Shown one piece after another: positions 1-64,000 of a DNA stretch of 64,000 nucleotides. How positions within the stretch are numbered: the stretch's first letter is position 1; each line of letters starts with the position of its first letter. Source of the DNA: Alphaproteobacteria bacterium. GTDB lineage: Bacteria; Pseudomonadota; Alphaproteobacteria; MPNO01. The notes beneath the pieces are model-generated. The model was not told the DNA's origin and ran no database searches. It saw nothing but the letters and a program-made list of their open reading frames with translations. The position numbers and the translations under genes were made by a program. The stretch spans positions 1,888,001 to 1,952,000 of the forward strand of contig CBDFLJ010000001.1 of the NCBI GenBank assembly GCA_965248835.1, in the 5' to 3' direction.

Positions 1-1128
1 ATGCTGGGCTGCATCCAGATGCTGCTGAGCGGAACCACCGCTGCAATCGACCACTTTCCCGGCCAGGCCTGCACGTCCGATGATGTCGCCGCGGCGCTTT
101 CGGCCTATCGCGATTCCGGCATGCGGGTCGTGCTTGGTCTGAGATTCTATGACGCGGAATTCGGCGACATCGTCCCGCGCGCAGACGCCATCCCGGCCGA
201 CATCGCGGCGGAGATCGAACGGCTCGACCCGCTTGCGCCGATGAAGCTTGCCGACGTTCGCGCGGTCATGGAGGACGCGATAGCGCGCTGGCACGGCATG
301 GACGGCCGGCTCGGCGTCTTCCCGGCACCGTCCAATCCAGAACGCTGCTCCGATGAAGCGCTGGTGATGTGCGCACAGATCGCCGACCGCCACGACCTCG
401 GCATCCACACCCACCTGCTGGAATCCCGCATCCAGGCGGAGAACGCCCGCAGGGCCTATGGCTGCACGATGGTCGAGCACCTCGACCGGCTCGGCCTGCT
501 CGGCCCGCGCCTGTCGGCCGCCCATGCGATCTGGCTGGAGCCGGCCGATATCGAGCGGCTGGCGGCAAGCGGCGCCGTCGTGGTGCATAATCCGGAGAGC
601 AACATGAAGATCGGCGCCGGTATCGCGCCGATCCCGGAGTTGGTCGCCCATGGCGCGCGGATCGCGCTGGGGACCGACGGGGCCGGCACCAACGACAACC
701 TGATCATGCACGAGGCGCTGCGGCTCGCCGCCACGCTCCATCGGCCGAGACAGCACGCGCGCACCGACTGGCTCGGGGCCGAGGACGTGCTTCGGATGGC
801 GACCCGGGGCGGCGCGGCGGCGCTGATGCAAGCCGACCGCCTTGGGGCGATCGAGGTCGGCAGACGCGCCGATCTGGTGCTCTACCGCCTGGACGCGCCG
901 TGGTGGGTTCCGCTCAACGAGCCGATTTCCCAGCTCGTGTTCGCCGAGAATGGCAGCTCGGTCGACACGGTGATCGTCGACGGCCGCATCCTGGTCGAAG
1001 ACGGCCGCATCACCGCCTTCGATGCCGGGGCGATCCTGGCCGAGGCGAGGCCGATGATGGCGCAGATCCGCGCGCGCAACGCTGATCTGCACGCGCTGGC
1101 CGGACGCATGGCGGCGCTGTTCCCGTGA
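1..1128 (+). CDS. Amidohydrolase, AtzA/TrzA/MTA-SAH deaminase-like (5' end probably outside the window)
   Basis: SGTTAAIDH, HTHLLES, HNPESNMKIGAG, LGTDG and GAIEVGRRADLV motifs; the N-terminal HxH is missing, so it is probably cut by the window edge. Confidence 0.85.
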   Translation: MLGCIQMLLSGTTAAIDHFPGQACTSDDVAAALSAYRDSGMRVVLGLRFYDAEFGDIVPRADAIPADIAAEIERLDPLAPMKLADVRAVMEDAIARWHGMDGRLGVFPAPSNPERCSDEALVMCAQIADRHDLGIHTHLLESRIQAENARRAYGCTMVEHLDRLGLLGPRLSAAHAIWLEPADIERLAASGAVVVHNPESNMKIGAGIAPIPELVAHGARIALGTDGAGTNDNLIMHEALRLAATLHRPRQHARTDWLGAEDVLRMATRGGAAALMQADRLGAIEVGRRADLVLYRLDAPWWVPLNEPISQLVFAENGSSVDTVIVDGRILVEDGRITAFDAGAILAEARPMMAQIRARNADLHALAGRMAALFP

Positions 1129-1153
1129 CCGGTCGCCGGACCGTTGCGGGTGT

Positions 1154-2146
1154 TCAGGCGGCTTGTGCGCCCAGGCCGTGATAGGTTTTGAACCACGCGA
1201 CGAATTTCGGCACCCCGACATCGATCGGCGTGGTCGGCTTGTAGCCCAGATCGCGGGCGATGGCCGAGATGTCGGCGTAGGTCTCCTTCACATCGCCGGG
1301 CTGCATCGGCTGGAAGTTGATCTCCGCCTTGCGGCCGAGGCAGGCCTCCAGCACCTCGATCAGCCGCATCAGCGGCTCGCAGCGGTGGTTGCCGATGTTG
1401 TAGAGCTTATGCGGCGGCGCGTCGCCGGCCGGCGGCGGGTTGTCGAGCGCGGCGACCACCCCGGAGACGATGTCGTCGATGAAGGTGAAATCACGCTTCA
1501 TGTCGCCGTTGTTGAAGACCTCGATCGGCCGTCCCTCGGTGATCGCCTTGGTGAAGATGTAAAGCGCCATGTCCGGCCGGCCCCACGGGCCGTAGACGGT
1601 GAAAAAGCGCAGGCCCGTCTGCGGAATGCCGTATAGATGGCTGTAGCAATGGCTCATATGCTCGTTGGCCTTCTTGGTCGCGGCATACAGCGAGATCGGC
1701 GAGTCGGTCCGGTCCTCGACCGAGAAGGGAAGGCTGGTATTGCCGCCATAGACCGAGCTGGAGCTGGCATAGACGAGGTGCGTGAAGTCCGGCAGGTGCC
1801 GGCAAAGCTCCAGGACCACCATATGGCCGGTCAGGTTCGCATCGACATAAGCGAAGGGGTGGTCGAGCGAATGGCGCACCCCGGCCTGGGCCGCGAGATG
1901 GACCACCCGATCAAGCGCGCCGATGCCTTCCATTGCGGCCGTCACCGCCTCGCGGTCGGCCAGGTCGAGCCTGTGGAAGCTGAATCCGGGCAAGCCCTTG
2001 AGCACGTCCAGGCGCGCCTGCTTGAGCCTGACGTCATAATAGTCGCTGATCGCATCGAGACCGACGACGGTCTCGCCGCGCGCCAGCAGGCGCCGGCTGA
2101 CATGGTATCCGATGAAACCGGCCGCGCCGGTAACAAGAACCGTCAT
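1154..2146 (-). CDS. NAD-dependent epimerase, UDP-glucuronate 4-epimerase-like
   Basis: VLVTGAAGFIG, HLAAQAGVRHS, YAATKK and RFFTVYGPWGRPDMA; start trimmed to ATG at 2146. Confidence 0.9.
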   Translation of the reverse strand: MTVLVTGAAGFIGYHVSRRLLARGETVVGLDAISDYYDVRLKQARLDVLKGLPGFSFHRLDLADREAVTAAMEGIGALDRVVHLAAQAGVRHSLDHPFAYVDANLTGHMVVLELCRHLPDFTHLVYASSSSVYGGNTSLPFSVEDRTDSPISLYAATKKANEHMSHCYSHLYGIPQTGLRFFTVYGPWGRPDMALYIFTKAITEGRPIEVFNNGDMKRDFTFIDDIVSGVVAALDNPPPAGDAPPHKLYNIGNHRCEPLMRLIEVLEACLGRKAEINFQPMQPGDVKETYADISAIARDLGYKPTTPIDVGVPKFVAWFKTYHGLGAQAA

Positions 2147-2267
2147 CGCCTTCGTCCCGTCCTTTAACGGCGCCGCCGGACGGCGCGGCCGCACGCAGGC
2201 TAGCGCATCCTCCGGGAAAATAGAATCGGCGGTGCGCTCAATTCTCTTCGGCCGAGCGGGCGGCCGC

Positions 2268-4661
2268 TCAACGCGCGGCCTCGATCGCCTGAAGGATGCG
2301 CTCGGGCGTGAACGGCTGCACCGAGGCGGTGGCGCCCAGCGGCGCAAGGGCGTCGTTGACGGCAAGCCAGGCGGCCGCGTTGGCCCCGATGGTCCCGGCC
2401 TCGCCGACGCCCTTGGCGCCAAGCACGGTGGACTCTTCCAGCCCCTCGAGATGGGCGGTGACGATGTCGGGCATCTCCGAGGCCATCGGGACGAGATAAT
2501 CGGCCATGGTCGCGTTCAGGAGCTGGCCGTCTTCGTCATACACGCATTCCTCGAAGAACGCCGCGCCCAGACCCTGGACAACACCGCCCCGCAGCTGCTC
2601 ATCGACCAGAAGCGGGTTGATCACCCGGCCGCACTCGTCGACCACCCAGTGGCCGAGCAGCGTGATCTGCCCGGTCTCGGGGTCGAGCTCGAGGTGACAG
2701 CCCTGGGCGCCGTGGGCGACGTAATAGGGGGTCTGGTTGGGCACGTGATGGCGGGTCGCGGCGAGCTCCGGCTGCAGCGCGCCGGGCAGGGTGTCCTGGC
2801 GGAAATGGCCGATCCGCGCGACCTCGGCCAGCGGAATGCGCTCGGTCTCGTCGGCCCGGTCGACCACCGCGCGCCCGACAAGCGCGAGCTTGGCGGGTTC
2901 GGTCTGCAGGATCGGCCCGGCGATGGCCAGGATGTTTTCACGCAACGCCATCGCGGCGGCAAGCGCCGCCTCGCCGCCCATCGCCGTGCCGCGCGACGCC
3001 CAGGCACCGCCGCCGAACGGCGTGACCGCGCTGTCGCCGGAGATGACCTCGACGTCCTCCACCGTGAGGCCGAGCTGATCGGCGACGATCTGGGCGACCG
3101 CGGTCAGCGTCCCCTGGCCTTGATCGGTCAGGCTGGTGATGCAGCGCACCTTGCCCGAGGGCTCGAGCTTCACCGTCGCGCCCTCCTGGGTCGAGACCGG
3201 CGCCTCGGAGGGGCCGTAATAGGCGGGACCGTAGGCGGTCGGCTCGATGAAGGTGGCGACCCCGATGCCGCGGCAGATGCCCCGCGAGGCGGCCTCTTCC
3301 TGCCCGGCGCGCAGGCGCTCGTAGCCCATCACCTCGACCAGCCGGTCGAGCGCGGCGTTGAACGAGATCACCGGCAGGCTCGCGCCGCCGTGGGTCCTGC
3401 GCGGCAGCTCCGATGGCGTGAGGAAATTGCGCCGGCGGAAGGCCACCGGGTCGATGCCGAGCGCGCGCGCCGCCTTGTCGATGAGCTGCTCGGTCACCAC
3501 GCAGGCGATCGGCATGCCCACGCCGCGATACATGCCGACGATCGATTTGTTCACATAGGCCGCACGCATTCGGCCGCGGTAGTGATCGAACCGGTAGGGC
3601 GCGCCGGTGTTGACGATCGCCATCATTCCCTCGGCGATGCCGAAGCGGATATGGGCGGTGAACGGCCCGATCGCCGACAGGTCGTCGATCTCCATCGCGG
3701 CGATGTCGCCCTCGGCGGTGACGGCGATCCGCCCCGTGGCGCTGTGATCGCGGGTGTGAATGTCGTTGCCGAAGGACTCCAGCCGGTCGGCGACGTACTT
3801 GACCGGCCGTGCCAGCAGCTTGGCGATCGCGACCGCTGCTACCTCCTCGCCGTGGACATTGATCTTGAGCCCGAACCCGCCGCCCACGTCGGGACAGATC
3901 ACGCGGATCTTATGGTCGTCAATCCCCAGGAGGCGGGCGTAGACCTCCTGCATCTGGAACGGCGATTGGTGGGATTGATAGACCGTCAGCGATCCATCCG
4001 AGGCCTGGAAGTCGGCGATCAGGTTGCGCGGCTCCAGCGTGACCGCGGTGTGGCGTCCGAAGGTGAAGTCTTGGCTCACCACGGTGTGCGCGCCATCGAA
4101 GGCGGCGTCGGGCGTGCCGGCCTCGATGGTATGGGCGTAAGCGAGGTTGTCGCCGAGCACGGGATGGATGACCGGGCTGCCGGGCGCGAGCGCGGCCTCG
4201 GCATCGTGGACGACCGGCCGCTCCCGCCAGTCGACCATGACCAGCCCGGCCGCGTCCTCGGCGCCGACCCGGGTCTCGGCGACGACCGCGGCCACCGGCT
4301 CGCCCTGCCAATAGGCCGCCTCGATCGCCATCACCGGTTGCGGCGCCGACTTGTGGCCGGGCCGCGCGCCGTGGATCGAGACCATCGGTGCGCAGATCCC
4401 CGCCAGGTCCGTCCCGGTGATCACCCGGACGACCCCCGGCCGCGCGGCCGCCTCCGCCGCGTCGATGCCGACGATTTCCGCATGGGCGTAAGGGCTGCGG
4501 ACGAAGGCGAGGTGCAGCATGCGCGCCAGCACGATGTCGTCGGTATATTGCCCTCTTCCGTGCGCCAACCGCCGCGCGCGGCGGCGCGGCACCGGCTTGC
4601 CGATCTCGCCGCCGGCCAGGACCGGCCCGCCCGCGCCCGCCGTTTCGTTCGCTTGGGTCAT
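2268..4661 (-). CDS. Xanthine dehydrogenase family molybdopterin-binding large subunit (CoxL/QorL-like)
   Basis: VRSPYAHA, DVGGGFGLK, YRGVG, QGQG, ASRG, INPLLVDEQLRGG and KGVGEAG. Confidence 0.9.
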   Translation of the reverse strand: MTQANETAGAGGPVLAGGEIGKPVPRRRARRLAHGRGQYTDDIVLARMLHLAFVRSPYAHAEIVGIDAAEAAARPGVVRVITGTDLAGICAPMVSIHGARPGHKSAPQPVMAIEAAYWQGEPVAAVVAETRVGAEDAAGLVMVDWRERPVVHDAEAALAPGSPVIHPVLGDNLAYAHTIEAGTPDAAFDGAHTVVSQDFTFGRHTAVTLEPRNLIADFQASDGSLTVYQSHQSPFQMQEVYARLLGIDDHKIRVICPDVGGGFGLKINVHGEEVAAVAIAKLLARPVKYVADRLESFGNDIHTRDHSATGRIAVTAEGDIAAMEIDDLSAIGPFTAHIRFGIAEGMMAIVNTGAPYRFDHYRGRMRAAYVNKSIVGMYRGVGMPIACVVTEQLIDKAARALGIDPVAFRRRNFLTPSELPRRTHGGASLPVISFNAALDRLVEVMGYERLRAGQEEAASRGICRGIGVATFIEPTAYGPAYYGPSEAPVSTQEGATVKLEPSGKVRCITSLTDQGQGTLTAVAQIVADQLGLTVEDVEVISGDSAVTPFGGGAWASRGTAMGGEAALAAAMALRENILAIAGPILQTEPAKLALVGRAVVDRADETERIPLAEVARIGHFRQDTLPGALQPELAATRHHVPNQTPYYVAHGAQGCHLELDPETGQITLLGHWVVDECGRVINPLLVDEQLRGGVVQGLGAAFFEECVYDEDGQLLNATMADYLVPMASEMPDIVTAHLEGLEESTVLGAKGVGEAGTIGANAAAWLAVNDALAPLGATASVQPFTPERILQAIEAAR

Positions 4662-4816
4662 GCGGCGCGCATCAAGCCATGGAACGCCGCTGCGCTCAAC
4701 CCGGCCGGGCGCGGGTCCATGCAGCGAATGCGCTTGACGTCTGCGGGTGGATTCATGATGCGGTGTCGTGTTGGATTTGGCAAAGTCCGGGCATGGACTT
4801 CACCGGAGGTGTGATG

Positions 4817-5641
4817 ATGGGCTCGTTGGAGAGCCGTTATGTGACGGCCGCGGGCGTTCGGGTTCACTGCCAGGAGACAGGCTCCGGCGATCCGGTGATC
4901 TGCATCCATGGGGCGGGGCCGGGCGCGAACAGCGCGAGCAATTTCCGCGGCAATATCGATGCACTGGCCGCGCGCTTCCGCGTGGTGCTCTACGACATGC
5001 CGCAGTTCGGCAAGTCGGAGAAGGTCGCGATCACCGGCGGTCGGCTGGCGTTCAATGCGAACGTTCTCGATCAATTCATGGCCGAGACCGGCATCGAGCG
5101 GGCGCATTTCATCGGCAACTCGATGGGCGGGCAGGTCGCGCTCAAGCTGGCGCTCGACCGGCCGGAACGGGTCGACCGGCTGGTGGTTCTGGGCTCTGGC
5201 GCGATCAACAAGGCGGTGTTCACGCCGCTGCCGATCGAGGGCGTGAAGATGATCGGGGCCTATTACAAGGGCGAGGGGCCGACGCGCGAGAAGCTGCGGG
5301 CCCTGTTGGAGACGATCGTCTACGATGCCTCGTTCCTGACCGATGAGGTGCTGGAGGAGCGCTTTGCCGCGAGCACCGAGCCCGAGACGCTGGACCTGTT
5401 CACCAACCGGCAGGGACCCTACCAGAAGGAGGACCTCGGTCCGGACCTCGGGCGGATCGAGGCCGAGACGCTTGTCGTGTGGGGGCTGGACGACCGGTTC
5501 GGGGCGCTCGATGTCGGGCTTCAGATGACCCGTCTGATGCCGCGCTCGCAGATGCATATCTTCTCGCGCTGCGGCCATTGGGCACAGGTCGAGCACGCCC
5601 AGGCGTTCAACCGTCTGGTGATCGGGTTTTTGACCGGCTAA
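4817..5641 (+). CDS. Meta-cleavage product hydrolase (CarC/BphD-type alpha/beta hydrolase)
   Basis: HGAGPGA, GNSMGG nucleophile, WGLDDRF and CGHWAQVE; GGAGGT RBS at 4805-4810. Confidence 0.88.
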   Translation: MGSLESRYVTAAGVRVHCQETGSGDPVICIHGAGPGANSASNFRGNIDALAARFRVVLYDMPQFGKSEKVAITGGRLAFNANVLDQFMAETGIERAHFIGNSMGGQVALKLALDRPERVDRLVVLGSGAINKAVFTPLPIEGVKMIGAYYKGEGPTREKLRALLETIVYDASFLTDEVLEERFAASTEPETLDLFTNRQGPYQKEDLGPDLGRIEAETLVVWGLDDRFGALDVGLQMTRLMPRSQMHIFSRCGHWAQVEHAQAFNRLVIGFLTG

Positions 5642-5653
5642 GGGGAACGCGGC

Positions 5654-6838
5654 ATGGCGGACGGCGAAGCGGGCCTGAACGAGGGGCTGGACAGCGATCT
5701 CTCGAAGCGGCCGTGGCAGCCCTATCTGGAGGCCGCGCTGGGCTTCCGCAACCACTGGTATCCGGCCTGCTTCTCGCCCGAAGTGGAGGATGGCGGGTTC
5801 CTGGCCGTCGAACTCCTGGGCGAGCGGGTGCTGCTCAAGCGCATCGCCGGCCGGGTGCACGCGATCGAGGACCGCTGCGCACACCGCGGGGTGGCGTTTT
5901 CGGCCCGGCCGGAATGCTTCTCGCTCAACACGGTGAGTTGCTGGTATCACGGCTTCACCTACGACATGCGCGACGGCAGGCTGGTGGCGATCATCACCGA
6001 TCCGGACAGCCCGCTGATCGGCAAGGTGGCGCTCAAGACCTACCCGGTCGAAGAGCGCCAGAACGTGGTCTTCGTCTATGTCGGGGACGACCCGCCCCCG
6101 CCGCTGGTAGAGGACGTCCAGCCGGGATTCCTCGACGAGGACCTCTACGTCGCGCCCAACGGCGAGCGCGGCGTGGTCCGCAGCAACTGGCGCTTGGCGG
6201 CGGAGAACGGGGTCGATGCCTCCCACATCTACATCCACCGCAACTCCCGGCTGTTGAATGCCGGCCGCCGGGCGGTGCCCCTGGCGAGCTATTTCGTCAC
6301 CCGCCAGGACATGGTGGTCGAGACCGAAGGCGGTCCCAAGGGCGTGGTCAAGGGTGCCGGGCGCAAGGTCTCGGTGTGGCAGACCGAGGTCGAGGGAAAT
6401 CCGGTCACGACGCAGTACCTCCCGGAAGACAACCCGGAGGAGACCCTGATCACCGACACCTCGCTGTGGCTGCCCTGCGGGCTGAAGGTCGATCCGTTCC
6501 CGGCCAAGGGGATCGTCCATTTCGAATGGTACGTGCCGATCGACGAGCACTCGCACTATTACATCGTCACTTGGGCCAAGCGGGTCTCCGCACAGGCGGA
6601 GCGCGAGCAGTTCGCGCGCGAGGTGGAGACCTATTGGCGCGATCTCGTGGTCGACCGGTTCAACGACGAGGACGTCTTCGCGCGCGAGGCGATGGAGCGG
6701 TTCTACGCCGAGGAGGACGGCTGGAACCGCGAGCGGCTGTTCCGCCCCGACGTGGTGGTCACCGAGTGGCGCAAGCTCGCCAGCCGGTGCAACCGCGGCA
6801 TCCAGCGCCGCGCGCACCCGCGGCCGCAAGACCGGTGA
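5654..6838 (+). CDS. Carbazole 1,9a-dioxygenase-like Rieske oxygenase (CarAa/OxoO family)
   Basis: LGFRNHWYP, CAH...CWYH Rieske motif, NWRLAAENGVDASHIYIH, FEWYVPIDE, AREAM..FY and WRKLAS all match CarAa as recalled. Confidence 0.85.
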   Translation: MADGEAGLNEGLDSDLSKRPWQPYLEAALGFRNHWYPACFSPEVEDGGFLAVELLGERVLLKRIAGRVHAIEDRCAHRGVAFSARPECFSLNTVSCWYHGFTYDMRDGRLVAIITDPDSPLIGKVALKTYPVEERQNVVFVYVGDDPPPPLVEDVQPGFLDEDLYVAPNGERGVVRSNWRLAAENGVDASHIYIHRNSRLLNAGRRAVPLASYFVTRQDMVVETEGGPKGVVKGAGRKVSVWQTEVEGNPVTTQYLPEDNPEETLITDTSLWLPCGLKVDPFPAKGIVHFEWYVPIDEHSHYYIVTWAKRVSAQAEREQFAREVETYWRDLVVDRFNDEDVFAREAMERFYAEEDGWNRERLFRPDVVVTEWRKLASRCNRGIQRRAHPRPQDR

Positions 6839-7116
6839 TGGCGCAGCCCCGCCCCGCATCGGCGCGCTATTGGCTCAACCGGGCCCTGTTCGACCTCGGC
6901 CAAGCGGAGCACCGCGCGACCTTCCACGCCGACAAGGAGGGCTATCTGTCCGGCTACCCGCTGGAACCGGGCGCGCGCGCCGCGCTCCTGGGCCCGGACT
7001 GGTCGGCTCTGGTCGCCGCCGGCGCGCTGCCGAATCTGATCTTCAAGTACTATATGCTCCACGGCCACGCGCCGGAGACCTTCCCACAGGCCCTGGAGGC
7101 CGACCGCCATGGCTGA
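6838..7116 (+). CDS. Extradiol dioxygenase small subunit (CarBa/LigA-like)
   Basis: 92-aa ORF coupled by TGATG overlap; YWLNRALFDL...DWSALVAAGALPNLIFKY; lies directly before a LigB-type gene. Confidence 0.7.
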   Translation: MAQPRPASARYWLNRALFDLGQAEHRATFHADKEGYLSGYPLEPGARAALLGPDWSALVAAGALPNLIFKYYMLHGHAPETFPQALEADRHG

Positions 7117-7948
7117 GCTCTGCCTGGGGCTGGCGACGTCCCATCTGGCCCATATCGTCAACGCGCGCGCCCAGGGCGATGCCGACCAGGTGGCGGGCTT
7201 CGATGCCGGCTACGCGCGGCTGGCCGAGGCGTTGCGCGAGGCAGCGCCGGACGTATGCGTGCTGGTGACCGCCGAGCACGTCAACAAGTTCTTTCTCGAC
7301 AACATGCCGGCCTTCTGCATCGGCCTGTTCGACGCCTTCGCAGGCCCCGTCGAGTCCAAGACCCGCGATGTGGGCTATCCCTGGCGGACGGTGCCGAGCG
7401 ATGCCGGTTTCTCCCGCTACCTGATCGAGCGCGGCCTCGACGGCGGGCCGGGCGGCGGCGTCGACTGGACGGTCTCGGAGTTCTGGGAGGCCGATCACGG
7501 GATCATGGTTCCGCTGCACAAGATCGACCCGGAGGGGGCGGTGCCGGTGGTGCCGGTGTTCGTCAACTGCGGGTCCTCCCCGATGCCTTCGGCCCGGCGC
7601 TGCCACGCGGTGGGGCGTTGGCTCGCCGATGCGGTCGCGGATTGGGACGCCGGGAAGCGGGTCGCGATCATGGCCACCGGCGGCCTGTCGCACTCGGTCG
7701 GCTCGCCCACCCAGGGATTTATCGATGCCGCGTTCGACGAATGGTTCCTCGACCAGCTCGCCTGCGGCCGCGACGAGACGCTGGCGGGGTTGACCGATCC
7801 GCAAATGGACGCGGCAGGCAGCTCCACCGGCGAGGTGCGCGCCTGGATCGTGCTGGCGGGCGCCTTCGCCGGCCGCTCCGCCCAACGCGTCTTCTACGCC
7901 CCCATCAAGGGCTTCGACACCGGATGCGCCCAGGCCCTCTACGCGTGA
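7109..7948 (+). CDS. Class III extradiol dioxygenase catalytic subunit (CarBb/LigB-like)
   Basis: ATSH, EHVNKFF, DHGIMVPL, TGGLSH and GEVRAW metal/catalytic motifs. Confidence 0.88.
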   Translation: MAELCLGLATSHLAHIVNARAQGDADQVAGFDAGYARLAEALREAAPDVCVLVTAEHVNKFFLDNMPAFCIGLFDAFAGPVESKTRDVGYPWRTVPSDAGFSRYLIERGLDGGPGGGVDWTVSEFWEADHGIMVPLHKIDPEGAVPVVPVFVNCGSSPMPSARRCHAVGRWLADAVADWDAGKRVAIMATGGLSHSVGSPTQGFIDAAFDEWFLDQLACGRDETLAGLTDPQMDAAGSSTGEVRAWIVLAGAFAGRSAQRVFYAPIKGFDTGCAQALYA

Positions 7949-7961
7949 GGCCGACGACGGC

Positions 7962-8750
7962 ATGCTGATCCTCTATGAGCATTCGTCCTCGGTTTGCGTC
8001 ATCAAGGTGCGGCTGACCCTGCTGGAGAAGTCCATCGACTACGAAGGCCGCTTCGTCGACCTGCGCGGCGGCGGGCAGTTCGATCCGGACTATCTGAAAA
8101 TCCACCCGGGCGCGGTCGTGCCCGCGCTGGTCCATGACGGCAATGCGATCCTCGAATCCTCGGTGATCCAGTATTACCTCGAAGACGTCTTCCCCGACCC
8201 GGCGATGATGCCCGCCGACCCGCTCGCGCGCTACCGGGTGCGCTGGCTGATGAAGCTCATCGACGATCCGATCCACCCGGCCGTCGGCGTCCTTACCCAT
8301 GCCATTTCCTTCAGGAAGGACTACCGGACGCCCCAGGCGATCGAGGATCGAATGGCCAAGATCCCCGATCCCCGCCGCCGGGACCGCCAGCGCTCGGTCT
8401 ACACCGAGGGTCTGGAGAGCCCCTATGTGATCGATGCGCTGCGGGATTTCCAACGGATGGTCGCGGAAATGGACAAGACCCTGGCCGACGGCCCGTGGCT
8501 CGGCGGCCGGCTCTATTCGCTGGCCGATGCCGCAGCGACGCCCTATGCCAACCGCCTCGACATGCTGGGAATTCTGGACGCGTTTCTCGTCGGTCGTCCG
8601 CGGGTCCGGAACTGGTTCGACCGCATCCGCGCCCGCGAAAGCTTCGATCGGGCGGTCACGCGCTGGTACTCGGCCGATGACGCCGACCGCTTCGCCCCCT
8701 TCGCGGCGGACAGCGCCGAGCGGGTCACCAGGATCCTGGCATCGATCTGA
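7962..8750 (+). CDS. Glutathione S-transferase family protein
   Basis: SSVCVIKVRLTLLEK, VPALVHDG..ILESSVI and WLGGRLYSLAD. Confidence 0.88.
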   Translation: MLILYEHSSSVCVIKVRLTLLEKSIDYEGRFVDLRGGGQFDPDYLKIHPGAVVPALVHDGNAILESSVIQYYLEDVFPDPAMMPADPLARYRVRWLMKLIDDPIHPAVGVLTHAISFRKDYRTPQAIEDRMAKIPDPRRRDRQRSVYTEGLESPYVIDALRDFQRMVAEMDKTLADGPWLGGRLYSLADAAATPYANRLDMLGILDAFLVGRPRVRNWFDRIRARESFDRAVTRWYSADDADRFAPFAADSAERVTRILASI

Positions 8751-8957
8751 AGCGCCGGTCAGGCGCGGTCGTCGGCCAAGCACAGCCCGCAGATGCCGCC
8801 GATGAGGTCGGCCACGGCCTTATCGAAATCGGCACGATAGCCGTGAACCTCGTCCAACCACGCCGGACTTTGCATGGACCTGCGCCCGGCTCTTGCGCGG
8901 TCCTTATGAGCGGCCGGCCTCGGTTGCGCGGGTGTGGTGCCGCAACCTGTCGGCGAG

Positions 8958-10115
8958 TCAGGTGCGGGCGAAGAACCGGGCGGCGTTCTGGTGGAGGATT
9001 TTCCGTTTCTGATCCGCCGTGACGTCGGTCCGCCCGATGATCTCGATCGCCGCCTCGTCGCGGCCCTCGCCGTGGGGGAAATCCGAGGAATAGAGGATCT
9101 GGTCCTCGCCGAGCAGCGCCAGCTCCATGGGCAGCATCGCATCGCTCGATTCGGTGGCGAGGTAAAGACGCCCGGATGCGATCGTCTCCTCGACCGCGGT
9201 CCTCGGCAGCATCGACGGATCGGCCATGCGCCTTCGGTTGACCTCCAGGTAATGCCGCATCCGCCCGATCGCGTAGAAAATCCATTCGCCGCCGAATTCC
9301 AGGAACGCGACCCGCAGGTCCGGGTAGCGCTCGAGCATGCCGTGTCCGACGACGGCGACGAAGGCAAGCTGTGCCGGCAGCGCCTTGCCGATCATGTTGG
9401 CGTCCTGGATCGAATGGCAAAGGTCCCCCAGCGGCGGGTAACTCATCCCCATGTGGATGCAAAGCGGCAGGCCAGCCCCGGCAACGGCGTCCCAGACCGG
9501 AGCGAAGGCCCGGTCGGACAGCATCTGCTCGCCGGCGGTGCCGAAGACCACGGCCGCCGAAGCGCCGAGCGTTGTCATCTCCGCGACGGCTTCGATCCCC
9601 TGCCGCGCCTCGCGCAGCGGCAGCAGTCCCGCCCATCTGAGCCGCTCGGAGACCGATCGGCATTGCCCGCCGACATAGCGGTTGTAGGCGCGGAACAGCG
9701 CGGCTTCGAGCCCCGGATCGGACGATATCGCGGCATAGGACGTGCTGGGGAAAAGGACCTGGACGTCGATCCCCATGTTGTCGAGCGCCGCCACCCGCGC
9801 AGCAGGGTCGGACAGATCGACCACGCCGATCGGCTGAGGAATGCCGGAGAAGTCGCCGGCGCGGTCCGGTGTCGCGCCGAATTCCTCCATGGTCATGCCC
9901 GGCGTGTTCGAGGCATGAGTGCCGGGACCGAACGGATGGGGGTCGAGCCGGCCGTCGAGCAGCCAGGCGCTCTGCCAGCCGCCGAGATCGGCGGCATCGC
10001 CGAACCGGACCGGACGCGGCCGCCGGAACCGGTATTCCTCGGGCAGATCGGCCCACATGCGCGGGCTCATCATCACATGGGCATCGGCGTCGTAGACGCG
10101 GTGGCCTTCAAGCAT
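8958..10115 (-). CDS. Amidohydrolase_2 family protein (decarboxylase/hydratase-like)
   Basis: DADAH, GIDVQVLFPS, LCIH, AFLEFGGEW and SSDFPH; GGAGAG RBS before ATG 10115. Confidence 0.85.
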   Translation of the reverse strand: MLEGHRVYDADAHVMMSPRMWADLPEEYRFRRPRPVRFGDAADLGGWQSAWLLDGRLDPHPFGPGTHASNTPGMTMEEFGATPDRAGDFSGIPQPIGVVDLSDPAARVAALDNMGIDVQVLFPSTSYAAISSDPGLEAALFRAYNRYVGGQCRSVSERLRWAGLLPLREARQGIEAVAEMTTLGASAAVVFGTAGEQMLSDRAFAPVWDAVAGAGLPLCIHMGMSYPPLGDLCHSIQDANMIGKALPAQLAFVAVVGHGMLERYPDLRVAFLEFGGEWIFYAIGRMRHYLEVNRRRMADPSMLPRTAVEETIASGRLYLATESSDAMLPMELALLGEDQILYSSDFPHGEGRDEAAIEIIGRTDVTADQKRKILHQNAARFFART

Positions 10116-10278
10116 TGTCAGCACTCTCCGTCGCAGGTTTCATCGCGCTCTCCGGCGTGTCGGGGCTTGTTCCGGTCGAAAAGCCCAAGCCGCCGGATCC
10201 GCAGCCGCAAGGGCTGACCGGGGTCGGAAATTTGATGCTACCATCCCGGGCCTGTCTGATCGCAAGGGTCCGCCGGCC

Positions 10279-11366
10279 ATGAAGTTCGCACATTGCTCGC
10301 ATGTCTGGGGCAAGGCGGGCATGACGCCGGCTGACCGCTACCGGCAGCTCTGGCGCGAGATCGAGCTCTGCGACGAGCTCGGCTACGACTACGGCTTCGC
10401 GGTCGAGCATCATTTCCGGCCCGACGAGAGCTGGATGACGGCGCCCAATTTCTATGCCGTCGCCGCCGGCGCGCGGACCCGCCGGATCCGGCTGGGCGCG
10501 ATGGGCCATATCGTGCCGCTGCACGATCCGGTCAGGCTGGTCGAGGAGATCGCACTGACCGACCAGATGCTGGACGGGCGAATCGAGGTCGGCCTCGTGC
10601 CGGGGATCGTGCCGTCTTATTTCGAGCCTTCAAGGTCGACTACGAGTCCCGCCGCGCCAAGACGATCGAATTCGTGGGTTTTCTCAAGGCGGCGTTCGCC
10701 GATGCCGAACCGTTCGACTTCGCAGGCGAATTCAACAGCTATGAGAACCTGCTGCTCGCCGTGAACCCGGTGCAGAAGCCCCATCCGCCGCTTTGGATGG
10801 AAACCCGCGACCCGGCGACGCTGGCGTTCTGCGCCCGCGAGGGCGTGAACACCGGCTATTTCCTGCTGTTCCCGCGCGCCGACGCGGCGCCGCGCTACAA
10901 GACCTTCCTCGCCGACTGGCGGGCGGCGGGCTGGCAGGAACCGCCGCTGATCGCCTATTCGACGGTGGTCTATGTCGACGAGACCGACGAGAAGGCGCTT
11001 CAGACCGCGCTGAGCGAGGCCGGGCGGGCCTATCGCGGGTTCTTCCCGCCCGAGGTCGGCGGCGGCGACATGGCCAGGGCCCAGCTCGTGACCGCCGAAC
11101 TGTTCGAGCAGCGCGGCGAGCCCGGCGCGGCCGAGGTGATCCGCAACCTGCTCGATCCCGATTATCTCCTGGAGCACGACCTGATCCTTATCGGCTCGCC
11201 CGAGACGGTTGCGCGCAGGCTGCGAGACTACGCCAGCGATGGGATGTTCAACACCTTCTTCGGCGAGTTCAACTTCGGCGATCTCGCCGAGGAGGACCTG
11301 ATGCGCTCGATCCGCCTGTTCGGCACCGAGGTGATGCCGGCCCTGCGCGATTTCGAGCCCTTCTGA
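10279..11366 (+). pseudogene. Luciferase-like (LLM) flavin monooxygenase, frameshifted near 10628
   Basis: N-half (AVEHHF, RIRLG, HDPVRLVEEIA) and C-half (PVQKPHPPLW, IGSPETV, IRLFGTEVMPAL) lie in different frames; one base is missing at TTCGAGCCTTCAAG. Confidence 0.8.
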
Positions 11367-11369
11367 GAA

Positions 11370-11845
11370 CGAAGCTTTGAGGCCTGCGCGGCGGCGGGAG
11401 CTGGTCGACGATCTCCGGCGGACCTGGCAGGTGAGCATCCGGCGTGCCTGTGCGGTGCTGAAGGTGGGCCGGTCGATGTGCCACTACACGCCCCGTCGCC
11501 CGTCGCAGGCCGTCTTGCGCAGGCGTATCCAGGAGATCGCGGAGACCCGTGTCCGCTACGGGTATCGCCGGATCCATGTGTTCTGCAGCGCGCGGGCTGG
11601 CGGGCGAACGCCAAGCGGGTCTACCGCCTGTACACCGAGGAAGGCCTTCAGCTGCGCAACAAGACACCGAAACGGAAGGTCTTGGCGAAGCTTCGTGAAG
11701 ACCGGTGTCCGGCCGCGGCGCCGAACGAGGTGTGGGCGATGGACTTCATGTCGGACCAGCTGTTCGACGGCCGGCGCGTCCGCATCCTGACCATTGTCGA
11801 TGCCTTCTGCCGGCTGTCGCCGGTGATCGACGTCCGCCAGCGCAT
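11370..11845 (+). mobile_element. IS3 family (IS407-like) orfB remnant, frameshifted and truncated
   Basis: VSIRRAC, RYGYRRIHV, KRVYRLYTEEGLQLR and NEVWAMDFMSDQLFDGRR. Confidence 0.85.
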
Positions 11846-11940
11846 GCTGACGTCCTCACCCGCCTGAATTTTCCCGATTCGGCGTCCTGACCGCATTCGC
11901 ACGGGGCTGAGGCGGTTCAAAGCCGCTTACTATCGTAAAT

Positions 11941-11956
11941 ACGTATCTAGATACGT
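11941..11956. promoter_or_regulatory. Perfect 16-bp palindrome, candidate operator
   Basis: ACGTATCTAGATACGT in an AT-rich intergenic stretch about 120 bp upstream of the gene at 12077. Confidence 0.4.
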
Positions 11957-12076
11957 GTAGCGGTCACTCGCCTAAAAGCGACGGGCGGCGTCAAGATAAA
12001 GTTGTAATTCCCTTTCGTTTGATGTGCCCAGGCATACGGCCGAGAATTTCAGCCGATCCGGCTGGAGAGGAAGACC

Positions 12077-13006
12077 ATGGCGCTCCTGATAAGCAACCTC
12101 ATGATGGGAACGGACGCGGACTGGCGAGCGGCTATCAATGCCGAATTGCCAGACTTGGAGGTACGATTCTGGCCCGACGTCGGCGACCCTGCCGACATTG
12201 AATATATAGCCTTCACCCGCCCCAGCCTGGACGACTGGCCGGAACTCCCGAATCTCAAGGCGATGCTGACCCGCCAGGCAGGGGTCGACGGCTTCATCAA
12301 GCATCCCAAGCTGCCGGACGTTCCACTCTCCAAATTGGAACCGGAAGACGGCGATCCGATGATGACAGAATATGTCGTCATGCATGTGCTCCGGCTGCAT
12401 CGCAATATGCCGACCTACCGGGAGTGCCAGGCGCGCAAGGAATGGCGGCAGGTGCAGCAGAAGCGGCCGGGGGGCCGCACCGTCGGTTTTCTCGGCTACG
12501 GGGTAATGGTGCGGAAACCGGCCCGTATTTTACGCGACATGGAGTTCGACGTCGTCGCCTGGACTCGGACTCCGAAGCCCGATGCCGAGGTCCCCATTTA
12601 TGCCGGCGCCGACCAGTTCGACACGATCCTCGAACGCTCGGACATTATTGTCTGCCTGCTTCCCTTGACCGGCGAGACCCGCGGCATCTTGAATGCGGAG
12701 GCGTTTGCGAAGATGCCTGAAGGCGGCATCGTCATCAATATTGGCCGCGGCGAGCATGTGGTGATCGATGACCTGATCGCGGCATTGGATTCGGGCCACC
12801 TCTACCACGCCGCGCTCGATGCGCACTCCCCCGAACCGCTGCCGCCGGAAAGCCCGCTCTGGGATCATCCCAAGGTGACCGTCATGCCGCATGTCGCCAG
12901 ACGCCCCAACATCGCGCAATTGGCGCCGCAAATCGTCGCAAACATCAAGCGCTGCGAGGCCGGCCAGCCGCTTCTCCAGGAAGTCGACCGCGGCGCCGGC
13001 TATTAG
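12077..13006 (+). CDS. D-2-hydroxyacid dehydrogenase (GhrA-like glyoxylate/hydroxypyruvate reductase)
   Basis: AGVD, LLPLTGETRGILN, INIGRG, EPLP and PHVA. Confidence 0.85.
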   Translation: MALLISNLMMGTDADWRAAINAELPDLEVRFWPDVGDPADIEYIAFTRPSLDDWPELPNLKAMLTRQAGVDGFIKHPKLPDVPLSKLEPEDGDPMMTEYVVMHVLRLHRNMPTYRECQARKEWRQVQQKRPGGRTVGFLGYGVMVRKPARILRDMEFDVVAWTRTPKPDAEVPIYAGADQFDTILERSDIIVCLLPLTGETRGILNAEAFAKMPEGGIVINIGRGEHVVIDDLIAALDSGHLYHAALDAHSPEPLPPESPLWDHPKVTVMPHVARRPNIAQLAPQIVANIKRCEAGQPLLQEVDRGAGY

Positions 13007-13433
13007 CGGCACGGCCAGTGCCAGGAACGTTCAGCGTCTCAGCGCTGCCCAACGGCCATTCCTCACATCGGGGAAGGGAGGGGCGGTGCATGGCGATGAG
13101 GTCGCGGATCTGGGCGATGCGTATGTGAGTGGGGTTGGTGTCGGGGCCGGCCGGCGGAATTGCCCAGAGTGCGTTTAGGCGGGCAAGCACGCTTTTGGGG
13201 ACGCATTCGAGATTGCGGAGCTCGTAGTTGGCAGGGTTCCCGACGACCCCGTCGCTGCAATAGCTTGGTAACGCCTCCGCTCACACACCCGCTCCAACTC
13301 ACCCGTCAATTCGACCGTACCCACAACTCCTACGCCACCCATCCTGCGCACCGCCAACAAGTTGATGGACGGCGTGGTCTTTGCGGGCTAACACGGGCGC
13401 GTCCGCTGCACTCCGCCTCAAGGGACGCCTCCC

Positions 13434-14321
13434 ATGACCCGGATCGACATCCAGTTCTCCATGTTCTCGGCCTTCTATTCGCCGCTCATTGCGACCATGG
13501 CCGGCGGGTTCCTGGCCGAGGAGGGGCTGGAGGCGGACTGGTCGGTTTCGCCGCCCGGCGTTTCCGCCATCGCGGCCCTGAAAGACGGCACGGCCCACGT
13601 CGTGCAGTCGGCTCTCGGCCAGGCGTTCGGGCCCCTGTCGAAGGGCGAGGATCCCGGCGTCGTCCATTTCGCTCAGATCAACGAGATGGACGGGTTTTTC
13701 CTGACCGGGCGCGAACCGGACCCGGATTTCACCTGGGACAGGCTGGAAGGCGCGGAGGTCGTGTTGTTCGGCGGCGGCCAGCCGCTCGCGATGTTCAAAT
13801 ATGCCTGCCACAAGGCCGGCATCGACTACACTCGGCTGAAGGCCATCCATCCCGGGAACGCCGCCGAGATCGACCAGGCCTTCCGCGCGGGGACCGGCCG
13901 CTATGTCCAGCAGCAGGGGCCGTTCCCTCAGCAACTGGAGGCGGACAGCGTCGGCCATGTCGTCGCCCAGGTCGGCGTGCAGATCGGCCGCTGCGGCTTT
14001 TCCAGCCTGTGCGCCCGGCCGGACTGGCTGGAGACCGATATGGCGAAGGCCTTCACTCGCGCCTACCGCGGGGCGCGCCTCTGGCTGAACGAAACGCCGG
14101 CGGCTGAGGTCGCCCGCGCCGAAGAGACCTTTTTCCCGGAGATCGACCTGCCGGTGCTGGAACGCTGCATCGCGACCTACCAGAAGCTCGGCTGTTGGAC
14201 GCCCCATATCGAGATCGCGCCGGAGGCTTTCGAGGCGACGCTGGACATCTACGCCTATAATGGCCTGATCGGCGAGCGCTTCGCCTACGACAGGGTCTGT
14301 GCGCCACCGCCGGAGGTCTAG
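13434..14321 (+). CDS. NMT1/THI5-like ABC substrate-binding protein
   Basis: SAFYSPLIA..AGGFLAEEGLE, DGFFLTGREPDPDFTW and GGGQP. Confidence 0.7.
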   Translation: MTRIDIQFSMFSAFYSPLIATMAGGFLAEEGLEADWSVSPPGVSAIAALKDGTAHVVQSALGQAFGPLSKGEDPGVVHFAQINEMDGFFLTGREPDPDFTWDRLEGAEVVLFGGGQPLAMFKYACHKAGIDYTRLKAIHPGNAAEIDQAFRAGTGRYVQQQGPFPQQLEADSVGHVVAQVGVQIGRCGFSSLCARPDWLETDMAKAFTRAYRGARLWLNETPAAEVARAEETFFPEIDLPVLERCIATYQKLGCWTPHIEIAPEAFEATLDIYAYNGLIGERFAYDRVCAPPPEV

Positions 14322-15115
14322 GCTCTGGACCCATAAAAGCGCTTTATGATTCTGTTTGGATCTGATTCAAGCTTCCAAACCGTGGGAGCTTGAGGATGTC
14401 GGAGAGCTTTTGGCTGAGCGATGAGCAGTTTGGACGTCTGGCGCCGTTGTTGCCGACGGACACGCGCGGCGTGCCGCGGGTTGACGACCGGCGGGTGATA
14501 TCTGGGATCATCCATGTTCTTCAATCGGGCTGCCGGTGGAAGGATGCGCCGGCGGAATACGGCCCTCACAAGATGCTGTACAACCGCTTTGTCCGCTGGG
14601 CGCGCAAGGGTGTATGGCAGGGCGTCTTCGTGCGGTTGGCGGATTCTGGCGGACCGCCGTCGGCGGTGATGCTGGATTCGACCCATGTCAAGGCGCACCG
14701 TTCGGCGGCGGGCGGAAAAGGGGGGCCGCGCTCCAGGCGATCGGCCGTTCGCGGGGCGGGCGCACGACCAAGATCCATGCCGCCGTCGACGAGCACGGCC
14801 GGGCGCGACGGCTGATCGTCGGGGCGGGCCATCGCGGCGACGCACCGATGGCGGCGCGCCTGATCGGTGCCATGGCCGCCCGGCTTGTGTATCGCCGATG
14901 CCGCCTACGACAGCGACGCGCTCCGCGACCTGCTTCTCGACCGGGGCACCATCCCGGTTATCCCCAACAATCCGACCCGCAAACGGCATCACCCGTTCGA
15001 TCGTCAGGCCTACCGCCTGCGCAACGTCATCGAACGTGCCTTCGCCCGGCTCAAGGACTGGCGCCGGATCGCCACCCGATACGACAAACTCGCCCTGACC
15101 TACACCGCCGCCGTC
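14321..15115 (+). mobile_element. IS5 family (IS427-group) element, degenerate; its right end is replaced by IS630 sequence
   Basis: Left end GGCTCTGGACCC after TA; orfA PRVDDRRVISGI, slippery GGAAAAGGGGGG at 14714-14725; orfB GRSRGGRTTKIH, ADAAYDS, RRIATRYDK with an extra frameshift. Confidence 0.85.
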
Positions 15116-15177
15116 AAACGCTTCTGCCTCCGCGTCGATCAAAACTTATGCCACCAACTTTAGATTCGGGTGACTAG
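15106..15177 (+). repeat. 72-bp direct repeat of the IS630 right end (other copy 16291-16362)
   Basis: CGCCGCCGTCAAACGC...TTAGATTCGGGTGACTAG is identical at both positions. Confidence 0.95.
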
Positions 15178-16359
15178 TCACCTGGAACTGAAGTAAATTG
15201 CACTATATGATGGCCATCGTCGTTGGGCTTTGGAGGTGTTTGCGATGGTGCGTGGCGTTGGCCGGCCGGTTGCGGCTTTGGTTCTGAGCGATGAAGAACG
15301 GTCGTATCTCGAGCGTCAGCTCCGCCGTCGCCAGATCGCGCGCGCGGTGTCGGACCGCTGCCGCATGATCCTGCGTTGCGCGGCTGGTCTGACCAACAAG
15401 GCGGTCGCTGCCGAGCTCGGCGTGCACGAGCACACGGTCGGCAAGTGGCGCCGCCGCTTCCTGAAGGACCGCATCGACGGACTGTCGGATGAGCCTCGGC
15501 CGGGGCGGCCGCGGACCATCGAGGATGATCAAGTGGCACAGGTCATTGAACGGACGCTCAACGCGACGCCGGCGGATGCGACCCATTGGTCGCTCCGCTC
15601 GATGGCCCGGGAGACCGGGCTGTCGCACACGACGATCCGGCGCATCTGGACGGCCTTCGGGTTGCAGCCGCACCGCTCGCAGACCTTCAAACTGTCGAGC
15701 GATCCGCTGTTCGTCGACAAGGTCCGCGACATCGTCGGGCTCTATCTGTCGCCGCCGGACCGCGCGCTGGTGCTCTGTGTCGATGAAAAGAGCCAGATCC
15801 AGGCCCTCGACCGCGAACAGCCGGTGTTGCCGATGATGCCGGGCATGGCCGAGCGGCGGACGTACAATTACGTCCGGCACGGGACGACCTCGCTGTTCGC
15901 CGCCCTCGATGTCGCCACGGGCTTCGTCATCGGCAAGTGCTACAGGCGCCACCGGGCCAGGGAGTTCCTCGACTTTCTGAAGCAGATCGACGCCCGCGTC
16001 CCCGAGGATCTCGACATCCACATCGTCATGGACAACTACGCCACCCACAAGACCGCCGCGATCAGAGCCTGGCTGGCGCGGCGGCCGCACTATCATGTCC
16101 ACTTCACGCCGACCTCGGCCTCCTGGATCAACCAGGTCGAGCGCTGGTTCGCCGAATTGACGCGCAAGCAACTGCGACGTGGCGTTCATACCTCGACGAA
16201 GCAGCTCGAAGCCGACATCCGCGCCTTCATCGAAAAACACAACGAAGACCCCAAGCCCTTCAAATGGACCAAATCAGCCGACGACATCCTCGCCGCCGTC
16301 AAACGCTTCTGCCTCCGCGTCGATCAAAACTTATGCCACCAACTTTAGATTCGGGTGAC
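15177..16359 (+). mobile_element. Intact IS630 family element
   Basis: Imperfect terminal IRs GTCACCTGGAACTGAAGT and ACTTTAGATTCGGGTGAC; TA on both flanks. Confidence 0.92.
15245..16348 (+). CDS. IS630 transposase
   Basis: HTH region, CVDEKSQIQALDR, YVRHGT, MDNYATHK and SASWINQVERWF. Confidence 0.95.
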   Translation: MVRGVGRPVAALVLSDEERSYLERQLRRRQIARAVSDRCRMILRCAAGLTNKAVAAELGVHEHTVGKWRRRFLKDRIDGLSDEPRPGRPRTIEDDQVAQVIERTLNATPADATHWSLRSMARETGLSHTTIRRIWTAFGLQPHRSQTFKLSSDPLFVDKVRDIVGLYLSPPDRALVLCVDEKSQIQALDREQPVLPMMPGMAERRTYNYVRHGTTSLFAALDVATGFVIGKCYRRHRAREFLDFLKQIDARVPEDLDIHIVMDNYATHKTAAIRAWLARRPHYHVHFTPTSASWINQVERWFAELTRKQLRRGVHTSTKQLEADIRAFIEKHNEDPKPFKWTKSADDILAAVKRFCLRVDQNLCHQL

Positions 16360-16362
16360 TAG

Positions 16363-16705
16363 AGCTTCGCGCCCTTGAGGCTGATCGGCAGACCGCGCCG
16401 GGCATCGATCGCCTTCTTCTGATCCGCCGAGAGGCTCGCATAGGTTTTCTTGTTCATCACCATCATCTGCGGCGAATAGCCCATCGGCAGGTCGATGACA
16501 TAGTTCTTGACGACCTCGGCGAGCTTGAGCTGTTGACCACCGAGATGCCGACCAGCGCGCCGTCGACGACGCCCTTCTCGATCGCACCGTAAGTCCGCGG
16601 CATCGGCATCGCCACCGGGACCGCGCCCAGCCCCTTGATGATCGCCGCCTGGTCGCGCGACGGCGTCCTGAGCTTGAGACCCTTGAGGTCATCGGGATGG
16701 CGGAC
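16363..16705 (-). pseudogene. TRAP DctP substrate-binding protein internal fragment (frameshifted)
   Basis: DLKGLKLRTP, LGAVPVAMP, EKGVVDG and MNKKTYASLS; no start or end. Confidence 0.8.
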
Positions 16706-17414
16706 GCCCAAGGTCTGCATCCCGTCTCCCTCGATGCTGCATTTCCGCGGCGGACGCAAGGCGATCAGCGAAGAGGCCTATCCAGACATGGATGGGATCT
16801 ACGGCGATCTCGCTCGTGTCTACAACGAGGAAGTCATTTCGCTGGCCGCCCTCGGTCTGCGTTATCTGCAACTCGACGACACCAACTTCGCCTATCTGTG
16901 CGACGACCAGATCCGGGAAGCGACCCGCGCTCTCGGCGAGGATCCGAACGAACTTCCGCACACCTACTGCAGCTTGCTCAACGAGGCGCTCGCGGGCCGG
17001 ACGGACGACATGGCAGTCACGCTCCATATGTGCCGCGGCAACCACCGCAGCGCCTGGGCCGCGCAAGGAGGCTACGAGCCGGTGGCCGAGGTCATTTCCA
17101 ATGAGTTCGACGTGGACGGGTTCTTCATGGAATACGACGACGAACGGTCGGGCGACTTCGCGCCGCTCCGGTTCCTGCCGAAGGGCAAGACCGTGGTGCT
17201 CGGGATCGCGACGTCGAAACGCCCGGCGCTCGAATCGGCGGACGATCTCAAGCGCCGGATCGACGAAGCCGCCAGGTTCGCACCCCTCGAACAGCTCGCG
17301 GTCAGCGCCCAGTGCGGATTTTCATCGACCGTGGACGGCAACGATCTGACCGTCGACGACCAGCGGGCCAAGCTGCAACGGCTGGTCGAAGTCGCGGAAG
17401 ACGTCTGGGGGTAG
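16700..17414 (+). pseudogene. MetE-like (YxjH-type) protein, 5'-truncated
   Basis: PKVCIPSPSMLHFRGG, YLQLDDT, HMCRGN, FMEYD and QCGFSS; roughly the N-terminal third is missing relative to 58145-59260. Confidence 0.85.
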
Positions 17415-17665
17415 CGCGCGCCTCGCCGGCGAAGACCGGGGTCGGCTTCAGCCCGTTCCCCGATGATTTCGGTCGAGGAAATCCAGCGTTCGTTCCCGTG
17501 ACTTCAGCGCGGCCGTCTCGACATGCACCATCGGTGGAGGGTGCTTCGCGGCAAGTCAGGATCGATTGCTCCTTCGTATCGGGCATCACGGAGCTCGGCG
17601 GCGCGCTGGGTCATGCGCGGTCTCGGCTGGATCGACACGATAGAAAGCGCAGGGGATCCCGGCGC

Positions 17666-18907
17666 CTACGCCTTTTCTGCACGGGCGGAGGAGGAGGCTG
17701 GGGCGGCGGCGGCGGCCGGTCCGGGCGGTCTGGCTGTTGCGCCTCCGCCGACGGCCAGCGCGCCGGCCATGATCAGCGCCAGACCGACAAAGGCCTCGAC
17801 CGGCAGTCGTTCGCCGAGCACCGCCGCACCCAGGGCGACGGCGACCACCGGAAAGAACAGCGGCACGATGGAGCTGCGGGTGGCGCCGACGCGTCGGACG
17901 ACCACGAAATAGAGGCTCATGGCGATCGCCGTGCAGAAGACGCCGGTGACCAGTATGGCGCCGATCGCCCCCGTGCTCGGGTTCAGGCTGAGCGGCGCCT
18001 CCGCCTCCGCCGCGAACGCCAGCGGCACCAGGATCACCGCGCCGACGGCTACGAAGAACACCCGCGCCGTACTGCCCAGCCCTTCGAGCACGCTTTCTTT
18101 CAGAACCTGGTAGGTCATGCGGCGTTGGAGGACGGCGATGACGAGTGCCACGAACGCGCCGGCCTCGGTCGGCGTCACGATGCCGAGATAGAGCCCGCCG
18201 ATGACGCAGAAGACCAGGACCCCGATCGGCCATACCTCGGCCAACGCACGCCACCGCTCACCCCAGGTGACGGTGTCCTCGAACGGCGGTGCCAGCTCCG
18301 GACGCAGCTTGCAGCGCACGATGATCATCGCCGCGTAGACCAGCGCGGTCATCAGCCCGGGCAAGACGCCGGCGATGAACAGCTTGGAAATCGAAACCTC
18401 GGCGAAGATGCCATAGAGCACGAAGCCGATTGACGGCGGGATCATCGCCCCCAACGTTCCGGCGCTGGCGACGACGCCGGTCGCCAGCCCCTTGTCGTAG
18501 CCGTAGCGCGCCATCTCGGGGATGGTGATGCGGCCCATAGCCGCGGCGGTGGCGATCGACGAACCGGAGGCGGCGGAGAATCCCGCGCAGGCGAAGTTGG
18601 CGGCGACCGAGAGCCCGCCCGGCAATCCGCCGAGCCACACACGCCCGGCGCGGAACAGCGCCGCGCTGATGCCCGAATGGTGGGCCACCGCGCCCATCAG
18701 CAGGAACATCGGGATCGCGGAAAACGACCAATGGGCGGCGAAGTCGAACGGCTCGGTCTGCAACATGCCCGCGGCCACGCTCCAGCCCTTGAGCTCGCCG
18801 ATGCCGACCATGGAGACCAGCAGCAGAGCCAGCCCGATCGGAAACTGGAGCGCGATCAGCACCAGCAGCGCGGCGAGCGCCCCGAAACCGAGCTCGAGCG
18901 GCGTCAC
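17666..18907 (-). CDS. In-frame chimera of a TRAP DctM N-terminal two-thirds and an EamA/DMT C-terminus
   Basis: AIPMFLLMG, GSSIAT, GTLGAMIPPS and TPTEA (DctM), then from about 18030 YFVVVRRVGATR...LGERL..G.ALI (EamA); GTG start overlaps the dctQ stop. Confidence 0.7.
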   Translation of the reverse strand: MTPLELGFGALAALLVLIALQFPIGLALLLVSMVGIGELKGWSVAAGMLQTEPFDFAAHWSFSAIPMFLLMGAVAHHSGISAALFRAGRVWLGGLPGGLSVAANFACAGFSAASGSSIATAAAMGRITIPEMARYGYDKGLATGVVASAGTLGAMIPPSIGFVLYGIFAEVSISKLFIAGVLPGLMTALVYAAMIIVRCKLRPELAPPFEDTVTWGERWRALAEVWPIGVLVFCVIGGLYLGIVTPTEAGAFVALVIAVLQRRMTYQVLKESVLEGLGSTARVFFVAVGAVILVPLAFAAEAEAPLSLNPSTGAIGAILVTGVFCTAIAMSLYFVVVRRVGATRSSIVPLFFPVVAVALGAAVLGERLPVEAFVGLALIMAGALAVGGGATARPPGPAAAAAPASSSARAEKA

Positions 18908-19390
18908 GAAGCCCGTCCGCGCACAGCGCGAAGCGAGTCGGCGATGCGATAGACCAGATAGACCGCCATCAGCGCCAGCTCGACCGGGATGAACCAGCGG
19001 CTGGGCCAGATCGTCACCAGGTCGTCGGCGGTCTCCCACTGTTCTTTCTCGAGCAGGCTCTGATAGGCCGCGGCAACGGTCTCCCAGGTGAACCAAGCCA
19101 GGAAACAGAACGAGATCACGCCGATCGCAACTTCCAGCCCGGCCAGCCGGCGCGGCGGCAGGCCGCGGGTGAACAGCTCGACCGTGATATGGCCTTCATG
19201 GTGGGTGACATAGGCCAACGGGAAGAAGGTCACCGCGACCATGTAGTAGCCCGAGACGATCCCCGTGGTGCCGTCGAACGGGCTGTTAAACAGGACGCGC
19301 GCACCGACATCGGCCACGATGTGCGCCATCATCAGCAGCATCAAAACACCGCCGAGGAAAGTCAGCGCATTGATCGGCCTCTGGATCGTC
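18904..19390 (-). pseudogene. TRAP DctQ small permease, 5'-truncated at CTAG
   Basis: DVGARVLFNSP, HITVELF and WPSRW; the frame hits TAG at about 19390 with no proper start. Confidence 0.75.
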
Positions 19391-19699
19391 TAGTGATCCG
19401 GTCGCAAGCCCCAGCCCCCTATAACCTTGGCCGGTGCGTCTGACCTTTGGCTATCTGCTCCATTATGCCGTCACTATAGGAGAGAACCACCAGCTTCGCC
19501 ATGCGGGCGATATCCCGAGGCATGTCCGCGGCAAGCTTTTTGCCGCGGCCGCCCCGTCGCACCGGTGAGGCCCTGGGCGAGGCGCACGGTCCGGCGATAA
19601 AGACGACGGTCGCGGGCCAGGATTGAACGTAACATGAACTTGAGGCGGGCGGGCCAGAACGCCCCGCCGGCCCGTGGCCGCCCGGTGTTGATGAGGGCG

Positions 19700-20170
19700 C
19701 TGCCGGGTCGTGGCGGCGGGGCCATCGTCGCCAGCGACAAACCGATGCGGGCGTGTCTCTTTGCGTGGCCGCGAATGGAGTGTTTCTCGAAGTTGAAGCC
19801 GTGATCGAGGCGACTCTTGATGCGCTCAAGGGCACTGCAGTGGTTGCAGCCGCGCCGCCACGAGGCAGAGCCGTAGGGCGTTGGTGAGAAGATGCGGCGG
19901 TCGTGTTTGGCCAGATCGACGCGCACGATGCGCCCGTAATCGCCGGCCTTCGAGCCGCCATCCCGCCTCACCGCATTCCGCGGCGCCCCTGGTCGCCGCA
20001 AGGGCTCGAAGCCGCACAGACTCAGCAAGGCCGGGTTGCGGCGCAACGCCGGCAACAGGGACTCGATCGAGAGCTGTTGAAACACCGCCCCGGCAACGCC
20101 TGCACGCCACAGCGCCGCGACCGTATAATCGTTGCGTCCGCTGCCCCCGCGCCGCCTCAAGCGCGGCGAT
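19700..20170 (-). mobile_element. Internally deleted DDE transposase remnant (IS4/IS5/IS1182-like)
   Basis: GRNDY...SIESL...RRNP.L..LCGF N-terminus joined to an RRIF...ERIKSRLD.GF.FEKH.IRG C-terminus. Confidence 0.65.
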
Positions 20171-20407
20171 CATGTGCCAGCGACAGATCCGGAACGCGCG
20201 GTTGATTTGGTATGAGTCGTCCAGCAGAATGTGATAATCTGGGATCTGTCGTTCCTGAACACGCGCCAGAGGCGCAGCAGTCCGGGCGAGAATGCGGCCT
20301 GGCTGTTCAAGCGCGACAACGTCTACGCGGGACGCCAGAGGGCCGAACAGGCTGCTCGGCCAACGCGATAGCATTTGCAGCAGTAATTGATCTGGAGGCC
20401 AGACACG

Positions 20408-21634
20408 ATGAACACGCCCGTCGATTCCAGCCGGTCGCTCCCGGAGATCACCGTCAGAACCGATACCCGCGACATCCTCGCCCATGCCTCGCACGCGGCG
20501 ACGAAGAAGGGTTTCAACGACATGCTGGTCGTCGATGTGGACGCCCATATCACCGAGACCGCGTTCTGGCCGGAGATCGTCGATCGCATCGACAGCGACG
20601 TCATCCAGCAGATGGCCAGATCCTTCCAGGACCGGGCCGGCTCGCCGCCCGGGCTGCTGAATTCCGTGCCGGGCATGGCCTTCCAGGACGTCTATGGCCG
20701 CATCCCGCATCAGCAGGGCCAGTATGAGCCGGTCGAGGCGACCGACGTCCATAAGCAGGTCACTTTGACCCGCCGGGCGATGGACTCGATGGGCATCGAT
20801 TACATGGTGGTCTTCCCGACGCCGATGCTGCTGCTCGGCACCCACCCGCAGGCCGAGGTCGAGGTCGAGCTTGCCTGGGCGTTCAACCGCTGGCTGACCG
20901 AAGAAGTGCTGCCCCAGGAACCGCGGATGAGGGGGCTGATGTACCTGCCCTTCAACACGCCGGAAGTTTGCCCCAAATTCGTCGAGGAGTTCAGCGACAA
21001 GCCGGGCGTGATGGGCTTCACCGTCACCAGCACGCGCTTCAAGGCGGTCCACCACAACTCTTACATGCCGCTCTACTCCGCGCTCGAGGAGCGCAGTTTA
21101 CCGCTTGCCTTCCACGCCGGGTTCAATTGGAACGACGGCTCGATGTCCCAGCTCAACCGGTTCCTGTCGATGCACGCGCTGTCCTTCGTGCATTGCAGCC
21201 TGATCCACATGACCAACTGGATCATCAACGGCCTGCCCGAGCGCTTCCCCAACCTGGACGTGATGTGGATTGAAAGCGGTCTCGCCTGGATCCCCTATTT
21301 GATGCAACGGCTGGATTCGGAATACATGATGCGCTCGTCGGAGGCGCCGCTGCTCAAGCGCAAGCCGAGCGAGTACATGAAGGAGATGTATTTCTCCAGC
21401 CAGCCGATGGAGGCCCAATCGCCCAAGCTGCTCGAGGGGACCTTTGAGGCGATCAATGCCGAAACCCAGCTCCTGTGGTGTTCGGACTGGCCGCACTGGG
21501 ACTTCGATTCACCGTCGGTGATCTGGGACCTGCCGTTCCTGAACGAGCGCCAGAAGCGCAACATTTTGGGCGAGAACGCGGCCCGGCTGTTCAAGCTCGA
21601 CAACCCCTACGCGGCACGCCAGGCGGCCGAATAG
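20408..21634 (+). CDS. Amidohydrolase_2 family protein
   Basis: VDVDAH, GIDYMVVFPT, AFHAG, IESGLAW and SDWPHWD; GGAGG RBS. Confidence 0.88.
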   Translation: MNTPVDSSRSLPEITVRTDTRDILAHASHAATKKGFNDMLVVDVDAHITETAFWPEIVDRIDSDVIQQMARSFQDRAGSPPGLLNSVPGMAFQDVYGRIPHQQGQYEPVEATDVHKQVTLTRRAMDSMGIDYMVVFPTPMLLLGTHPQAEVEVELAWAFNRWLTEEVLPQEPRMRGLMYLPFNTPEVCPKFVEEFSDKPGVMGFTVTSTRFKAVHHNSYMPLYSALEERSLPLAFHAGFNWNDGSMSQLNRFLSMHALSFVHCSLIHMTNWIINGLPERFPNLDVMWIESGLAWIPYLMQRLDSEYMMRSSEAPLLKRKPSEYMKEMYFSSQPMEAQSPKLLEGTFEAINAETQLLWCSDWPHWDFDSPSVIWDLPFLNERQKRNILGENAARLFKLDNPYAARQAAE

Positions 21635-21787
21635 GTTTTTAGGCGGTCCGCTTCAGCAAGCGATCGATGAGATGGCCTCGGTATGTCGGACAGCCTGGCG
21701 GGCCAGCCAAATCAGCCGCTTATAGTGTCCGTCCCGAGGGGTCCCCGACACGGTGAGTGAATATCGCGCGCCGATCGGCATTGATGG

Positions 21788-23176
21788 TCAATCGGGCGTG
21801 TCAATCCCGCGCACCGCGTGCACCAGCCAATGCGCGTTCGCCACGATCCGATGGTCCCCACGAAAATAGCCGATCAGTTGGATACCCAGCGGCATGCCTT
21901 CGACGGAGAGAAGTGGCAGGTTGAGCGCCGGGCAGCCCAGGACCGATGACGGCTCTCCGTAGACCATGTCGCCCACCGGCATGCCGATCGGGGCCGGATC
22001 GATCTGGTTGAGGGTGATGAACCCGTCTACCCGGTGGATGAACGCCTGGTGCCGTGCGCGGAAGGCGATGCACCACTCCAGCGCCTTCGCGTAGTCCTCC
22101 GGTGTCAGCTCCCGACCGGCGACCACGCGTTCCTGCACGCGGGTGCTCAACAGGTCCCAATGGCGGTCGGCGTACATGGCGAGTGGCCAGCGCCCTTCGT
22201 AGGTCAGCATCAGGGCGATGACGTCGCGCAGAGCGATGAGGTCCTGCTCGTACGCTTCGATCTCTGGATCGTCCGTGCGGCAGACAATCTCGACCCCCGT
22301 GGCTGCAAGCCTATCGAGATAGTCTTCGAACGCGGCCCTGGTCGCCTCCGTGGTCGCGGCCCAGCCGGCCGTGTCGAGACGGATCACGCGGGTGGGTTTC
22401 TCGGGCCGCGGCAGCGTCGGCGGTCCGGCGAGGCTGGGATGGCCCGGATCGCCGCCGGCAATGCGCGAGACGCAATGCGATGTGATCCACATATCGGCCA
22501 GCGTCCCGGTGATGAAGCCGACATGGATCAGACTGGGTGCGGACGGGAAACCGCCCAGAGAGTTGATCGCGCCGAACGAGGCCTTCAGCGTGTAGGCGCC
22601 GCAATAGGCCGCGGGTCGCAGGATGGAGCCACGCACCTGCGAGCCGGTTGCAGCCGGCACCATGCGGGCGCCCACCGCTGCGCCGCTGCCGCTGGACGAG
22701 CCGCCGGGGGTGCGGCTGGTATCCCAGGGGTTGCGTGTCGGGCCCGGCCTGGCGAAGGCGAACTCGGTTGTGACGGTCTTGCCGATGATCGCGGCACCCG
22801 CTTTGCGCAGCGCATAGACGCAGGCGCCGTCCCAGCCCGACGACCGGTCCTCGAAGATGGGGCTGCCCACCTGCATGGGCATGTCCTCGGTCTCGTGGAC
22901 GTCCTTGATGGCGACCGGCAGGCCGTCGAGCTCGGTGAGCGGCCGGCCGTCCCGGTAGCGAGCCGTCGAGGCGTCGGCGGCCTTGCGCGCGCCGTCGAGG
23001 TTGAGCGTGACGAACGCCTTTACCGCGGGTTCACGCGCCTCGATGGTCTCGATGCAGCGTTCCAGGTAGGCGCGCGGCGTGTCGTTCCCGTCCGTGAACG
23101 CGGGGACGGCGTCGCTGAACGAAAGCAGCGTGACGGTCTCGGGATCGTACGATTCGGTCTCCATGTCGTCGTTCAT
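21788..23176 (-). CDS. Amidase signature family enzyme
   Basis: GLPVAIKD, GKTVTTEFA, TPGGSSSGS and GSILRPAAYCG. Confidence 0.9.
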   Translation of the reverse strand: MNDDMETESYDPETVTLLSFSDAVPAFTDGNDTPRAYLERCIETIEAREPAVKAFVTLNLDGARKAADASTARYRDGRPLTELDGLPVAIKDVHETEDMPMQVGSPIFEDRSSGWDGACVYALRKAGAAIIGKTVTTEFAFARPGPTRNPWDTSRTPGGSSSGSGAAVGARMVPAATGSQVRGSILRPAAYCGAYTLKASFGAINSLGGFPSAPSLIHVGFITGTLADMWITSHCVSRIAGGDPGHPSLAGPPTLPRPEKPTRVIRLDTAGWAATTEATRAAFEDYLDRLAATGVEIVCRTDDPEIEAYEQDLIALRDVIALMLTYEGRWPLAMYADRHWDLLSTRVQERVVAGRELTPEDYAKALEWCIAFRARHQAFIHRVDGFITLNQIDPAPIGMPVGDMVYGEPSSVLGCPALNLPLLSVEGMPLGIQLIGYFRGDHRIVANAHWLVHAVRGIDTPD

Positions 23177-23242
23177 CGACGCCTCCCCCCTATTGGCTCG
23201 GAACAGCCCGGGGCCCGGCGCCCCGGACCCGGAATATGCTGC

Positions 23243-24217
23243 CTAATTCTTGGGCGGCCAGAGGCCCATTTCCTTGTAGAATTTGATCGCCCCCGGGTGA
23301 TATGGGTTGGAGTGCTTGGCCGCCATCTCGTTCGGCACCATGCGGTTGAACGGTCCGAACGCCAGGGCGAGAGCCTTCTTGTTATTGTAGAGCGTCTTGG
23401 TGGTCAGGTAGACAATCTCCTCGGGCACATGCGCGCCGGTGACTATGTAGAACTGCACCCGCATCATGGCCGTCGGCTCGACCACGCCGGTGTTGGTCTT
23501 CTTTGGCGGCACTATGTTGGGCTCGGCATAGGGTAGCACTTGGTGCATGCGCTGCGCGCCCTCCGGCGTCAGGTCGAAGGAAATGTAGCGCCAACCGTTC
23601 TTCATGGTGGCCATCGCCTTCTTGCCGGCGCCCGAGTTCAAGGGGATATACGCCGTATCCACCTTGCCTTGTGCCAGCGCATCGATGCCCCGGATGAAGG
23701 TCGGCACCGGAAAACGCCTAATGTCGTCGTAGCTCATCCGCTGGGTGGCCAGGATTCCGCCTGTGATGTAGTGGAAGATGCGTCCGCTGGTGTAGTCCGA
23801 TGGCACGCGCTTGCCCTTGAGATCGCTGATCTTGCGGATGGGCGAATCCTTGGGCACGGCGAACGTGCCGTTGATGCGGTACATCACCCCGACGTTGCGC
23901 AGCCCCGTGTTCGGCCGGCCCTTAAAGATCGCCGTTCCGTCATAGGCGAAGGCGGTCTCGCCTTGATTCGCGAAGCCGAAGTCGAGCTTCTTGGCGTGAA
24001 TCAGCGGCAAATAGGTCGAGGAGCCCCCGTAGGGCGCGACCCGGAACTGCAGCTTGCCTATCTGCGCCATCACCTTAGCCACGGCGGTGCCAGAAGCGAA
24101 AGCGAGCGAGCCTTGCGGATTGGTGCCGACGCTGTAGGTCTGCCCATGAGCCGTGACGCCGGACATGGCGACAGCGAAGCCGGCCATGGTTGCTAACGTG
24201 AACTTGCGCATAGTCAT
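23243..24217 (-). CDS. TAXI-family TRAP substrate-binding protein
   Basis: Signal peptide, GTNPQGS, DLKGKRV and PYHPGAIKFYKEMG. Confidence 0.88.
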   Translation of the reverse strand: MTMRKFTLATMAGFAVAMSGVTAHGQTYSVGTNPQGSLAFASGTAVAKVMAQIGKLQFRVAPYGGSSTYLPLIHAKKLDFGFANQGETAFAYDGTAIFKGRPNTGLRNVGVMYRINGTFAVPKDSPIRKISDLKGKRVPSDYTSGRIFHYITGGILATQRMSYDDIRRFPVPTFIRGIDALAQGKVDTAYIPLNSGAGKKAMATMKNGWRYISFDLTPEGAQRMHQVLPYAEPNIVPPKKTNTGVVEPTAMMRVQFYIVTGAHVPEEIVYLTTKTLYNNKKALALAFGPFNRMVPNEMAAKHSNPYHPGAIKFYKEMGLWPPKN

Positions 24218-24254
24218 CCTCCCTCTGCGGTTCTATCAGTGACGCGGAACAATC

Positions 24255-26165
24255 TCATTCGCCCGTGCTCGGTGTCGGCGAAGGTCTGAGTCGGGCCCGA
24301 CGGGATACGATATACTCGCGTCCCAGAATCACCAGCCCGACTGCGGTGCCGGTGAAGGCGACGATGCCGCCGAGCCCGAACGCGGTGTCCGGCACCATGG
24401 CGACCAGGCCGACGACGGCGAGCACGAGCCGGCGCGCGATGTCCAGGGGACGGGTGAAGTAGCCCTCGACGGCGACCGCGACCAAGTAGACGCCAACCGT
24501 GGCGGTCGTCACGTTGACCGCTATTTGCCCAGCCTCGCCGTGCATGATCAGGGTGGGTGAAAGCACGAACAAGAACGGCACGACATAGGCGACCCAGCCG
24601 AGTTTCATCGCCATAAACCCGGTGCGCGTCGGATCCTCCCGAGACAGCGTTGCCGCGGCGAAGGCGGCAAGCGCGATCGGCGGGGTGATCATCGACATCA
24701 TGCCGAAGTAAAGGATGAAAACGTGCGCCGCCAGCGGCAGCACGCCGGCCTCGACCAGCGACGGTGCGACCAACGCGGCGAGCAGCACGTAGACACCCGA
24801 GGTCGGCATGCCCATACCCAACAGGATGCATATGCCCGCGGCGATCAGCAGCAGCACCGCAAGCTGGTCGCCGCCGAGCTCGATCAGGAACAGCGTCAGA
24901 GCGAACCCGCCGCCGCTGAGATTGAGGATACCGATCACGAAGCCCGCGGCCGCGACGATGACGTTGAGCTCGACCATCGCGATGCCGGTATCCCAGAATG
25001 TCGCGAAGAACTCGCGGAGTCGCAGCCGCTTGCCTTTGTAGGAACGAAGCGCACCGCCGACGGCGATGGTGGCGGCGGCGTATAGCGCAGCGATCTCCGG
25101 CTGGGTGTTGAGCTCGAACAGCGCGAAGATCAGCACCATGAAGGGGATGATGAAATGCCAACCTTCCTTGAGGACGGTTCGCGCGCTCGGCAGCGTGTCG
25201 GCAGCGGCGGTGATGTTGTCGCGCGCCGCGACCAAGTCGACCTGTACGAAGACGGCGAAGTAGTAAAGGAGCGCCGGGATCAGCCCGGCGATGATCACAT
25301 CGGTGTAGGGCAGCTCCAGGAACTCCGCCATCAGGAAAGCCGCCGCACCCATGATCGGCGGCATGAACTGACCGCCGGTCGATGCGATCGCCTCGATCGC
25401 TCCTGCCTGGACGCCGGAATAGCCGGAGCGCCGCATCAGCGGGATTGTGATGACCCCTGTCGTAGCGACGTTGGAAACCGCGCTGCCCGAGATCGAACCG
25501 AACAGCGCCGACGCCACCACCGAGATCTTCGCCGCGCCGCCACGTCGGCGGCCCATAGTCGCCATCGCAAGGTCTGTGAAGAACTCGCCGCCGCCGGTCT
25601 TGAACAAGAGCTGGCCCAAGAATATGAACAAGATCACGATGGTGACCGAAACGCTGAGCGCCGCGCCCAGAAGCGCGCTCGGGTCGAAGCCCAGATAGAT
25701 CGGCAGCTCGGCGACCGAGATTGAGCGGCCGGTCAGCGGCGCGGGCACCAGATGTCCGACCATTGCGTAGCCGATGAACCCGAGCACGATGAAGAACAGG
25801 AACAGCCCTGCGGTGCGCCTCAATGCCTCCATGACCAGCACCACGATGACGCAGCCCATCACCAGCATCTCCGGCGGGCCGAATGGCTGCTCGCGCAGGA
25901 AATAGGCGTACCAAATCGCAATCGAAAACAGGACCACCGGCGCGATCAGGGCCACAACCCAGTCGTACCAAGGCACGCGCCTGGCATTGCTGCGATCAGC
26001 GCGGGTCAGCAGATACACCGTCGTAAGCGTCAACCCGGCGGCCACTGCCAGGAACTGCTCCTTGTACAGCGCGATGCCCAAATAGGACGGTATCTGCAGG
26101 GCGAGCAGCAGCGAGAAAAGGGTCATCAACCCGGCGCAGGCTCGCGCGCTGTAGAGCCCTAGCAA
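24255..26165 (-). CDS. TRAP fused 4TM/12TM permease
   Basis: GAAKISVVASALFGSISGSAVSNV, ASTGGQFMPPIMGAAAF and ITPPIALAAF. Confidence 0.9.
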   Translation of the reverse strand: MLGLYSARACAGLMTLFSLLLALQIPSYLGIALYKEQFLAVAAGLTLTTVYLLTRADRSNARRVPWYDWVVALIAPVVLFSIAIWYAYFLREQPFGPPEMLVMGCVIVVLVMEALRRTAGLFLFFIVLGFIGYAMVGHLVPAPLTGRSISVAELPIYLGFDPSALLGAALSVSVTIVILFIFLGQLLFKTGGGEFFTDLAMATMGRRRGGAAKISVVASALFGSISGSAVSNVATTGVITIPLMRRSGYSGVQAGAIEAIASTGGQFMPPIMGAAAFLMAEFLELPYTDVIIAGLIPALLYYFAVFVQVDLVAARDNITAAADTLPSARTVLKEGWHFIIPFMVLIFALFELNTQPEIAALYAAATIAVGGALRSYKGKRLRLREFFATFWDTGIAMVELNVIVAAAGFVIGILNLSGGGFALTLFLIELGGDQLAVLLLIAAGICILLGMGMPTSGVYVLLAALVAPSLVEAGVLPLAAHVFILYFGMMSMITPPIALAAFAAATLSREDPTRTGFMAMKLGWVAYVVPFLFVLSPTLIMHGEAGQIAVNVTTATVGVYLVAVAVEGYFTRPLDIARRLVLAVVGLVAMVPDTAFGLGGIVAFTGTAVGLVILGREYIVSRRARLRPSPTPSTGE

Positions 26166-26267
26166 GCCACTCCCCTTTGCGCCTGCCCGAAGAGAGCCGC
26201 AATTAGGCCGCCTTGTCTGGATCCAGCCGATCCGAAGAGACCGAGGAACGCCATTGCTCGCCGCCCT

Positions 26268-27857
26268 TCAGTCCCATTCCTCGAGGGCCGCCACTCCGGC
26301 GCCGGCGATACGACCGGAGACGAAGCATTCGGCGATGTTGCCGCCAGACATGTAAAGATGGCCGAATGCGCTGCCGAGCTCGCCCGCGGCATAGAGCCTA
26401 GGAATCGGTGCGCCGAACACGTTGACGACTCGCTGACGACCGTCGTGCACCGGACCGCCCTGGGTATTCGACACCACCGGCCACACGGGAGCGCCGTAGA
26501 ACGGCGGCGTGTCGATCGGCATCATGGTGCCGGGTGGACGGCCGAAGTCGTCGTCGCACTCCCCCGTGCACAGCGCGTTCCAGCGCTTAACGCTCTTTTC
26601 CACGGTAGCGGAATCGAGGCGCAGCCCGATGGCGAGTTCGGCGAGCGTGTCCGCGCGAGTCAGGATGCCCGCCTCGACTTCCGCCAGGTTGTCGGTGCTC
26701 CAGTCCAGCCGGACGCCCTCGTCGTTTGATGTCGGCCGGCCCAGCGGATAAAGCTTGCGGCCATTCTCGTCGCAGATCAGGTAGCTCGGGATGCGTGGGT
26801 AGTCCTGCCGCACCGTATCGAACAGCTGCATCTGGCGGTGCCCGGTGTCATGAGTATAGGGCGGATACTCGTTCATGTAGCGTCGGCCATCTCGGTCAAG
26901 CAGGATCCAGGTCATCTTCACCTGGGCGTCACTGATCTCACCGGATTCGTCACGCCGTGCCATGAAGCCGTTGCCACCGGGGCGCCAGTCGGGGAGCCGC
27001 TTGACCCGGATGGCGTAAGGGTAGTCTGGATTGGCACTCTTGAAACCGTAGGCGCCGTGGAAGTGCCACATGTGCCAGAGTTGCGCGCCCATGTCTTGGG
27101 CCATGGTGATCCCGTCGCCTGTGTTGTGCCGCGCCGCGGCGGGGAGGATCGGCCGACCCTCCCAAAACTGGTCCTGCCGCTCGGGACTGCCCTCGAATCC
27201 GCCGGAGGCAAGGATGACGCCGTGCCGCGACTCGATCCGGCTAACGCCATTCGGTCCCTCGACGGTAATGCCTCGGACTTCGGACCCGTCCTCCGACGTG
27301 AGCAACCGCAGTCCGCGCGTGTTCAGCCGGATCTCGACGTCTTCGTTCCTGAGGTTGTCATCGATAATCTTGAACAGCATCGGTCCGCCTGGCGCGCCAT
27401 TGGCCCAGGGATAGACCGCACGGGCGTCGAAGTTCGGCACCGAGACGACGACCGTTTGATAGAATGCGTCGAACCCGGGCAGCGGGTAGTTGGCCCCGGT
27501 CTTGCCGGTCTCGATGGTAGTGATGATCTCCGCGTCGTTCACGGTGGCAAGGTCGCGCACATAAGGCTCGAGCTTCGACATCTCATCGGCAAGTGCGCGG
27601 ATGACGTCATCCGACGTCCGCCCGGCGTTGGTGGCGGTCAGGTAACGGTGGGCTTGCTCGGCATCCGTGGCACAGCGGACCGCACCGTAGGAGCAAATCG
27701 AGATACCGCCCGGCACACCAGTCTTTTCGATCAGCAGTACCCGTGCGCCGGCGCGCGACGCTTCCAGCGCCGAGATGGATCCGGCGAAACCGTAGCCGAC
27801 GACGACGACGTCGAACGTCTCGTCGTACGCGCTCACCGCGCGGGGGATGCCCTCCAT
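26268..27857 (-). CDS. FAD_binding_2 oxidoreductase (fumarate reductase/3-ketosteroid dehydrogenase-like)
   Basis: DVVVVGYGFAG, VILASGGF, NTGDG, TQGGP and LYAAGE. Confidence 0.85.
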   Translation of the reverse strand: MEGIPRAVSAYDETFDVVVVGYGFAGSISALEASRAGARVLLIEKTGVPGGISICSYGAVRCATDAEQAHRYLTATNAGRTSDDVIRALADEMSKLEPYVRDLATVNDAEIITTIETGKTGANYPLPGFDAFYQTVVVSVPNFDARAVYPWANGAPGGPMLFKIIDDNLRNEDVEIRLNTRGLRLLTSEDGSEVRGITVEGPNGVSRIESRHGVILASGGFEGSPERQDQFWEGRPILPAAARHNTGDGITMAQDMGAQLWHMWHFHGAYGFKSANPDYPYAIRVKRLPDWRPGGNGFMARRDESGEISDAQVKMTWILLDRDGRRYMNEYPPYTHDTGHRQMQLFDTVRQDYPRIPSYLICDENGRKLYPLGRPTSNDEGVRLDWSTDNLAEVEAGILTRADTLAELAIGLRLDSATVEKSVKRWNALCTGECDDDFGRPPGTMMPIDTPPFYGAPVWPVVSNTQGGPVHDGRQRVVNVFGAPIPRLYAAGELGSAFGHLYMSGGNIAECFVSGRIAGAGVAALEEWD

Positions 27858-27929
27858 GTTCGCTCCTTATCGGGAAGGGGCCTCATCACTCTGCCCACGG
27901 CCGGAAGCGCTCAATCTTCTCGGTCACCG

Positions 27930-28381
27930 TTTTGGCAGCGTGTCGACAAACTTGAACCAGCGTGGACACTTGTAGTGGACGAGCGCGGCCCGGCAATGGG
28001 CCTTCCAGAACCTCCTTGAGCGCGGCACCAGCGGCGCGCCGGTAGCCCTCGCTCCACTCGACACAATGCGCCTGCATCCCTTCCATCATCCGAAACGCGC
28101 GCGGCAGACACTCGATCGTCGTCGATCGCGGCATGGGATGGTTCTCCCAGAGAATCTCGACCACCCATGGAGTGCTTTGCTCTCAACCCTTGACACGAAC
28201 TCTCATACCTCACCGTCGCCCATTCGCCGTCGCTCAGATCGCTCGGGTCGCGGAGACCGCGGCGTTCTTGCGCACGGCGATGTTCTGCTGTCCACATCGG
28301 GCACCCCATAGCTGCGATTCGGGTGCCACATAAGGCATCACAAACGATCCCACCGATTCAACAACTTTCCGGAACGGCTCA
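27930..28381 (-). mobile_element. Nested IS remnants: IS5 (IS1031-like) 5' end interrupted by an IS256-like 5' fragment
   Basis: MWTAEHRR...PSDLSDGEWA, then GAGAGTTCGTGTCAAG and MPRSTTIECLPRAF...EVLEG. Confidence 0.6.
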
Positions 28382-28561
28382 TAGTGCATCGGCGGTTTCT
28401 CCGCCACGTCGGGCGGCCAGCTTGTCGTGATGATCGCCACGGACGCGAACCCGGCCGCCAAAGCGCCCCGGCTGGCCGCCCGTATTGCGCGGCTAAGGTC
28501 ATGGAAGGCTTGGACAAGGCCAGGTTCGAGAACGCCCGATCGGCCCTGCCGCGGGGCTGCC

Positions 28562-28954
28562 TCAATCGGCGATAAACGCCACCGCCTCGATCTCCACCAG
28601 CCATTCCGGGTCCACCAGGGCGGCCACGGCGACCTGGGTGCTGGCGGGATAGGGCTCGTCGAAGGTCTCCGTGCGGACCTGGTTGATGACATCGCGGTAG
28701 CGTATATCGGCGGCAAAGACGGTGATCTTGATCACGTCATCCAGCGTGCCTCCGGCCTCGGCGACCACGGCCTCGATGTTCTTGAACACTTGGCGCGTCT
28801 GCCCGGCGACATCGCCCTTGCACACTGTGTTGCCGTCGGCATCCCACGGGATCTGTCCGGCAACAAAGACCATCCGCCCGCCCGAGACTTCCCAGCCCGG
28901 GTTGTAGCTCCCCTTGGCCCGGACGGTCGCCGGTTTCAGTGCGCGCTTCCCCAT
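28562..28954 (-). CDS. RidA/YjgF family protein
   Basis: VFVAGQI, QTRQVFKNI, PASTQVAV and LVEIEAVA. Confidence 0.92.
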   Translation of the reverse strand: MGKRALKPATVRAKGSYNPGWEVSGGRMVFVAGQIPWDADGNTVCKGDVAGQTRQVFKNIEAVVAEAGGTLDDVIKITVFAADIRYRDVINQVRTETFDEPYPASTQVAVAALVDPEWLVEIEAVAFIAD

Positions 28955-29859
28955 GGTTCTGCTCCCTCCCTGTCGGTTCAGCCCCGCACGAGCTTGCGCT
29001 TTTTCGGCGATGGCGACAATGGCAGGTATCGTGCAACACGCACTTCTTCTGGAATGCAGTGCCCCAAGCTCAGAACATGAACCAGGGGCCGTGGCGTCAT
29101 CTCGAGGAATATCGAGATCGTTGCCGGGGAGGTGGATGATGGGAAAGTCGCTGCGCTCGCATTCCCGTTTCCCAAAGATTACGAGGAGGCGCCGGACGGT
29201 CAGCCACGGCCAACGGAAAATGGGCGAACTGCAACAAAGCCAAACGCCAGGACCATATCCACGATCATAGGTCCCGCCTGACGTCCGTCGCGGAGATAGA
29301 GACCCTTACCGGGCTGGAGTTCTTTTCGGATGCAGTCAATCGAGAGCATGCGCGCAACGAAGTGCCGACAGCACGTTGGCCGGTTGCCAAGAAGTGTCGG
29401 GATTCCAGAGGATGTGCTGGGCAGAACGAGTTCCGTAGAGGGTCGGTCGGTGCGTCTCGGCGACAATGTCTCTTTGCACTCCGGATTGCGCTGTGGATGA
29501 AGGCGAGATCGACAGCCCGAGCATATGTGCGGTCAGGCGGACAGAATTGCGAAACAGCTCATCGTCGGGACTGGAGGCCGTTCGACGGGACACGACCGCG
29601 TGGCACAGTCCGGGTTGCACCGTCCTGCCGTTTGGTGCGAAATGTTTCGCTGCGTCACTTATCGTCTCGGCTATCCGGGGACTGCGCCTGGATGCGCTTG
29701 GCCATGAATTAACGTATTGATAATGAAAAGACTTCACGCCGCTGTTTTCCCGGTCCAGTTCTCGGTCTTTACCGCGTTGTTTTCCGCGAAAGTGATTCGA
29801 TCAGGGGCATTGTTTCCTTGAAAAAAGTTCGCCCCATGACTCCTTTCTAGGAGGTCCGA

Positions 29860-31068
29860 GTGAGCACAAACGCACCGCCCAAGACCAACGTCCATGCCAT
29901 AACGGGGTTGCCGGAGCTGGGCTTTCGCAATTACTGGTACCCCGCCCTCGCGGCGTGGCGGCTGCGACGGCGGCCAAGGACAGTCAAGCTGCTTGGCGAG
30001 GACGTGGTGCTGTTTCGCGACAAGGGGGTGGTTTACGCGCTGAAGGACCAGTGTGCGCACCGCGGCGCGCGACTGTCGCAAGGAAAATGCCTTTATCCGG
30101 GCACTGGTACGCTCACCTGTCCCTACCACGGCTGGACCTACGCGGGAGAAACGGGGCAGTGCATCGCCAAGCTCATGGAAGGACCCGACGCCACCATCTC
30201 CAGCGAGGCGAAAGTAAAAACCTATCCGGTCCGCGAACATCGCGGGGTGATCTGGCTGTTCGTTGGCGATATGGACGCGGTGCCACTTGAAGAAGACTTG
30301 CCGGAATGCTTGACCAAGACCGATGAATGGCACACGATTTCCACTTGGCGGACATATCACTGCAATTGGCGTGTCCTGAATGACAATTTGTGCTACGACT
30401 TGCACGCGCCCTTCCTGCATAGAAACTCACCCGAACTGGTTTTCCAGCCGATCTTCCCTTTCGCCAGCCAAATCACGACGGCGCCGCTGGAGGATTCCAA
30501 GGGGCTCGGCTACACGGCGCGCAACGGCGTAACGGAAGCCTACTTTCCCCGCCTGGGGCGTTTCCCGCCGCCCCAAGAGGCATTTTGGCGCAAGCTGAAA
30601 CCTCGCGGGCGCGGTAAGGAAATGGATCCAGAGACATCGCAGGCAGCAAAACGGCACGGCATCAAATACCGGCACATGTCACGCCTGCCGGCGGTGACCT
30701 TGGTGGGCCGGCCGGCCGGAGATTATTTCATGTGCCGCTGGGTAACGCCGATCGACGCGGAGACGACGTTGTTTTACTCATTGAACGCGTTCCGCCGGCG
30801 CCATGCCTTGGCTACCTTGTTCGATCGTATAGGCTGGGCGCTATGGCAATCCTGGGCCCATGACTGGGTGTTCTCGGACCAGGACAGGAAAGTCGTCGAG
30901 GGCGTGCGTGCGGATGCCGAACAGCTGTCGCGCAGCGATATCGGCGTTGTCGCTTGGCGAAAATTCATGATGGAAAACGCGCGCCGTCCCCCTGCTGCCG
31001 ATGATGCAGGTGATAGCGAAACAACCGCGATCGTGAAAAGCGCGCGGCTGGGAACTGCCGCGGAATAG
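29860..31068 (+). CDS. Homo-oligomeric Rieske oxygenase, CarAa-related
   Basis: LGFRNYWYPA, CAH...CPYH, HAPFLH, WVTPID and FSDQD; AGGAGG RBS. Confidence 0.85.
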   Translation: MSTNAPPKTNVHAITGLPELGFRNYWYPALAAWRLRRRPRTVKLLGEDVVLFRDKGVVYALKDQCAHRGARLSQGKCLYPGTGTLTCPYHGWTYAGETGQCIAKLMEGPDATISSEAKVKTYPVREHRGVIWLFVGDMDAVPLEEDLPECLTKTDEWHTISTWRTYHCNWRVLNDNLCYDLHAPFLHRNSPELVFQPIFPFASQITTAPLEDSKGLGYTARNGVTEAYFPRLGRFPPPQEAFWRKLKPRGRGKEMDPETSQAAKRHGIKYRHMSRLPAVTLVGRPAGDYFMCRWVTPIDAETTLFYSLNAFRRRHALATLFDRIGWALWQSWAHDWVFSDQDRKVVEGVRADAEQLSRSDIGVVAWRKFMMENARRPPAADDAGDSETTAIVKSARLGTAAE

Positions 31069-31192
31069 ATCGACCTCCGCTCTCTACCCCACATTATTCA
31101 CGGCAGTGTGGGTCGGAGCGCGATGTTGACCCCTATGCTTACGTAAAATCAACCACTTAACGTGCCGATCAGCGCCGAACCGATGCGCCGAC

Positions 31193-31375
31193 TCACACGA
31201 GAGGCCATGTCGGGACAAACACCGACATCAGTAGCAGGAAGGCGAGCGGGACGACACTGAACAGGATCCATTCGGGGAAGATCAGAGTCCCTTGGATCAA
31301 CGTCTCGTTAGACCACGACAGCAGCGTCAGCCGGATGAACAGGTAGAGGAGGACCAGGCAGCGCCGCGCGCGGCC
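31193..31375 (-). pseudogene. TRAP DctQ C-terminal fragment
   Basis: LSWSNETLIQGTLIFPEWILFSVVPLAFLLL; no start. Confidence 0.5.
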
Positions 31376-31440
31376 GATGGACAACGTTTCGCGCACGCCC
31401 ATAATCTTCCGGCGCGGATCGGCAAAGAGGGGAAGCGGCC

Positions 31441-32569
31441 ATGACGGAGCCGTACGACTACGCGAGGACCGGGCCCGGCACGCTCGCCGGACGCTACCTC
31501 CGGATGTTCTGGCAGCCGGTCGCCCGGCTCGAGGATATCGCGCCTGGCACAACCAGGCCGATCCGCATCATGGGAGAGGCCTTTACGCTCTACCGCGGCG
31601 AGAGCGGCGCGGTTTATCTCGTCGACTTTCGCTGCGCCCACCGTGGCGCGCAGCTCTCGATCGGCTGGGTCGAGGGGGAGACCATCCGCTGCCGCTACCA
31701 TGGCTGGCGCTACGACGGGACGGGACAATGCGTCGAGCAGCCGGGCGAGGGCGAGGAAGGGTTCTGCGGGCGCGTGCGTATCGACGCGCGGCCGACGCAG
31801 CTCTACAAGGGCCTTGTCTTCGCCTGGCTCGGCCACGACGCTCCCCCGGCGTTCCCCGAATACCCCTCGCTCGACGGCGACGGCGTGATCGAGGCGATCG
31901 TTTACATGCGCCGGTGCAATTACTTCAACAACATCGACAACCAGCTCGACGAGGTGCACGTCAGCTTTGTCCATCGGGACGCCTTCCACCGGGTGCTCGA
32001 CTTGCCGATGGTGGACGCGCGCCGGACCGAGTACGGCGCGGCGACCTACTGCCCTCGGCCCAACGGCAATGTGCGCGTGACCCACTTCCTGATGCCCAAC
32101 GTCACCCAGCTCAAGAGCCCTGGCGCCGACCGCGAGATCGACTGGACCGAGTACGTGGTCTGGCGGGTACCGATCGACGACGAGAGCCACTACACCTTCG
32201 GCATCAACTACATCAGCGTCCACGGCGATGCGAAGAGCCGCTACCTCGCCCGCCGCGCGGCGGTTCGCGAGACACCGCCGATCGAGGAGATCGGCGAAGC
32301 GCATCCTGCGGGGCGAGCTCACCATCGAGGACGCCAAAGCGAACCTCGACGACCGCGACGTGCTCTATCACGTCTATCTCGAGGACTATGCCGTCCAGGT
32401 GGGCCAGGGCGCGATCGCTGACCGGTCGCGCGAAAACCTGGGTCGGACCGACGCCGGTGTGCGCCTTTTGCGCGAGATCTGGAACGAGGAGCTCCGCCGG
32501 CTCGCCATGGGAGAGGCGCCGACTTGCTGGACCCGCCCCGCTGCGCTCGACGCCACGACGGGCGGATAG
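31441..32569 (+). pseudogene. Rieske oxygenase (phthalate dioxygenase/LigX-like), frameshifted near 32298
   Basis: TGPGTLAGRYLRMFWQPV, CAH...CRYH, DNQLDEVHVSFVH and WRVPIDD; the C-terminus (EDYAVQVGQG, RENLGRTDAGV) is in another frame. Confidence 0.82.
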
Positions 32570-32589
32570 CCCCAGGACCGGGGACCCCG

Positions 32590-32904
32590 ATGCTCTGTGC
32601 CCTCGTGCGCCAAGATCGGCCAGGGACGGCGGCTCTCCGTGCCCGGCTGCGGCCTGTGCTCTCCCGGTACCAGGCGACGTTCCTGTCGTCGAACGTATTT
32701 GGCAGCGGAATGATCATCGATAGGACCGATACGTCTGCGGACGTGCCGATCACCGAGATCGTCGGCAACGTCCCGATCCTCGACACGCCGGAGCGGGCGG
32801 CGGACGAGGCGTTCCATTGCGACGACCCCTACACTAGGCACGACCTGTTCGAGACCGTGATTGTCGAGCGGTTCTGGCGGCGCATGCCGCCAGAGGCGTC
32901 TTGA
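32590..32904 (+). CDS. YciI-like protein (possibly degenerate)
   Basis: QDRPG..ALR.RLRP and DDPYTRHDLFETV; the usual RxxH histidine is absent. Confidence 0.55.
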   Translation: MLCALVRQDRPGTAALRARLRPVLSRYQATFLSSNVFGSGMIIDRTDTSADVPITEIVGNVPILDTPERAADEAFHCDDPYTRHDLFETVIVERFWRRMPPEAS

Positions 32905-33530
32905 TGGCCGGGCTCCGCCTCCAGCGCGGGGACGGCGGGCACGCGCTGGTTGAGATCGAGGCGGTCAACGGCGCGCTCGCGCCGTTCGGCGCCCGGGTCT
33001 GGCCGCGCGACCTCCGGGCGGTCGCGGCCGACGTCCGGGCTCTGCTCGTTCGGCCCACGCTTTCGGTCGCCGAAGCCGAGCGGATCAAGGGCGCGTTGCT
33101 GCTTTCCCGCGAGGCGCTGCTCAAGAAACTCGCCGAGGCCGGGCGGGTGCCGCACGTCCCCGGCGGCGGGGCGGTCGAGACCGTGGTCGCGAACCACGGC
33201 TACGCCTACCCGCAGCTATTCGTCGTCGAGGCAGGCGCCGACTACAGTCGCTTCGACCGGTTCCACGTCAACGTCGCCGATGACGGCACCGCCGTCGACG
33301 AGGTCATGCAGGTGCTCTCCGGCGGCGGTGTGCGCATCCTCCAGCGCCGGCCGGGGGCGGGGGCCGTGACGCTCACCCTCGACTGCCCATCCCCCGATCA
33401 GGGCTGGACCGTCACCTACGACGGCGCGGTATCGCATATCGGCAGCATGTCGGCGGCGGCGGCGGGGACCAAGGCGCTGATGCAGGTGTTCGGCCCCGCG
33501 CGCTGGACAATGCGCTACGACGATGACTGA
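32904..33530 (+). CDS. Uncharacterised cupin-like protein, distantly acireductone dioxygenase-like
   Basis: TGATG-coupled; FDRFHVN...DEVMQVLSGGG and SHIGS resemble cupin metal motifs. Confidence 0.5.
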   Translation: MAGLRLQRGDGGHALVEIEAVNGALAPFGARVWPRDLRAVAADVRALLVRPTLSVAEAERIKGALLLSREALLKKLAEAGRVPHVPGGGAVETVVANHGYAYPQLFVVEAGADYSRFDRFHVNVADDGTAVDEVMQVLSGGGVRILQRRPGAGAVTLTLDCPSPDQGWTVTYDGAVSHIGSMSAAAAGTKALMQVFGPARWTMRYDDD

Positions 33531-33555
33531 GCAATCGTAAAGGAAGGGGACGACG

Positions 33556-33902
33556 TGTCCGATATCCGAGTGTGGATCGGCGGTGTGGCGGTGTGGAATA
33601 TCTCGGACAGCACGTCCGCAACCGGGTTGGATTGGTGGGGCTTGTCGCGAAGCTTGTAATGCAGGGCCGTCACCTGCGCGCGCCACCGCGCCGATGGCGA
33701 GCCCGGCCTGGTTCGGGCACGATGCAGGCAACGACGGCGTGCCAGTAGTGCTCCATGGTCTTCGGCCGGCGCTCACCGTCACCTGCGCATTCAAATACCG
33801 CTCGGCCAGGCGACCAACCAGATCCGCTGGATCATCGCGGCCAACCTAGCCTTGGGAATTGCGGCGGTGGTCATCGGCGCGACAGGCCGCTACTGGGCCT
33901 GA
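33556..33902 (+). pseudogene. Degraded CopD-like membrane protein
   Basis: VWIGG near the start; C-terminal QIRWIIAANLALGIAAVVIGATGRYW is in another frame. Confidence 0.35.
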
Positions 33903-34549
33903 TTCCCCGGGCTCTTGCGCCAGACCGTGGCGAGCCACGGCTGCTCCGCCCGCGGCCGGCCCGGCGGGCGGTAGTAGTGGTGCAGCTCCCGAAAGCCAGC
34001 GCCGGTGACGTAGGCGCGCCACGTTTCGAGGTCATGGAAGCAGCCGTATCGCCCACCGGCCCAGCCCTCCTCGTTGTGGCCCCGCGGGTTCGAGCAGAAC
34101 AGGACGCCGCCGGGCTTGAGGGTCGCGGCGAGGTCGCCGAGGACCCGGGCGAGCTGGCTGCTCGGCACATGGAACAACGAGGCGTTCGCGAAGATCCCGT
34201 CGAAGCGGGCGGATGGCAGGTCGAGCGCTAGGAAATCTTGGTGCAGCACCTCGCAATCAGTCTCGGCGCGCGCCATGACGGCAAGCTCGCCCGAGCCGTC
34301 CAGGCCGACCGCCTCGTGGCCGAGCCCGGTGAACCGGCACAGATCCCGGCCGGGCCCGCAGCCTAGATCGAGAATGACGTGGGGCGCCTCGCCCTCGATC
34401 GCCTCGAGCAGGGCCGCGATGTTCTGGCTGACGTCATGATCGGCGGTGCCGCGACGGTAAGCCGCCGCCATGCGGTCATATTCCGCGATCGTGATGGCCG
34501 CGACCTCTTGCGCCTGCACCGCGTCTTGCTCCGGAGTGGGCTCGCTCAT
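33890..34549 (-). CDS. Class I SAM-dependent methyltransferase
   Basis: ILDLGCGPGRD and FDGIFANASLFHVP. Confidence 0.9.
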   Translation of the reverse strand: MSEPTPEQDAVQAQEVAAITIAEYDRMAAAYRRGTADHDVSQNIAALLEAIEGEAPHVILDLGCGPGRDLCRFTGLGHEAVGLDGSGELAVMARAETDCEVLHQDFLALDLPSARFDGIFANASLFHVPSSQLARVLGDLAATLKPGGVLFCSNPRGHNEEGWAGGRYGCFHDLETWRAYVTGAGFRELHHYYRPPGRPRAEQPWLATVWRKSPGNQAQ

Positions 34550-34756
34550 CGCGCGCGCTTATATGCCATCGCCGCCCGCGAGACCGAAGCCCCCGGCGCC
34601 GGGCTCTGGCGGACAATCCGCAGCTTCTCCGCCGACGACCAGAGATGCCGCCGACGAATCGGCGCCACCCTCCTTGAGCCCATCCGACCCCGCTTCGTCG
34701 GCTTCATAGCGCGCGGCTCGCTCGCTCTCTATCGGTCTTGTCGGCTTCGCCGAATT

Positions 34757-35305
34757 CTACTGCGCGAGGTGGGAGGGCCACTCGGCTGGGGTCTCGGCAC
34801 CGACGACGTTGGCCATCATCGCGGTCTTGCAGAAATGACCGATGACACCGACCAGATCGGCGAGACGACGATAGCCGAGCGTCTTCTCGGCGGCCTTGAA
34901 CCCGGCATCGCCGAGCGTGCCGGTCTCCAGAACCTCTCGCGCCGCGGCATGGATGACCTCATCGTCGCGACTGGCAAAGCTCGGCTGCTCGCGGGCATTC
35001 ACGGCATCGACTACTGAGCGCTCGAGGCCGGCCTCAAGCGCCATTCGCGCCTGCGCTGCCCAAGGATAGGCAGCGTTCCAGTGGCGTGCGGTAAGCAGGG
35101 CGACCATGCGCAGCTGCGGTTGGGTCAGCGAGCAGTTCTCGAAATAGGCAGTCGCGGCGTTGTTGTTTTCCCACATCCCAGGCGCGTAGGCATAGCCGAC
35201 GGCGGGTCCTCGACCGATACGCCCGGTCGTGGCCGCGGTATCGTCGTAGACCCGTTTCTGTTCGTCATCCATCTCGTCTCGCGTAAGCGTCGGTATTCTG
35301 GACAT
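34757..35305 (-). CDS. Carboxymuconolactone decarboxylase/AhpD-like protein
   Basis: MSRIPTL..DEMDDEQKRVYD, GRGP and LLTARHWNAAYPW; GGAGG RBS. Confidence 0.7.
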   Translation of the reverse strand: MSRIPTLTRDEMDDEQKRVYDDTAATTGRIGRGPAVGYAYAPGMWENNNAATAYFENCSLTQPQLRMVALLTARHWNAAYPWAAQARMALEAGLERSVVDAVNAREQPSFASRDDEVIHAAAREVLETGTLGDAGFKAAEKTLGYRRLADLVGVIGHFCKTAMMANVVGAETPAEWPSHLAQ

Positions 35306-35446
35306 GGCTCCGCCTCCCTGTCGTCGCACGATCAACCTGCTGGATTCGAGGGTCGTTCGACCGCCCGCCGGCGTCAAGTCGCTTGCGGCGCCGGAGCGAC
35401 GGTCCGTCGTGTCCCCCGTCAGCACCTTTGAGACAGATATGAGATG

Positions 35447-35605
35447 TTGGCGGTCCGCTTTACCGACAGCGAAAGCTATTTCGTGTCGGAAGCTTCGGTC
35501 TATCGCCTGCTCAAGGCCCATGACCTGGTCACCAGCTCCGCCTTCATCGTGATCAAGGCCGCCGACGCGTTTAAGGACAAGACGGTCAGACCGAATCAGC
35601 TCTGA
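35447..35605 (+). mobile_element. IS3 family transposase fragment
   Basis: LAVRFTD..YFVSEASVYRLLKAHDLV..AFIVIKAADAFKDKT..PNQL*. Confidence 0.75.
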
Positions 35606-35724
35606 CAGAATTCTGCTGATGACGGACAGCCACCCGCACGGAATACTGGTGCCCTGCGTCAAAGCCGATCAAGATCAAATGCCCACGAGATAAGCGTTTT
35701 TGAATGCGTAACGGGGAGACTGGC

Positions 35725-36852
35725 ATGAAAATCAGCCGCGTGGATGCAACCGGGTTGCGCGTTTCGGTGCCATTCGACGAATTCGGCATCGACCGGACCG
35801 TCGCGCTCAATGTCTGCCATGTCGAGGTCGAAACCGACGATGGACTGATCGGCTACGGGTTTACGGCGATTGTCGAGGGCGAGGTCATCGCCAATATCAT
35901 CAACGCTGTCGCGGGACCATTGATCCTCGGCGAGGATCCGATGGCGAACGAGCGTATTTGGGAGCGGCTCTATTGGAAGATGAGCCCACGCGGCCAGACC
36001 GGATACGCAAGCCACGCGATCGCTGCGATCGACGTTGCGCTCTGGGACATCAAAGGCAAGTTCCTGAACCAACCGGTTTGGCGCCTCCTGGGCGGTGCCC
36101 GAAGCAAAGTTGAAACTTACGCGACGTTCGGGTTTCCGGTTTTCGACCGGGAGCAACTCGCCGAGGCCGCCAAGACATGGCAGTCGAAAGGCCATCGCAA
36201 GCTCAAGATGGTGGTCGCCAACGAAGCGCTGCCAAACCGCGACACGATCCGCCCGGTCGATGATGTCATTCGCGAAGACGCGATGCGCGTGAGGGCGGTG
36301 CGAGAGGCCGTCGGCGACGACGTCGATCTATTCATCGACGCGAATTGCCGCCTCGATCCGTTTCAGGCCCGCAAGCTGACCAAACTAATCGAGGACTGCA
36401 GGGTTACGTATTTCGAGGAGCCGATTACCCACAACGATGTTCGCCAACTCGCGAAACTGCGCCAAATGACGAGCATCCCGCTCGCCGCCGGCCAGAACGA
36501 AGGCCACGCTTGGCGGTTTCGCGACATGCTGGTGCATGAAGCGGTCGACTACGTGCAGCCCAATGTCGTGATCGGTGGTGGGTTCACCCAATGCGTCAAG
36601 ATCGCCGGCATGGCGGCCGCATTCAATGTCCCGATCTGCAACGGCGGCGCCTGGATGCATCACAACATGCATCTGCATGCCGGCGTGGCCAACGGAACCA
36701 TGGTCGAGCACCACTATGTCGCGACCGAGATCTGCAAGCAGATGTACCGCGATCTCCCCGAGCCGGTCGACGGCTGGCTCACCCTGCCCGAGACACCGGG
36801 CCTCGGCTTCACGCCCGATCTCGACGCGATCCGCGATCTCCCCAAGACGTGA
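35725..36852 (+). CDS. Mandelate racemase/muconate lactonizing enzyme family protein
   Basis: AIDVALWDIKGK, KLK, IDAN, FEEP, AGQN and PGLG. Confidence 0.92.
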   Translation: MKISRVDATGLRVSVPFDEFGIDRTVALNVCHVEVETDDGLIGYGFTAIVEGEVIANIINAVAGPLILGEDPMANERIWERLYWKMSPRGQTGYASHAIAAIDVALWDIKGKFLNQPVWRLLGGARSKVETYATFGFPVFDREQLAEAAKTWQSKGHRKLKMVVANEALPNRDTIRPVDDVIREDAMRVRAVREAVGDDVDLFIDANCRLDPFQARKLTKLIEDCRVTYFEEPITHNDVRQLAKLRQMTSIPLAAGQNEGHAWRFRDMLVHEAVDYVQPNVVIGGGFTQCVKIAGMAAAFNVPICNGGAWMHHNMHLHAGVANGTMVEHHYVATEICKQMYRDLPEPVDGWLTLPETPGLGFTPDLDAIRDLPKT

Positions 36853-36950
36853 CGGGGCGGGATCTCGCCGGGTTGCGTAGAGGGCATCGAAGCCCGCATA
36901 GGCGTCGGCCTGGAATATGCCGGTACATCCGGCGAGGTGACCTTCGGCAT
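36853..36950 (-). mobile_element. IS66 TnpC fragment
   Basis: HLAGCTGIFQADAYAGFDALY. Confidence 0.7.
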
Positions 36951-37059
36951 GGCTGCACACTTTTTCGCTCCGCCCAAATCGGGTTCGGCCTCTGCCATAA
37001 GGTGGTGCCGCACTACGCTCGCCCGCTGCCAACAAATTCACAGATGAACCAGACCGGTA

Positions 37060-38472
37060 TCAGATATCCGGGGCGCGCCGGTGCCAGTCGGTTGCGCGCT
37101 GGAACGCCCCGCCCAATGCAAACAGCGTTTCCTCGTCAAACGGCCGCGCCGCGATCTGAATCCCGAGTGGAATGCCGTTTGATCCGATTCCGATCGGACA
37201 GGAGATTATCGGGATCCCAAGCAAACTGAGCGGCCGCGTGAAACGAGGAAAGGTCGTCCAGAATTGCTCGGCGCCGCCTGGACCGAGCGGATCGCACTCG
37301 GCCATCGTCGGCGCGCGGCCTGGATAGGAAGGCAGCGCAATCGCATCGACCCGCGCAAATACCGAACACACGAAATCTTTGATCACCTTGGTGCGCAGCC
37401 GCATCGCGTTGAGGTAACTGGCGGCGGAGATCAGGAGACCCGACTCGAGGTGATCGCGAATATAGGATGCGTAATCGTCGCCGCGTTCCGTCAGCCACGC
37501 CTCGTGCAGCGCTGCGGCTTCGGCCTTGGATATCAAGTCGCAGAGATCGAACATCAAATCTTCATCGGGAATCTCGATCTCGACGACCGAGACGCCCTCC
37601 CCGCGAAATACATCGAGCGCCGCCGCAAGAGCAGTGCGCATTTCCGGATCGACGTCTTGCGTCGATCCGGAAATCGGGACGCCCAGCCTGAGCCCGCCCA
37701 CGGGAGCCTCGAGCGCCGCGAGATCGTTCGGCGGCGGCAGCGCGGAGCAATTGGGATCCCTTGGGTCGGCACCGGCAATGACATCCAACATCAAGGCACA
37801 ATCCCTTACCGAACGAACGAGCGGCCCAACCGTATCCAGCGACCAGGATCTTGGCATCACCCCATGTAGGCTGACGCGTCCCTGGGTCGGCCGTATGGTC
37901 GTTAGGCAGCACAGCGCCGCGGGCCATCTGAGTGAGCCCCCGGTATCTGTTCCGAGCGATCCATAGATCAGCCGTGCGGCGACCGCCGACGCCGAACCGC
38001 TCGACGATCCGCCGGGCGAATAGTCGGTGTTCCAGGGGTTGAGACAGTCGCCAAAATGCAGATTGTGGCCGGTCCCACCGGCGGCGAATTCGCTCATGTG
38101 CAACCGGCCGATTTCGATCGCACCGGCGCGAGTGAGGCGTTCGAGTACGGTCGCCGTTGTTGCGCCACGGACGCCGTCGAGGATCCGAGATCCGCAGGTC
38201 GCGACCTGATTCTCGCGCGAGAACAGATCCTTGTGCGCCATAGGCACACCGTGCAATGGCCCGACCAACTCACCCGTTGATAGCCTGTCATCGGCTCGTC
38301 GCGCCTGCGCTCGCGCGCCATCGGCGTCAAGGACGATAAAACAGTTGAGCCGGCCGGCGAGGCGTTCGGCGCGCGCCAGACAGGCCTCGGTCGCCTCAAG
38401 CGAGGAGATTCGGCGCGAGCGGATCTCCGCGGCAACGGCGGTCAGGTCCAGATTGGCGATCTCCGCTGTCAT
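37060..38472 (-). CDS. Amidase signature family enzyme
   Basis: GPLHGVPMAHKD, PGGSSSGS and GTDTGGSLRWPA. Confidence 0.9.
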   Translation of the reverse strand: MTAEIANLDLTAVAAEIRSRRISSLEATEACLARAERLAGRLNCFIVLDADGARAQARRADDRLSTGELVGPLHGVPMAHKDLFSRENQVATCGSRILDGVRGATTATVLERLTRAGAIEIGRLHMSEFAAGGTGHNLHFGDCLNPWNTDYSPGGSSSGSASAVAARLIYGSLGTDTGGSLRWPAALCCLTTIRPTQGRVSLHGVMPRSWSLDTVGPLVRSVRDCALMLDVIAGADPRDPNCSALPPPNDLAALEAPVGGLRLGVPISGSTQDVDPEMRTALAAALDVFRGEGVSVVEIEIPDEDLMFDLCDLISKAEAAALHEAWLTERGDDYASYIRDHLESGLLISAASYLNAMRLRTKVIKDFVCSVFARVDAIALPSYPGRAPTMAECDPLGPGGAEQFWTTFPRFTRPLSLLGIPIISCPIGIGSNGIPLGIQIAARPFDEETLFALGGAFQRATDWHRRAPDI

Positions 38473-38757
38473 GAAGATTCTTTTCGCAGGTTTTCGAGGA
38501 GCCCGATCAACCCGCGTGGGACATCGTCGAGACTCAGTTGGGCCGTCGCCTTGCCGACCGCGTCGTCCAACCGGCAGGACTCCGCGAGGATCGCTTGTGC
38601 TCGGTCGCTGCCGCGCGTCGTCGCAAAAAACGGCCTCGCCGATAAGTTCGTTGCGTCTGGTAGGTAATCCATATTGTGGACCGCTATCCCCGCCACGGAG
38701 TTTTGTCGATAATGTCACCGCCTTGGCTCGGCGTTAAGTCATACGGAGGACAACGCG

Positions 38758-39177
38758 ATGACGCAGGACGTTGGACGACTGCCCGATGCTTTCAGCGCGC
38801 TCGTCCTCAGTGCCTGCGACGAATCCTCGTTCCGGCGCGACGGTCTGTGGGTCAGCTTCGAGTACCGCGACCTCGGCGCCGCCGAAGCGACCGACGGTCG
38901 GGTGGGCGCATTTCATATGCGTGCGTTGGGGCCGTGCGATGGCCCAATGGGCTGGCACTGGCATGACCTGACCTTTCATCTGGTTTACATCCTCAAGGGA
39001 CGCGTGAGCTATCGTTGGGAGGGCAGTGACGAGGTCGTCGTCGCAAAGGCCGGTGACTCGATGATCCAGCCCCCAGGCGGCGCTCACAACGTCCTCGACT
39101 ACTCGGAAGATGTCGAGGTGCTCGAAATCACGATGCCGGCAAAGTATCCAACGATCGATGTCGGCGATTTGGATTGA
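38758..39177 (+). CDS. Cupin domain protein
   Basis: EYRDLG, GWHWH and QPPGGAH. Confidence 0.85.
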   Translation: MTQDVGRLPDAFSALVLSACDESSFRRDGLWVSFEYRDLGAAEATDGRVGAFHMRALGPCDGPMGWHWHDLTFHLVYILKGRVSYRWEGSDEVVVAKAGDSMIQPPGGAHNVLDYSEDVEVLEITMPAKYPTIDVGDLD

Positions 39178-39443
39178 GCGCCGGCGCCCTCGATCGACCG
39201 TGTGTCTTCCATCCTTCGGGACGCGGCCTTGCCACCCGCTCTGCAGGATGAGATCGTAGTGTTTCCTCATGGTGAAGAGGCCACGGAGTGGCCGTCTCGA
39301 ACCATGTGTCGCACGAGGTCGTGCAAATGCGATAACCCGAGGCCCGAGCCCGCAATTTTTGACTCGGTGCCGACAAATAGCTTAGCCTCCGATGGCCCAC
39401 AAATACCGTGTCGCTGTTGCGTAGAGGACCAGGAGAGCCCTTG

Positions 39444-40700
39444 ATGTCTCGATCGAACTTGCCCGCCTATGGCGAACCATGGCCGAAGAGCGATCTCACG
39501 CGTGTTCCGCACACCGTGTATATCGATAGAGATATCTTCGCCGCCGAGAACGATCGGATATTCCGTGGCCCAACCTGGAACTATCTCGGGCTCGAATGCG
39601 AGGTGCCGGACCCGGGTGATTTCGTATCGACCTATGTCGGTACGATCCCCGTGGTGCTCAACCGCGGACGCGACGGTTCACTCCATGCGTTCGTCAACCG
39701 CTGTGCCCACCGCGGCGCCATGGTGGTGCGCGAGAGTCGCGGCAACTGCGACAACCATACCTGCATCTATCACCAGTGGTCCTATGACAACGAAGGCAAT
39801 CTGATTGGTGCGCCCTACCGCAAGGGAATCAAGGGGAACGGCGGTTTCCCTGACGATTTCCAGCTTGCCGATCATCCCCTCGAAAAATTGCGAACCGAAA
39901 GCTATGCGGGCGTTGTATTCGGCACCTTCGATGAGGACATGGAGCCGTTGGACGCGTATATGGAAAAACCGGTCCGCGATCGATTTGACACCTTATGTGG
40001 CCGACCGTACCGGGTGACCGGCTATCAGCGGCAGATCGTTGAGGGCAATTGGAAGCTGTATTTCGAGAACGTCAAAGACTGCTATCACGGCTCCCTCCTC
40101 CATATGTTCAATTCCAACTTCGGGTTCTTCCGATCGACCCAACGCGGATCGTCGGTGATGACGAAGGGCGGGCTGCACTCGATCCTGACGACCTACGGCA
40201 AGACCGATGAGGAGCTCGGTGACACGTTCAAGGAGATCGCGACGCACAAGCCGAAATTCTCGCTCGAAGACACCTCGGTCATCGACGTCGTCCGCGAACA
40301 CGGCGATGGAATGGTAACCACTATTCTCACGCTGTTCCCGACATTCGTGCTGGCGCAAATCGGAAACCACCTCGGGTTCCGCCACATTCGGCCGAAAGGC
40401 CCGGACCGGTTCGAACTGGTTTGGATCAACTTCGAATATGAAGACGACGACGACTATCATCGCGAGGTGCGGCGTAAGCAAGGCAACCTACTCGGCCCAT
40501 CGGGCTATCTATCGATGGAGGATGCCGAAGCGTTGGAAATCGCGAACAAGGCATTCACCGGAGAATTCGGACGCGGATACTCGTTCATCGAGATGGGTGG
40601 CCGCGAGTCCGATGATCAGGATCATCTTGTAACGGAAGCGCCAATTCGCGGCTTTTGGCGCGGCTACTGCGACATAATGGGGATTTCCTTCGACGACTGA
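39444..40700 (+). CDS. Ring-hydroxylating oxygenase alpha subunit (AndAc/NagG/OhbB group)
   Basis: RIFRGPTWNY, CAH...CIYH, NWKLYFENVKDCYHGSLLH and GPSGYLSMED. Confidence 0.88.
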   Translation: MSRSNLPAYGEPWPKSDLTRVPHTVYIDRDIFAAENDRIFRGPTWNYLGLECEVPDPGDFVSTYVGTIPVVLNRGRDGSLHAFVNRCAHRGAMVVRESRGNCDNHTCIYHQWSYDNEGNLIGAPYRKGIKGNGGFPDDFQLADHPLEKLRTESYAGVVFGTFDEDMEPLDAYMEKPVRDRFDTLCGRPYRVTGYQRQIVEGNWKLYFENVKDCYHGSLLHMFNSNFGFFRSTQRGSSVMTKGGLHSILTTYGKTDEELGDTFKEIATHKPKFSLEDTSVIDVVREHGDGMVTTILTLFPTFVLAQIGNHLGFRHIRPKGPDRFELVWINFEYEDDDDYHREVRRKQGNLLGPSGYLSMEDAEALEIANKAFTGEFGRGYSFIEMGGRESDDQDHLVTEAPIRGFWRGYCDIMGISFDD

Positions 40701-40735
40701 CGACTGAAACGGGCGAAAACAGGGAGGCGGCGAAG

Positions 40736-41254
40736 ATGTCCGAGTCGGCTCAGGCCAGTCGAAAGGCTTCGACGAACGAGGCGGTGGACAGCGCAACCGA
40801 GCGCAAAATCGAAAAGATGTTCTACCGCTATGCCAAGTGCCTCGACGATGACCGGCTCGAGGAGTGGCCCGCGTTCTTCATCGAGGCGGGCCGTTATATC
40901 ATTCATCCCCGGGATAATCTCGACGCCGGTCTCGAAGGCTATTGGATCTATTGCGACCACCGCCGGATGATCCGGGATCGGGTCCTTTCGCTGCGTGAGG
41001 CCAACATCTACAATATCCACTACGCTCGTCATCTGATCAGCAACGTGCTGGTGATGGGCTACGACGGGACGGCGTATGACGTTCGCGCCAATTACGTCGT
41101 GTTGCAGACCGATAACGAAGGTGTCACCCATACGTTCAGCACCGGTGAGTATCGGGCTATGGTCGTGTTCGAAAACGACGAGCCCAAGTTCGCCGAAAAC
41201 ATCGTGGTTCCCGATACCTACCTGGTTAAAGCGCTGATCGCGATCCCACTCTGA
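40736..41254 (+). CDS. Ring-hydroxylating oxygenase beta subunit (AndAd/NagH-like)
   Basis: LDDDRLEEWP, DRVLSLREANIY and RHLISN. Confidence 0.88.
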   Translation: MSESAQASRKASTNEAVDSATERKIEKMFYRYAKCLDDDRLEEWPAFFIEAGRYIIHPRDNLDAGLEGYWIYCDHRRMIRDRVLSLREANIYNIHYARHLISNVLVMGYDGTAYDVRANYVVLQTDNEGVTHTFSTGEYRAMVVFENDEPKFAENIVVPDTYLVKALIAIPL

Positions 41255-41439
41255 TCGCACCTCGATCCGAACCCGCTCGCACCGGCTTTCCAAGGTCGTA
41301 AAGCTAAGGAAAGCGACCAATGGAGGGCGGACCATGGCGGAGGAGATCGCTGCGAAGCTGCGCCAGGTTGGGGGCTGAGGTGGCCCGGCGGGTGATAGAG
41401 CGGCACGAAGGCTTCGCGCGCACGTAATCCTTCACGATG

Positions 41440-43103
41440 CAGACCGTGTGAAAACTCGGGCGGGGGCGGGGATGGAGGTTTAGGTAACCATGATTTGCGG
41501 CGATCCCACGTAATCTGGCGGTTTGGCGCCGGTAGCCCTGTGGAAGGGGCTCCAGGCCTCCATGGATCGATGTGCGGCGCTCGATTTTGGCCTGATTCCT
41601 GTCTCATGCCCTCGCGGCGGCGATCAAGGCGGGAACACCTACCAGAGAGATCGCGCGGCGGATGTTGTAAGCCAGCGCCGTGATGCTGAACTCGCCGCGC
41701 ACGTTCTCCAGCCGCCGGGTCAGGAAGGCACCCTGGCCCATCCATTGTTTGATTGAGCCGAAGGGATGCTCGACGCTTTCACGGCGCGCATCGAGCAGCT
41801 CCGGGCGGGCCGCCAATCGTTCTGCCATGCGCTCCAGGATCGCTTCGTCGACATAGCGCAGGACCCGACGGAAGGCGCTTTTCGTACACTTCGACTTGAG
41901 TTGGCACTCCTTGCACGCGGCGCGATTGGCGTAACTGGCGAAGATGAGATCGCGGCGCTTGCGCTTGCTGTGTAGCGCCAGGCGTTGGCCGTCGGGGCAG
42001 ATGTAAATGTCCTCGCCGCCGTCATAGCGGAAGCGTTCCTTGGGAAAGAGCCCCTGGCTCACCGTGGATCCGCGCTGGGGCTTGGGCACATGCGGCACGA
42101 CGCCGGCATTCTCGCAGGCCTCGATATCCTCGATCTTGAAGTAGCCCGCGTCGGCGACCGCGTCGATCCGATCGACGGCCAGGTTCCGACGGGCCACCAC
42201 CGCCGTCTCGGCCAATAGACCGAGATCGCTGACCTTGTTATGGACCTGCTGCTCGGCGATCAGTTTGTGCTTGGCGTCCACGGCGATCTGAATGTTGTAG
42301 CCGACACCGACCCGGGTCTCGGCGTACATCGCCCGGCTGTCCGGATCCGTCAAAGAGAGCTGGCCCTCGCCACTCGCAGCCAGTGCGTCTCGATGTTCCT
42401 CAAACCGCTCACGCCGCCCTTGGATCGCAGCGATCTTCTCCTGGATATTCTCCACCTCGCCGCCGCCGGCGCCGCCCTCGTCTTGCCCGTCGGCCTCGTC
42501 GAGCCGGTCGAGATAACGCGACAACCTCTCGTCGCTCTCGGCCAACGCCTTCTCCAGCTTCGCTTTGGTGAAGTTCCGCTTCCGGCTGTTCACTGCCTTG
42601 ATCCGTGTACCGTCAACCGCCACCAGCTCGCGACCGAACAGCTCCAGTTCGCGGCATAGCCTCACGAACTCCCGAAACACCTGTCGGAAGGCCGCCCGAT
42701 TGATCCTCCGGAAATCGGCGATCGTCTTGAAGTCCGGCGACAAACGCCGCAACAGCCAGATCACTTCGAGATTACGCTTGCTCTCAGCCTCCAGCCGGCG
42801 GCTCGAACGTACCCGATTGAGATAGCCGTATATGTAGAGCTTCAGCAGGTCCGCCGGATCGTAGCCGGGACGACCTGTCGCCTTCGGCGCGGCGCGCTCG
42901 AAACCAGCGGCCGCCAGGTCCAAACCATCCACGAAGGCATCGATGAAACGGACCGGGTTATCCCGGCCCACGTAATCGTCCACTGCTTCCGGCAGAAGCA
43001 GAACCTGAGAGCGGTCAATGCCAGGAATGTGTCTCATGGCGGACCCTAACATCGCCATGAGACACACGGAATCCCCCGCCACCCAGAGTTTTCACACGGT
43101 CTG
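41440..43103 (-). mobile_element. Intact IS1182 family element inserted into an IS21 istA remnant
   Basis: Perfect 18-bp IR CAGACCGTGTGAAAACTC; GATG target duplication at 41436-41439 and 43104-43107. Confidence 0.93.
41604..43037 (-). CDS. IS1182 transposase
   Basis: GRPGYDP, PDFKTIADFR, VDGT, TDPDSR, ADAGY and VEHPFG. Confidence 0.93.
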   Translation of the reverse strand: MRHIPGIDRSQVLLLPEAVDDYVGRDNPVRFIDAFVDGLDLAAAGFERAAPKATGRPGYDPADLLKLYIYGYLNRVRSSRRLEAESKRNLEVIWLLRRLSPDFKTIADFRRINRAAFRQVFREFVRLCRELELFGRELVAVDGTRIKAVNSRKRNFTKAKLEKALAESDERLSRYLDRLDEADGQDEGGAGGGEVENIQEKIAAIQGRRERFEEHRDALAASGEGQLSLTDPDSRAMYAETRVGVGYNIQIAVDAKHKLIAEQQVHNKVSDLGLLAETAVVARRNLAVDRIDAVADAGYFKIEDIEACENAGVVPHVPKPQRGSTVSQGLFPKERFRYDGGEDIYICPDGQRLALHSKRKRRDLIFASYANRAACKECQLKSKCTKSAFRRVLRYVDEAILERMAERLAARPELLDARRESVEHPFGSIKQWMGQGAFLTRRLENVRGEFSITALAYNIRRAISLVGVPALIAAARA

Positions 43104-43360
43104 GATGGTGTAGCCGCCGGCAAACCCGTACTCGTCCCGCAGCCGCTCGAAGATCCGCTGCGCCTTCTGCCGCTGCTTGCACGGCTCATCCCGGTCCGCC
43201 TCAAGGATCGCGTCGATGATGCCGGCGAAGCCGTCCAGCTTCGATCGCCGCACCGGCGTCGTCCGGTGGTAGCCCGGCGGCGCCGAATAGCTCGGCATTT
43301 CTTCACCGTTCGGCGGTCGATGCCGAACCGCCGCGCCGCCTCGCGATGGCTTGACCGATC
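43104..43360 (-). mobile_element. IS21 IstA N-terminal remnant (continues at about 41385-41439)
   Basis: REAARRFGIDRRTVKK, PPGY and RIFERLRDEYGFAGGYTI|VKDYVR..FVPLYHPPGH. Confidence 0.8.
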
Positions 43361-43364
43361 AGGC

Positions 43365-43708
43365 AGCGAGTTGAGGCAGGATGACCTCCGGAGCGGGCGC
43401 CCGGTATCGGGGCGATGCATAGGGTCTGACGGCGTTGTAGTGTCGCCGCCAGCTCTCGATGATGACCCGTGCCTCCTCGAAGGTATGGAAGATCTCGCCG
43501 CCGAGCAGTTCGTCGCGCAGCCGCGCGTTGAAGCTCTCGATGTAACCGTTCTCCTACGGGTTGCCGGCCGTGATATAGGCAGTCCTGGCGCCGAGCGCGG
43601 CGATCCACGCTGGCACGGCCTTGGCGATGAACTCGGGGCCGTTGTCGGAGCGTATATATCCCGGCACGCCGCGCAGGATGAACAGATCGGCCAGCACGTC
43701 GATCACGG
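43365..43708 (-). mobile_element. IS3 family integrase-core fragment with an internal stop
   Basis: IRSDNGPEFIA, NP*ENGYIESFNARLRDELL and WRRHYN. Confidence 0.82.
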
Positions 43709-44178
43709 CTCCCGCGCCGGGCGCGAAGCGGGGCTACGATGCGGCCAAGAAGATGGTTGGCCGCAAGCGGCACGTGGTGGTGGACACCGACGGCCGCCTG
43801 CTGATGATCAACCTCACCCCGGCCGATATCTCCGACAGCGCCAGCGCCCAGATGATCCTGGAGGGCATCCGCAAGCGCTGGCCGTGGGTCAAGCACTTGT
43901 TCGCCGACGGCGCCTGCGATCGGACCCAGCTCATGGACAAGGCCGCCTTCCTCGACTTCGTCATCGAGGTGGTTCGCCGCATCGACGACGAACCGGGCTT
44001 CAAGGTCTTGCCCCGGCGCTGGGTCGTCGAACGCACCTTCGGTTGGCTCACCCGTTGGTGCCGCCTGGTGCGCGACTACGAACAACGCCTCGACGTCTCC
44101 GAGGCCATGATCCACCTCGCCATGGCAAGCCTGATACTGCGCCGGATCAGCCATTGAGGGAATTCGCAAACGGACTCT
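43706..44178 (+). mobile_element. IS5 family (IS1031-group) 3' fragment
   Basis: GYDAAKK..GRKRH, ADGA.D and RRWVVERTFGW; IR-like TTCGCAAACGGACTC. Confidence 0.85.
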
Positions 44179-44337
44179 GAAGAGCCGAAGGGGACGTGTC
44201 TATGGCTGGCAAATTTCTTCCGAGCGGTGTGTGCGCTGCATCGCCATCCGTGGCAGAGGCACCGTTGAGGATGTCCTGATGGAAGGAGGGCAGTGTCCAG
44301 GGCACGAGATCGCGCTCTACCCTCAGCCCGCGCGGCC

Positions 44338-44487
44338 GCGGGGCGGGTGGTGGTCGAGAACGGTGGGATCGTCGCCTTCGATGCCGAGTCCATCATTGAG
44401 GAGGGGAGGCCGATGATGTCGGAGATCCTCAAGCAGAATCGGCGGCTTCATCTGCTCGCCGGTCGTATGGCCGAGCTGTTGACCTGA
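44338..44487 (+). pseudogene. Amidohydrolase C-terminal remnant, paralogous to 1-1128
   Basis: GRVVVENGGIVAFDAESIIEEGRPMM...LHLLAGRMAELL aligns with the C-terminus of the first gene. Confidence 0.7.
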
Positions 44488-44610
44488 CATTGGTCGACCG
44501 GTTCTCGAAAATCTGCCACAATTGTGTACCGCGAAATCCGTGTTCTCTGTGTTACGTGTTTCCCAATCTCCAAAGCGTTTGACCGAAAAACGGCAAAAAA
44601 GGAGCGCACC

Positions 44611-45672
44611 ATGCGCAAAACATTGATCCTTCTGACTGCCGCAATTTCCTTGGCAGTCGCTGGCGAGGCGGCGGCTCAGGCCAAGTTCAAGTTCAAGATG
44701 ACCAGCTTCGTGCCCGAAGGGACTGTCACTTGGAAGCTGTTTCCTGAAGCCTTCACCGAGAAGGTCAAGCTCGCCACTGACGGTGCGGTCGAAATCAAGC
44801 CCTACGGCGCTTTTGTGCTTGCGAGCATCTTCGAAGCGCACAGAGCGGTCAAGGACCGACGCGCCGACATGGCCTACCACTACCCGGCTTTCGAGATAAA
44901 CGAGCACCCAGCCTCCGCATTCATAAGCGACATTCCCGGCGGTATGGGACCTCACGCCAAGCTTCTGTGGGTGCTGGCCGGTGGTGGCGAGCAACTGTGG
45001 ACCGAGTACCGCGATAGCCTCGGCTATCACGGCATGTTCTGCGGCATTATCGGATCGGAGCTGTTCGCTAATTCGCACAAAAAGGTTCAGTCGCTCGCCG
45101 ACCTCAAGGGCTTCCGCTATCGTACCGCCGGCGCAAACACAGTCGTCATGCGCAATCTTGGCGCCGCGCCGACCCTGGTTCCAGGTCCGGAGGTCTTCAC
45201 CATGCTCGAGCGCAAAGCCGTCGACGGTGCCGAGTATCTCGATCCCTACGGCAACTTCTCGCTGGGTTTTCAGAAGATCGCCAAGTATGTGATCTACCCG
45301 GGGATTCACGCTCCGGGCGGTCTTTACGAAATCCTGATGCGCAAGGAGAGCTGGGACGCCCTGCCGCGCGATATCCAGGCCAAAATGCAAATGGTCTGCG
45401 ACTCCGTGCTGGTCCGCGCCTATGCGACGCTCAACGTCAACAACGCCAAGGCGATGAAAGAGATGGGCGCGTCGAGCAAGAACGAGCTTGTCGAGCTCTC
45501 GCCCGAGCTGATCGATGCGATCCGCAGGGCCGGGCGCGAATGGGCCGAAGACAAGATCAAAGAACAAAACGCCAAGGGGAATCCGTGGATGGAGAAGTTC
45601 GCCAAGAGCTTCTATGCCTTTCAGGAGTCCTGGTCCAAGAACTCGAAGTACCTCGTCACTGACCGGCGCTGA
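44611..45672 (+). CDS. dctP: TRAP DctP substrate-binding protein
   Basis: Signal peptide, DLKGFRYRTAG, LERKAVDGAE and PGIH. Confidence 0.88.
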   Translation: MRKTLILLTAAISLAVAGEAAAQAKFKFKMTSFVPEGTVTWKLFPEAFTEKVKLATDGAVEIKPYGAFVLASIFEAHRAVKDRRADMAYHYPAFEINEHPASAFISDIPGGMGPHAKLLWVLAGGGEQLWTEYRDSLGYHGMFCGIIGSELFANSHKKVQSLADLKGFRYRTAGANTVVMRNLGAAPTLVPGPEVFTMLERKAVDGAEYLDPYGNFSLGFQKIAKYVIYPGIHAPGGLYEILMRKESWDALPRDIQAKMQMVCDSVLVRAYATLNVNNAKAMKEMGASSKNELVELSPELIDAIRRAGREWAEDKIKEQNAKGNPWMEKFAKSFYAFQESWSKNSKYLVTDRR

Positions 45673-45688
45673 CGGTCGAGTCACCGAG

Positions 45689-45718
45689 GGGCGGGTGAAA
45701 CGCTGTCCTCACCCGCCC
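45689..45718 (+). terminator. 10-bp stem hairpin between dctP and dctQ
   Basis: GGGCGGGTGA-N10-TCACCCGCCC; no U-tract. Confidence 0.45.
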
Positions 45719-45729
45719 GGGTGCGATCG

Positions 45730-46263
45730 ATGCGGGCGCTGTTGCTGATAATCAGGTGGACCGATTCCCTGGTGCGGGTTGTCGGTTACGCCGGGTATTT
45801 GCTGTTCCCGGCGCTGATCCTTGTGGCCCTCTATGAGGTGGTTGCACGCTACGCCTTCAACGCTCCAACCATTTGGGCGTTCGACATCACCTTCATGGTC
45901 CACGGCGCGCTGTTCATGCTGACCGGGGCTTACGGGCTGCAGAAGGACGTCCATGTGCGCATCGACGTCTTGTCGAGCCGCCTACCGAAGCCGGTGCAGC
46001 ACGCCGCCAACATCCTTTCTTATCTAATCTTGTTCATCCCGGCGATCTGGCTAATCAGCGATGCCGCGATCCGGCGCAGCTATTCGGCGCTCGTCACGAG
46101 GGAGGTCGAGCTGGTGAGTGCATGGGCACCGATCGTCTGGCCATTCTATGTCGCGCTCGCGATCGGTCTCGTCGCGCTATGGCTGCAGTCCTGCGCTGAG
46201 ACCTTGCGGCACGGGATCGGTATCGTGGGGGCACGCCGCGATTCTCCGAGCGCGGACGAATAG
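45730..46263 (+). CDS. dctQ: TRAP DctQ small permease
   Basis: YEVVARYAFNAPTIWA and HVRID. Confidence 0.9.
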   Translation: MRALLLIIRWTDSLVRVVGYAGYLLFPALILVALYEVVARYAFNAPTIWAFDITFMVHGALFMLTGAYGLQKDVHVRIDVLSSRLPKPVQHAANILSYLILFIPAIWLISDAAIRRSYSALVTREVELVSAWAPIVWPFYVALAIGLVALWLQSCAETLRHGIGIVGARRDSPSADE

Positions 46264-46290
46264 GCGGCCGGCAGGCCAGGTGGCACGGTC

Positions 46291-47610
46291 ATGATCGATA
46301 TTCCTGCAATCTGGATGTTTCCGGCGCTTTTCCTTCTCGTGTTTATGGGCATACCCGTGGCGTTCAGCATGATCGGGCTGTCCTTCGCCTTCGGATATTG
46401 GTTTTTTGGTGACACGCTCGGGCCGCAGATGTTCAGCCGGCTAAAGGACGTCTCGTCAAACTACGTGCTGACGGCGCTGCCGCTTTTCGTCTTCATGGGC
46501 AGCGCCCTGGAACGCTCGGGCATCGCCGAGAGGTTGTTCCAGGCAATCCAGTTGTGGATCGGCAAGCTGCGCGGCGGCCTGGCACTGACATCGATCTCGA
46601 TGTGCGGCATTTTTGCCGCGTGCTCAGGCGTCGTCGGCGCGGTCGAGACGGTGGTCGGAATGATGGCCATCCCGCCGATGATGAAGCAGCGTTACAAGCA
46701 CGATCTCATCGCAGGAACGATCTGCGCCGGAGGATCGCTCGGCACCATTATCCCGCCGACTGTCGTGGTAGTCGTCTACGGATCGATCGTAGAAGAGTCG
46801 ATTGGTGACTTGTTCGCAGGTGTCGTCATTCCGGGCTTGTTGATGACGCTTCTGTTTATCGCCTATATCGCTCTGCGCTGTTATCTCAAGCCCGAAGATG
46901 GGCCGGCACTCGAGGCCAACGACCTGCGCGCCCCGACGCTGGAGAAGTTGCGCGTTACCCTCATCGCGCTCGTGCCAGCAATCGCGTTGATCGTCGCTGT
47001 TCTTGGATCGATTCTCGCTGGCATCGCCTCGCCAACCGAAGCAGCCGCTGTTGGCGCGTTCGGTGCTGTGGTGCTGATCATCGCTTACGGGCGAATGTCT
47101 TGGAATGTCGCCTTGGCGGTCCTTGACCGTGCTATTCGCGTCAACGTCATGGTGATGTTCACCGTGCTCGGAGGCGTGATGTTTTCCGCGATCTTCATGG
47201 TCAACGGTGGCAACGACCTGATCCGTGTCTTCCTCGACACTTTCAAGCCCACCACTGCCGAGCTCACACTGCTTATGCTCGCCATCTTCTTTGTCCTTGG
47301 CTTCATCCTCGACTGGGTGTCGATCGTCCTAATTTGCATGCCGATCTTCACCCCTTTGATTAGAAATGCGGGCATAGATCCCATATGGTTCGGCATAATG
47401 GTGTGCGTTGTGATCCAGACGTCGTACCTTACGCCCCCGGTAGCTCCTTCGATCTATTACCTTCGGGCGATTGCACCTCCGGAGATAACTTATGGCTCGA
47501 TGTTTCGCGGGGTGATTCCGTTCGTGGTCTGCCAGCTGATCGTGCTTACGATTGTCGCCTTCTATCCGCCGACTGCGCTGTACCTCCCAGCGCTGCTGTT
47601 CGGCCAGTAG
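46291..47610 (+). CDS. dctM: TRAP DctM large permease
   Basis: ALPLFVFMG, GSLGTIIPP, SPTEA and YLTPP. Confidence 0.92.
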   Translation: MIDIPAIWMFPALFLLVFMGIPVAFSMIGLSFAFGYWFFGDTLGPQMFSRLKDVSSNYVLTALPLFVFMGSALERSGIAERLFQAIQLWIGKLRGGLALTSISMCGIFAACSGVVGAVETVVGMMAIPPMMKQRYKHDLIAGTICAGGSLGTIIPPTVVVVVYGSIVEESIGDLFAGVVIPGLLMTLLFIAYIALRCYLKPEDGPALEANDLRAPTLEKLRVTLIALVPAIALIVAVLGSILAGIASPTEAAAVGAFGAVVLIIAYGRMSWNVALAVLDRAIRVNVMVMFTVLGGVMFSAIFMVNGGNDLIRVFLDTFKPTTAELTLLMLAIFFVLGFILDWVSIVLICMPIFTPLIRNAGIDPIWFGIMVCVVIQTSYLTPPVAPSIYYLRAIAPPEITYGSMFRGVIPFVVCQLIVLTIVAFYPPTALYLPALLFGQ

Positions 47611-47727
47611 CAACGAAAGTTAATCGGCGCTCCATGTATATTCCTCTAGCCGTCACTCATGGAATTCTTGCCATGGTGGACCTCCAGGAAAGCTCGGATG
47701 ATACTGTAAGCAAGCGCGGGGGAGAGG

Positions 47728-49179
47728 ATGAGCGACATAGCGTTTCAATCGGCCAAGCGGCTGGCCGGCCACATCCGCCGCCGAAAGATCGGTTGCCTGG
47801 AACTCTTGGACCACTATCTCGGGCGGGTCGAGCGCTTCAACCCGGTGCTCAACGCGATCGTCGAGACCTGTATCCCAGCCGCCCGGGAGCGGGCGCGCGC
47901 CGCTGACGCGGCACTCGCCAAGGGCGAGGTCTGGGGGCCGCTCCACGGCGTGCCCATGACGGTCAAGGATTCCTTCGACATCAAGGGTCTGCCGACGACC
48001 TGGGGCGTGCCGGCGCAGGCCGAAAACATCGCTCGGGCCGATGCCCTCTCGGTCGCTCGTTGGCGGGCAGCAGGGGTGGTGATCTTCGGCAAGACGAACG
48101 TGCCGATCTGGCTCGCCGATGCGCAGGCCTTCAACGCCATCTATGGCAGGACGTGCAGCCCGTGGGACCCCGACCGCACGCCTGGCGGTTCTTCCGGCGG
48201 TGCCTCGGCCGCGCTCGCCGCCGGCATGACCGGTATCGAGATGGGTAGCGACATCGCCGGGTCGATCCGCAACCCGGCGAACTACTGCGGCCTCTACGGC
48301 CTCAAACCGACGTTCGGGATCTGCCCCGCCGACGGGCACGCGCTTGCCGGCAACGTGGCGCCGCTCGACATCCTCGCGATCGGCCCTTTGGGGCGGAGCG
48401 CCGAGGATCTGGCGCTCGGGCTCGATGCCATCGCCGGACCCGATGAGATCGACGCGTCCGGATATCGGCTCGCGCTGCCGCGCGCGCCGAGGAAAAGGCT
48501 TAGCGAGTACAGGGTCGCCGTCATTGCGGACCATGCAACCGCGCCGGTCGAGCGCGCGATCTCCGAGCGGATCCGTCACCTGTCGGATTTCCTCGCGCGC
48601 GAAGGGGCCGACGTGAACGAAGGCGCGCGACCCGACATCGAGATGGAGGACATCCATCGCACCTTCGATATCCTGCTGCGCTCAGCCACGTCGGCGAAGC
48701 ATACTGACCTCGAGCGAGAGGCTGCCTTCGCGGATCTGGAGGCGCGGGGCCAGGACGATGACAGCAAATGGGCACGCATGCTGCGCGGCATGACGCTGTC
48801 TCACCGCGACTGGCTCAACCTCAACGAACAACGCCACCGGATGCGGCATAAGTGGCATGCCTTCTTTCGCGAATACGACCTGTTGCTGTGTCCGGTGAAC
48901 TGCACGGTGGCGTTCCCGCACATGACCGAACCGCCTTACGAACGGCAGATGACCATCGAGAACAAAGTCCATCCCTTCATGAACCAGATCTTCTGGACCG
49001 GCTTCACCGGCGTTGCACACCTGCCTTCGGTCGCTGCGCCGATCGGCTTCACGGAAGACGGCCTGCCGGTCGGCGTCCAGATCGTTGGCCCGCAATTCGG
49101 CGACCACACGTGTATCCAATTCGCGCGGATGTTGGAACGTGGCTACCAAGCCTTCGTCCCGCCGCCGGGTTTCGATTGA
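47728..49179 (+). CDS. Amidase signature family enzyme
   Basis: GPLHGVPMTVKD, TPGGSSGG and GSDIAGSIRNPANYCG. Confidence 0.92.
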   Translation: MSDIAFQSAKRLAGHIRRRKIGCLELLDHYLGRVERFNPVLNAIVETCIPAARERARAADAALAKGEVWGPLHGVPMTVKDSFDIKGLPTTWGVPAQAENIARADALSVARWRAAGVVIFGKTNVPIWLADAQAFNAIYGRTCSPWDPDRTPGGSSGGASAALAAGMTGIEMGSDIAGSIRNPANYCGLYGLKPTFGICPADGHALAGNVAPLDILAIGPLGRSAEDLALGLDAIAGPDEIDASGYRLALPRAPRKRLSEYRVAVIADHATAPVERAISERIRHLSDFLAREGADVNEGARPDIEMEDIHRTFDILLRSATSAKHTDLEREAAFADLEARGQDDDSKWARMLRGMTLSHRDWLNLNEQRHRMRHKWHAFFREYDLLLCPVNCTVAFPHMTEPPYERQMTIENKVHPFMNQIFWTGFTGVAHLPSVAAPIGFTEDGLPVGVQIVGPQFGDHTCIQFARMLERGYQAFVPPPGFD

Positions 49180-49288
49180 GGCGCTCGCCAGCGGACCAGA
49201 TCACCAAAGACGGATTGCGGCTGCGCGGTAAATCCTGTCTGACCCAAGTTCAACGTATCCATCCGGTGAGGCTTTCAATTACCTCTGA

Positions 49289-50188
49289 GAGTCCGTTTGA
49301 GAAAGGTCTCAATGGCTGCTTCTGCGGAGCAGGAGGCTCCCATGGCGACATGGATCATGGCTTCGCAGACATCGATGCGTTGTTCGTCGTCGCGAACCAG
49401 GCGGCGCCATCGGGTGAGCCAGCCGAAGCTGCGCTCCACGACCCAACGGCGCGGCACGAGTTTGAAGCCCGGCTCGTCGTCGAGGCGGCGCACGACCTCG
49501 ATGACGAAGTCGAGGAAGGCCGCCTTGTCCATCAGTTGGGTGCGGTCATAGGCGCCATCGGCGAACAGATGCTTGACCCGGGGCCAGCGCTTGCGGATGC
49601 CCTCCAGGATCAGTTGCGCCCCGGCGCTGTCGGAGATGTCCGCCGGCGTCAAGTTGACCATCAGCAGGCGGATATCGGTATCCACCGCCACGTGCCGCTT
49701 GCGTCCGACCGTCTTCTTGGCCGCGTCGTAGCCCCGCTTCGCCTTGGCCGCCTGCGCCTTGACCGTCTGGCTGTCGATGACCCCGGCGCTCGGGCCGGCC
49801 TTGCGGCCGGCGCGCTCCCGGTCGACCATCAGGGCGATGTCATGGATGGTGCGAAACAGCATCAGCCGCACGAAGCGGCGGAACCACCAATACACCGTCT
49901 GCCAGGGTGGGAAGTCCTTCGGCAGCATGCGCCAGCCGCCGCCCGTGCGCGTCATGTAGCGGATCGCGTTCGGCACCTCGCGCAGGTCCACGCTCGGCTT
50001 GCGGCCCCGCTGCGCCGGCTTCGTCAGCAGCGGCGCGATCCGCGCCCACTCCTCATCGGTGAGACCGCTCGGATAGCGCTTGGTCTTCCGCGCGACCGCG
50101 GCCATGCGGCCTCGCGTCTGCCGTGTCCACATGCACGGGGTGAATCACCAAACCGCACCGATCGGAACCCCCTTTCTCAAACGGTCTC
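49289..50188 (-). mobile_element. IS5 family (IS1031-group) element; transposase from 50132 with a C-terminal frameshift
   Basis: IRs GAGTCCGTTTGAGAAAG and CTTTCTCAAACGGTCTC; flanks TGA and TAA; WRMLPKDFPPW, IDSQTVK and RRWVVERSFGW. Confidence 0.88.
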
Positions 50189-50191
50189 TAA

Positions 50192-50460
50192 GATTGGCTC
50201 CAAGATTTATGTCGGTTAGGCGCGGCATGCCACGCGACATGATGAGATTTCCGGGCTGGGGATCGTTGGCGCGGGCGAGATAGCCGCCGAGCCTGGCGAT
50301 CTTGATGAGGTAGAGCGAGAGTGTCTTGGGGAGTGGCGGATCATGCTCATTCCCCGACACCGAGTGATCGAGGATCTTCGTCTCCATTTGGGTCAGCACA
50401 AGGCTGGGGTCGAGATCGGGCTCGACCCGATTAAGCATCGTCAACCAGAACACGCGGCAG
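50192..50460 (-). mobile_element. IS4 family (Tn5/IS50-like) transposase C-terminal fragment
   Basis: IKIARLGGYLARANDPQPG. Confidence 0.8.
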
Positions 50461-50461
50461 C

Positions 50462-52825
50462 TCAGGAATGGGGGCGCAGCGGGTGCGGCTCAGGCGGTGG
50501 CGAGCGGATCGCCCGCCAGATGCGCTCGGAGGTCACTGGCATGTCGAGGTGAGTGACGCCGTGGTCGCGAAGGGCATCGGCGATCGCCCCGACCACGGCG
50601 GCCGTTGCCGGAGTCGTTCCCGCCTCGCCCGCCCCCTTGACGCCGAGCGGGTTGCTCGGTGCCGCGAGGCCAACGGCCATGCACAAGAAGGCTGGCAAGT
50701 CGCTGGCCCTGGGCAGGCAATAATCCATGAATGAACCGCAGATCAGCTGCCCTGACCCAGCGTCATAGGCGCTCTGCTCGAACAGCGCCTGTCCTATGCC
50801 CTGAGCAATACCTCCATGGATCTGCCCCTCGACGATCATCGGGTTGATAACCCGGCCCACGTCGTCGACGGTAACGTATCGCAGGATTTGGAGGGTCCCG
50901 GTCTCGGGATCGATCTCGACCTCACAGGCCGCAACTCCGTTCGGGTGAGCATGGAGCCGGGTCGAGATTTGGTTTGTCGTTTGGAGCGGACTGGACAGGC
51001 CTTCGGGTGTGCTGCCTCGCTCGGTGGCTTCGGCGGCCTCGAACAGATCCACCGAGCGGTCTGTGCCGAGGACTGTGAACCGGCCATCCGAATAGCCGAT
51101 GTCGGAGACCGCCGCCTCCAGCAGATGGGCGGCGATCTCACGGCCGCGCTCGATGATGTCCTTGCAGGCCCGCAAGATCACGGTCCCGGCGAGGCGCATG
51201 GAGCGGTCGGCATGCGTGCCCCCGCCGGTTACTGCTTGGTCTGAATCGCCGAAGACGATCGAAACCCGTTCGATCGGTATCTCCAGCGTCGCCGACACGA
51301 CTTGAGCGAAAGTCGTCTCGTGCCCCTGACCGGAGGCTTGGGTGCCGATGACCGCTTCGACCCGGCTCTCCTCGGTGAGGATGCGGATGTCGGTTCTCTC
51401 GTTGGGTGCGCCGGCCGGGGATTCGAGATAGTTCGCGATCCCGATGCCTGCGAGCCGCCCACGGGCCGCCGCCTTAGCGCGCCGGTCGGCGAAACCGTGC
51501 CAATCGATCGCTCGCACCGCTGTGTCGAAATTCTTGGTGAATGCCCCGGATTCGTACAGAAGTCCGAGCGCCGACCGATAGGGCAGTAATGCCCCGGGAA
51601 TCAGGTTGCGCCGGCGCAGTTCGGTGCGGTCCATTCCGAACTCGGCGGCCGCGAGGTCGATCAGGCGTTCGAGCAAGTGGGTCACCTCCGGCCTGCCCGC
51701 GCCGCGAAAGACCGACACCGGGACGGTGTTGGTGAAAGCGCCGCGCACAGAAACGTGCATGGACGGGACGTCGTAGGCGGGGCCGGACATACGCAGCAGG
51801 TTCGCCAGCACCGCGAGCGTGACGGGATGCGCCCCGACATTGCCGAGATACTCGAACCGGGCGGCGAGAATCCGCCCCGTATCGTCAAGCGCGATCGCAC
51901 CCTCGCATAGGACGTCGCGTGCCTGATAGTCCGACAGAAATGCATCGCTCCGGCTCGCCGTCCACTTGACCGGGCGTCCGATCCGGCGGGCCGCCCACAA
52001 CAACAGCGGATATTCGGAGTTGCAGGCCGACCGAAGCCCGAAGCCGCCGCCGACGTCGCCGGTCACCACGCGAACCGCCTCGGGCCGCACACCGAGCGCC
52101 GTCGCCAGCGCGCTCTTATAACGATGGACGCCCTGGCTTGGCGCCTGCAATGTGTAGACGCCGCGCCCGGCATCGAAGGTGCCAATCGCCGCCCTCGGCT
52201 CGATCGGGCAGCCGTTGACCCGGTGGTTCAACAACCCGCAGCGGACGATCCGATAGGCGGACGCGAACATTGCATCGGTTGCGGCACCATCGCCGTTTTC
52301 GGCCATGACGCAGACATTGTCGCGGTCCCAGATCCGCGGCGCCGAGGCCATGACGGCAGCACGCACATCGGTGACGGCGGGCAAGGGAGCATAGTCGACC
52401 TTGACCCGTTCCAAGGCATCGAGCGCGAAGTCCGGGGTCTCGGCGACTGCGATCGCTACAATTTCACCGACGTGGCGAACCCGGTCCGGGGCGATCGGCA
52501 GGCCGGCCGGCAGAGGGGGCAGTTCTCCAGGCGTAAAGGACGGCTTGCTCGGATCGAGATGATCCGCGACGTTGGCGTAGTGCGTGAGAGCACCGAGCCC
52601 GTCGGCGACATATTCACGAGCCGTGAGCACGGTGAGAACGCCCGGCAACGAGGCCGCTTTCGCTGTATCGATCCGCGCGATGTCGGCATGGGCGTGGGGC
52701 GAGCGTAGAAAGCATGCGTAGGCCTGCCCGGCCTCGTTAAGGTCGTCGGTGAACCGGCCGGTTCCGGTGAGAAGCCGCCGGTCCTCCTTCCGCGCGATGC
52801 TCTCGCCGATCGCCGTGCCCGCCAT
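50462..52825 (-). CDS. Xanthine dehydrogenase family Mo subunit (form II CoxL-like)
   Basis: RKEDRRLLTG, RSPHAHA, DVGGGFG, FRGAGRPE, GQGHET and KGAGEAG. Confidence 0.9.
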   Translation of the reverse strand: MAGTAIGESIARKEDRRLLTGTGRFTDDLNEAGQAYACFLRSPHAHADIARIDTAKAASLPGVLTVLTAREYVADGLGALTHYANVADHLDPSKPSFTPGELPPLPAGLPIAPDRVRHVGEIVAIAVAETPDFALDALERVKVDYAPLPAVTDVRAAVMASAPRIWDRDNVCVMAENGDGAATDAMFASAYRIVRCGLLNHRVNGCPIEPRAAIGTFDAGRGVYTLQAPSQGVHRYKSALATALGVRPEAVRVVTGDVGGGFGLRSACNSEYPLLLWAARRIGRPVKWTASRSDAFLSDYQARDVLCEGAIALDDTGRILAARFEYLGNVGAHPVTLAVLANLLRMSGPAYDVPSMHVSVRGAFTNTVPVSVFRGAGRPEVTHLLERLIDLAAAEFGMDRTELRRRNLIPGALLPYRSALGLLYESGAFTKNFDTAVRAIDWHGFADRRAKAAARGRLAGIGIANYLESPAGAPNERTDIRILTEESRVEAVIGTQASGQGHETTFAQVVSATLEIPIERVSIVFGDSDQAVTGGGTHADRSMRLAGTVILRACKDIIERGREIAAHLLEAAVSDIGYSDGRFTVLGTDRSVDLFEAAEATERGSTPEGLSSPLQTTNQISTRLHAHPNGVAACEVEIDPETGTLQILRYVTVDDVGRVINPMIVEGQIHGGIAQGIGQALFEQSAYDAGSGQLICGSFMDYCLPRASDLPAFLCMAVGLAAPSNPLGVKGAGEAGTTPATAAVVGAIADALRDHGVTHLDMPVTSERIWRAIRSPPPEPHPLRPHS

Positions 52826-53114
52826 CTCGCCCTCCCCAAGACCCGCTATCGTCGGATCGATTGGGGAGTTTGGATGACATTGCGCCACCAGGCCAGCGCA
52901 TGATCGGTACACGCCCCGGGCGCTGGACCCGATTGGGGGGGCGGCGTTGTCGCAGAATGTGCGAAGCCGTGCGCAGGGCCGTCCGAATGGCCGCCGAGCC
53001 AATTGTCGTGGCCGCACGGAAGCGCATCGGTACACGCCGCGACCGCTTCGAACCCTAGGAATGCACCAGCGATTTCAAAACGCCGGCGATGACCCAACCT
53101 GAAAACCGAACGGT

Positions 53115-54659
53115 CTAGGCGCCGTCTTCGAAGCCGTATTCGGCCCAGCGGCTTTCGACCTTGTCGAGGTCTTCGCGGTGGGGCATGACGGTGGGCGGGT
53201 AGCGCTCGCCGTCGTAGCTCTCCTCGGGCTCGAAATCGAGATTGACGGTGGCATCGATGAGCACCCGGCACCACTTGCCGGTGCCATAGAGCATCGGGTC
53301 GCGATCCTTGAGCCGGGTCGAAGGGTCGAGCAGCGAGCCCCAGGAGCCGGGGAAAAAGACGATATCGTCCTCGGCCGCGTTGACCCGGTAGGCGAACGCC
53401 CAGTCGAGCGCGGCATAGTCGTGGATGTCGATGTCCTCGTCGACAACCCAGATGTGCTTGTAGCGCAGATGAGAGGCATTGGAGCCCCAGATCGCCGCGG
53501 CCGCTTGCTTTGCCTGGCCGCGATAGGTCTGGCGGAGTTGGATCATCAAGGTGGTGCCGTTATTGGCCGGCGCGCAGTGGACGTCCCGCACCCCGGGCAC
53601 GCCGGCGCGCTCGAGCACGTTCCAGGCCACGCCCGCGCGCTGCACCGAGCTGGTGATCGAGTTCTCGTTCAGCATCTTGGGCAGCGTGCCCTCCAGCGTG
53701 CCGCGGTGGATCGAGCCGTCGCGGTAGGTCACACATGTCACCTTGGTGACGTGCTTGGGCCCCTGGTCGCCGCCGAAATAGCCGGTGTACTCGCCGAACG
53801 GCCCCTCCTGCTCGAAGGTCGCGGGGTCGGGGTCGATGAAGCCTTCGATGACCATCTCGGCATCGGCCGGCACCATCAGGTCCGAGGTCTCGCACTTGAC
53901 CAGCGGCACCGGCGCGCCGCGCATCGCGCCCATGACTTCGTACTCCGAGACCCCGGTCGGAATCGGCGCCGAGGCGCAATACGGCATCACCGGCTCCCAG
54001 CCATAGACGTGGGCGACCGGCATCTTCTGGCCGCGGTCGGCCCATTTCTGAAAATGAACGCCCCAGTTCTGCGCCCGCCACAGCAGCACCGGCAGCGTGT
54101 CTTTCTGGCCCAGCATGCCGCGATAGATGCCGATATTGTGGACTCCGGTGTCGGGGTCCATGGTCACCGTGGCCTGGTAGGTGTTGATATAACGCCCGCC
54201 GTCCTCGCGGTGCCAGCGCGGCACCGGCACCTTGTAGATGTCGATGTCGGCGCCGGTGACGATGTTTTCCTTGACCTTGCCGTCCTTGACCGTCACCGGC
54301 GCGACCCGCTGCTGGAGGTAGTGGCGGGTCGCCAGCACCAGGTCGCGGATCGGCGCGTCCTTGGGCAGTCCCAGCATCATGGCCACGCGCGAATAGTTCG
54401 ACAGCCCGCCGGTGAAGACCGCGCGCGACCACACGTCGTCATCGGCCCCGTAGCCGGTGATGTTCTCGAACATCAGCGCCGGGCCGTGGCCCTCGCCGAA
54501 GGTCTTGCGCGCGATCGTGCCCAGCTCGCAGTTCCAATCGACCTCGGCGCCGATGCGGTGCAGCTCGCCCTCGATATCGAGCGCCTCGATCCAGCCGCGC
54601 AGATCGCCGAAGCTCCGCGGCTGCAGGCGGTTGGAGAGCCCTGCGGGTTGTTCACTCAC
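53115..54659 (-). CDS. UbiD family prFMN-dependent (de)carboxylase, copy 1
   Basis: GPALMFENI, DGGRYI, NIGIYR, EGPFGEYTGY, VVDEDIDI and LIDAT. Confidence 0.93.
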   Translation of the reverse strand: MSEQPAGLSNRLQPRSFGDLRGWIEALDIEGELHRIGAEVDWNCELGTIARKTFGEGHGPALMFENITGYGADDDVWSRAVFTGGLSNYSRVAMMLGLPKDAPIRDLVLATRHYLQQRVAPVTVKDGKVKENIVTGADIDIYKVPVPRWHREDGGRYINTYQATVTMDPDTGVHNIGIYRGMLGQKDTLPVLLWRAQNWGVHFQKWADRGQKMPVAHVYGWEPVMPYCASAPIPTGVSEYEVMGAMRGAPVPLVKCETSDLMVPADAEMVIEGFIDPDPATFEQEGPFGEYTGYFGGDQGPKHVTKVTCVTYRDGSIHRGTLEGTLPKMLNENSITSSVQRAGVAWNVLERAGVPGVRDVHCAPANNGTTLMIQLRQTYRGQAKQAAAAIWGSNASHLRYKHIWVVDEDIDIHDYAALDWAFAYRVNAAEDDIVFFPGSWGSLLDPSTRLKDRDPMLYGTGKWCRVLIDATVNLDFEPEESYDGERYPPTVMPHREDLDKVESRWAEYGFEDGA

Positions 54660-54668
54660 ATCCTGCTC

Positions 54669-56201
54669 CTATCTCAGATCGTCGAGGCCGAGCTCGGAGA
54701 AGCGCGCGCGTGCAGCCTCCTGATCCTCGGCCGAGGGCTCGACGGTCGGCGGGTAGCGCCTGCCGCCGCGGTCGGGCGGGTAGTCGAGGTTGATCGTCGC
54801 ATCGATCAGCACGCGGTGCCACTTGCCGGTGCCGAACAGATGGACGTCGGCATCGCGGCGGCGGACCGAGGGGTCGAGCCCCGCCCCCCAGGTCGCAGGG
54901 TAGATCACGATATCGCCCTCGCCCGCGTTGACCCGCCATGCGAGCGCCCAGTCGACGGCGGCATAGTCGTGAATGTCGATGTCCTCATCGACAACGATGA
55001 CATGCTTGTAGCGGACGTGCGAAGACGAATCGCCCCACAGCGCCGCCGCGGCCTGCTTGGCTTGGCCGCGATAGGTCTGGCGCATCTGGACGAGCATGTT
55101 GACTCCGGCGTGGATCGGCTGGCCGAAGACATCGGTGATGCCGGGGACGCCGGCCCGGTCGAGCGCGTTCCAGGCCGAGGCCGAGCGCTGGATCGAGCTC
55201 ATCACCGGGTTCTCGGCATAGCTGTAGGGAAGCGCGCCTTCGAGCGTCCCGCGGAAGATCGGCCGGTCCCGGTGGGTGATCGCGCTCACCCGCGTGGTGT
55301 GCTTCCTGGTCACCTCGGTCGCGTAGTAACCGGTGAACTCGGCATAGGGGCCTTCCTCGGCGAAAGTCTCGGGGTCGGACGAAATCCAGCCTTCGATGAC
55401 GATCTCCGCGGCGGCCGGGACCATGAGCGGCACCGTCTCGCAGGGCACCAGCTCGACCGGCGCGCCCCTGATCGCGCCCATCACGTCGTATTCGGAGATC
55501 TGGCGCGGCACCGGCGCGCCGGCGGTGAACCCCATCGAAGGCTCCCAGCCGATGACATAGGCAACCGGCATTTCCTCGCCGCGCTCGACATATTTGCTGA
55601 AATGCCCGCCCCAATGCTGGGCGCGCCACATCAGCACGGCAATGCGGTCGCGATCGACCACCATCCCGCGGTAGATCCCGACATTGTGCAGGTCGGTGTC
55701 GGGGTCCTTGGTCACGCAGCCGGCATAGGTCAGCACGTAGCGCCCGCCGTCGAGCCGGTTCCACCGGGGCACCGGGAGCTTCAGCAGATCGATGTCATCG
55801 CCGGTCAGGATGTTCTGCTTCACCGGTCCGGTGCCGACTACGACGGGCGCGATGCGCTCGGTAAAGATGGTCTTGCAGATCTTGACCAGTTCGCGCGCCG
55901 GGGTGTCCTGGGGCAGGCCGAACATCATCGCCAGCCTGGAATAGCTGCCCTGCCCGCCGACGAAGATCTCCCGGCATAGCGCGTCGGCGCCGTTGTAGTC
56001 CTTGATGTTGCTGAACAGCAGCGCCGGCCTGTCGCCCTTGCCCTGGACCATCCGGTAGATGGTGCCGAGCTCGACGTCCCAGTCGACCTCGCCGGTGATC
56101 TCCTTCAGCTCGCCCGCCTCGCGCAGAGCCTCGATCCAGCCCCGCATATCGCCATGGGCGACCGGCGTGCGCATCTCGGCAAGACCGCTTTTCACATCCA
56201 C
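54669..56201 (-). CDS. UbiD family prFMN-dependent (de)carboxylase, copy 2
   Basis: PALLFSNI, DGGRYV, NVGIYR, EGPYAEFTGY and LIDAT; start is GTG 56201 (GAGGT RBS) or ATG 56174. Confidence 0.92.
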   Translation of the reverse strand: MDVKSGLAEMRTPVAHGDMRGWIEALREAGELKEITGEVDWDVELGTIYRMVQGKGDRPALLFSNIKDYNGADALCREIFVGGQGSYSRLAMMFGLPQDTPARELVKICKTIFTERIAPVVVGTGPVKQNILTGDDIDLLKLPVPRWNRLDGGRYVLTYAGCVTKDPDTDLHNVGIYRGMVVDRDRIAVLMWRAQHWGGHFSKYVERGEEMPVAYVIGWEPSMGFTAGAPVPRQISEYDVMGAIRGAPVELVPCETVPLMVPAAAEIVIEGWISSDPETFAEEGPYAEFTGYYATEVTRKHTTRVSAITHRDRPIFRGTLEGALPYSYAENPVMSSIQRSASAWNALDRAGVPGITDVFGQPIHAGVNMLVQMRQTYRGQAKQAAAALWGDSSSHVRYKHVIVVDEDIDIHDYAAVDWALAWRVNAGEGDIVIYPATWGAGLDPSVRRRDADVHLFGTGKWHRVLIDATINLDYPPDRGGRRYPPTVEPSAEDQEAARARFSELGLDDLR

Positions 56202-56315
56202 AATCCAGACCTCATCCCCGTTGGCGGGCGTCGGCATGATAATCAGGCCGTCCGCGCCGTCCAGGGCGGCGGCGGTTGACACCGGCCGGCCCGGCGCGGA
56301 CCATCCGGGCCCGAG

Positions 56316-57635
56316 ATGAACGCCCAAAGCTATATCGACGACCGGCCCGCGGACGAGGTCTTTCGGGTCAGGCGCGCGGCATTCGTCGATCCGGACCTGT
56401 TCGAGGCCGAGATCGAGCGGATCTTTCATCGCACCTGGAATTATCTGTGCCACGAAAGTCAGCTCGCCCAACGCGGCGATTACCTCGCCACGGCGATCGG
56501 CCGACAGCCGGTGTTCGTGATCCGCGGGCTGGACGGGCAATTGCGCTGCTTCCACGACTCGTGTCCGCACCGCGGATCGATGCTGACGCGGGCGCGCGCC
56601 GGCTGCTCGCCGACCATCACCTGCCGCTATCACGGCTGGACGTTCAACGCCGACGGTAAATGTTTGCGGGTGCGCGGCCGCGACCGCAGCTACGAGGAAA
56701 GCGCGCTGGCGCGGCTGGGCACCGACCTCAAGCCGGTGGCGCGGACCGCGAGCTATCGCGGCTTCGTCTTCGCCAGCCTGGACGAAGGCGTCGCGGACCT
56801 TGAGCGGTTTCTCGGCGGGGCGCGGCCGTTCGTCGACCTGATGGCCGATCAGTCCGAACACGGCATGGAGGTGCTCAAGGGCGAGAGCCGCTATGTGATG
56901 CGGGCGAACTGGAAGCTGCAGACGGAGAACTCGACCGACGGCTATCACGTCGCGACCGTACACCGCAATTTCGCCCACACGGTCCGCCACCGCGAGGCGA
57001 TGACCGGCGAGGCGCACGATGGCCGGGCCAGGACCGAGGCGAGCCGGATCCTCGACCTGGAATCCATCCAATCGGGCGGCTACGACGTCGGCAACGGGCA
57101 CATGATCAACTGGTCGGACCGGGGCACGCCGGAAGCCGCGCCGCTGAACGAGGCCCGCGCTTCGCTGGTCGCCCGCTTCGGCGAAGGCAAGGCGCGCTGG
57201 ATGATCGACCGCGGCCGGACGGTGACGATCTTTCCCAATTTCTTCCTCAACGATGTGGCCTCGACCTGCATCCGGGTCTGGCGGCCGATCGAGGTCGGGC
57301 TCACCGAGATCGACACCTGGTGCCTGGCGCCGGTCGGCGAGAGCGCGCAGGCCCGCCGGGCGCGGATCCGCAAATACGAGGATTTCTTCCTGCCCTCGAG
57401 CCTCGCCGTGCCCGATGACGTGCGCGCGATGGAGGTCGCCCATGCCGGGGCCAAGGCGGCCGGCGGGGCGGCATGGAACGACCTGGCGCTCGGCAGGGCG
57501 ACGATGATCGCGGGTGCGGATGCGGCCGCGGCCGAGATCGGCGCAACCCCGCTGACCAGCAATCCGGGCCGCGAAAGCGAGACGCCGTTCTACGGCTTCT
57601 GGCGCGAATGGCAGCGCCGGCTGGATGCGCCGTGA
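56316..57635 (+). CDS. Rieske dioxygenase alpha subunit (BenA/AntA-like, divergent)
   Basis: CPH...CRYH, NWKLQTENSTDGYHVATVH and RIRKYEDFF...PDD. Confidence 0.88.
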   Translation: MNAQSYIDDRPADEVFRVRRAAFVDPDLFEAEIERIFHRTWNYLCHESQLAQRGDYLATAIGRQPVFVIRGLDGQLRCFHDSCPHRGSMLTRARAGCSPTITCRYHGWTFNADGKCLRVRGRDRSYEESALARLGTDLKPVARTASYRGFVFASLDEGVADLERFLGGARPFVDLMADQSEHGMEVLKGESRYVMRANWKLQTENSTDGYHVATVHRNFAHTVRHREAMTGEAHDGRARTEASRILDLESIQSGGYDVGNGHMINWSDRGTPEAAPLNEARASLVARFGEGKARWMIDRGRTVTIFPNFFLNDVASTCIRVWRPIEVGLTEIDTWCLAPVGESAQARRARIRKYEDFFLPSSLAVPDDVRAMEVAHAGAKAAGGAAWNDLALGRATMIAGADAAAAEIGATPLTSNPGRESETPFYGFWREWQRRLDAP

Positions 57636-58132
57636 GCGGCTTCGATCCGGCGCTGACCGCCGAGGTTGCGGATTTGCTGTACCGCGAGGCCTTTCACCTC
57701 GACCGCCGCGAATGGGACCGCTGGCTGGCGCTGTATGCCGAGGACGCTCTGTTCTGGGCCCCCGCGCTTGCCGGCGATGAGGGGTTCACCACAGATCCGG
57801 ACAACGAGATCAGCCTGATCCATCTCGACCGCACGGGGCTTCAGGCGCGCGTCTTTCGCATCGAATCCGGGGACTCGTATGCCAACATGCCCTTGCCGAT
57901 GACCGCGCACCTGATCACCAATGTCCGGGTCGTGGACGCCGGCAAGGCGCGGATCGAGGCGGCCGCGTGCTGGCTGGTAACGAGCTTCCGGCGGATCGAG
58001 CCGCCGATCACCCGCGCCGGGCTCTACGACCACACCCTGAGGCGCGGCGCGGCAGGCCTGGAGATCGTCAAAAAGACCGTGCGCATCCTCGATGACCGCA
58101 TCGTCGGGCCGATCGATATCTTCAACATATGA
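57632..58132 (+). CDS. Rieske dioxygenase beta subunit (BenB-like)
   Basis: LLYREAFHLDRREWDRWL, EISLI and HLITNV; GTGA overlap. Confidence 0.88.
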   Translation: MSGFDPALTAEVADLLYREAFHLDRREWDRWLALYAEDALFWAPALAGDEGFTTDPDNEISLIHLDRTGLQARVFRIESGDSYANMPLPMTAHLITNVRVVDAGKARIEAAACWLVTSFRRIEPPITRAGLYDHTLRRGAAGLEIVKKTVRILDDRIVGPIDIFNI

Positions 58133-58144
58133 GGCCCGGAAGAA

Positions 58145-59260
58145 ATGCCGCCTGCACCCCCGTTTCGCGCCGAGCATATCGGAAGCCTGCTGCGTCCGGC
58201 CGAGCTGCTGGCCGCACGCGCCGGTTTCGATGCCGGCGAGATCGATGAAACCGCGCTGACCGCGATAGAGGACGCGGCGATCCGCGATGCCGTGGCATTG
58301 CAGGAATCCGTCGGTCTGCAGGTGATCACCGACGGAGAGTTCCGCCGAGGCACCTATTCGGACAATTTCACGACATCGGGGATCGGCGGGGTGGTGGCGG
58401 AATTCACCGGCGGCGGGCGGTGGGCCTATACCGACCGCCACGGCCACAGGACGCCGGCGCGCGTCCCCCGCGTGGTCGACCGGCTGCGCTGGAAGGGTGC
58501 GGCCAACCGCGCGCCGTTCGACTTTCTCGCCGGGCTTACCGAGCGGACGATCAAGCTCACCCTGCCCGGGCCGTGCTATATCCACTACCGCGCCGGACGC
58601 GAGAACATCAGCGCCGACGTCTACCCCGACCTCGACGATTTCTGGTCCGACCTCGTGGCCTGCTATGCCAGCGAGCTCGAGGCGCTGGCCGCGGCGGGCT
58701 GCGGCTACGTCCAGCTCGACGAGACCGCGCTCGCCAAGCTCGGCGATCCCGGAATTCGCGATGGGCTGGCCGCGCGGGGCGATGACTGGCGGGATCTGCT
58801 CGACGTCTATATCGAGGCGATCAACGCGGTGGCTGCGGCTGCGCCTGCCGGCATGCGGCTCGCCATCCATCTGTGCCGCGGCAACAACCGGGGCCATTGG
58901 CAGGCCGAGGGCGGCTACGACGACATCGCCGAAGCCCTGTTCAAGCGGCTCGATATCGATCTGTATTTCCTGGAGTACGACAGCCCGCGCGCCGGCACGT
59001 TCGAGCCGCTCGCCGAGGTGCCCGAGGGCAAGTCGGTCGTGCTCGGCCTGGTCTCCACCAAGCTCGGCACGCTCGAGGACGAGGCGCTCCTGATCGGGCG
59101 GATCTTCGATGCCTCCTCGCACGTCCCGCTCGACCGCCTGGCGATCAGCCCGCAATGCGGCTTCGCCTCGGCCGCGGAAGGAAACGAGATCACCACCGCC
59201 GAGCAGGAAGCAAAGCTCCGCCGGGTGGTTGCCGTCGCCCAACGGGTATGGGACCGATGA
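58145..59260 (+). CDS. MetE C-terminal-domain-like Zn enzyme (YxjH-type)
   Basis: FRAEHIGSLLRP, ITDGEFRR, HLCRGN, FLEYD and PQCGFAS. Confidence 0.9.
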   Translation: MPPAPPFRAEHIGSLLRPAELLAARAGFDAGEIDETALTAIEDAAIRDAVALQESVGLQVITDGEFRRGTYSDNFTTSGIGGVVAEFTGGGRWAYTDRHGHRTPARVPRVVDRLRWKGAANRAPFDFLAGLTERTIKLTLPGPCYIHYRAGRENISADVYPDLDDFWSDLVACYASELEALAAAGCGYVQLDETALAKLGDPGIRDGLAARGDDWRDLLDVYIEAINAVAAAAPAGMRLAIHLCRGNNRGHWQAEGGYDDIAEALFKRLDIDLYFLEYDSPRAGTFEPLAEVPEGKSVVLGLVSTKLGTLEDEALLIGRIFDASSHVPLDRLAISPQCGFASAAEGNEITTAEQEAKLRRVVAVAQRVWDR

Positions 59261-59303
59261 TGCGCTGTGGAACGCGATAGGGACCGGAACGGGAGAGCAT
59301 GCG

Positions 59304-60506
59304 ATGAGCCTGAAGCTTGAGCCGCCGGCCTTGCCGGATACGCACTATCTCGACAACCGGATCTTCACCGACCCGACGATATTCGCGCAGGAACAGGCGG
59401 ACATTTTCGAGAAGGTCTGGCTGTTCGTCTGCCACGAGAGCGAGATCGCCAGTCCGGGGGATTTCCGCACCACTACGGTCGCCGGCAAGCCCGTCCTCAT
59501 CGTGCGCGGGGCGGATGGATCGGTCCGCGCCTTCTACAACGTCTGCCGGCACCGCGCGGCGCCGGTGGTGCGCGAAGACGCCGGCAACGCCACCGGGTTC
59601 CAGTGCTTCTACCACTTGTGGACCTACGGGCTCGACGGTGCCTGCACCGGCATCTCCAAGCCCGACGGCTATAAGGCGGTGAAGCTGGACCGCGCCAAGC
59701 TCGGGCTGATCCCGGTGCGCTGCGAGACGATCGCAGGGCTCGTCTTCGTCTGCCTGGGCGAGGACGCAGAGCCGCTCGCCGACTATATCGGCGAGATCAT
59801 CGAGCCGGTGCTGGAGCCGCTCTCGCGCAAGCCGCTGGAGGTTTTCCATTTTCACAAGGTGGAGCTGGCGGCGAACTGGAAGCTGTGGCAGGACAACAAC
59901 AGCGAGCGCTATCACAGCCTGCTGCATTTCATAAACCGCAAGACCCAGCCGTGGGTGACCGGAAAGTCGAGCCCGATGAAGCTCAACATCGGATCGAACG
60001 GGCACAGCGGCTACTGGTCCGATGGCCAGGCGAGGGTGCATTACGACGCCGGCGGTTACGCCGAGGCAACGACCGGCGTCCTGCCGGGCCTGCGCGAGAA
60101 CGAGATGCGGGTGATCAACCTGTTCCCCGACCTGATGATCAACATCCGCGCCAACGTCATCCGGGTGGACCGCATGGTGCCGCTGGCGCCGGGCCGCACC
60201 CTGGTCGAGTGGCGCGGCCTCGGCCTTGCGGATGTCCCCGAGCAGGTCGGCCGCGAACGGCTGCGCCATCACAACATGTTCTGGGGGCCGGCGGGGCGCA
60301 ATCTCGGCGAGGACGTCATTGCGGTGGAAGCCCAGTGGGCGTCCATGAACACCGACGTGGTCCGCTACAGCATCCTTGCCCGCGAGGAGGCGTTGAACCC
60401 GACCGACGATGCCAACCTGCGGGCCTATTACAAGGAATGGGGCCGCCGGATGGCGCGCAAGCCCAGCGCGGCCTTGGAGGACGAGACGCGGCGGACGCCG
60501 ACATGA
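59304..60506 (+). CDS. Rieske oxygenase alpha subunit, methanesulfonate monooxygenase MsmA-like
   Basis: PDTHYL, CRH-x17-CFYH, EVFHFHK, NWKLWQDNNSERYH..LHFINR, WGPAGRNLGED and EWGRRM. Confidence 0.78.
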   Translation: MSLKLEPPALPDTHYLDNRIFTDPTIFAQEQADIFEKVWLFVCHESEIASPGDFRTTTVAGKPVLIVRGADGSVRAFYNVCRHRAAPVVREDAGNATGFQCFYHLWTYGLDGACTGISKPDGYKAVKLDRAKLGLIPVRCETIAGLVFVCLGEDAEPLADYIGEIIEPVLEPLSRKPLEVFHFHKVELAANWKLWQDNNSERYHSLLHFINRKTQPWVTGKSSPMKLNIGSNGHSGYWSDGQARVHYDAGGYAEATTGVLPGLRENEMRVINLFPDLMINIRANVIRVDRMVPLAPGRTLVEWRGLGLADVPEQVGRERLRHHNMFWGPAGRNLGEDVIAVEAQWASMNTDVVRYSILAREEALNPTDDANLRAYYKEWGRRMARKPSAALEDETRRTPT

Positions 60507-60955
60507 CCGACAGGGACGCCGTGTTCGACCTCGTGCGGGCGACCGCGGCCAAGCTTGACGAAGAAGCGTTGGCCGACTGGCTGGCGCTGTTCGCGCCGCA
60601 GTCGGTATACGAAATCATCGCCTACGGGCCGGAGATCAAGGCGCAGATGTCGTGGTGGCACTCCAGCCGCGACGAGCTCGCGGCGATCCTGGAAGAAATC
60701 CCAGAGCACGTCCGCGACCCGGGAAAACGGCTGCATCTGGTGAGCCCGATATCGGCCGAGGTCGCCGGCGATCGCGCGGACGCGCTGTCGCACTTCGCGA
60801 TCATGCGGACCGGCCGGGACGGCAAGACCGCGGTCTATGCGGCGGGACGATACGAGGATCATCTGGTCAGGCCGAACCGCCGCTGGCTCTATGAGCGCCA
60901 CCGGGTGGTGCTGGATACGCGCATATTGGAGCCGTTCACGCACCTGCCGCTTTGA
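60503..60955 (+). CDS. Oxygenase beta subunit, MsmB-like
   Basis: ATGA overlap; WLALF...YEIIAYGPEIK.QMSW, GRYED and VVLDTR.L..THLPL. Confidence 0.75.
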   Translation: MTDRDAVFDLVRATAAKLDEEALADWLALFAPQSVYEIIAYGPEIKAQMSWWHSSRDELAAILEEIPEHVRDPGKRLHLVSPISAEVAGDRADALSHFAIMRTGRDGKTAVYAAGRYEDHLVRPNRRWLYERHRVVLDTRILEPFTHLPL

Positions 60956-61008
60956 GGTCCCGGCGCGCGGTCCATAGGCGTGACCGGTCGACGAACGTCC
61001 CTTTGGTC

Positions 61009-61410
61009 TCAGCCGATCATCTGATTGGGCAGGAACAGTGCGATCTGCGGCACCAGGACCAGGATGATCATGCACACCAGCATGGCCGCTCAGAACGGCA
61101 GGATGCCGATGAAGATCTCGCGCATCGGCACATCCTCGGCGATTCCCTGGGCCACCGGCCCCTTGCCGAGCGCGCCGCCGGGATAGATCCTCACCGTAAG
61201 CGAGCCCTTCGACAGTTTGGCGATCTCCTCCGACCAGGGCCGCATGATGAAGCGGTCCATCGGGCGCTTCGGCGACATGAAGTGGGCGAGCTTCAACTCG
61301 ACGGCGTCGGCGGGGATCGGGGCGGCGGCGAAGGCTGCCGTCATGCCGGCCAGCGCAATCGCGCCGATCGCCCGAAGCGGCCGCAGGGTCTGTTAATTCG
61401 CCCTCGTCGT
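61009..61410 (-). pseudogene. Collapsed TRAP operon: DctP N-terminus fused to DctM C-terminus
   Basis: ELKLAHFMSP...IYPGGALGKGP joined at about 61148 to GIAEDVPMREIFIGILPF*...PQIALFLP; start is ACG; in-frame TAA and TGA. Confidence 0.8.
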
Positions 61411-61550
61411 TAGGTTCTCCCGATTTTTCTCTTGAGTGTGCCCCAACGGGGCCGCGGCCCGGCGAAAAGGTCTACGACTGGCCGACGCGTGGCGCGAAAC
61501 CCACCGGGGCGCAACCCGATTGTCTTTTCCGGCCGCCGGCGCTCGACCGT

Positions 61551-62348
61551 TCAGTAGACGCCGCCGGGCGGCTTGGCGGCGATGGCTGGGTCCTCGCGCA
61601 TGTCGGCGACAATCCTGGTGCCGGCCGAGACCATAAGCCGATTGTCGTTCATCACCGTAACCAGATCGAAGCCCTGGGCGATCATCCGCTTGGCGTAAGC
61701 CGGATCGTTGGTCTGGATACCGGTGCGCTTTGCGTGCCGCTTGGCCGCCGCGAGGATTGCCTCGATGGCCTCAACCACCTTGGGCTCGGTCTGGTCAAGC
61801 CCTGGGCGGCCGCCCAGCGACAGCGACAGGTCCGAGGGGCCGATATAGACCGCATCGATCTCGTCCACCGCCAGGATCGCATCGAGGTTCTCCAGCGCCT
61901 GGGTGGTCTCGATCATCGCAAACGACAGCACCGTGTCGTCGGCATAGTCCATGTAGTCCGGCCCGGCATAGAGGCTCGCCCGCACCGGACCCGAACTGCG
62001 GTAGCCGCGCGGCGGATAGCGGCAGGCGCCGGCGAAGCGCCGCGCCTCCTCGGCGGTGTTGACCAGCGGGCAGATGATGCCGTAGGCGCCGGCATCGAGC
62101 ATCTTCATCACGGAGGCCGGGTCGTTCCACGGCACCCGCGCCATCGGCGCCGAGGCGGTCGTCGAGATCGCCTGGAACATGCCGACCGCGGTCTGGTAGT
62201 CGATCACCCCATGCTGCATGTCGACGGTGATCGAATCCCAGCCCAGGCTCGCCATGATTTCCGCCGAAAAAGCGCTGGGTATCGCGCACCAGCCGTTCAG
62301 CACCGCCTTGTTTTCGCTCCACAGCGCGCGGATCGGGTTTGCTCGCAT
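61551..62348 (-). CDS. HpcH/HpaI aldolase family protein
   Basis: VDMQHG, ARVPWN, LDAGAYG, RYPPRGYRS, AMIET and YIGPSDLS. Confidence 0.92.
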   Translation of the reverse strand: MRANPIRALWSENKAVLNGWCAIPSAFSAEIMASLGWDSITVDMQHGVIDYQTAVGMFQAISTTASAPMARVPWNDPASVMKMLDAGAYGIICPLVNTAEEARRFAGACRYPPRGYRSSGPVRASLYAGPDYMDYADDTVLSFAMIETTQALENLDAILAVDEIDAVYIGPSDLSLSLGGRPGLDQTEPKVVEAIEAILAAAKRHAKRTGIQTNDPAYAKRMIAQGFDLVTVMNDNRLMVSAGTRIVADMREDPAIAAKPPGGVY

Positions 62349-62361
62349 GTTGTTTTCCTCT

Positions 62362-63633
62362 CTAGGACGCCACGCGCGCGCCGATGTCGCGCCGACAGAA
62401 CCCGTCTTTCCAGTCGATGGCATCGACCGCCTCATAGGCGCGCACGCGCGCGGCGGCGAAATCGGCCGCCACCGCGGTGATCCCCAGCACCCGTCCGCCG
62501 GACGCCCGCACCGTCCCGTCCGGACCCGCCTCGGTGCCGGCATGGAAGACGTTCACGCCTTCGACGGCGGCGGCCCGGTCGAGCCCGCCGATCGCGCCGC
62601 CCTTGGCATAGGCGCCGGGATAGCCTTTCGATGCCATCACCACCGTGAGCGCCGCATCGTCCAGCCAGCGGAGGTCGAAGAAATCGAGCACCCCGTCGGC
62701 GGCGGCGACCAGCGCGGGCAAAATATCCGAGGCGAGCCGTGCCATCAGCACCTGGCATTCGGGATCGCCGAAGCGGACATTGTATTCCAGCAGGCTCGGC
62801 TCGCCGTCGGCGATCATCAGCCCGGCATAAAGCACGCCCTTGAACGGCGCGCCGGCCGCGGCCATCGCCGCGACCGTGGGCGTGATGATCCGGGTCATGA
62901 CCTTTTCCGCGACCGCCTCGGTGATCACCGGCGCCGGCGAATAGGCGCCCATGCCGCCGGTATTGGGTCCGGTATCCCCGTCCCCGACCCGCTTGTGGTC
63001 CTGGGCGGCGGCCAGCGGCAGGGCGGTCTTGCCGTCGACCAGGGCGAAGAAGCTCGCCTCCTCGCCGCGCAGGAAGTCCTCGATGAGAATCTCCGCCCCA
63101 GCCGCTCCGAACCGCCCTTCGGTGAGCATCGCGTCCACCGCATCCTCGGCCTCGGCGGCCGTCCCGGCGATCACCACGCCCTTTCCGGCGGCAAGCCCGT
63201 CGGCCTTGACCACGATCGGCGGACGCATGTCTTGCAGATAAGCCTTGGCCGGCGCCGCCTCGGTGAACCGCGCAAACGCTGCCGTCGGGATGTCGTGGAC
63301 CCTGCAGAGCTCCTTGGTGAAGGCCTTCGAGCCCTCCAGCGCCGCCGCCGCCGCACTCGGCCCGAAGGCCTTGATGCCGGCATCTTCCAGGCGGTCGACA
63401 AGACCCGCCACCAGAGGCGCCTCCGGCCCGACGACCACCAGATTGACGTCTTGCCCGACGGCGAGCCGGACCTGGCCGTCGATGTCCTCGGCCGCGACCG
63501 GAACGCAGGTTGCGACCTCGGCGATGCCGGCATTGCCCGGCGCGCAGAACAGCGCATCGACCAGCGGCGAGGCCGCGATCGCCCAGCACAGCGCATGCTC
63601 GCGCCCGCCGCCGCCCACGACCAACACCCGCAT
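62362..63633 (-). CDS. purD: Phosphoribosylamine--glycine ligase
   Basis: GGGGREHAL, APGNAG, KADGLAAGKGV, QDHKR, GPNTGGMGAYSP and RFGDPE. Confidence 0.98.
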   Translation of the reverse strand: MRVLVVGGGGREHALCWAIAASPLVDALFCAPGNAGIAEVATCVPVAAEDIDGQVRLAVGQDVNLVVVGPEAPLVAGLVDRLEDAGIKAFGPSAAAAALEGSKAFTKELCRVHDIPTAAFARFTEAAPAKAYLQDMRPPIVVKADGLAAGKGVVIAGTAAEAEDAVDAMLTEGRFGAAGAEILIEDFLRGEEASFFALVDGKTALPLAAAQDHKRVGDGDTGPNTGGMGAYSPAPVITEAVAEKVMTRIITPTVAAMAAAGAPFKGVLYAGLMIADGEPSLLEYNVRFGDPECQVLMARLASDILPALVAAADGVLDFFDLRWLDDAALTVVMASKGYPGAYAKGGAIGGLDRAAAVEGVNVFHAGTEAGPDGTVRASGGRVLGITAVAADFAAARVRAYEAVDAIDWKDGFCRRDIGARVAS

Positions 63634-63674
63634 CCGATCCCCCGCCGTTTCGCCAGTCCCGGGCCTAGCATACA

Positions 63675-64000
63675 ATGCGCGGCCTCAATGCGGACATCCC
63701 GGCCGTGGCCATAGCCGAACACAACATCCAGGAATATTCGGTCGCCGAGATCTCGCAGGCCGTCAAACTCACGCTGGAAGGGACTTTCGATCACGTCCGG
63801 GTGCGCGGCGAGGTCGGGCGGCCCAACTACCACGGCTCGGGCCACCTCTACTTCACCCTCAAGGACGAGTCCGCGGCGTTGGACGCGGTGTGCTGGCGCG
63901 GCACCGTCGGCGGGCTCGGACTGCGGCTCGAGGAGGGGATGGAGGTCGTCTGCACCGGGCGGGTCTCGTCGTATGCGCGCAGCTCGCGCTACCAGATCGT
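63675..64000 (+). CDS. xseA: Exodeoxyribonuclease VII large subunit (partial, runs off the window)
   Basis: EYSVAEISQAVK..LEGTF..VRVRGEV...SGHLYFTLKDE; start is ATG 63675 or GTG 63705. Confidence 0.92.
   Translation, partial: MRGLNADIPAVAIAEHNIQEYSVAEISQAVKLTLEGTFDHVRVRGEVGRPNYHGSGHLYFTLKDESAALDAVCWRGTVGGLGLRLEEGMEVVCTGRVSSYARSSRYQI

Follow-up and report, generated by a model that had tools for sequence, protein, structure and literature searches.

The hmf furoate/FDCA clusters and the lumazine clusters, compared here by gene content, place a UbiD enzyme beside a molybdenum hydroxylase acting on a heteroaromatic acid. The hmf cluster encodes the UbiD-type decarboxylase HmfF, furoyl-CoA dehydrogenase, a ligase and a hydratase. 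To our knowledge, ben and ant operons do not have a UbiD decarboxylase as a partner. The available text on the lumazine cluster of Cupriavidus sp. LA-1 describes LuDH and a UbiD-type xanthine-8-carboxylate decarboxylase (PMC12391406). The prFMN-dependent enzyme PhdA of Mycolicibacterium fortuitum (PDB code: 7PDA), which decarboxylates phenazine-1-carboxylic acid, has a conserved Arg159 and a catalytic Glu269, according to the accessible part of its description (PMC10850782). MesD, a core MetE, depends on oxygen and a partner, MesX, and its gene often lies near a flavin reductase gene, as stated in the available portion of the source (PMC7857596); a further report, in the part at hand, questions the function of short MetE homologs of aerobic marine bacteria (PMC12478193). 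The combination of UbiD, Rieske and short MetE families at the locus analysed here matches no described pathway in the literature searched, in agreement with the sequence-only reading, which knew of none.

Organization of the locus

The window, that is, the whole stretch of 64,000 nucleotides analysed, contains seven intact ORFs arranged in two divergent arms:

53115..54659, minus strand: UbiD1, 514 aa, second gene of a conserved tandem
54669..56195 (GTG start, 508 aa) or 54669..56237 (ATG start, 522 aa), minus strand: UbiD2, first gene of the tandem
56196..56315, no strand: divergent intergenic region with back-to-back promoter-like elements and an imperfect inverted repeat (motif scan, alignment of relatives)
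56316..57635, plus strand: A1, BenA/AntA-class Rieske oxygenase alpha subunit, 439 aa
57632..58132, plus strand: B1, Rieske oxygenase beta subunit, 166 aa, 4-bp GTGA overlap with A1
58145..59260, plus strand: short core MetE-like protein, 371 aa, 12-bp gap after B1
59304..60506, plus strand: A2, second Rieske oxygenase alpha subunit, 400 aa, 43-bp gap after the MetE-like gene
60503..60955, plus strand: B2, beta partner of A2, 150 aa, 4-bp ATGA overlap with A2

The ORF, Pfam and NCBIfam checks bear out the coordinates and families given by the sequence-only reading except for its MsmAB label for A2B2, and the two UbiD paralogs on the minus strand (57% identical over 507 residues) and the rightward run of alpha, beta, MetE-like, alpha and beta genes are confirmed with their overlaps and gaps. 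The divergent gap, put there at about 115 bp, is 120 bp long from GTG 56195 and 78 bp from ATG 56237. All seven proteins score below the cut-offs of their equivalog models in the NCBIfam profile search. No terminator-like site lies between the plus-strand genes, both sites found falling inside A1, and the overlaps of stop and start codons suggest translational coupling. No gene for a diol dehydrogenase, a ring-cleavage enzyme, a reductase or UbiX is present at the locus and the local TRAP importer has been deleted, so the pathway may be incomplete or decaying in this genome.

The GTG start of UbiD2 is favoured because a conserved promoter-like site in the upstream alignment of relatives overlaps ATG 56237. 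TGGACG-16-TATCAT on the minus strand at 56263..56236 is the sole sigma-70-like site in 52700-61700; shuffled sequence contains 1.0 such sites on average, so the count of one is not significant. The motifs TGTCAAC and GGACGG and a TAAGAT/TATCAT -10-like hexamer recur in nine sister-genus loci, and a 20-nt imperfect inverted repeat is formed by 56250-56269 and 56282-56301.

The tight packing of the plus-strand arm, facing the UbiD pair across 120 bp, is consistent with the proposal of the sequence-only reading of a single catabolic system, encoded by all seven genes and directed at a carboxylated and possibly S- or N-substituted aromatic compound, in which a decarboxylation, two oxygenations and the transfer of a thiol or alkyl group would come together. 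However, in a comparison set of 80 related loci and 78 genomes of the same order (43 of high quality), the seven-gene order is kept in none of the loci and in none of the same-order genomes examined, being absent from each same-order A1, A2 or MetE neighbourhood inspected. Together with the A2B2 data described below, this makes a single seven-gene system unlikely.

The UbiD pair

UbiD1 and UbiD2 both contain the UbiD_N, UbiD and UbiD_C domains (Pfam) and score above the family-level cut-off of TIGR00148 (291.8 and 296.6 bits, respectively, vs 244.85). Narrower identities are rejected by their cut-offs: VdcC (264 and 288 vs 650), the UbiD of ubiquinone synthesis (PRK10922; about 171 vs 788), phenylphosphate carboxylase beta (223 and 242 vs 469) and other UbiD equivalogs, namely phenylphosphate carboxylase alpha and the MqnL type. 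The best solved relative is PhdA (2.1e-67 for UbiD1, 1.3e-69 for UbiD2), and the HmfF homolog 6H6V scores worse for both. PhdA shares with the pair the three-domain layout and the Arg and Glu described in the accessible text, the equivalents of Arg159 and Glu269 aligning in both proteins if a 6-residue numbering offset in chain 7PDA_A is assumed. Unlike the tandem of two paralogs found here, PhdA is a homohexamer encoded by a single gene; it is also distant, matching the pair at 231-239 bits as against about 600 bits between UbiD2 and UbiD1, and no phenazine genes lie near the locus. Among the loci, 123 proteins of the pair's family are full-length, and 121 of these keep the EGPxxExxG[YFW] and NxGxYR motifs. 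Both UbiDs are apparently catalytic decarboxylases of the prFMN type, as judged from these motifs. The only UbiX-like gene of the genome, a UbiX-sized Flavoprotein match in a 218-aa frame (contig C2, 1889389-1889877), is not adjacent to the locus; a second Flavoprotein match, in a 406-aa frame, is read as CoaBC because of its size.

UbiD2 orthologs with 70-94% identity occur in 69 of the 78 genomes of the order, and the pair itself is present in the same number, including 40 of the 43 high-quality genomes. The pair is in tandem in 51 of the 80 related loci, and its setting in relatives is a housekeeping synteny block, xseA-purD ... tadA-C26 peptidase-rluB-rsmD-mutL, in which it lies between purD and tadA. 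The UbiD2-UbiD1 tandem is an old, near-universal core in this order. More distant pair members with 63-70% identity (L060-L079 and Xanthobacter L052-L054) have the gene for a molybdenum-hydroxylase large subunit as a neighbour, similar to the catabolic hmf and lumazine clusters, and also genes for an AMP-ligase, an enoyl-CoA hydratase and an alpha/beta hydrolase. In the window, by contrast, the molybdenum hydroxylase gene encodes a large subunit alone and lies across a synteny break.

The A1B1 oxygenase and its linkage to the UbiD pair

A1 has the Rieske and Ring_hydroxyl_A domains (Pfam), and its Rieske motif as read from the translation, CPH-X17-CRYH, fits CXH-X16-18-CXXH; an H-x3-4-H iron-site motif is present in both A1 and A2. 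B1 matches Ring_hydroxyl_B at 92.6 bits (Pfam). BenAB and AntAB are the best-scoring models over the full length and share with A1B1 the alpha-beta order and the overlapping stop and start codons, but the scores reach only about half of the equivalog cut-offs (A1: BenA 402.3 vs 780.95, AntA 325.7 vs 671.9; B1: BenB 106.5 vs 225.55) and neither BenC nor BenD is encoded at the locus. Since these scores fall below the cut-offs and the window has no reductase gene, BenAB proper is rejected as the identity of A1B1. The three NAD_binding_1 matches of the genome lie outside the window (C2:907030, C1:1725101 and C1:1512023), and a BenC-type reductase gene is found beside a paralogous A2'B2'A1'B1' cluster on C2.

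The order contains 37 A1 orthologs with at least 62% identity, the next-best paralogs having at most 50%, and orthologs with 62-82% identity adjoin the UbiD pair. Thirty of the 37 are located within 4 kb of a UbiD2-type gene and divergent to it, and the ortholog of G011 adjoins a UbiD1-type gene, so that 31 of the 37 stand beside a UbiD of the pair. The remaining six are cut by contig breaks; every resolvable ortholog is divergently beside a pair UbiD. Among the 80 related loci, A1B1 is divergently beside a pair UbiD in 24, B1 following A1 in 22 of these, and the linkage spans three families of the order. The A1B1 and UbiD arms are linked beyond chance. This part of the proposed single system stands, but the seven genes as a whole are not conserved as one system. 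Roughly half of the genomes that encode the UbiD pair lack an A1 ortholog, so the pair can do without A1B1, and in several relatives 3-4 kb encoding a histidine kinase and an LTXXQ protein lie between A1 and UbiD2.

The MetE-like gene

Meth_synt_2 covers residues 11-366 of the MetE-like protein, which consists of the catalytic barrel only, without the folate-binding N-terminal domain (Pfam). The protein scores 334.6 bits against the 313 cut-off of NF005085, and pattern search locates H242-x-C244 and C338, candidates for the His and Cys residues of the His, Cys, Glu, Cys set that binds zinc and homocysteine. Full-length MetE (about 750 aa, two domains) is rejected as its identity by the length of 371 aa and a TIGR01371 score of 53.6 against 929.95. 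The best solved relative is 1YPX (1e-70), and the protein resembles MesA-D and the YxjG/YxjH type (1YPX) in having a barrel without a folate domain, H-x-C and a C-terminal Cys; unlike theirs, its gene lies inside a Rieske oxygenase operon and is one of about 18 paralogs.

Both of the two closest orthologs, 62-63% identical, are located with A1B1 and HpcH. The order is UbiD2 / A1-B1-MetE / HpcH in G007, with UbiD2 divergent as here, and HpcH, 293-aa protein, MetE, cyclase, B1, A1 in G064. The gene comes after A1B1 in only two other genomes; it directly follows B1 in two genomes of the family (here and G007) and belongs to the same island in a third. The conservation of UbiD2 / A1-B1-MetE in G007 agrees with a single seven-gene system, too. 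At 40% identity or more, the MetE-like gene occurs in one of the 80 related loci, where it does not adjoin A1. In 12 of 29 other loci, from 12 other genomes, a second MetE-like paralog, MetE', comes immediately after a Rieske gene of the VanA type. MetE-like genes thus stand directly behind an oxygenase in two independent operon types, BenAB (here and G007) and VanA (the 12 other genomes). In L147 and L148, two MetE-like paralogs of this genome share an operon with genes for a Rieske protein and an FNR-type reductase. No corrinoid partner of the MetE-like protein is seen.

These arrangements and the MesD precedent raise the possibility that the protein works as a MesD-like methionine synthase, which would receive its methyl group through an oxygen-dependent Rieske partner instead of methyl-folate and would be biosynthetic or serve salvage rather than catabolism. 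A search for MesX (DUF1852, PF08908) gives no match in the genome, in line with this idea, but none in any of the 14 control genomes either, and so does not show MesX to be absent. The roughly 18 MetE-like loci go far beyond the needs of methionine synthesis, and Rieske demethylases such as VanA and GbcA release formaldehyde, not a transferable methyl group. A methionine synthase of this kind is therefore highly unlikely.

The A2B2 oxygenase

A2 has the Rieske and Ring_hydroxyl_A domains with the Rieske motif CRH-X17-CFYH, and B2 matches SnoaL_4 and Ring_hydroxyl_B (Pfam) and scores 56.2 against the AndAd cut-off of 230. As far as the available text states, proven MsmA proteins carry CXH-X26-CXXH, and X17 proteins are named MsmA by automatic annotation only (PMC4433239). 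MsmAB is thus rejected as the identity of A2B2, the spacer of A2 being 17 residues and not 26, and the cleavage of a C-S bond inferred from that label loses its support. The best solved relative of A2 is the terephthalate dioxygenase TphA2 (7Q04; 1e-39, residues 20-337). TphA2A3, like A2B2, is an alpha-beta Rieske oxygenase and acts on an aryl carboxylate, but the similarity is low and neither a TphB dehydrogenase nor a reductase is encoded near A2B2.

A2 orthologs, 69-78% identical, are found in four of the 78 genomes, all of another family, and B2 follows A2 in all four. The four loci share no neighbours, and no A1, MetE-like gene or UbiD lies near them. A2 is in none of the 80 related loci, A2B2 being at this locus in this genome only, and the same-genus genomes G009 and G008 have no orthologs of A1 or A2. 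The unrelated contexts of A2B2, its absence together with A1 from these two genomes and the missing MsmA signature all argue against a single system of seven genes, although A1-type and A2-type oxygenases are also together at another place in this genome, C2:901607-905340.

Flanking regions and locus history

Four features flank the seven genes:

49275..50132: transposase (IS), directly after the molybdenum hydroxylase gene
50462..52825, minus strand: molybdenum hydroxylase large subunit, downstream of UbiD1 (MoCoBD_1, MoCoBD_2 and Ald_Xan_dh_C, Pfam)
60990..61344, minus strand: TRAP operon deletion remnant, 5' end of dctP joined to 3' end of dctM (blastn vs L004)
61551..62543, minus strand: HpaI/GarL-type class II aldolase (HpcH family), conserved neighbour (HpcH_HpaI, 105.8 bits)

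L004 is a same-genus locus whose ORFs encode DctP, DctQ and DctM (Pfam). Window positions of about 61450-61147 match L004 6978-7266 at 75% and those of about 61148-60998 match L004 9731-9881 at 90% (blastn), and the intervening 2.46 kb or so of L004 is absent here. In G009, the closest complete relative and a genome of the same genus, dctPQM occupies the place where the whole five-gene plus-strand arm stands here. On the other side, similarity to L004 stops exactly at the UbiD1 stop codon. The position of the molybdenum hydroxylase gene is taken by tadA in relatives, and here the tadA-to-mutL block is on the other contig; the molybdenum hydroxylase gene has probably arrived by rearrangement and would be unrelated to the cluster.

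The aldolase scores 170.7 on the HpaI model against a cut-off of 368.8 and is present with at least 50% identity in 11 of the 80 loci, alongside the MetE-like gene in G007 and G064. The segment between HpcH and UbiD2 differs by lineage, containing TRAP genes, PhyH and a hydrolase, or a 293-aa protein and a cyclase. The island of relatives adds an EamA transporter, the 293-aa protein and a cyclase/formamidase-family hydrolase. The 293-aa protein has no match in Pfam or in a profile search of PDB sequences, and its predicted model has a pLDDT of 48; its language-model neighbours, the one basis for an assignment, point to a possible VOC-type protein.

The genome of 4.89 Mb contains 38 UbiD, 98 Rieske and 21 Meth_synt_2 matches and 71 molybdenum-hydroxylase large-subunit loci, and with paralogs so dense some adjacency is expected by chance. 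Three of the approximately 18 MetE-like loci are within 1 kb of a Rieske domain, as against about 1.2 expected (Poisson p of about 0.1). These numbers, the lineage-dependent content of the HpcH-UbiD2 segment, and the IS elements and synteny break flanking the locus would fit a chance juxtaposition, in which a spot prone to rearrangement happened to receive the MetE-like gene and A2B2, perhaps with others, and these have no functional tie to the UbiD pair. However, the A1B1-UbiD linkage is kept across three families, both closest MetE orthologs are linked to A1B1, and the stop/start overlaps suggest translational coupling, so that mere juxtaposition appears quite unlikely.

A probable mosaic layered around a conserved core

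The observed gene content, families, catalytic motifs, conservation patterns and scars of deletion and rearrangement lead to a preferred reading, held with a probability of roughly 0.6, that the locus is a mosaic layered around an old conserved core and not one dedicated seven-gene pathway. The core would be the UbiD pair divergent from the BenA/AntA-class two-subunit oxygenase A1B1, with the HpaI-type aldolase nearby. We infer all substrates, the order of steps and co-expression in what follows. An imported aromatic or heteroaromatic carboxylic acid may undergo non-oxidative decarboxylation, ipso-dihydroxylation, ring cleavage, hydrolysis and aldol cleavage in turn. An aryl acid that is di- or poly-carboxylated, or hydroxy- or amino-substituted, would lose one carboxyl group to the UbiDs, and A1B1 would next dioxygenate the remaining aryl carboxylate; prFMN would be supplied through the single UbiX of the genome and electrons by a BenC-type reductase, both encoded elsewhere. 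As a second layer, the MetE-like protein, a putative zinc thiol-alkyltransferase, probably acts on a variant of the substrate with a substituent, removing or adding a methyl or other alkyl group. As a third layer, A2B2 may be a mobile two-gene oxygenase cassette, probably widening or changing the substrate range.

A bolder extension of this mosaic, which we regard as doubtful and quite improbable, is that Rieske oxygenases of this alphaproteobacterial family work together with the short core MetE paralogs. The MetE-like protein could capture, on homocysteine or another thiol, the alkyl group carried by a methylated aromatic acid, or accept a methyl group that the oxygenase makes available. If such a partnership exists, it would parallel the unexplained MesD/MesX system in an oxygenase-linked form and, together with the order-wide UbiD pair, would form an undescribed route from methylated aromatic (di)carboxylates to methionine or C1 metabolism.

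Gene Organization and the Divergent Promoter Region

The seven open reading frames on which the sequence-only reading had built one undescribed catabolic system are all present as it described them: a tandem of two UbiD genes on the minus strand and a five-gene arm on the plus strand.

Genes of the divergent cluster (window coordinates)
53115–54659, minus strand: UbiD1, starting 9 bp past the stop codon of UbiD2
54669–56195 (or to 56237), minus strand: UbiD2, leading the tandem
56316–57635, plus strand: A1, alpha subunit of the first Rieske oxygenase, divergent to UbiD2
57632–58132, plus strand: B1, beta subunit, with a 4-bp GTGA overlap with A1
58145–59260, plus strand: MetE-like gene, separated from B1 by a 12-bp gap
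59304–60506, plus strand: A2, alpha subunit of the second Rieske oxygenase, separated from the MetE-like gene by a 43-bp gap
60503–60955, plus strand: B2, beta subunit, with a 4-bp ATGA overlap with A2

Codon usage is GC3-rich in all seven, as in real genes, in DNA of 66% G+C, and Pfam and NCBIfam searches bear out the family of every protein. A scan of 52700–61700 gives a single sigma-70-like site, TGGACG-16-TATCAT (56263..56236). Since this site overlaps the ATG upstream of GTG 56195 and is conserved together with its adjacent motifs upstream of UbiD2 at nine sister-genus loci in which the GTG aligns, the start of UbiD2 is set at GTG 56195. The divergent gap, previously put at about 115 bp, is then 120 bp. 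An imperfect 20-nt inverted repeat (56250–56301; 80% complementary, 12-nt spacer) extends across both promoter-like −35 elements between UbiD2 and A1 and is a possible candidate operator, with no regulator gene adjoining it. A search of sequencing runs for the 7.8-kb stretch listed no RNA run; the runs sharing most of its words were four from a single sample.

Paralog Expansion and Chance Adjacency

The 4.89-Mb genome, assembled in contigs C1 and C2, shows an extreme expansion of paralogs.

Gene families in the genome
UbiD domains: 38
Rieske domains: 98
Meth_synt_2 matches: 21, in about 18 loci
Molybdenum-hydroxylase large-subunit loci: 71
UbiX-like genes: 1, serving 38 UbiD-domain genes
FNR-type reductase domains: 3

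With such numbers some adjacency is expected. By coordinate arithmetic, three MetE-like loci lie within 1 kb of a Rieske domain, against about 1.2 of 18 expected by chance (p ~0.1). One partly similar locus (L084, C1:623457–632200) has Rieske beta and alpha genes and a UbiD gene divergent from an A1-like alpha gene (48%) without a beta gene, and continues with another UbiD gene, a MetE-like gene (Meth_synt_2, 131 bits), nitrile hydratase beta and alpha genes and EamA. The sole other place in the genome with both oxygenase types together (L083, C2:901607–907400) consists of paralogs of A2 (48%), B2, A1 (46%) and B1 (47%), a Zn-dependent dehydrogenase gene and a BenC-type reductase gene. Adjacency inside one genome thus proves little, and the argument is carried by conservation across genomes.

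The UbiD Pair

UbiD1 and UbiD2 are 57% identical to each other, and both score above the cut-off of the general UbiD model and below that of every equivalog model in NCBIfam. The nearest solved relative of both is PhdA (PDB code: 7PDA; 1.3e-69 for UbiD2 and 2.1e-67 for UbiD1), a phenazine-1-carboxylate decarboxylase for which the available text describes a conserved Arg159 and a catalytic Glu269 (PMC10850782). Alignment matches both of these residues in UbiD1 and UbiD2.

Among 80 loci retrieved with UbiD2 as the query from contigs of one genome per species, 61 have a UbiD2-type gene of at least 60% identity, 51 have the UbiD2–UbiD1 tandem and 11 have an HpcH gene of at least 50% identity. A second survey, of 78 genomes all belonging to the order of the window, has shown that the pair is present in 69 of them, including 40 of the 43 high-quality ones; the sole family lacking it does so in all of its genomes (0/5). 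The pair is embedded in housekeeping genes, with xseA–purD on one side and tadA, a C26 peptidase gene, rluB, rsmD and mutL on the opposite side, and this synteny on both sides fits an old, vertical inheritance.

A lone UbiD1-type gene (70% identical) adjoins an AMP-dependent ligase gene in Xanthobacter tagetidis and a related strain (L052–L054), where a molybdenum-hydroxylase large subunit, 30–31% identical to that of the window, and three small open reading frames are also nearby. X. tagetidis is known for growing on thiophene-2-carboxylate.

Linkage of A1B1 to the UbiD Pair

A1B1 belongs to the BenA/AntA class, with scores about half of the equivalog cut-off. A1 lies divergent to and within 5 kb upstream of UbiD2 at 24 of the 80 loci, accompanied by B1 at 22 of these, and is found at 19 of the 49 loci that have more than 5 kb of upstream flank. 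The 78 genomes contain 37 A1 orthologs of 62–100% identity, and the next matches are paralogs of at most 50%. Coordinate comparison places 30 of the 37 divergent to a UbiD2-type gene at a distance of at most 4 kb; another (G011) is beside a UbiD1-type gene, and the remaining six (G064, G063, G057, G010, G055 and G069) are on contigs that end or that differ from the UbiD contig. Among the 37 orthologs there is no resolved case of A1 away from the UbiD pair. A1 is missing from about half of the genomes in which the pair occurs.

The MetE-like Gene and MetE–Rieske Operons

The MetE-like protein is a core MetE of 371 residues, consisting of the catalytic barrel alone; it belongs to NCBIfam subfamily NF005085, and its nearest solved relative is 1YPX. 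A MetE-like gene of at least 40% identity occurs at one of the 80 UbiD loci, where it does not adjoin A1. The two nearest orthologs, in G007 (63%) and G064 (62%), are both within this same island. The G007 contig C119 has a partial UbiD2, then A1–B1–MetE with a convergent HpcH (HpaI-type aldolase) gene, which is the gene order of the window minus A2B2. The order in G064 is xseA, purD, a weak solute-binding-like open reading frame, EamA, HpcH, a gene for a 293-aa-type protein, MetE, a cyclase gene, B1 and A1, followed by the contig end. No A1B1 lies in the 1.5 kb fetched to either side of the next orthologs (at most 61%, nine loci). A truncated MetE-like open reading frame of 259 codons elsewhere in the window (16635–17414) matches residues 134–369 alone of a full paralog (43%).

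Two further MetE-like paralogs of the genome lie within Rieske operons containing a reductase gene. In the first (L147, 5250–8450; C1:1722250–1726450), a VanA-type Rieske gene is followed after a 12-bp gap by MetE′ and an FNR-type reductase gene, and then by SDR, PaaA/PaaC-like and MarR genes. The second (L148, C1:1509–1512 kb) consists of MetE″, a PF11723 Rieske hydroxylase gene and a reductase gene. The VanA-like–MetE′ order recurs at 12 of 29 other ortholog loci, in 11 sister-genus genomes and in G009, a genome of the same genus as the window whose VanA is split in two; the 17 more distantly related ortholog loci lack it. Since the 12 are close kin, they effectively represent two genera. 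The MetE″–Rieske pairing recurs at one of 25 other loci, again in G009. One precedent is MesD, a core MetE that is described as depending on MesX, an oxygen-dependent partner, and as often lying near a flavin reductase (PMC7857596); for aerobic marine bacteria, the function of core-MetE homologs has been called questionable (PMC12478193).

The Second Oxygenase, A2B2

A2B2 is remote from all named enzymes, the nearest solved relative of A2 being the terephthalate dioxygenase TphA2 (1e-39). The Rieske spacer of A2 has the ordinary 17 residues, whereas a 26-residue spacer marks proven MsmA in the available part of the source (PMC4433239). Therefore, the MsmAB-like label and the idea of C–S bond cleavage that came with it are dropped.

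A2 is found at none of the 80 UbiD loci. Four genomes, from another family, carry orthologs of A2B2 (69–78% for alpha, 50–64% for beta), paired in every case, and further A2 relatives are at most 52% identical. The four ortholog loci have no neighbors in common and no A1, MetE or UbiD gene nearby. A search for flanking repeats marking an insertion of A2B2 gave nothing convincing.

History of the Locus

The corresponding locus of G009 (UbiD2 94% identical) has the order purD, HpcH, dctP, dctQ, dctM, UbiD2, UbiD1 and tadA, and lacks A1, MetE and A2. The approximately 600 bp from B2 to HpcH in the window are a remnant of the TRAP operon, which G009 keeps whole at this position: a deletion scar (60990–61344, minus strand) fuses the start of dctP to the end of dctM, with about 2.46 kb missing. 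The scar matches the 5′ end of G009 dctP at 75% of nucleotides (94% over 51 residues) and the 3′ end of dctM at 90% of nucleotides. Therefore, the five-gene arm is flanked by the UbiD2 promoter and the former end of dctM. Since A1 and UbiD2 are 82% and 85% identical, respectively, to their sister-genus counterparts, either history is possible from the sequence comparison: the arm may have been gained in this genome, or lost from G009 and the other same-genus genome, G008.

At the opposite end of the locus, similarity to G009 ends exactly at the stop codon of UbiD1. Past this synteny break are a lone molybdenum-hydroxylase large-subunit gene (50462–52825) and an IS5-type element (49275–50453) with partial copies elsewhere in the genome. 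The tadA-to-mutL block, which follows UbiD1 in relatives, is on the other contig (C2:199–204 kb).

Farther left in the window are the following.
37060–38718 and 47728–49179: two amidase-signature amidase genes
39408–40700: an AndAc-like Rieske alpha gene (454.5 bits against a cut-off of 750), with no adjoining beta subunit gene identified
41604–43082: an IS1182/IS5-like transposase gene
44524–47610: a TRAP dctPQM set

Relation to Known Systems

A literature search found no described pathway with this gene combination. Because every one of the seven proteins comes from a well-known family, the locus does not count as a system of a new kind. Closest to it among described systems are PhdA, BenABC/AntABC, TphA2A3, the core MetE families and clusters that combine UbiD with a molybdenum hydroxylase, of which hmf is one. 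The lumazine cluster is another (PMC12391406), and it was considered for the molybdenum hydroxylase and amidases near the UbiD genes. Its isomerase is given in the available text as a 108-kDa alpha2beta2 protein with subunits of ~27 kDa each, as against ~50 kDa for the PF01425 amidases of the window, which are thus probably not its counterparts, and the likeness to the lumazine cluster was rejected on this ground. What is new is the strict linkage of A1B1, the MetE layer, the A2B2 addition with the TRAP scar, and the repeated placement of MetE-like genes after Rieske genes.

Proposed Route

The core is probably a pathway that degrades an imported aryl or heteroaryl carboxylic acid; the substrates, step order and co-expression suggested here are all putative. 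UbiD1 and UbiD2 would carry out prFMN-dependent decarboxylation, and A1B1 would convert an aryl carboxylate by 1,2-(ipso) dihydroxylation. In relatives, the product would pass to the 293-aa protein, a cyclase/formamidase-family hydrolase and the HpaI-type aldolase. The MetE-like protein would transfer an alkyl group, methyl or another, between a substituted substrate and a thiol, and A2B2 would add another oxygenation.

The 293-aa protein has no match in Pfam or NCBIfam, a nine-sequence profile found nothing among PDB sequences at E values up to 10, and its AlphaFold model is poor (pLDDT 48.4); Atlas feature neighbors, and these only, suggest a VOC/glyoxalase protein. Since the local importer is deleted and the 293-aa and cyclase genes are outside the locus, with best in-genome matches of 62% (C1:757 kb) and 45% (C2), respectively, the route may be incomplete in this genome. 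The pairing of a cyclase-family formamidase with an AntA-like oxygenase resembles the branch of tryptophan degradation that leads from kynurenine to anthranilate, a likeness that is only a lead.

Implications

The locus shows how a cluster is rebuilt: it bears the scar of a deleted transporter, has acquired an oxygenase cassette and is bounded by a synteny break. It thereby cautions against inferring a single pathway from tight gene packing where a genome has as many as 38 UbiD and 98 Rieske genes. The recurrence of MetE–Rieske gene pairs offers a handle on the role of core MetE homologs in aerobic bacteria and on the source of the alkyl group. The UbiD tandem is approximately a core gene pair in four of the five families of this marine and wastewater alphaproteobacterial order, and together with A1B1 it is a defined, testable enzyme set for an aromatic-acid route that is apparently common.
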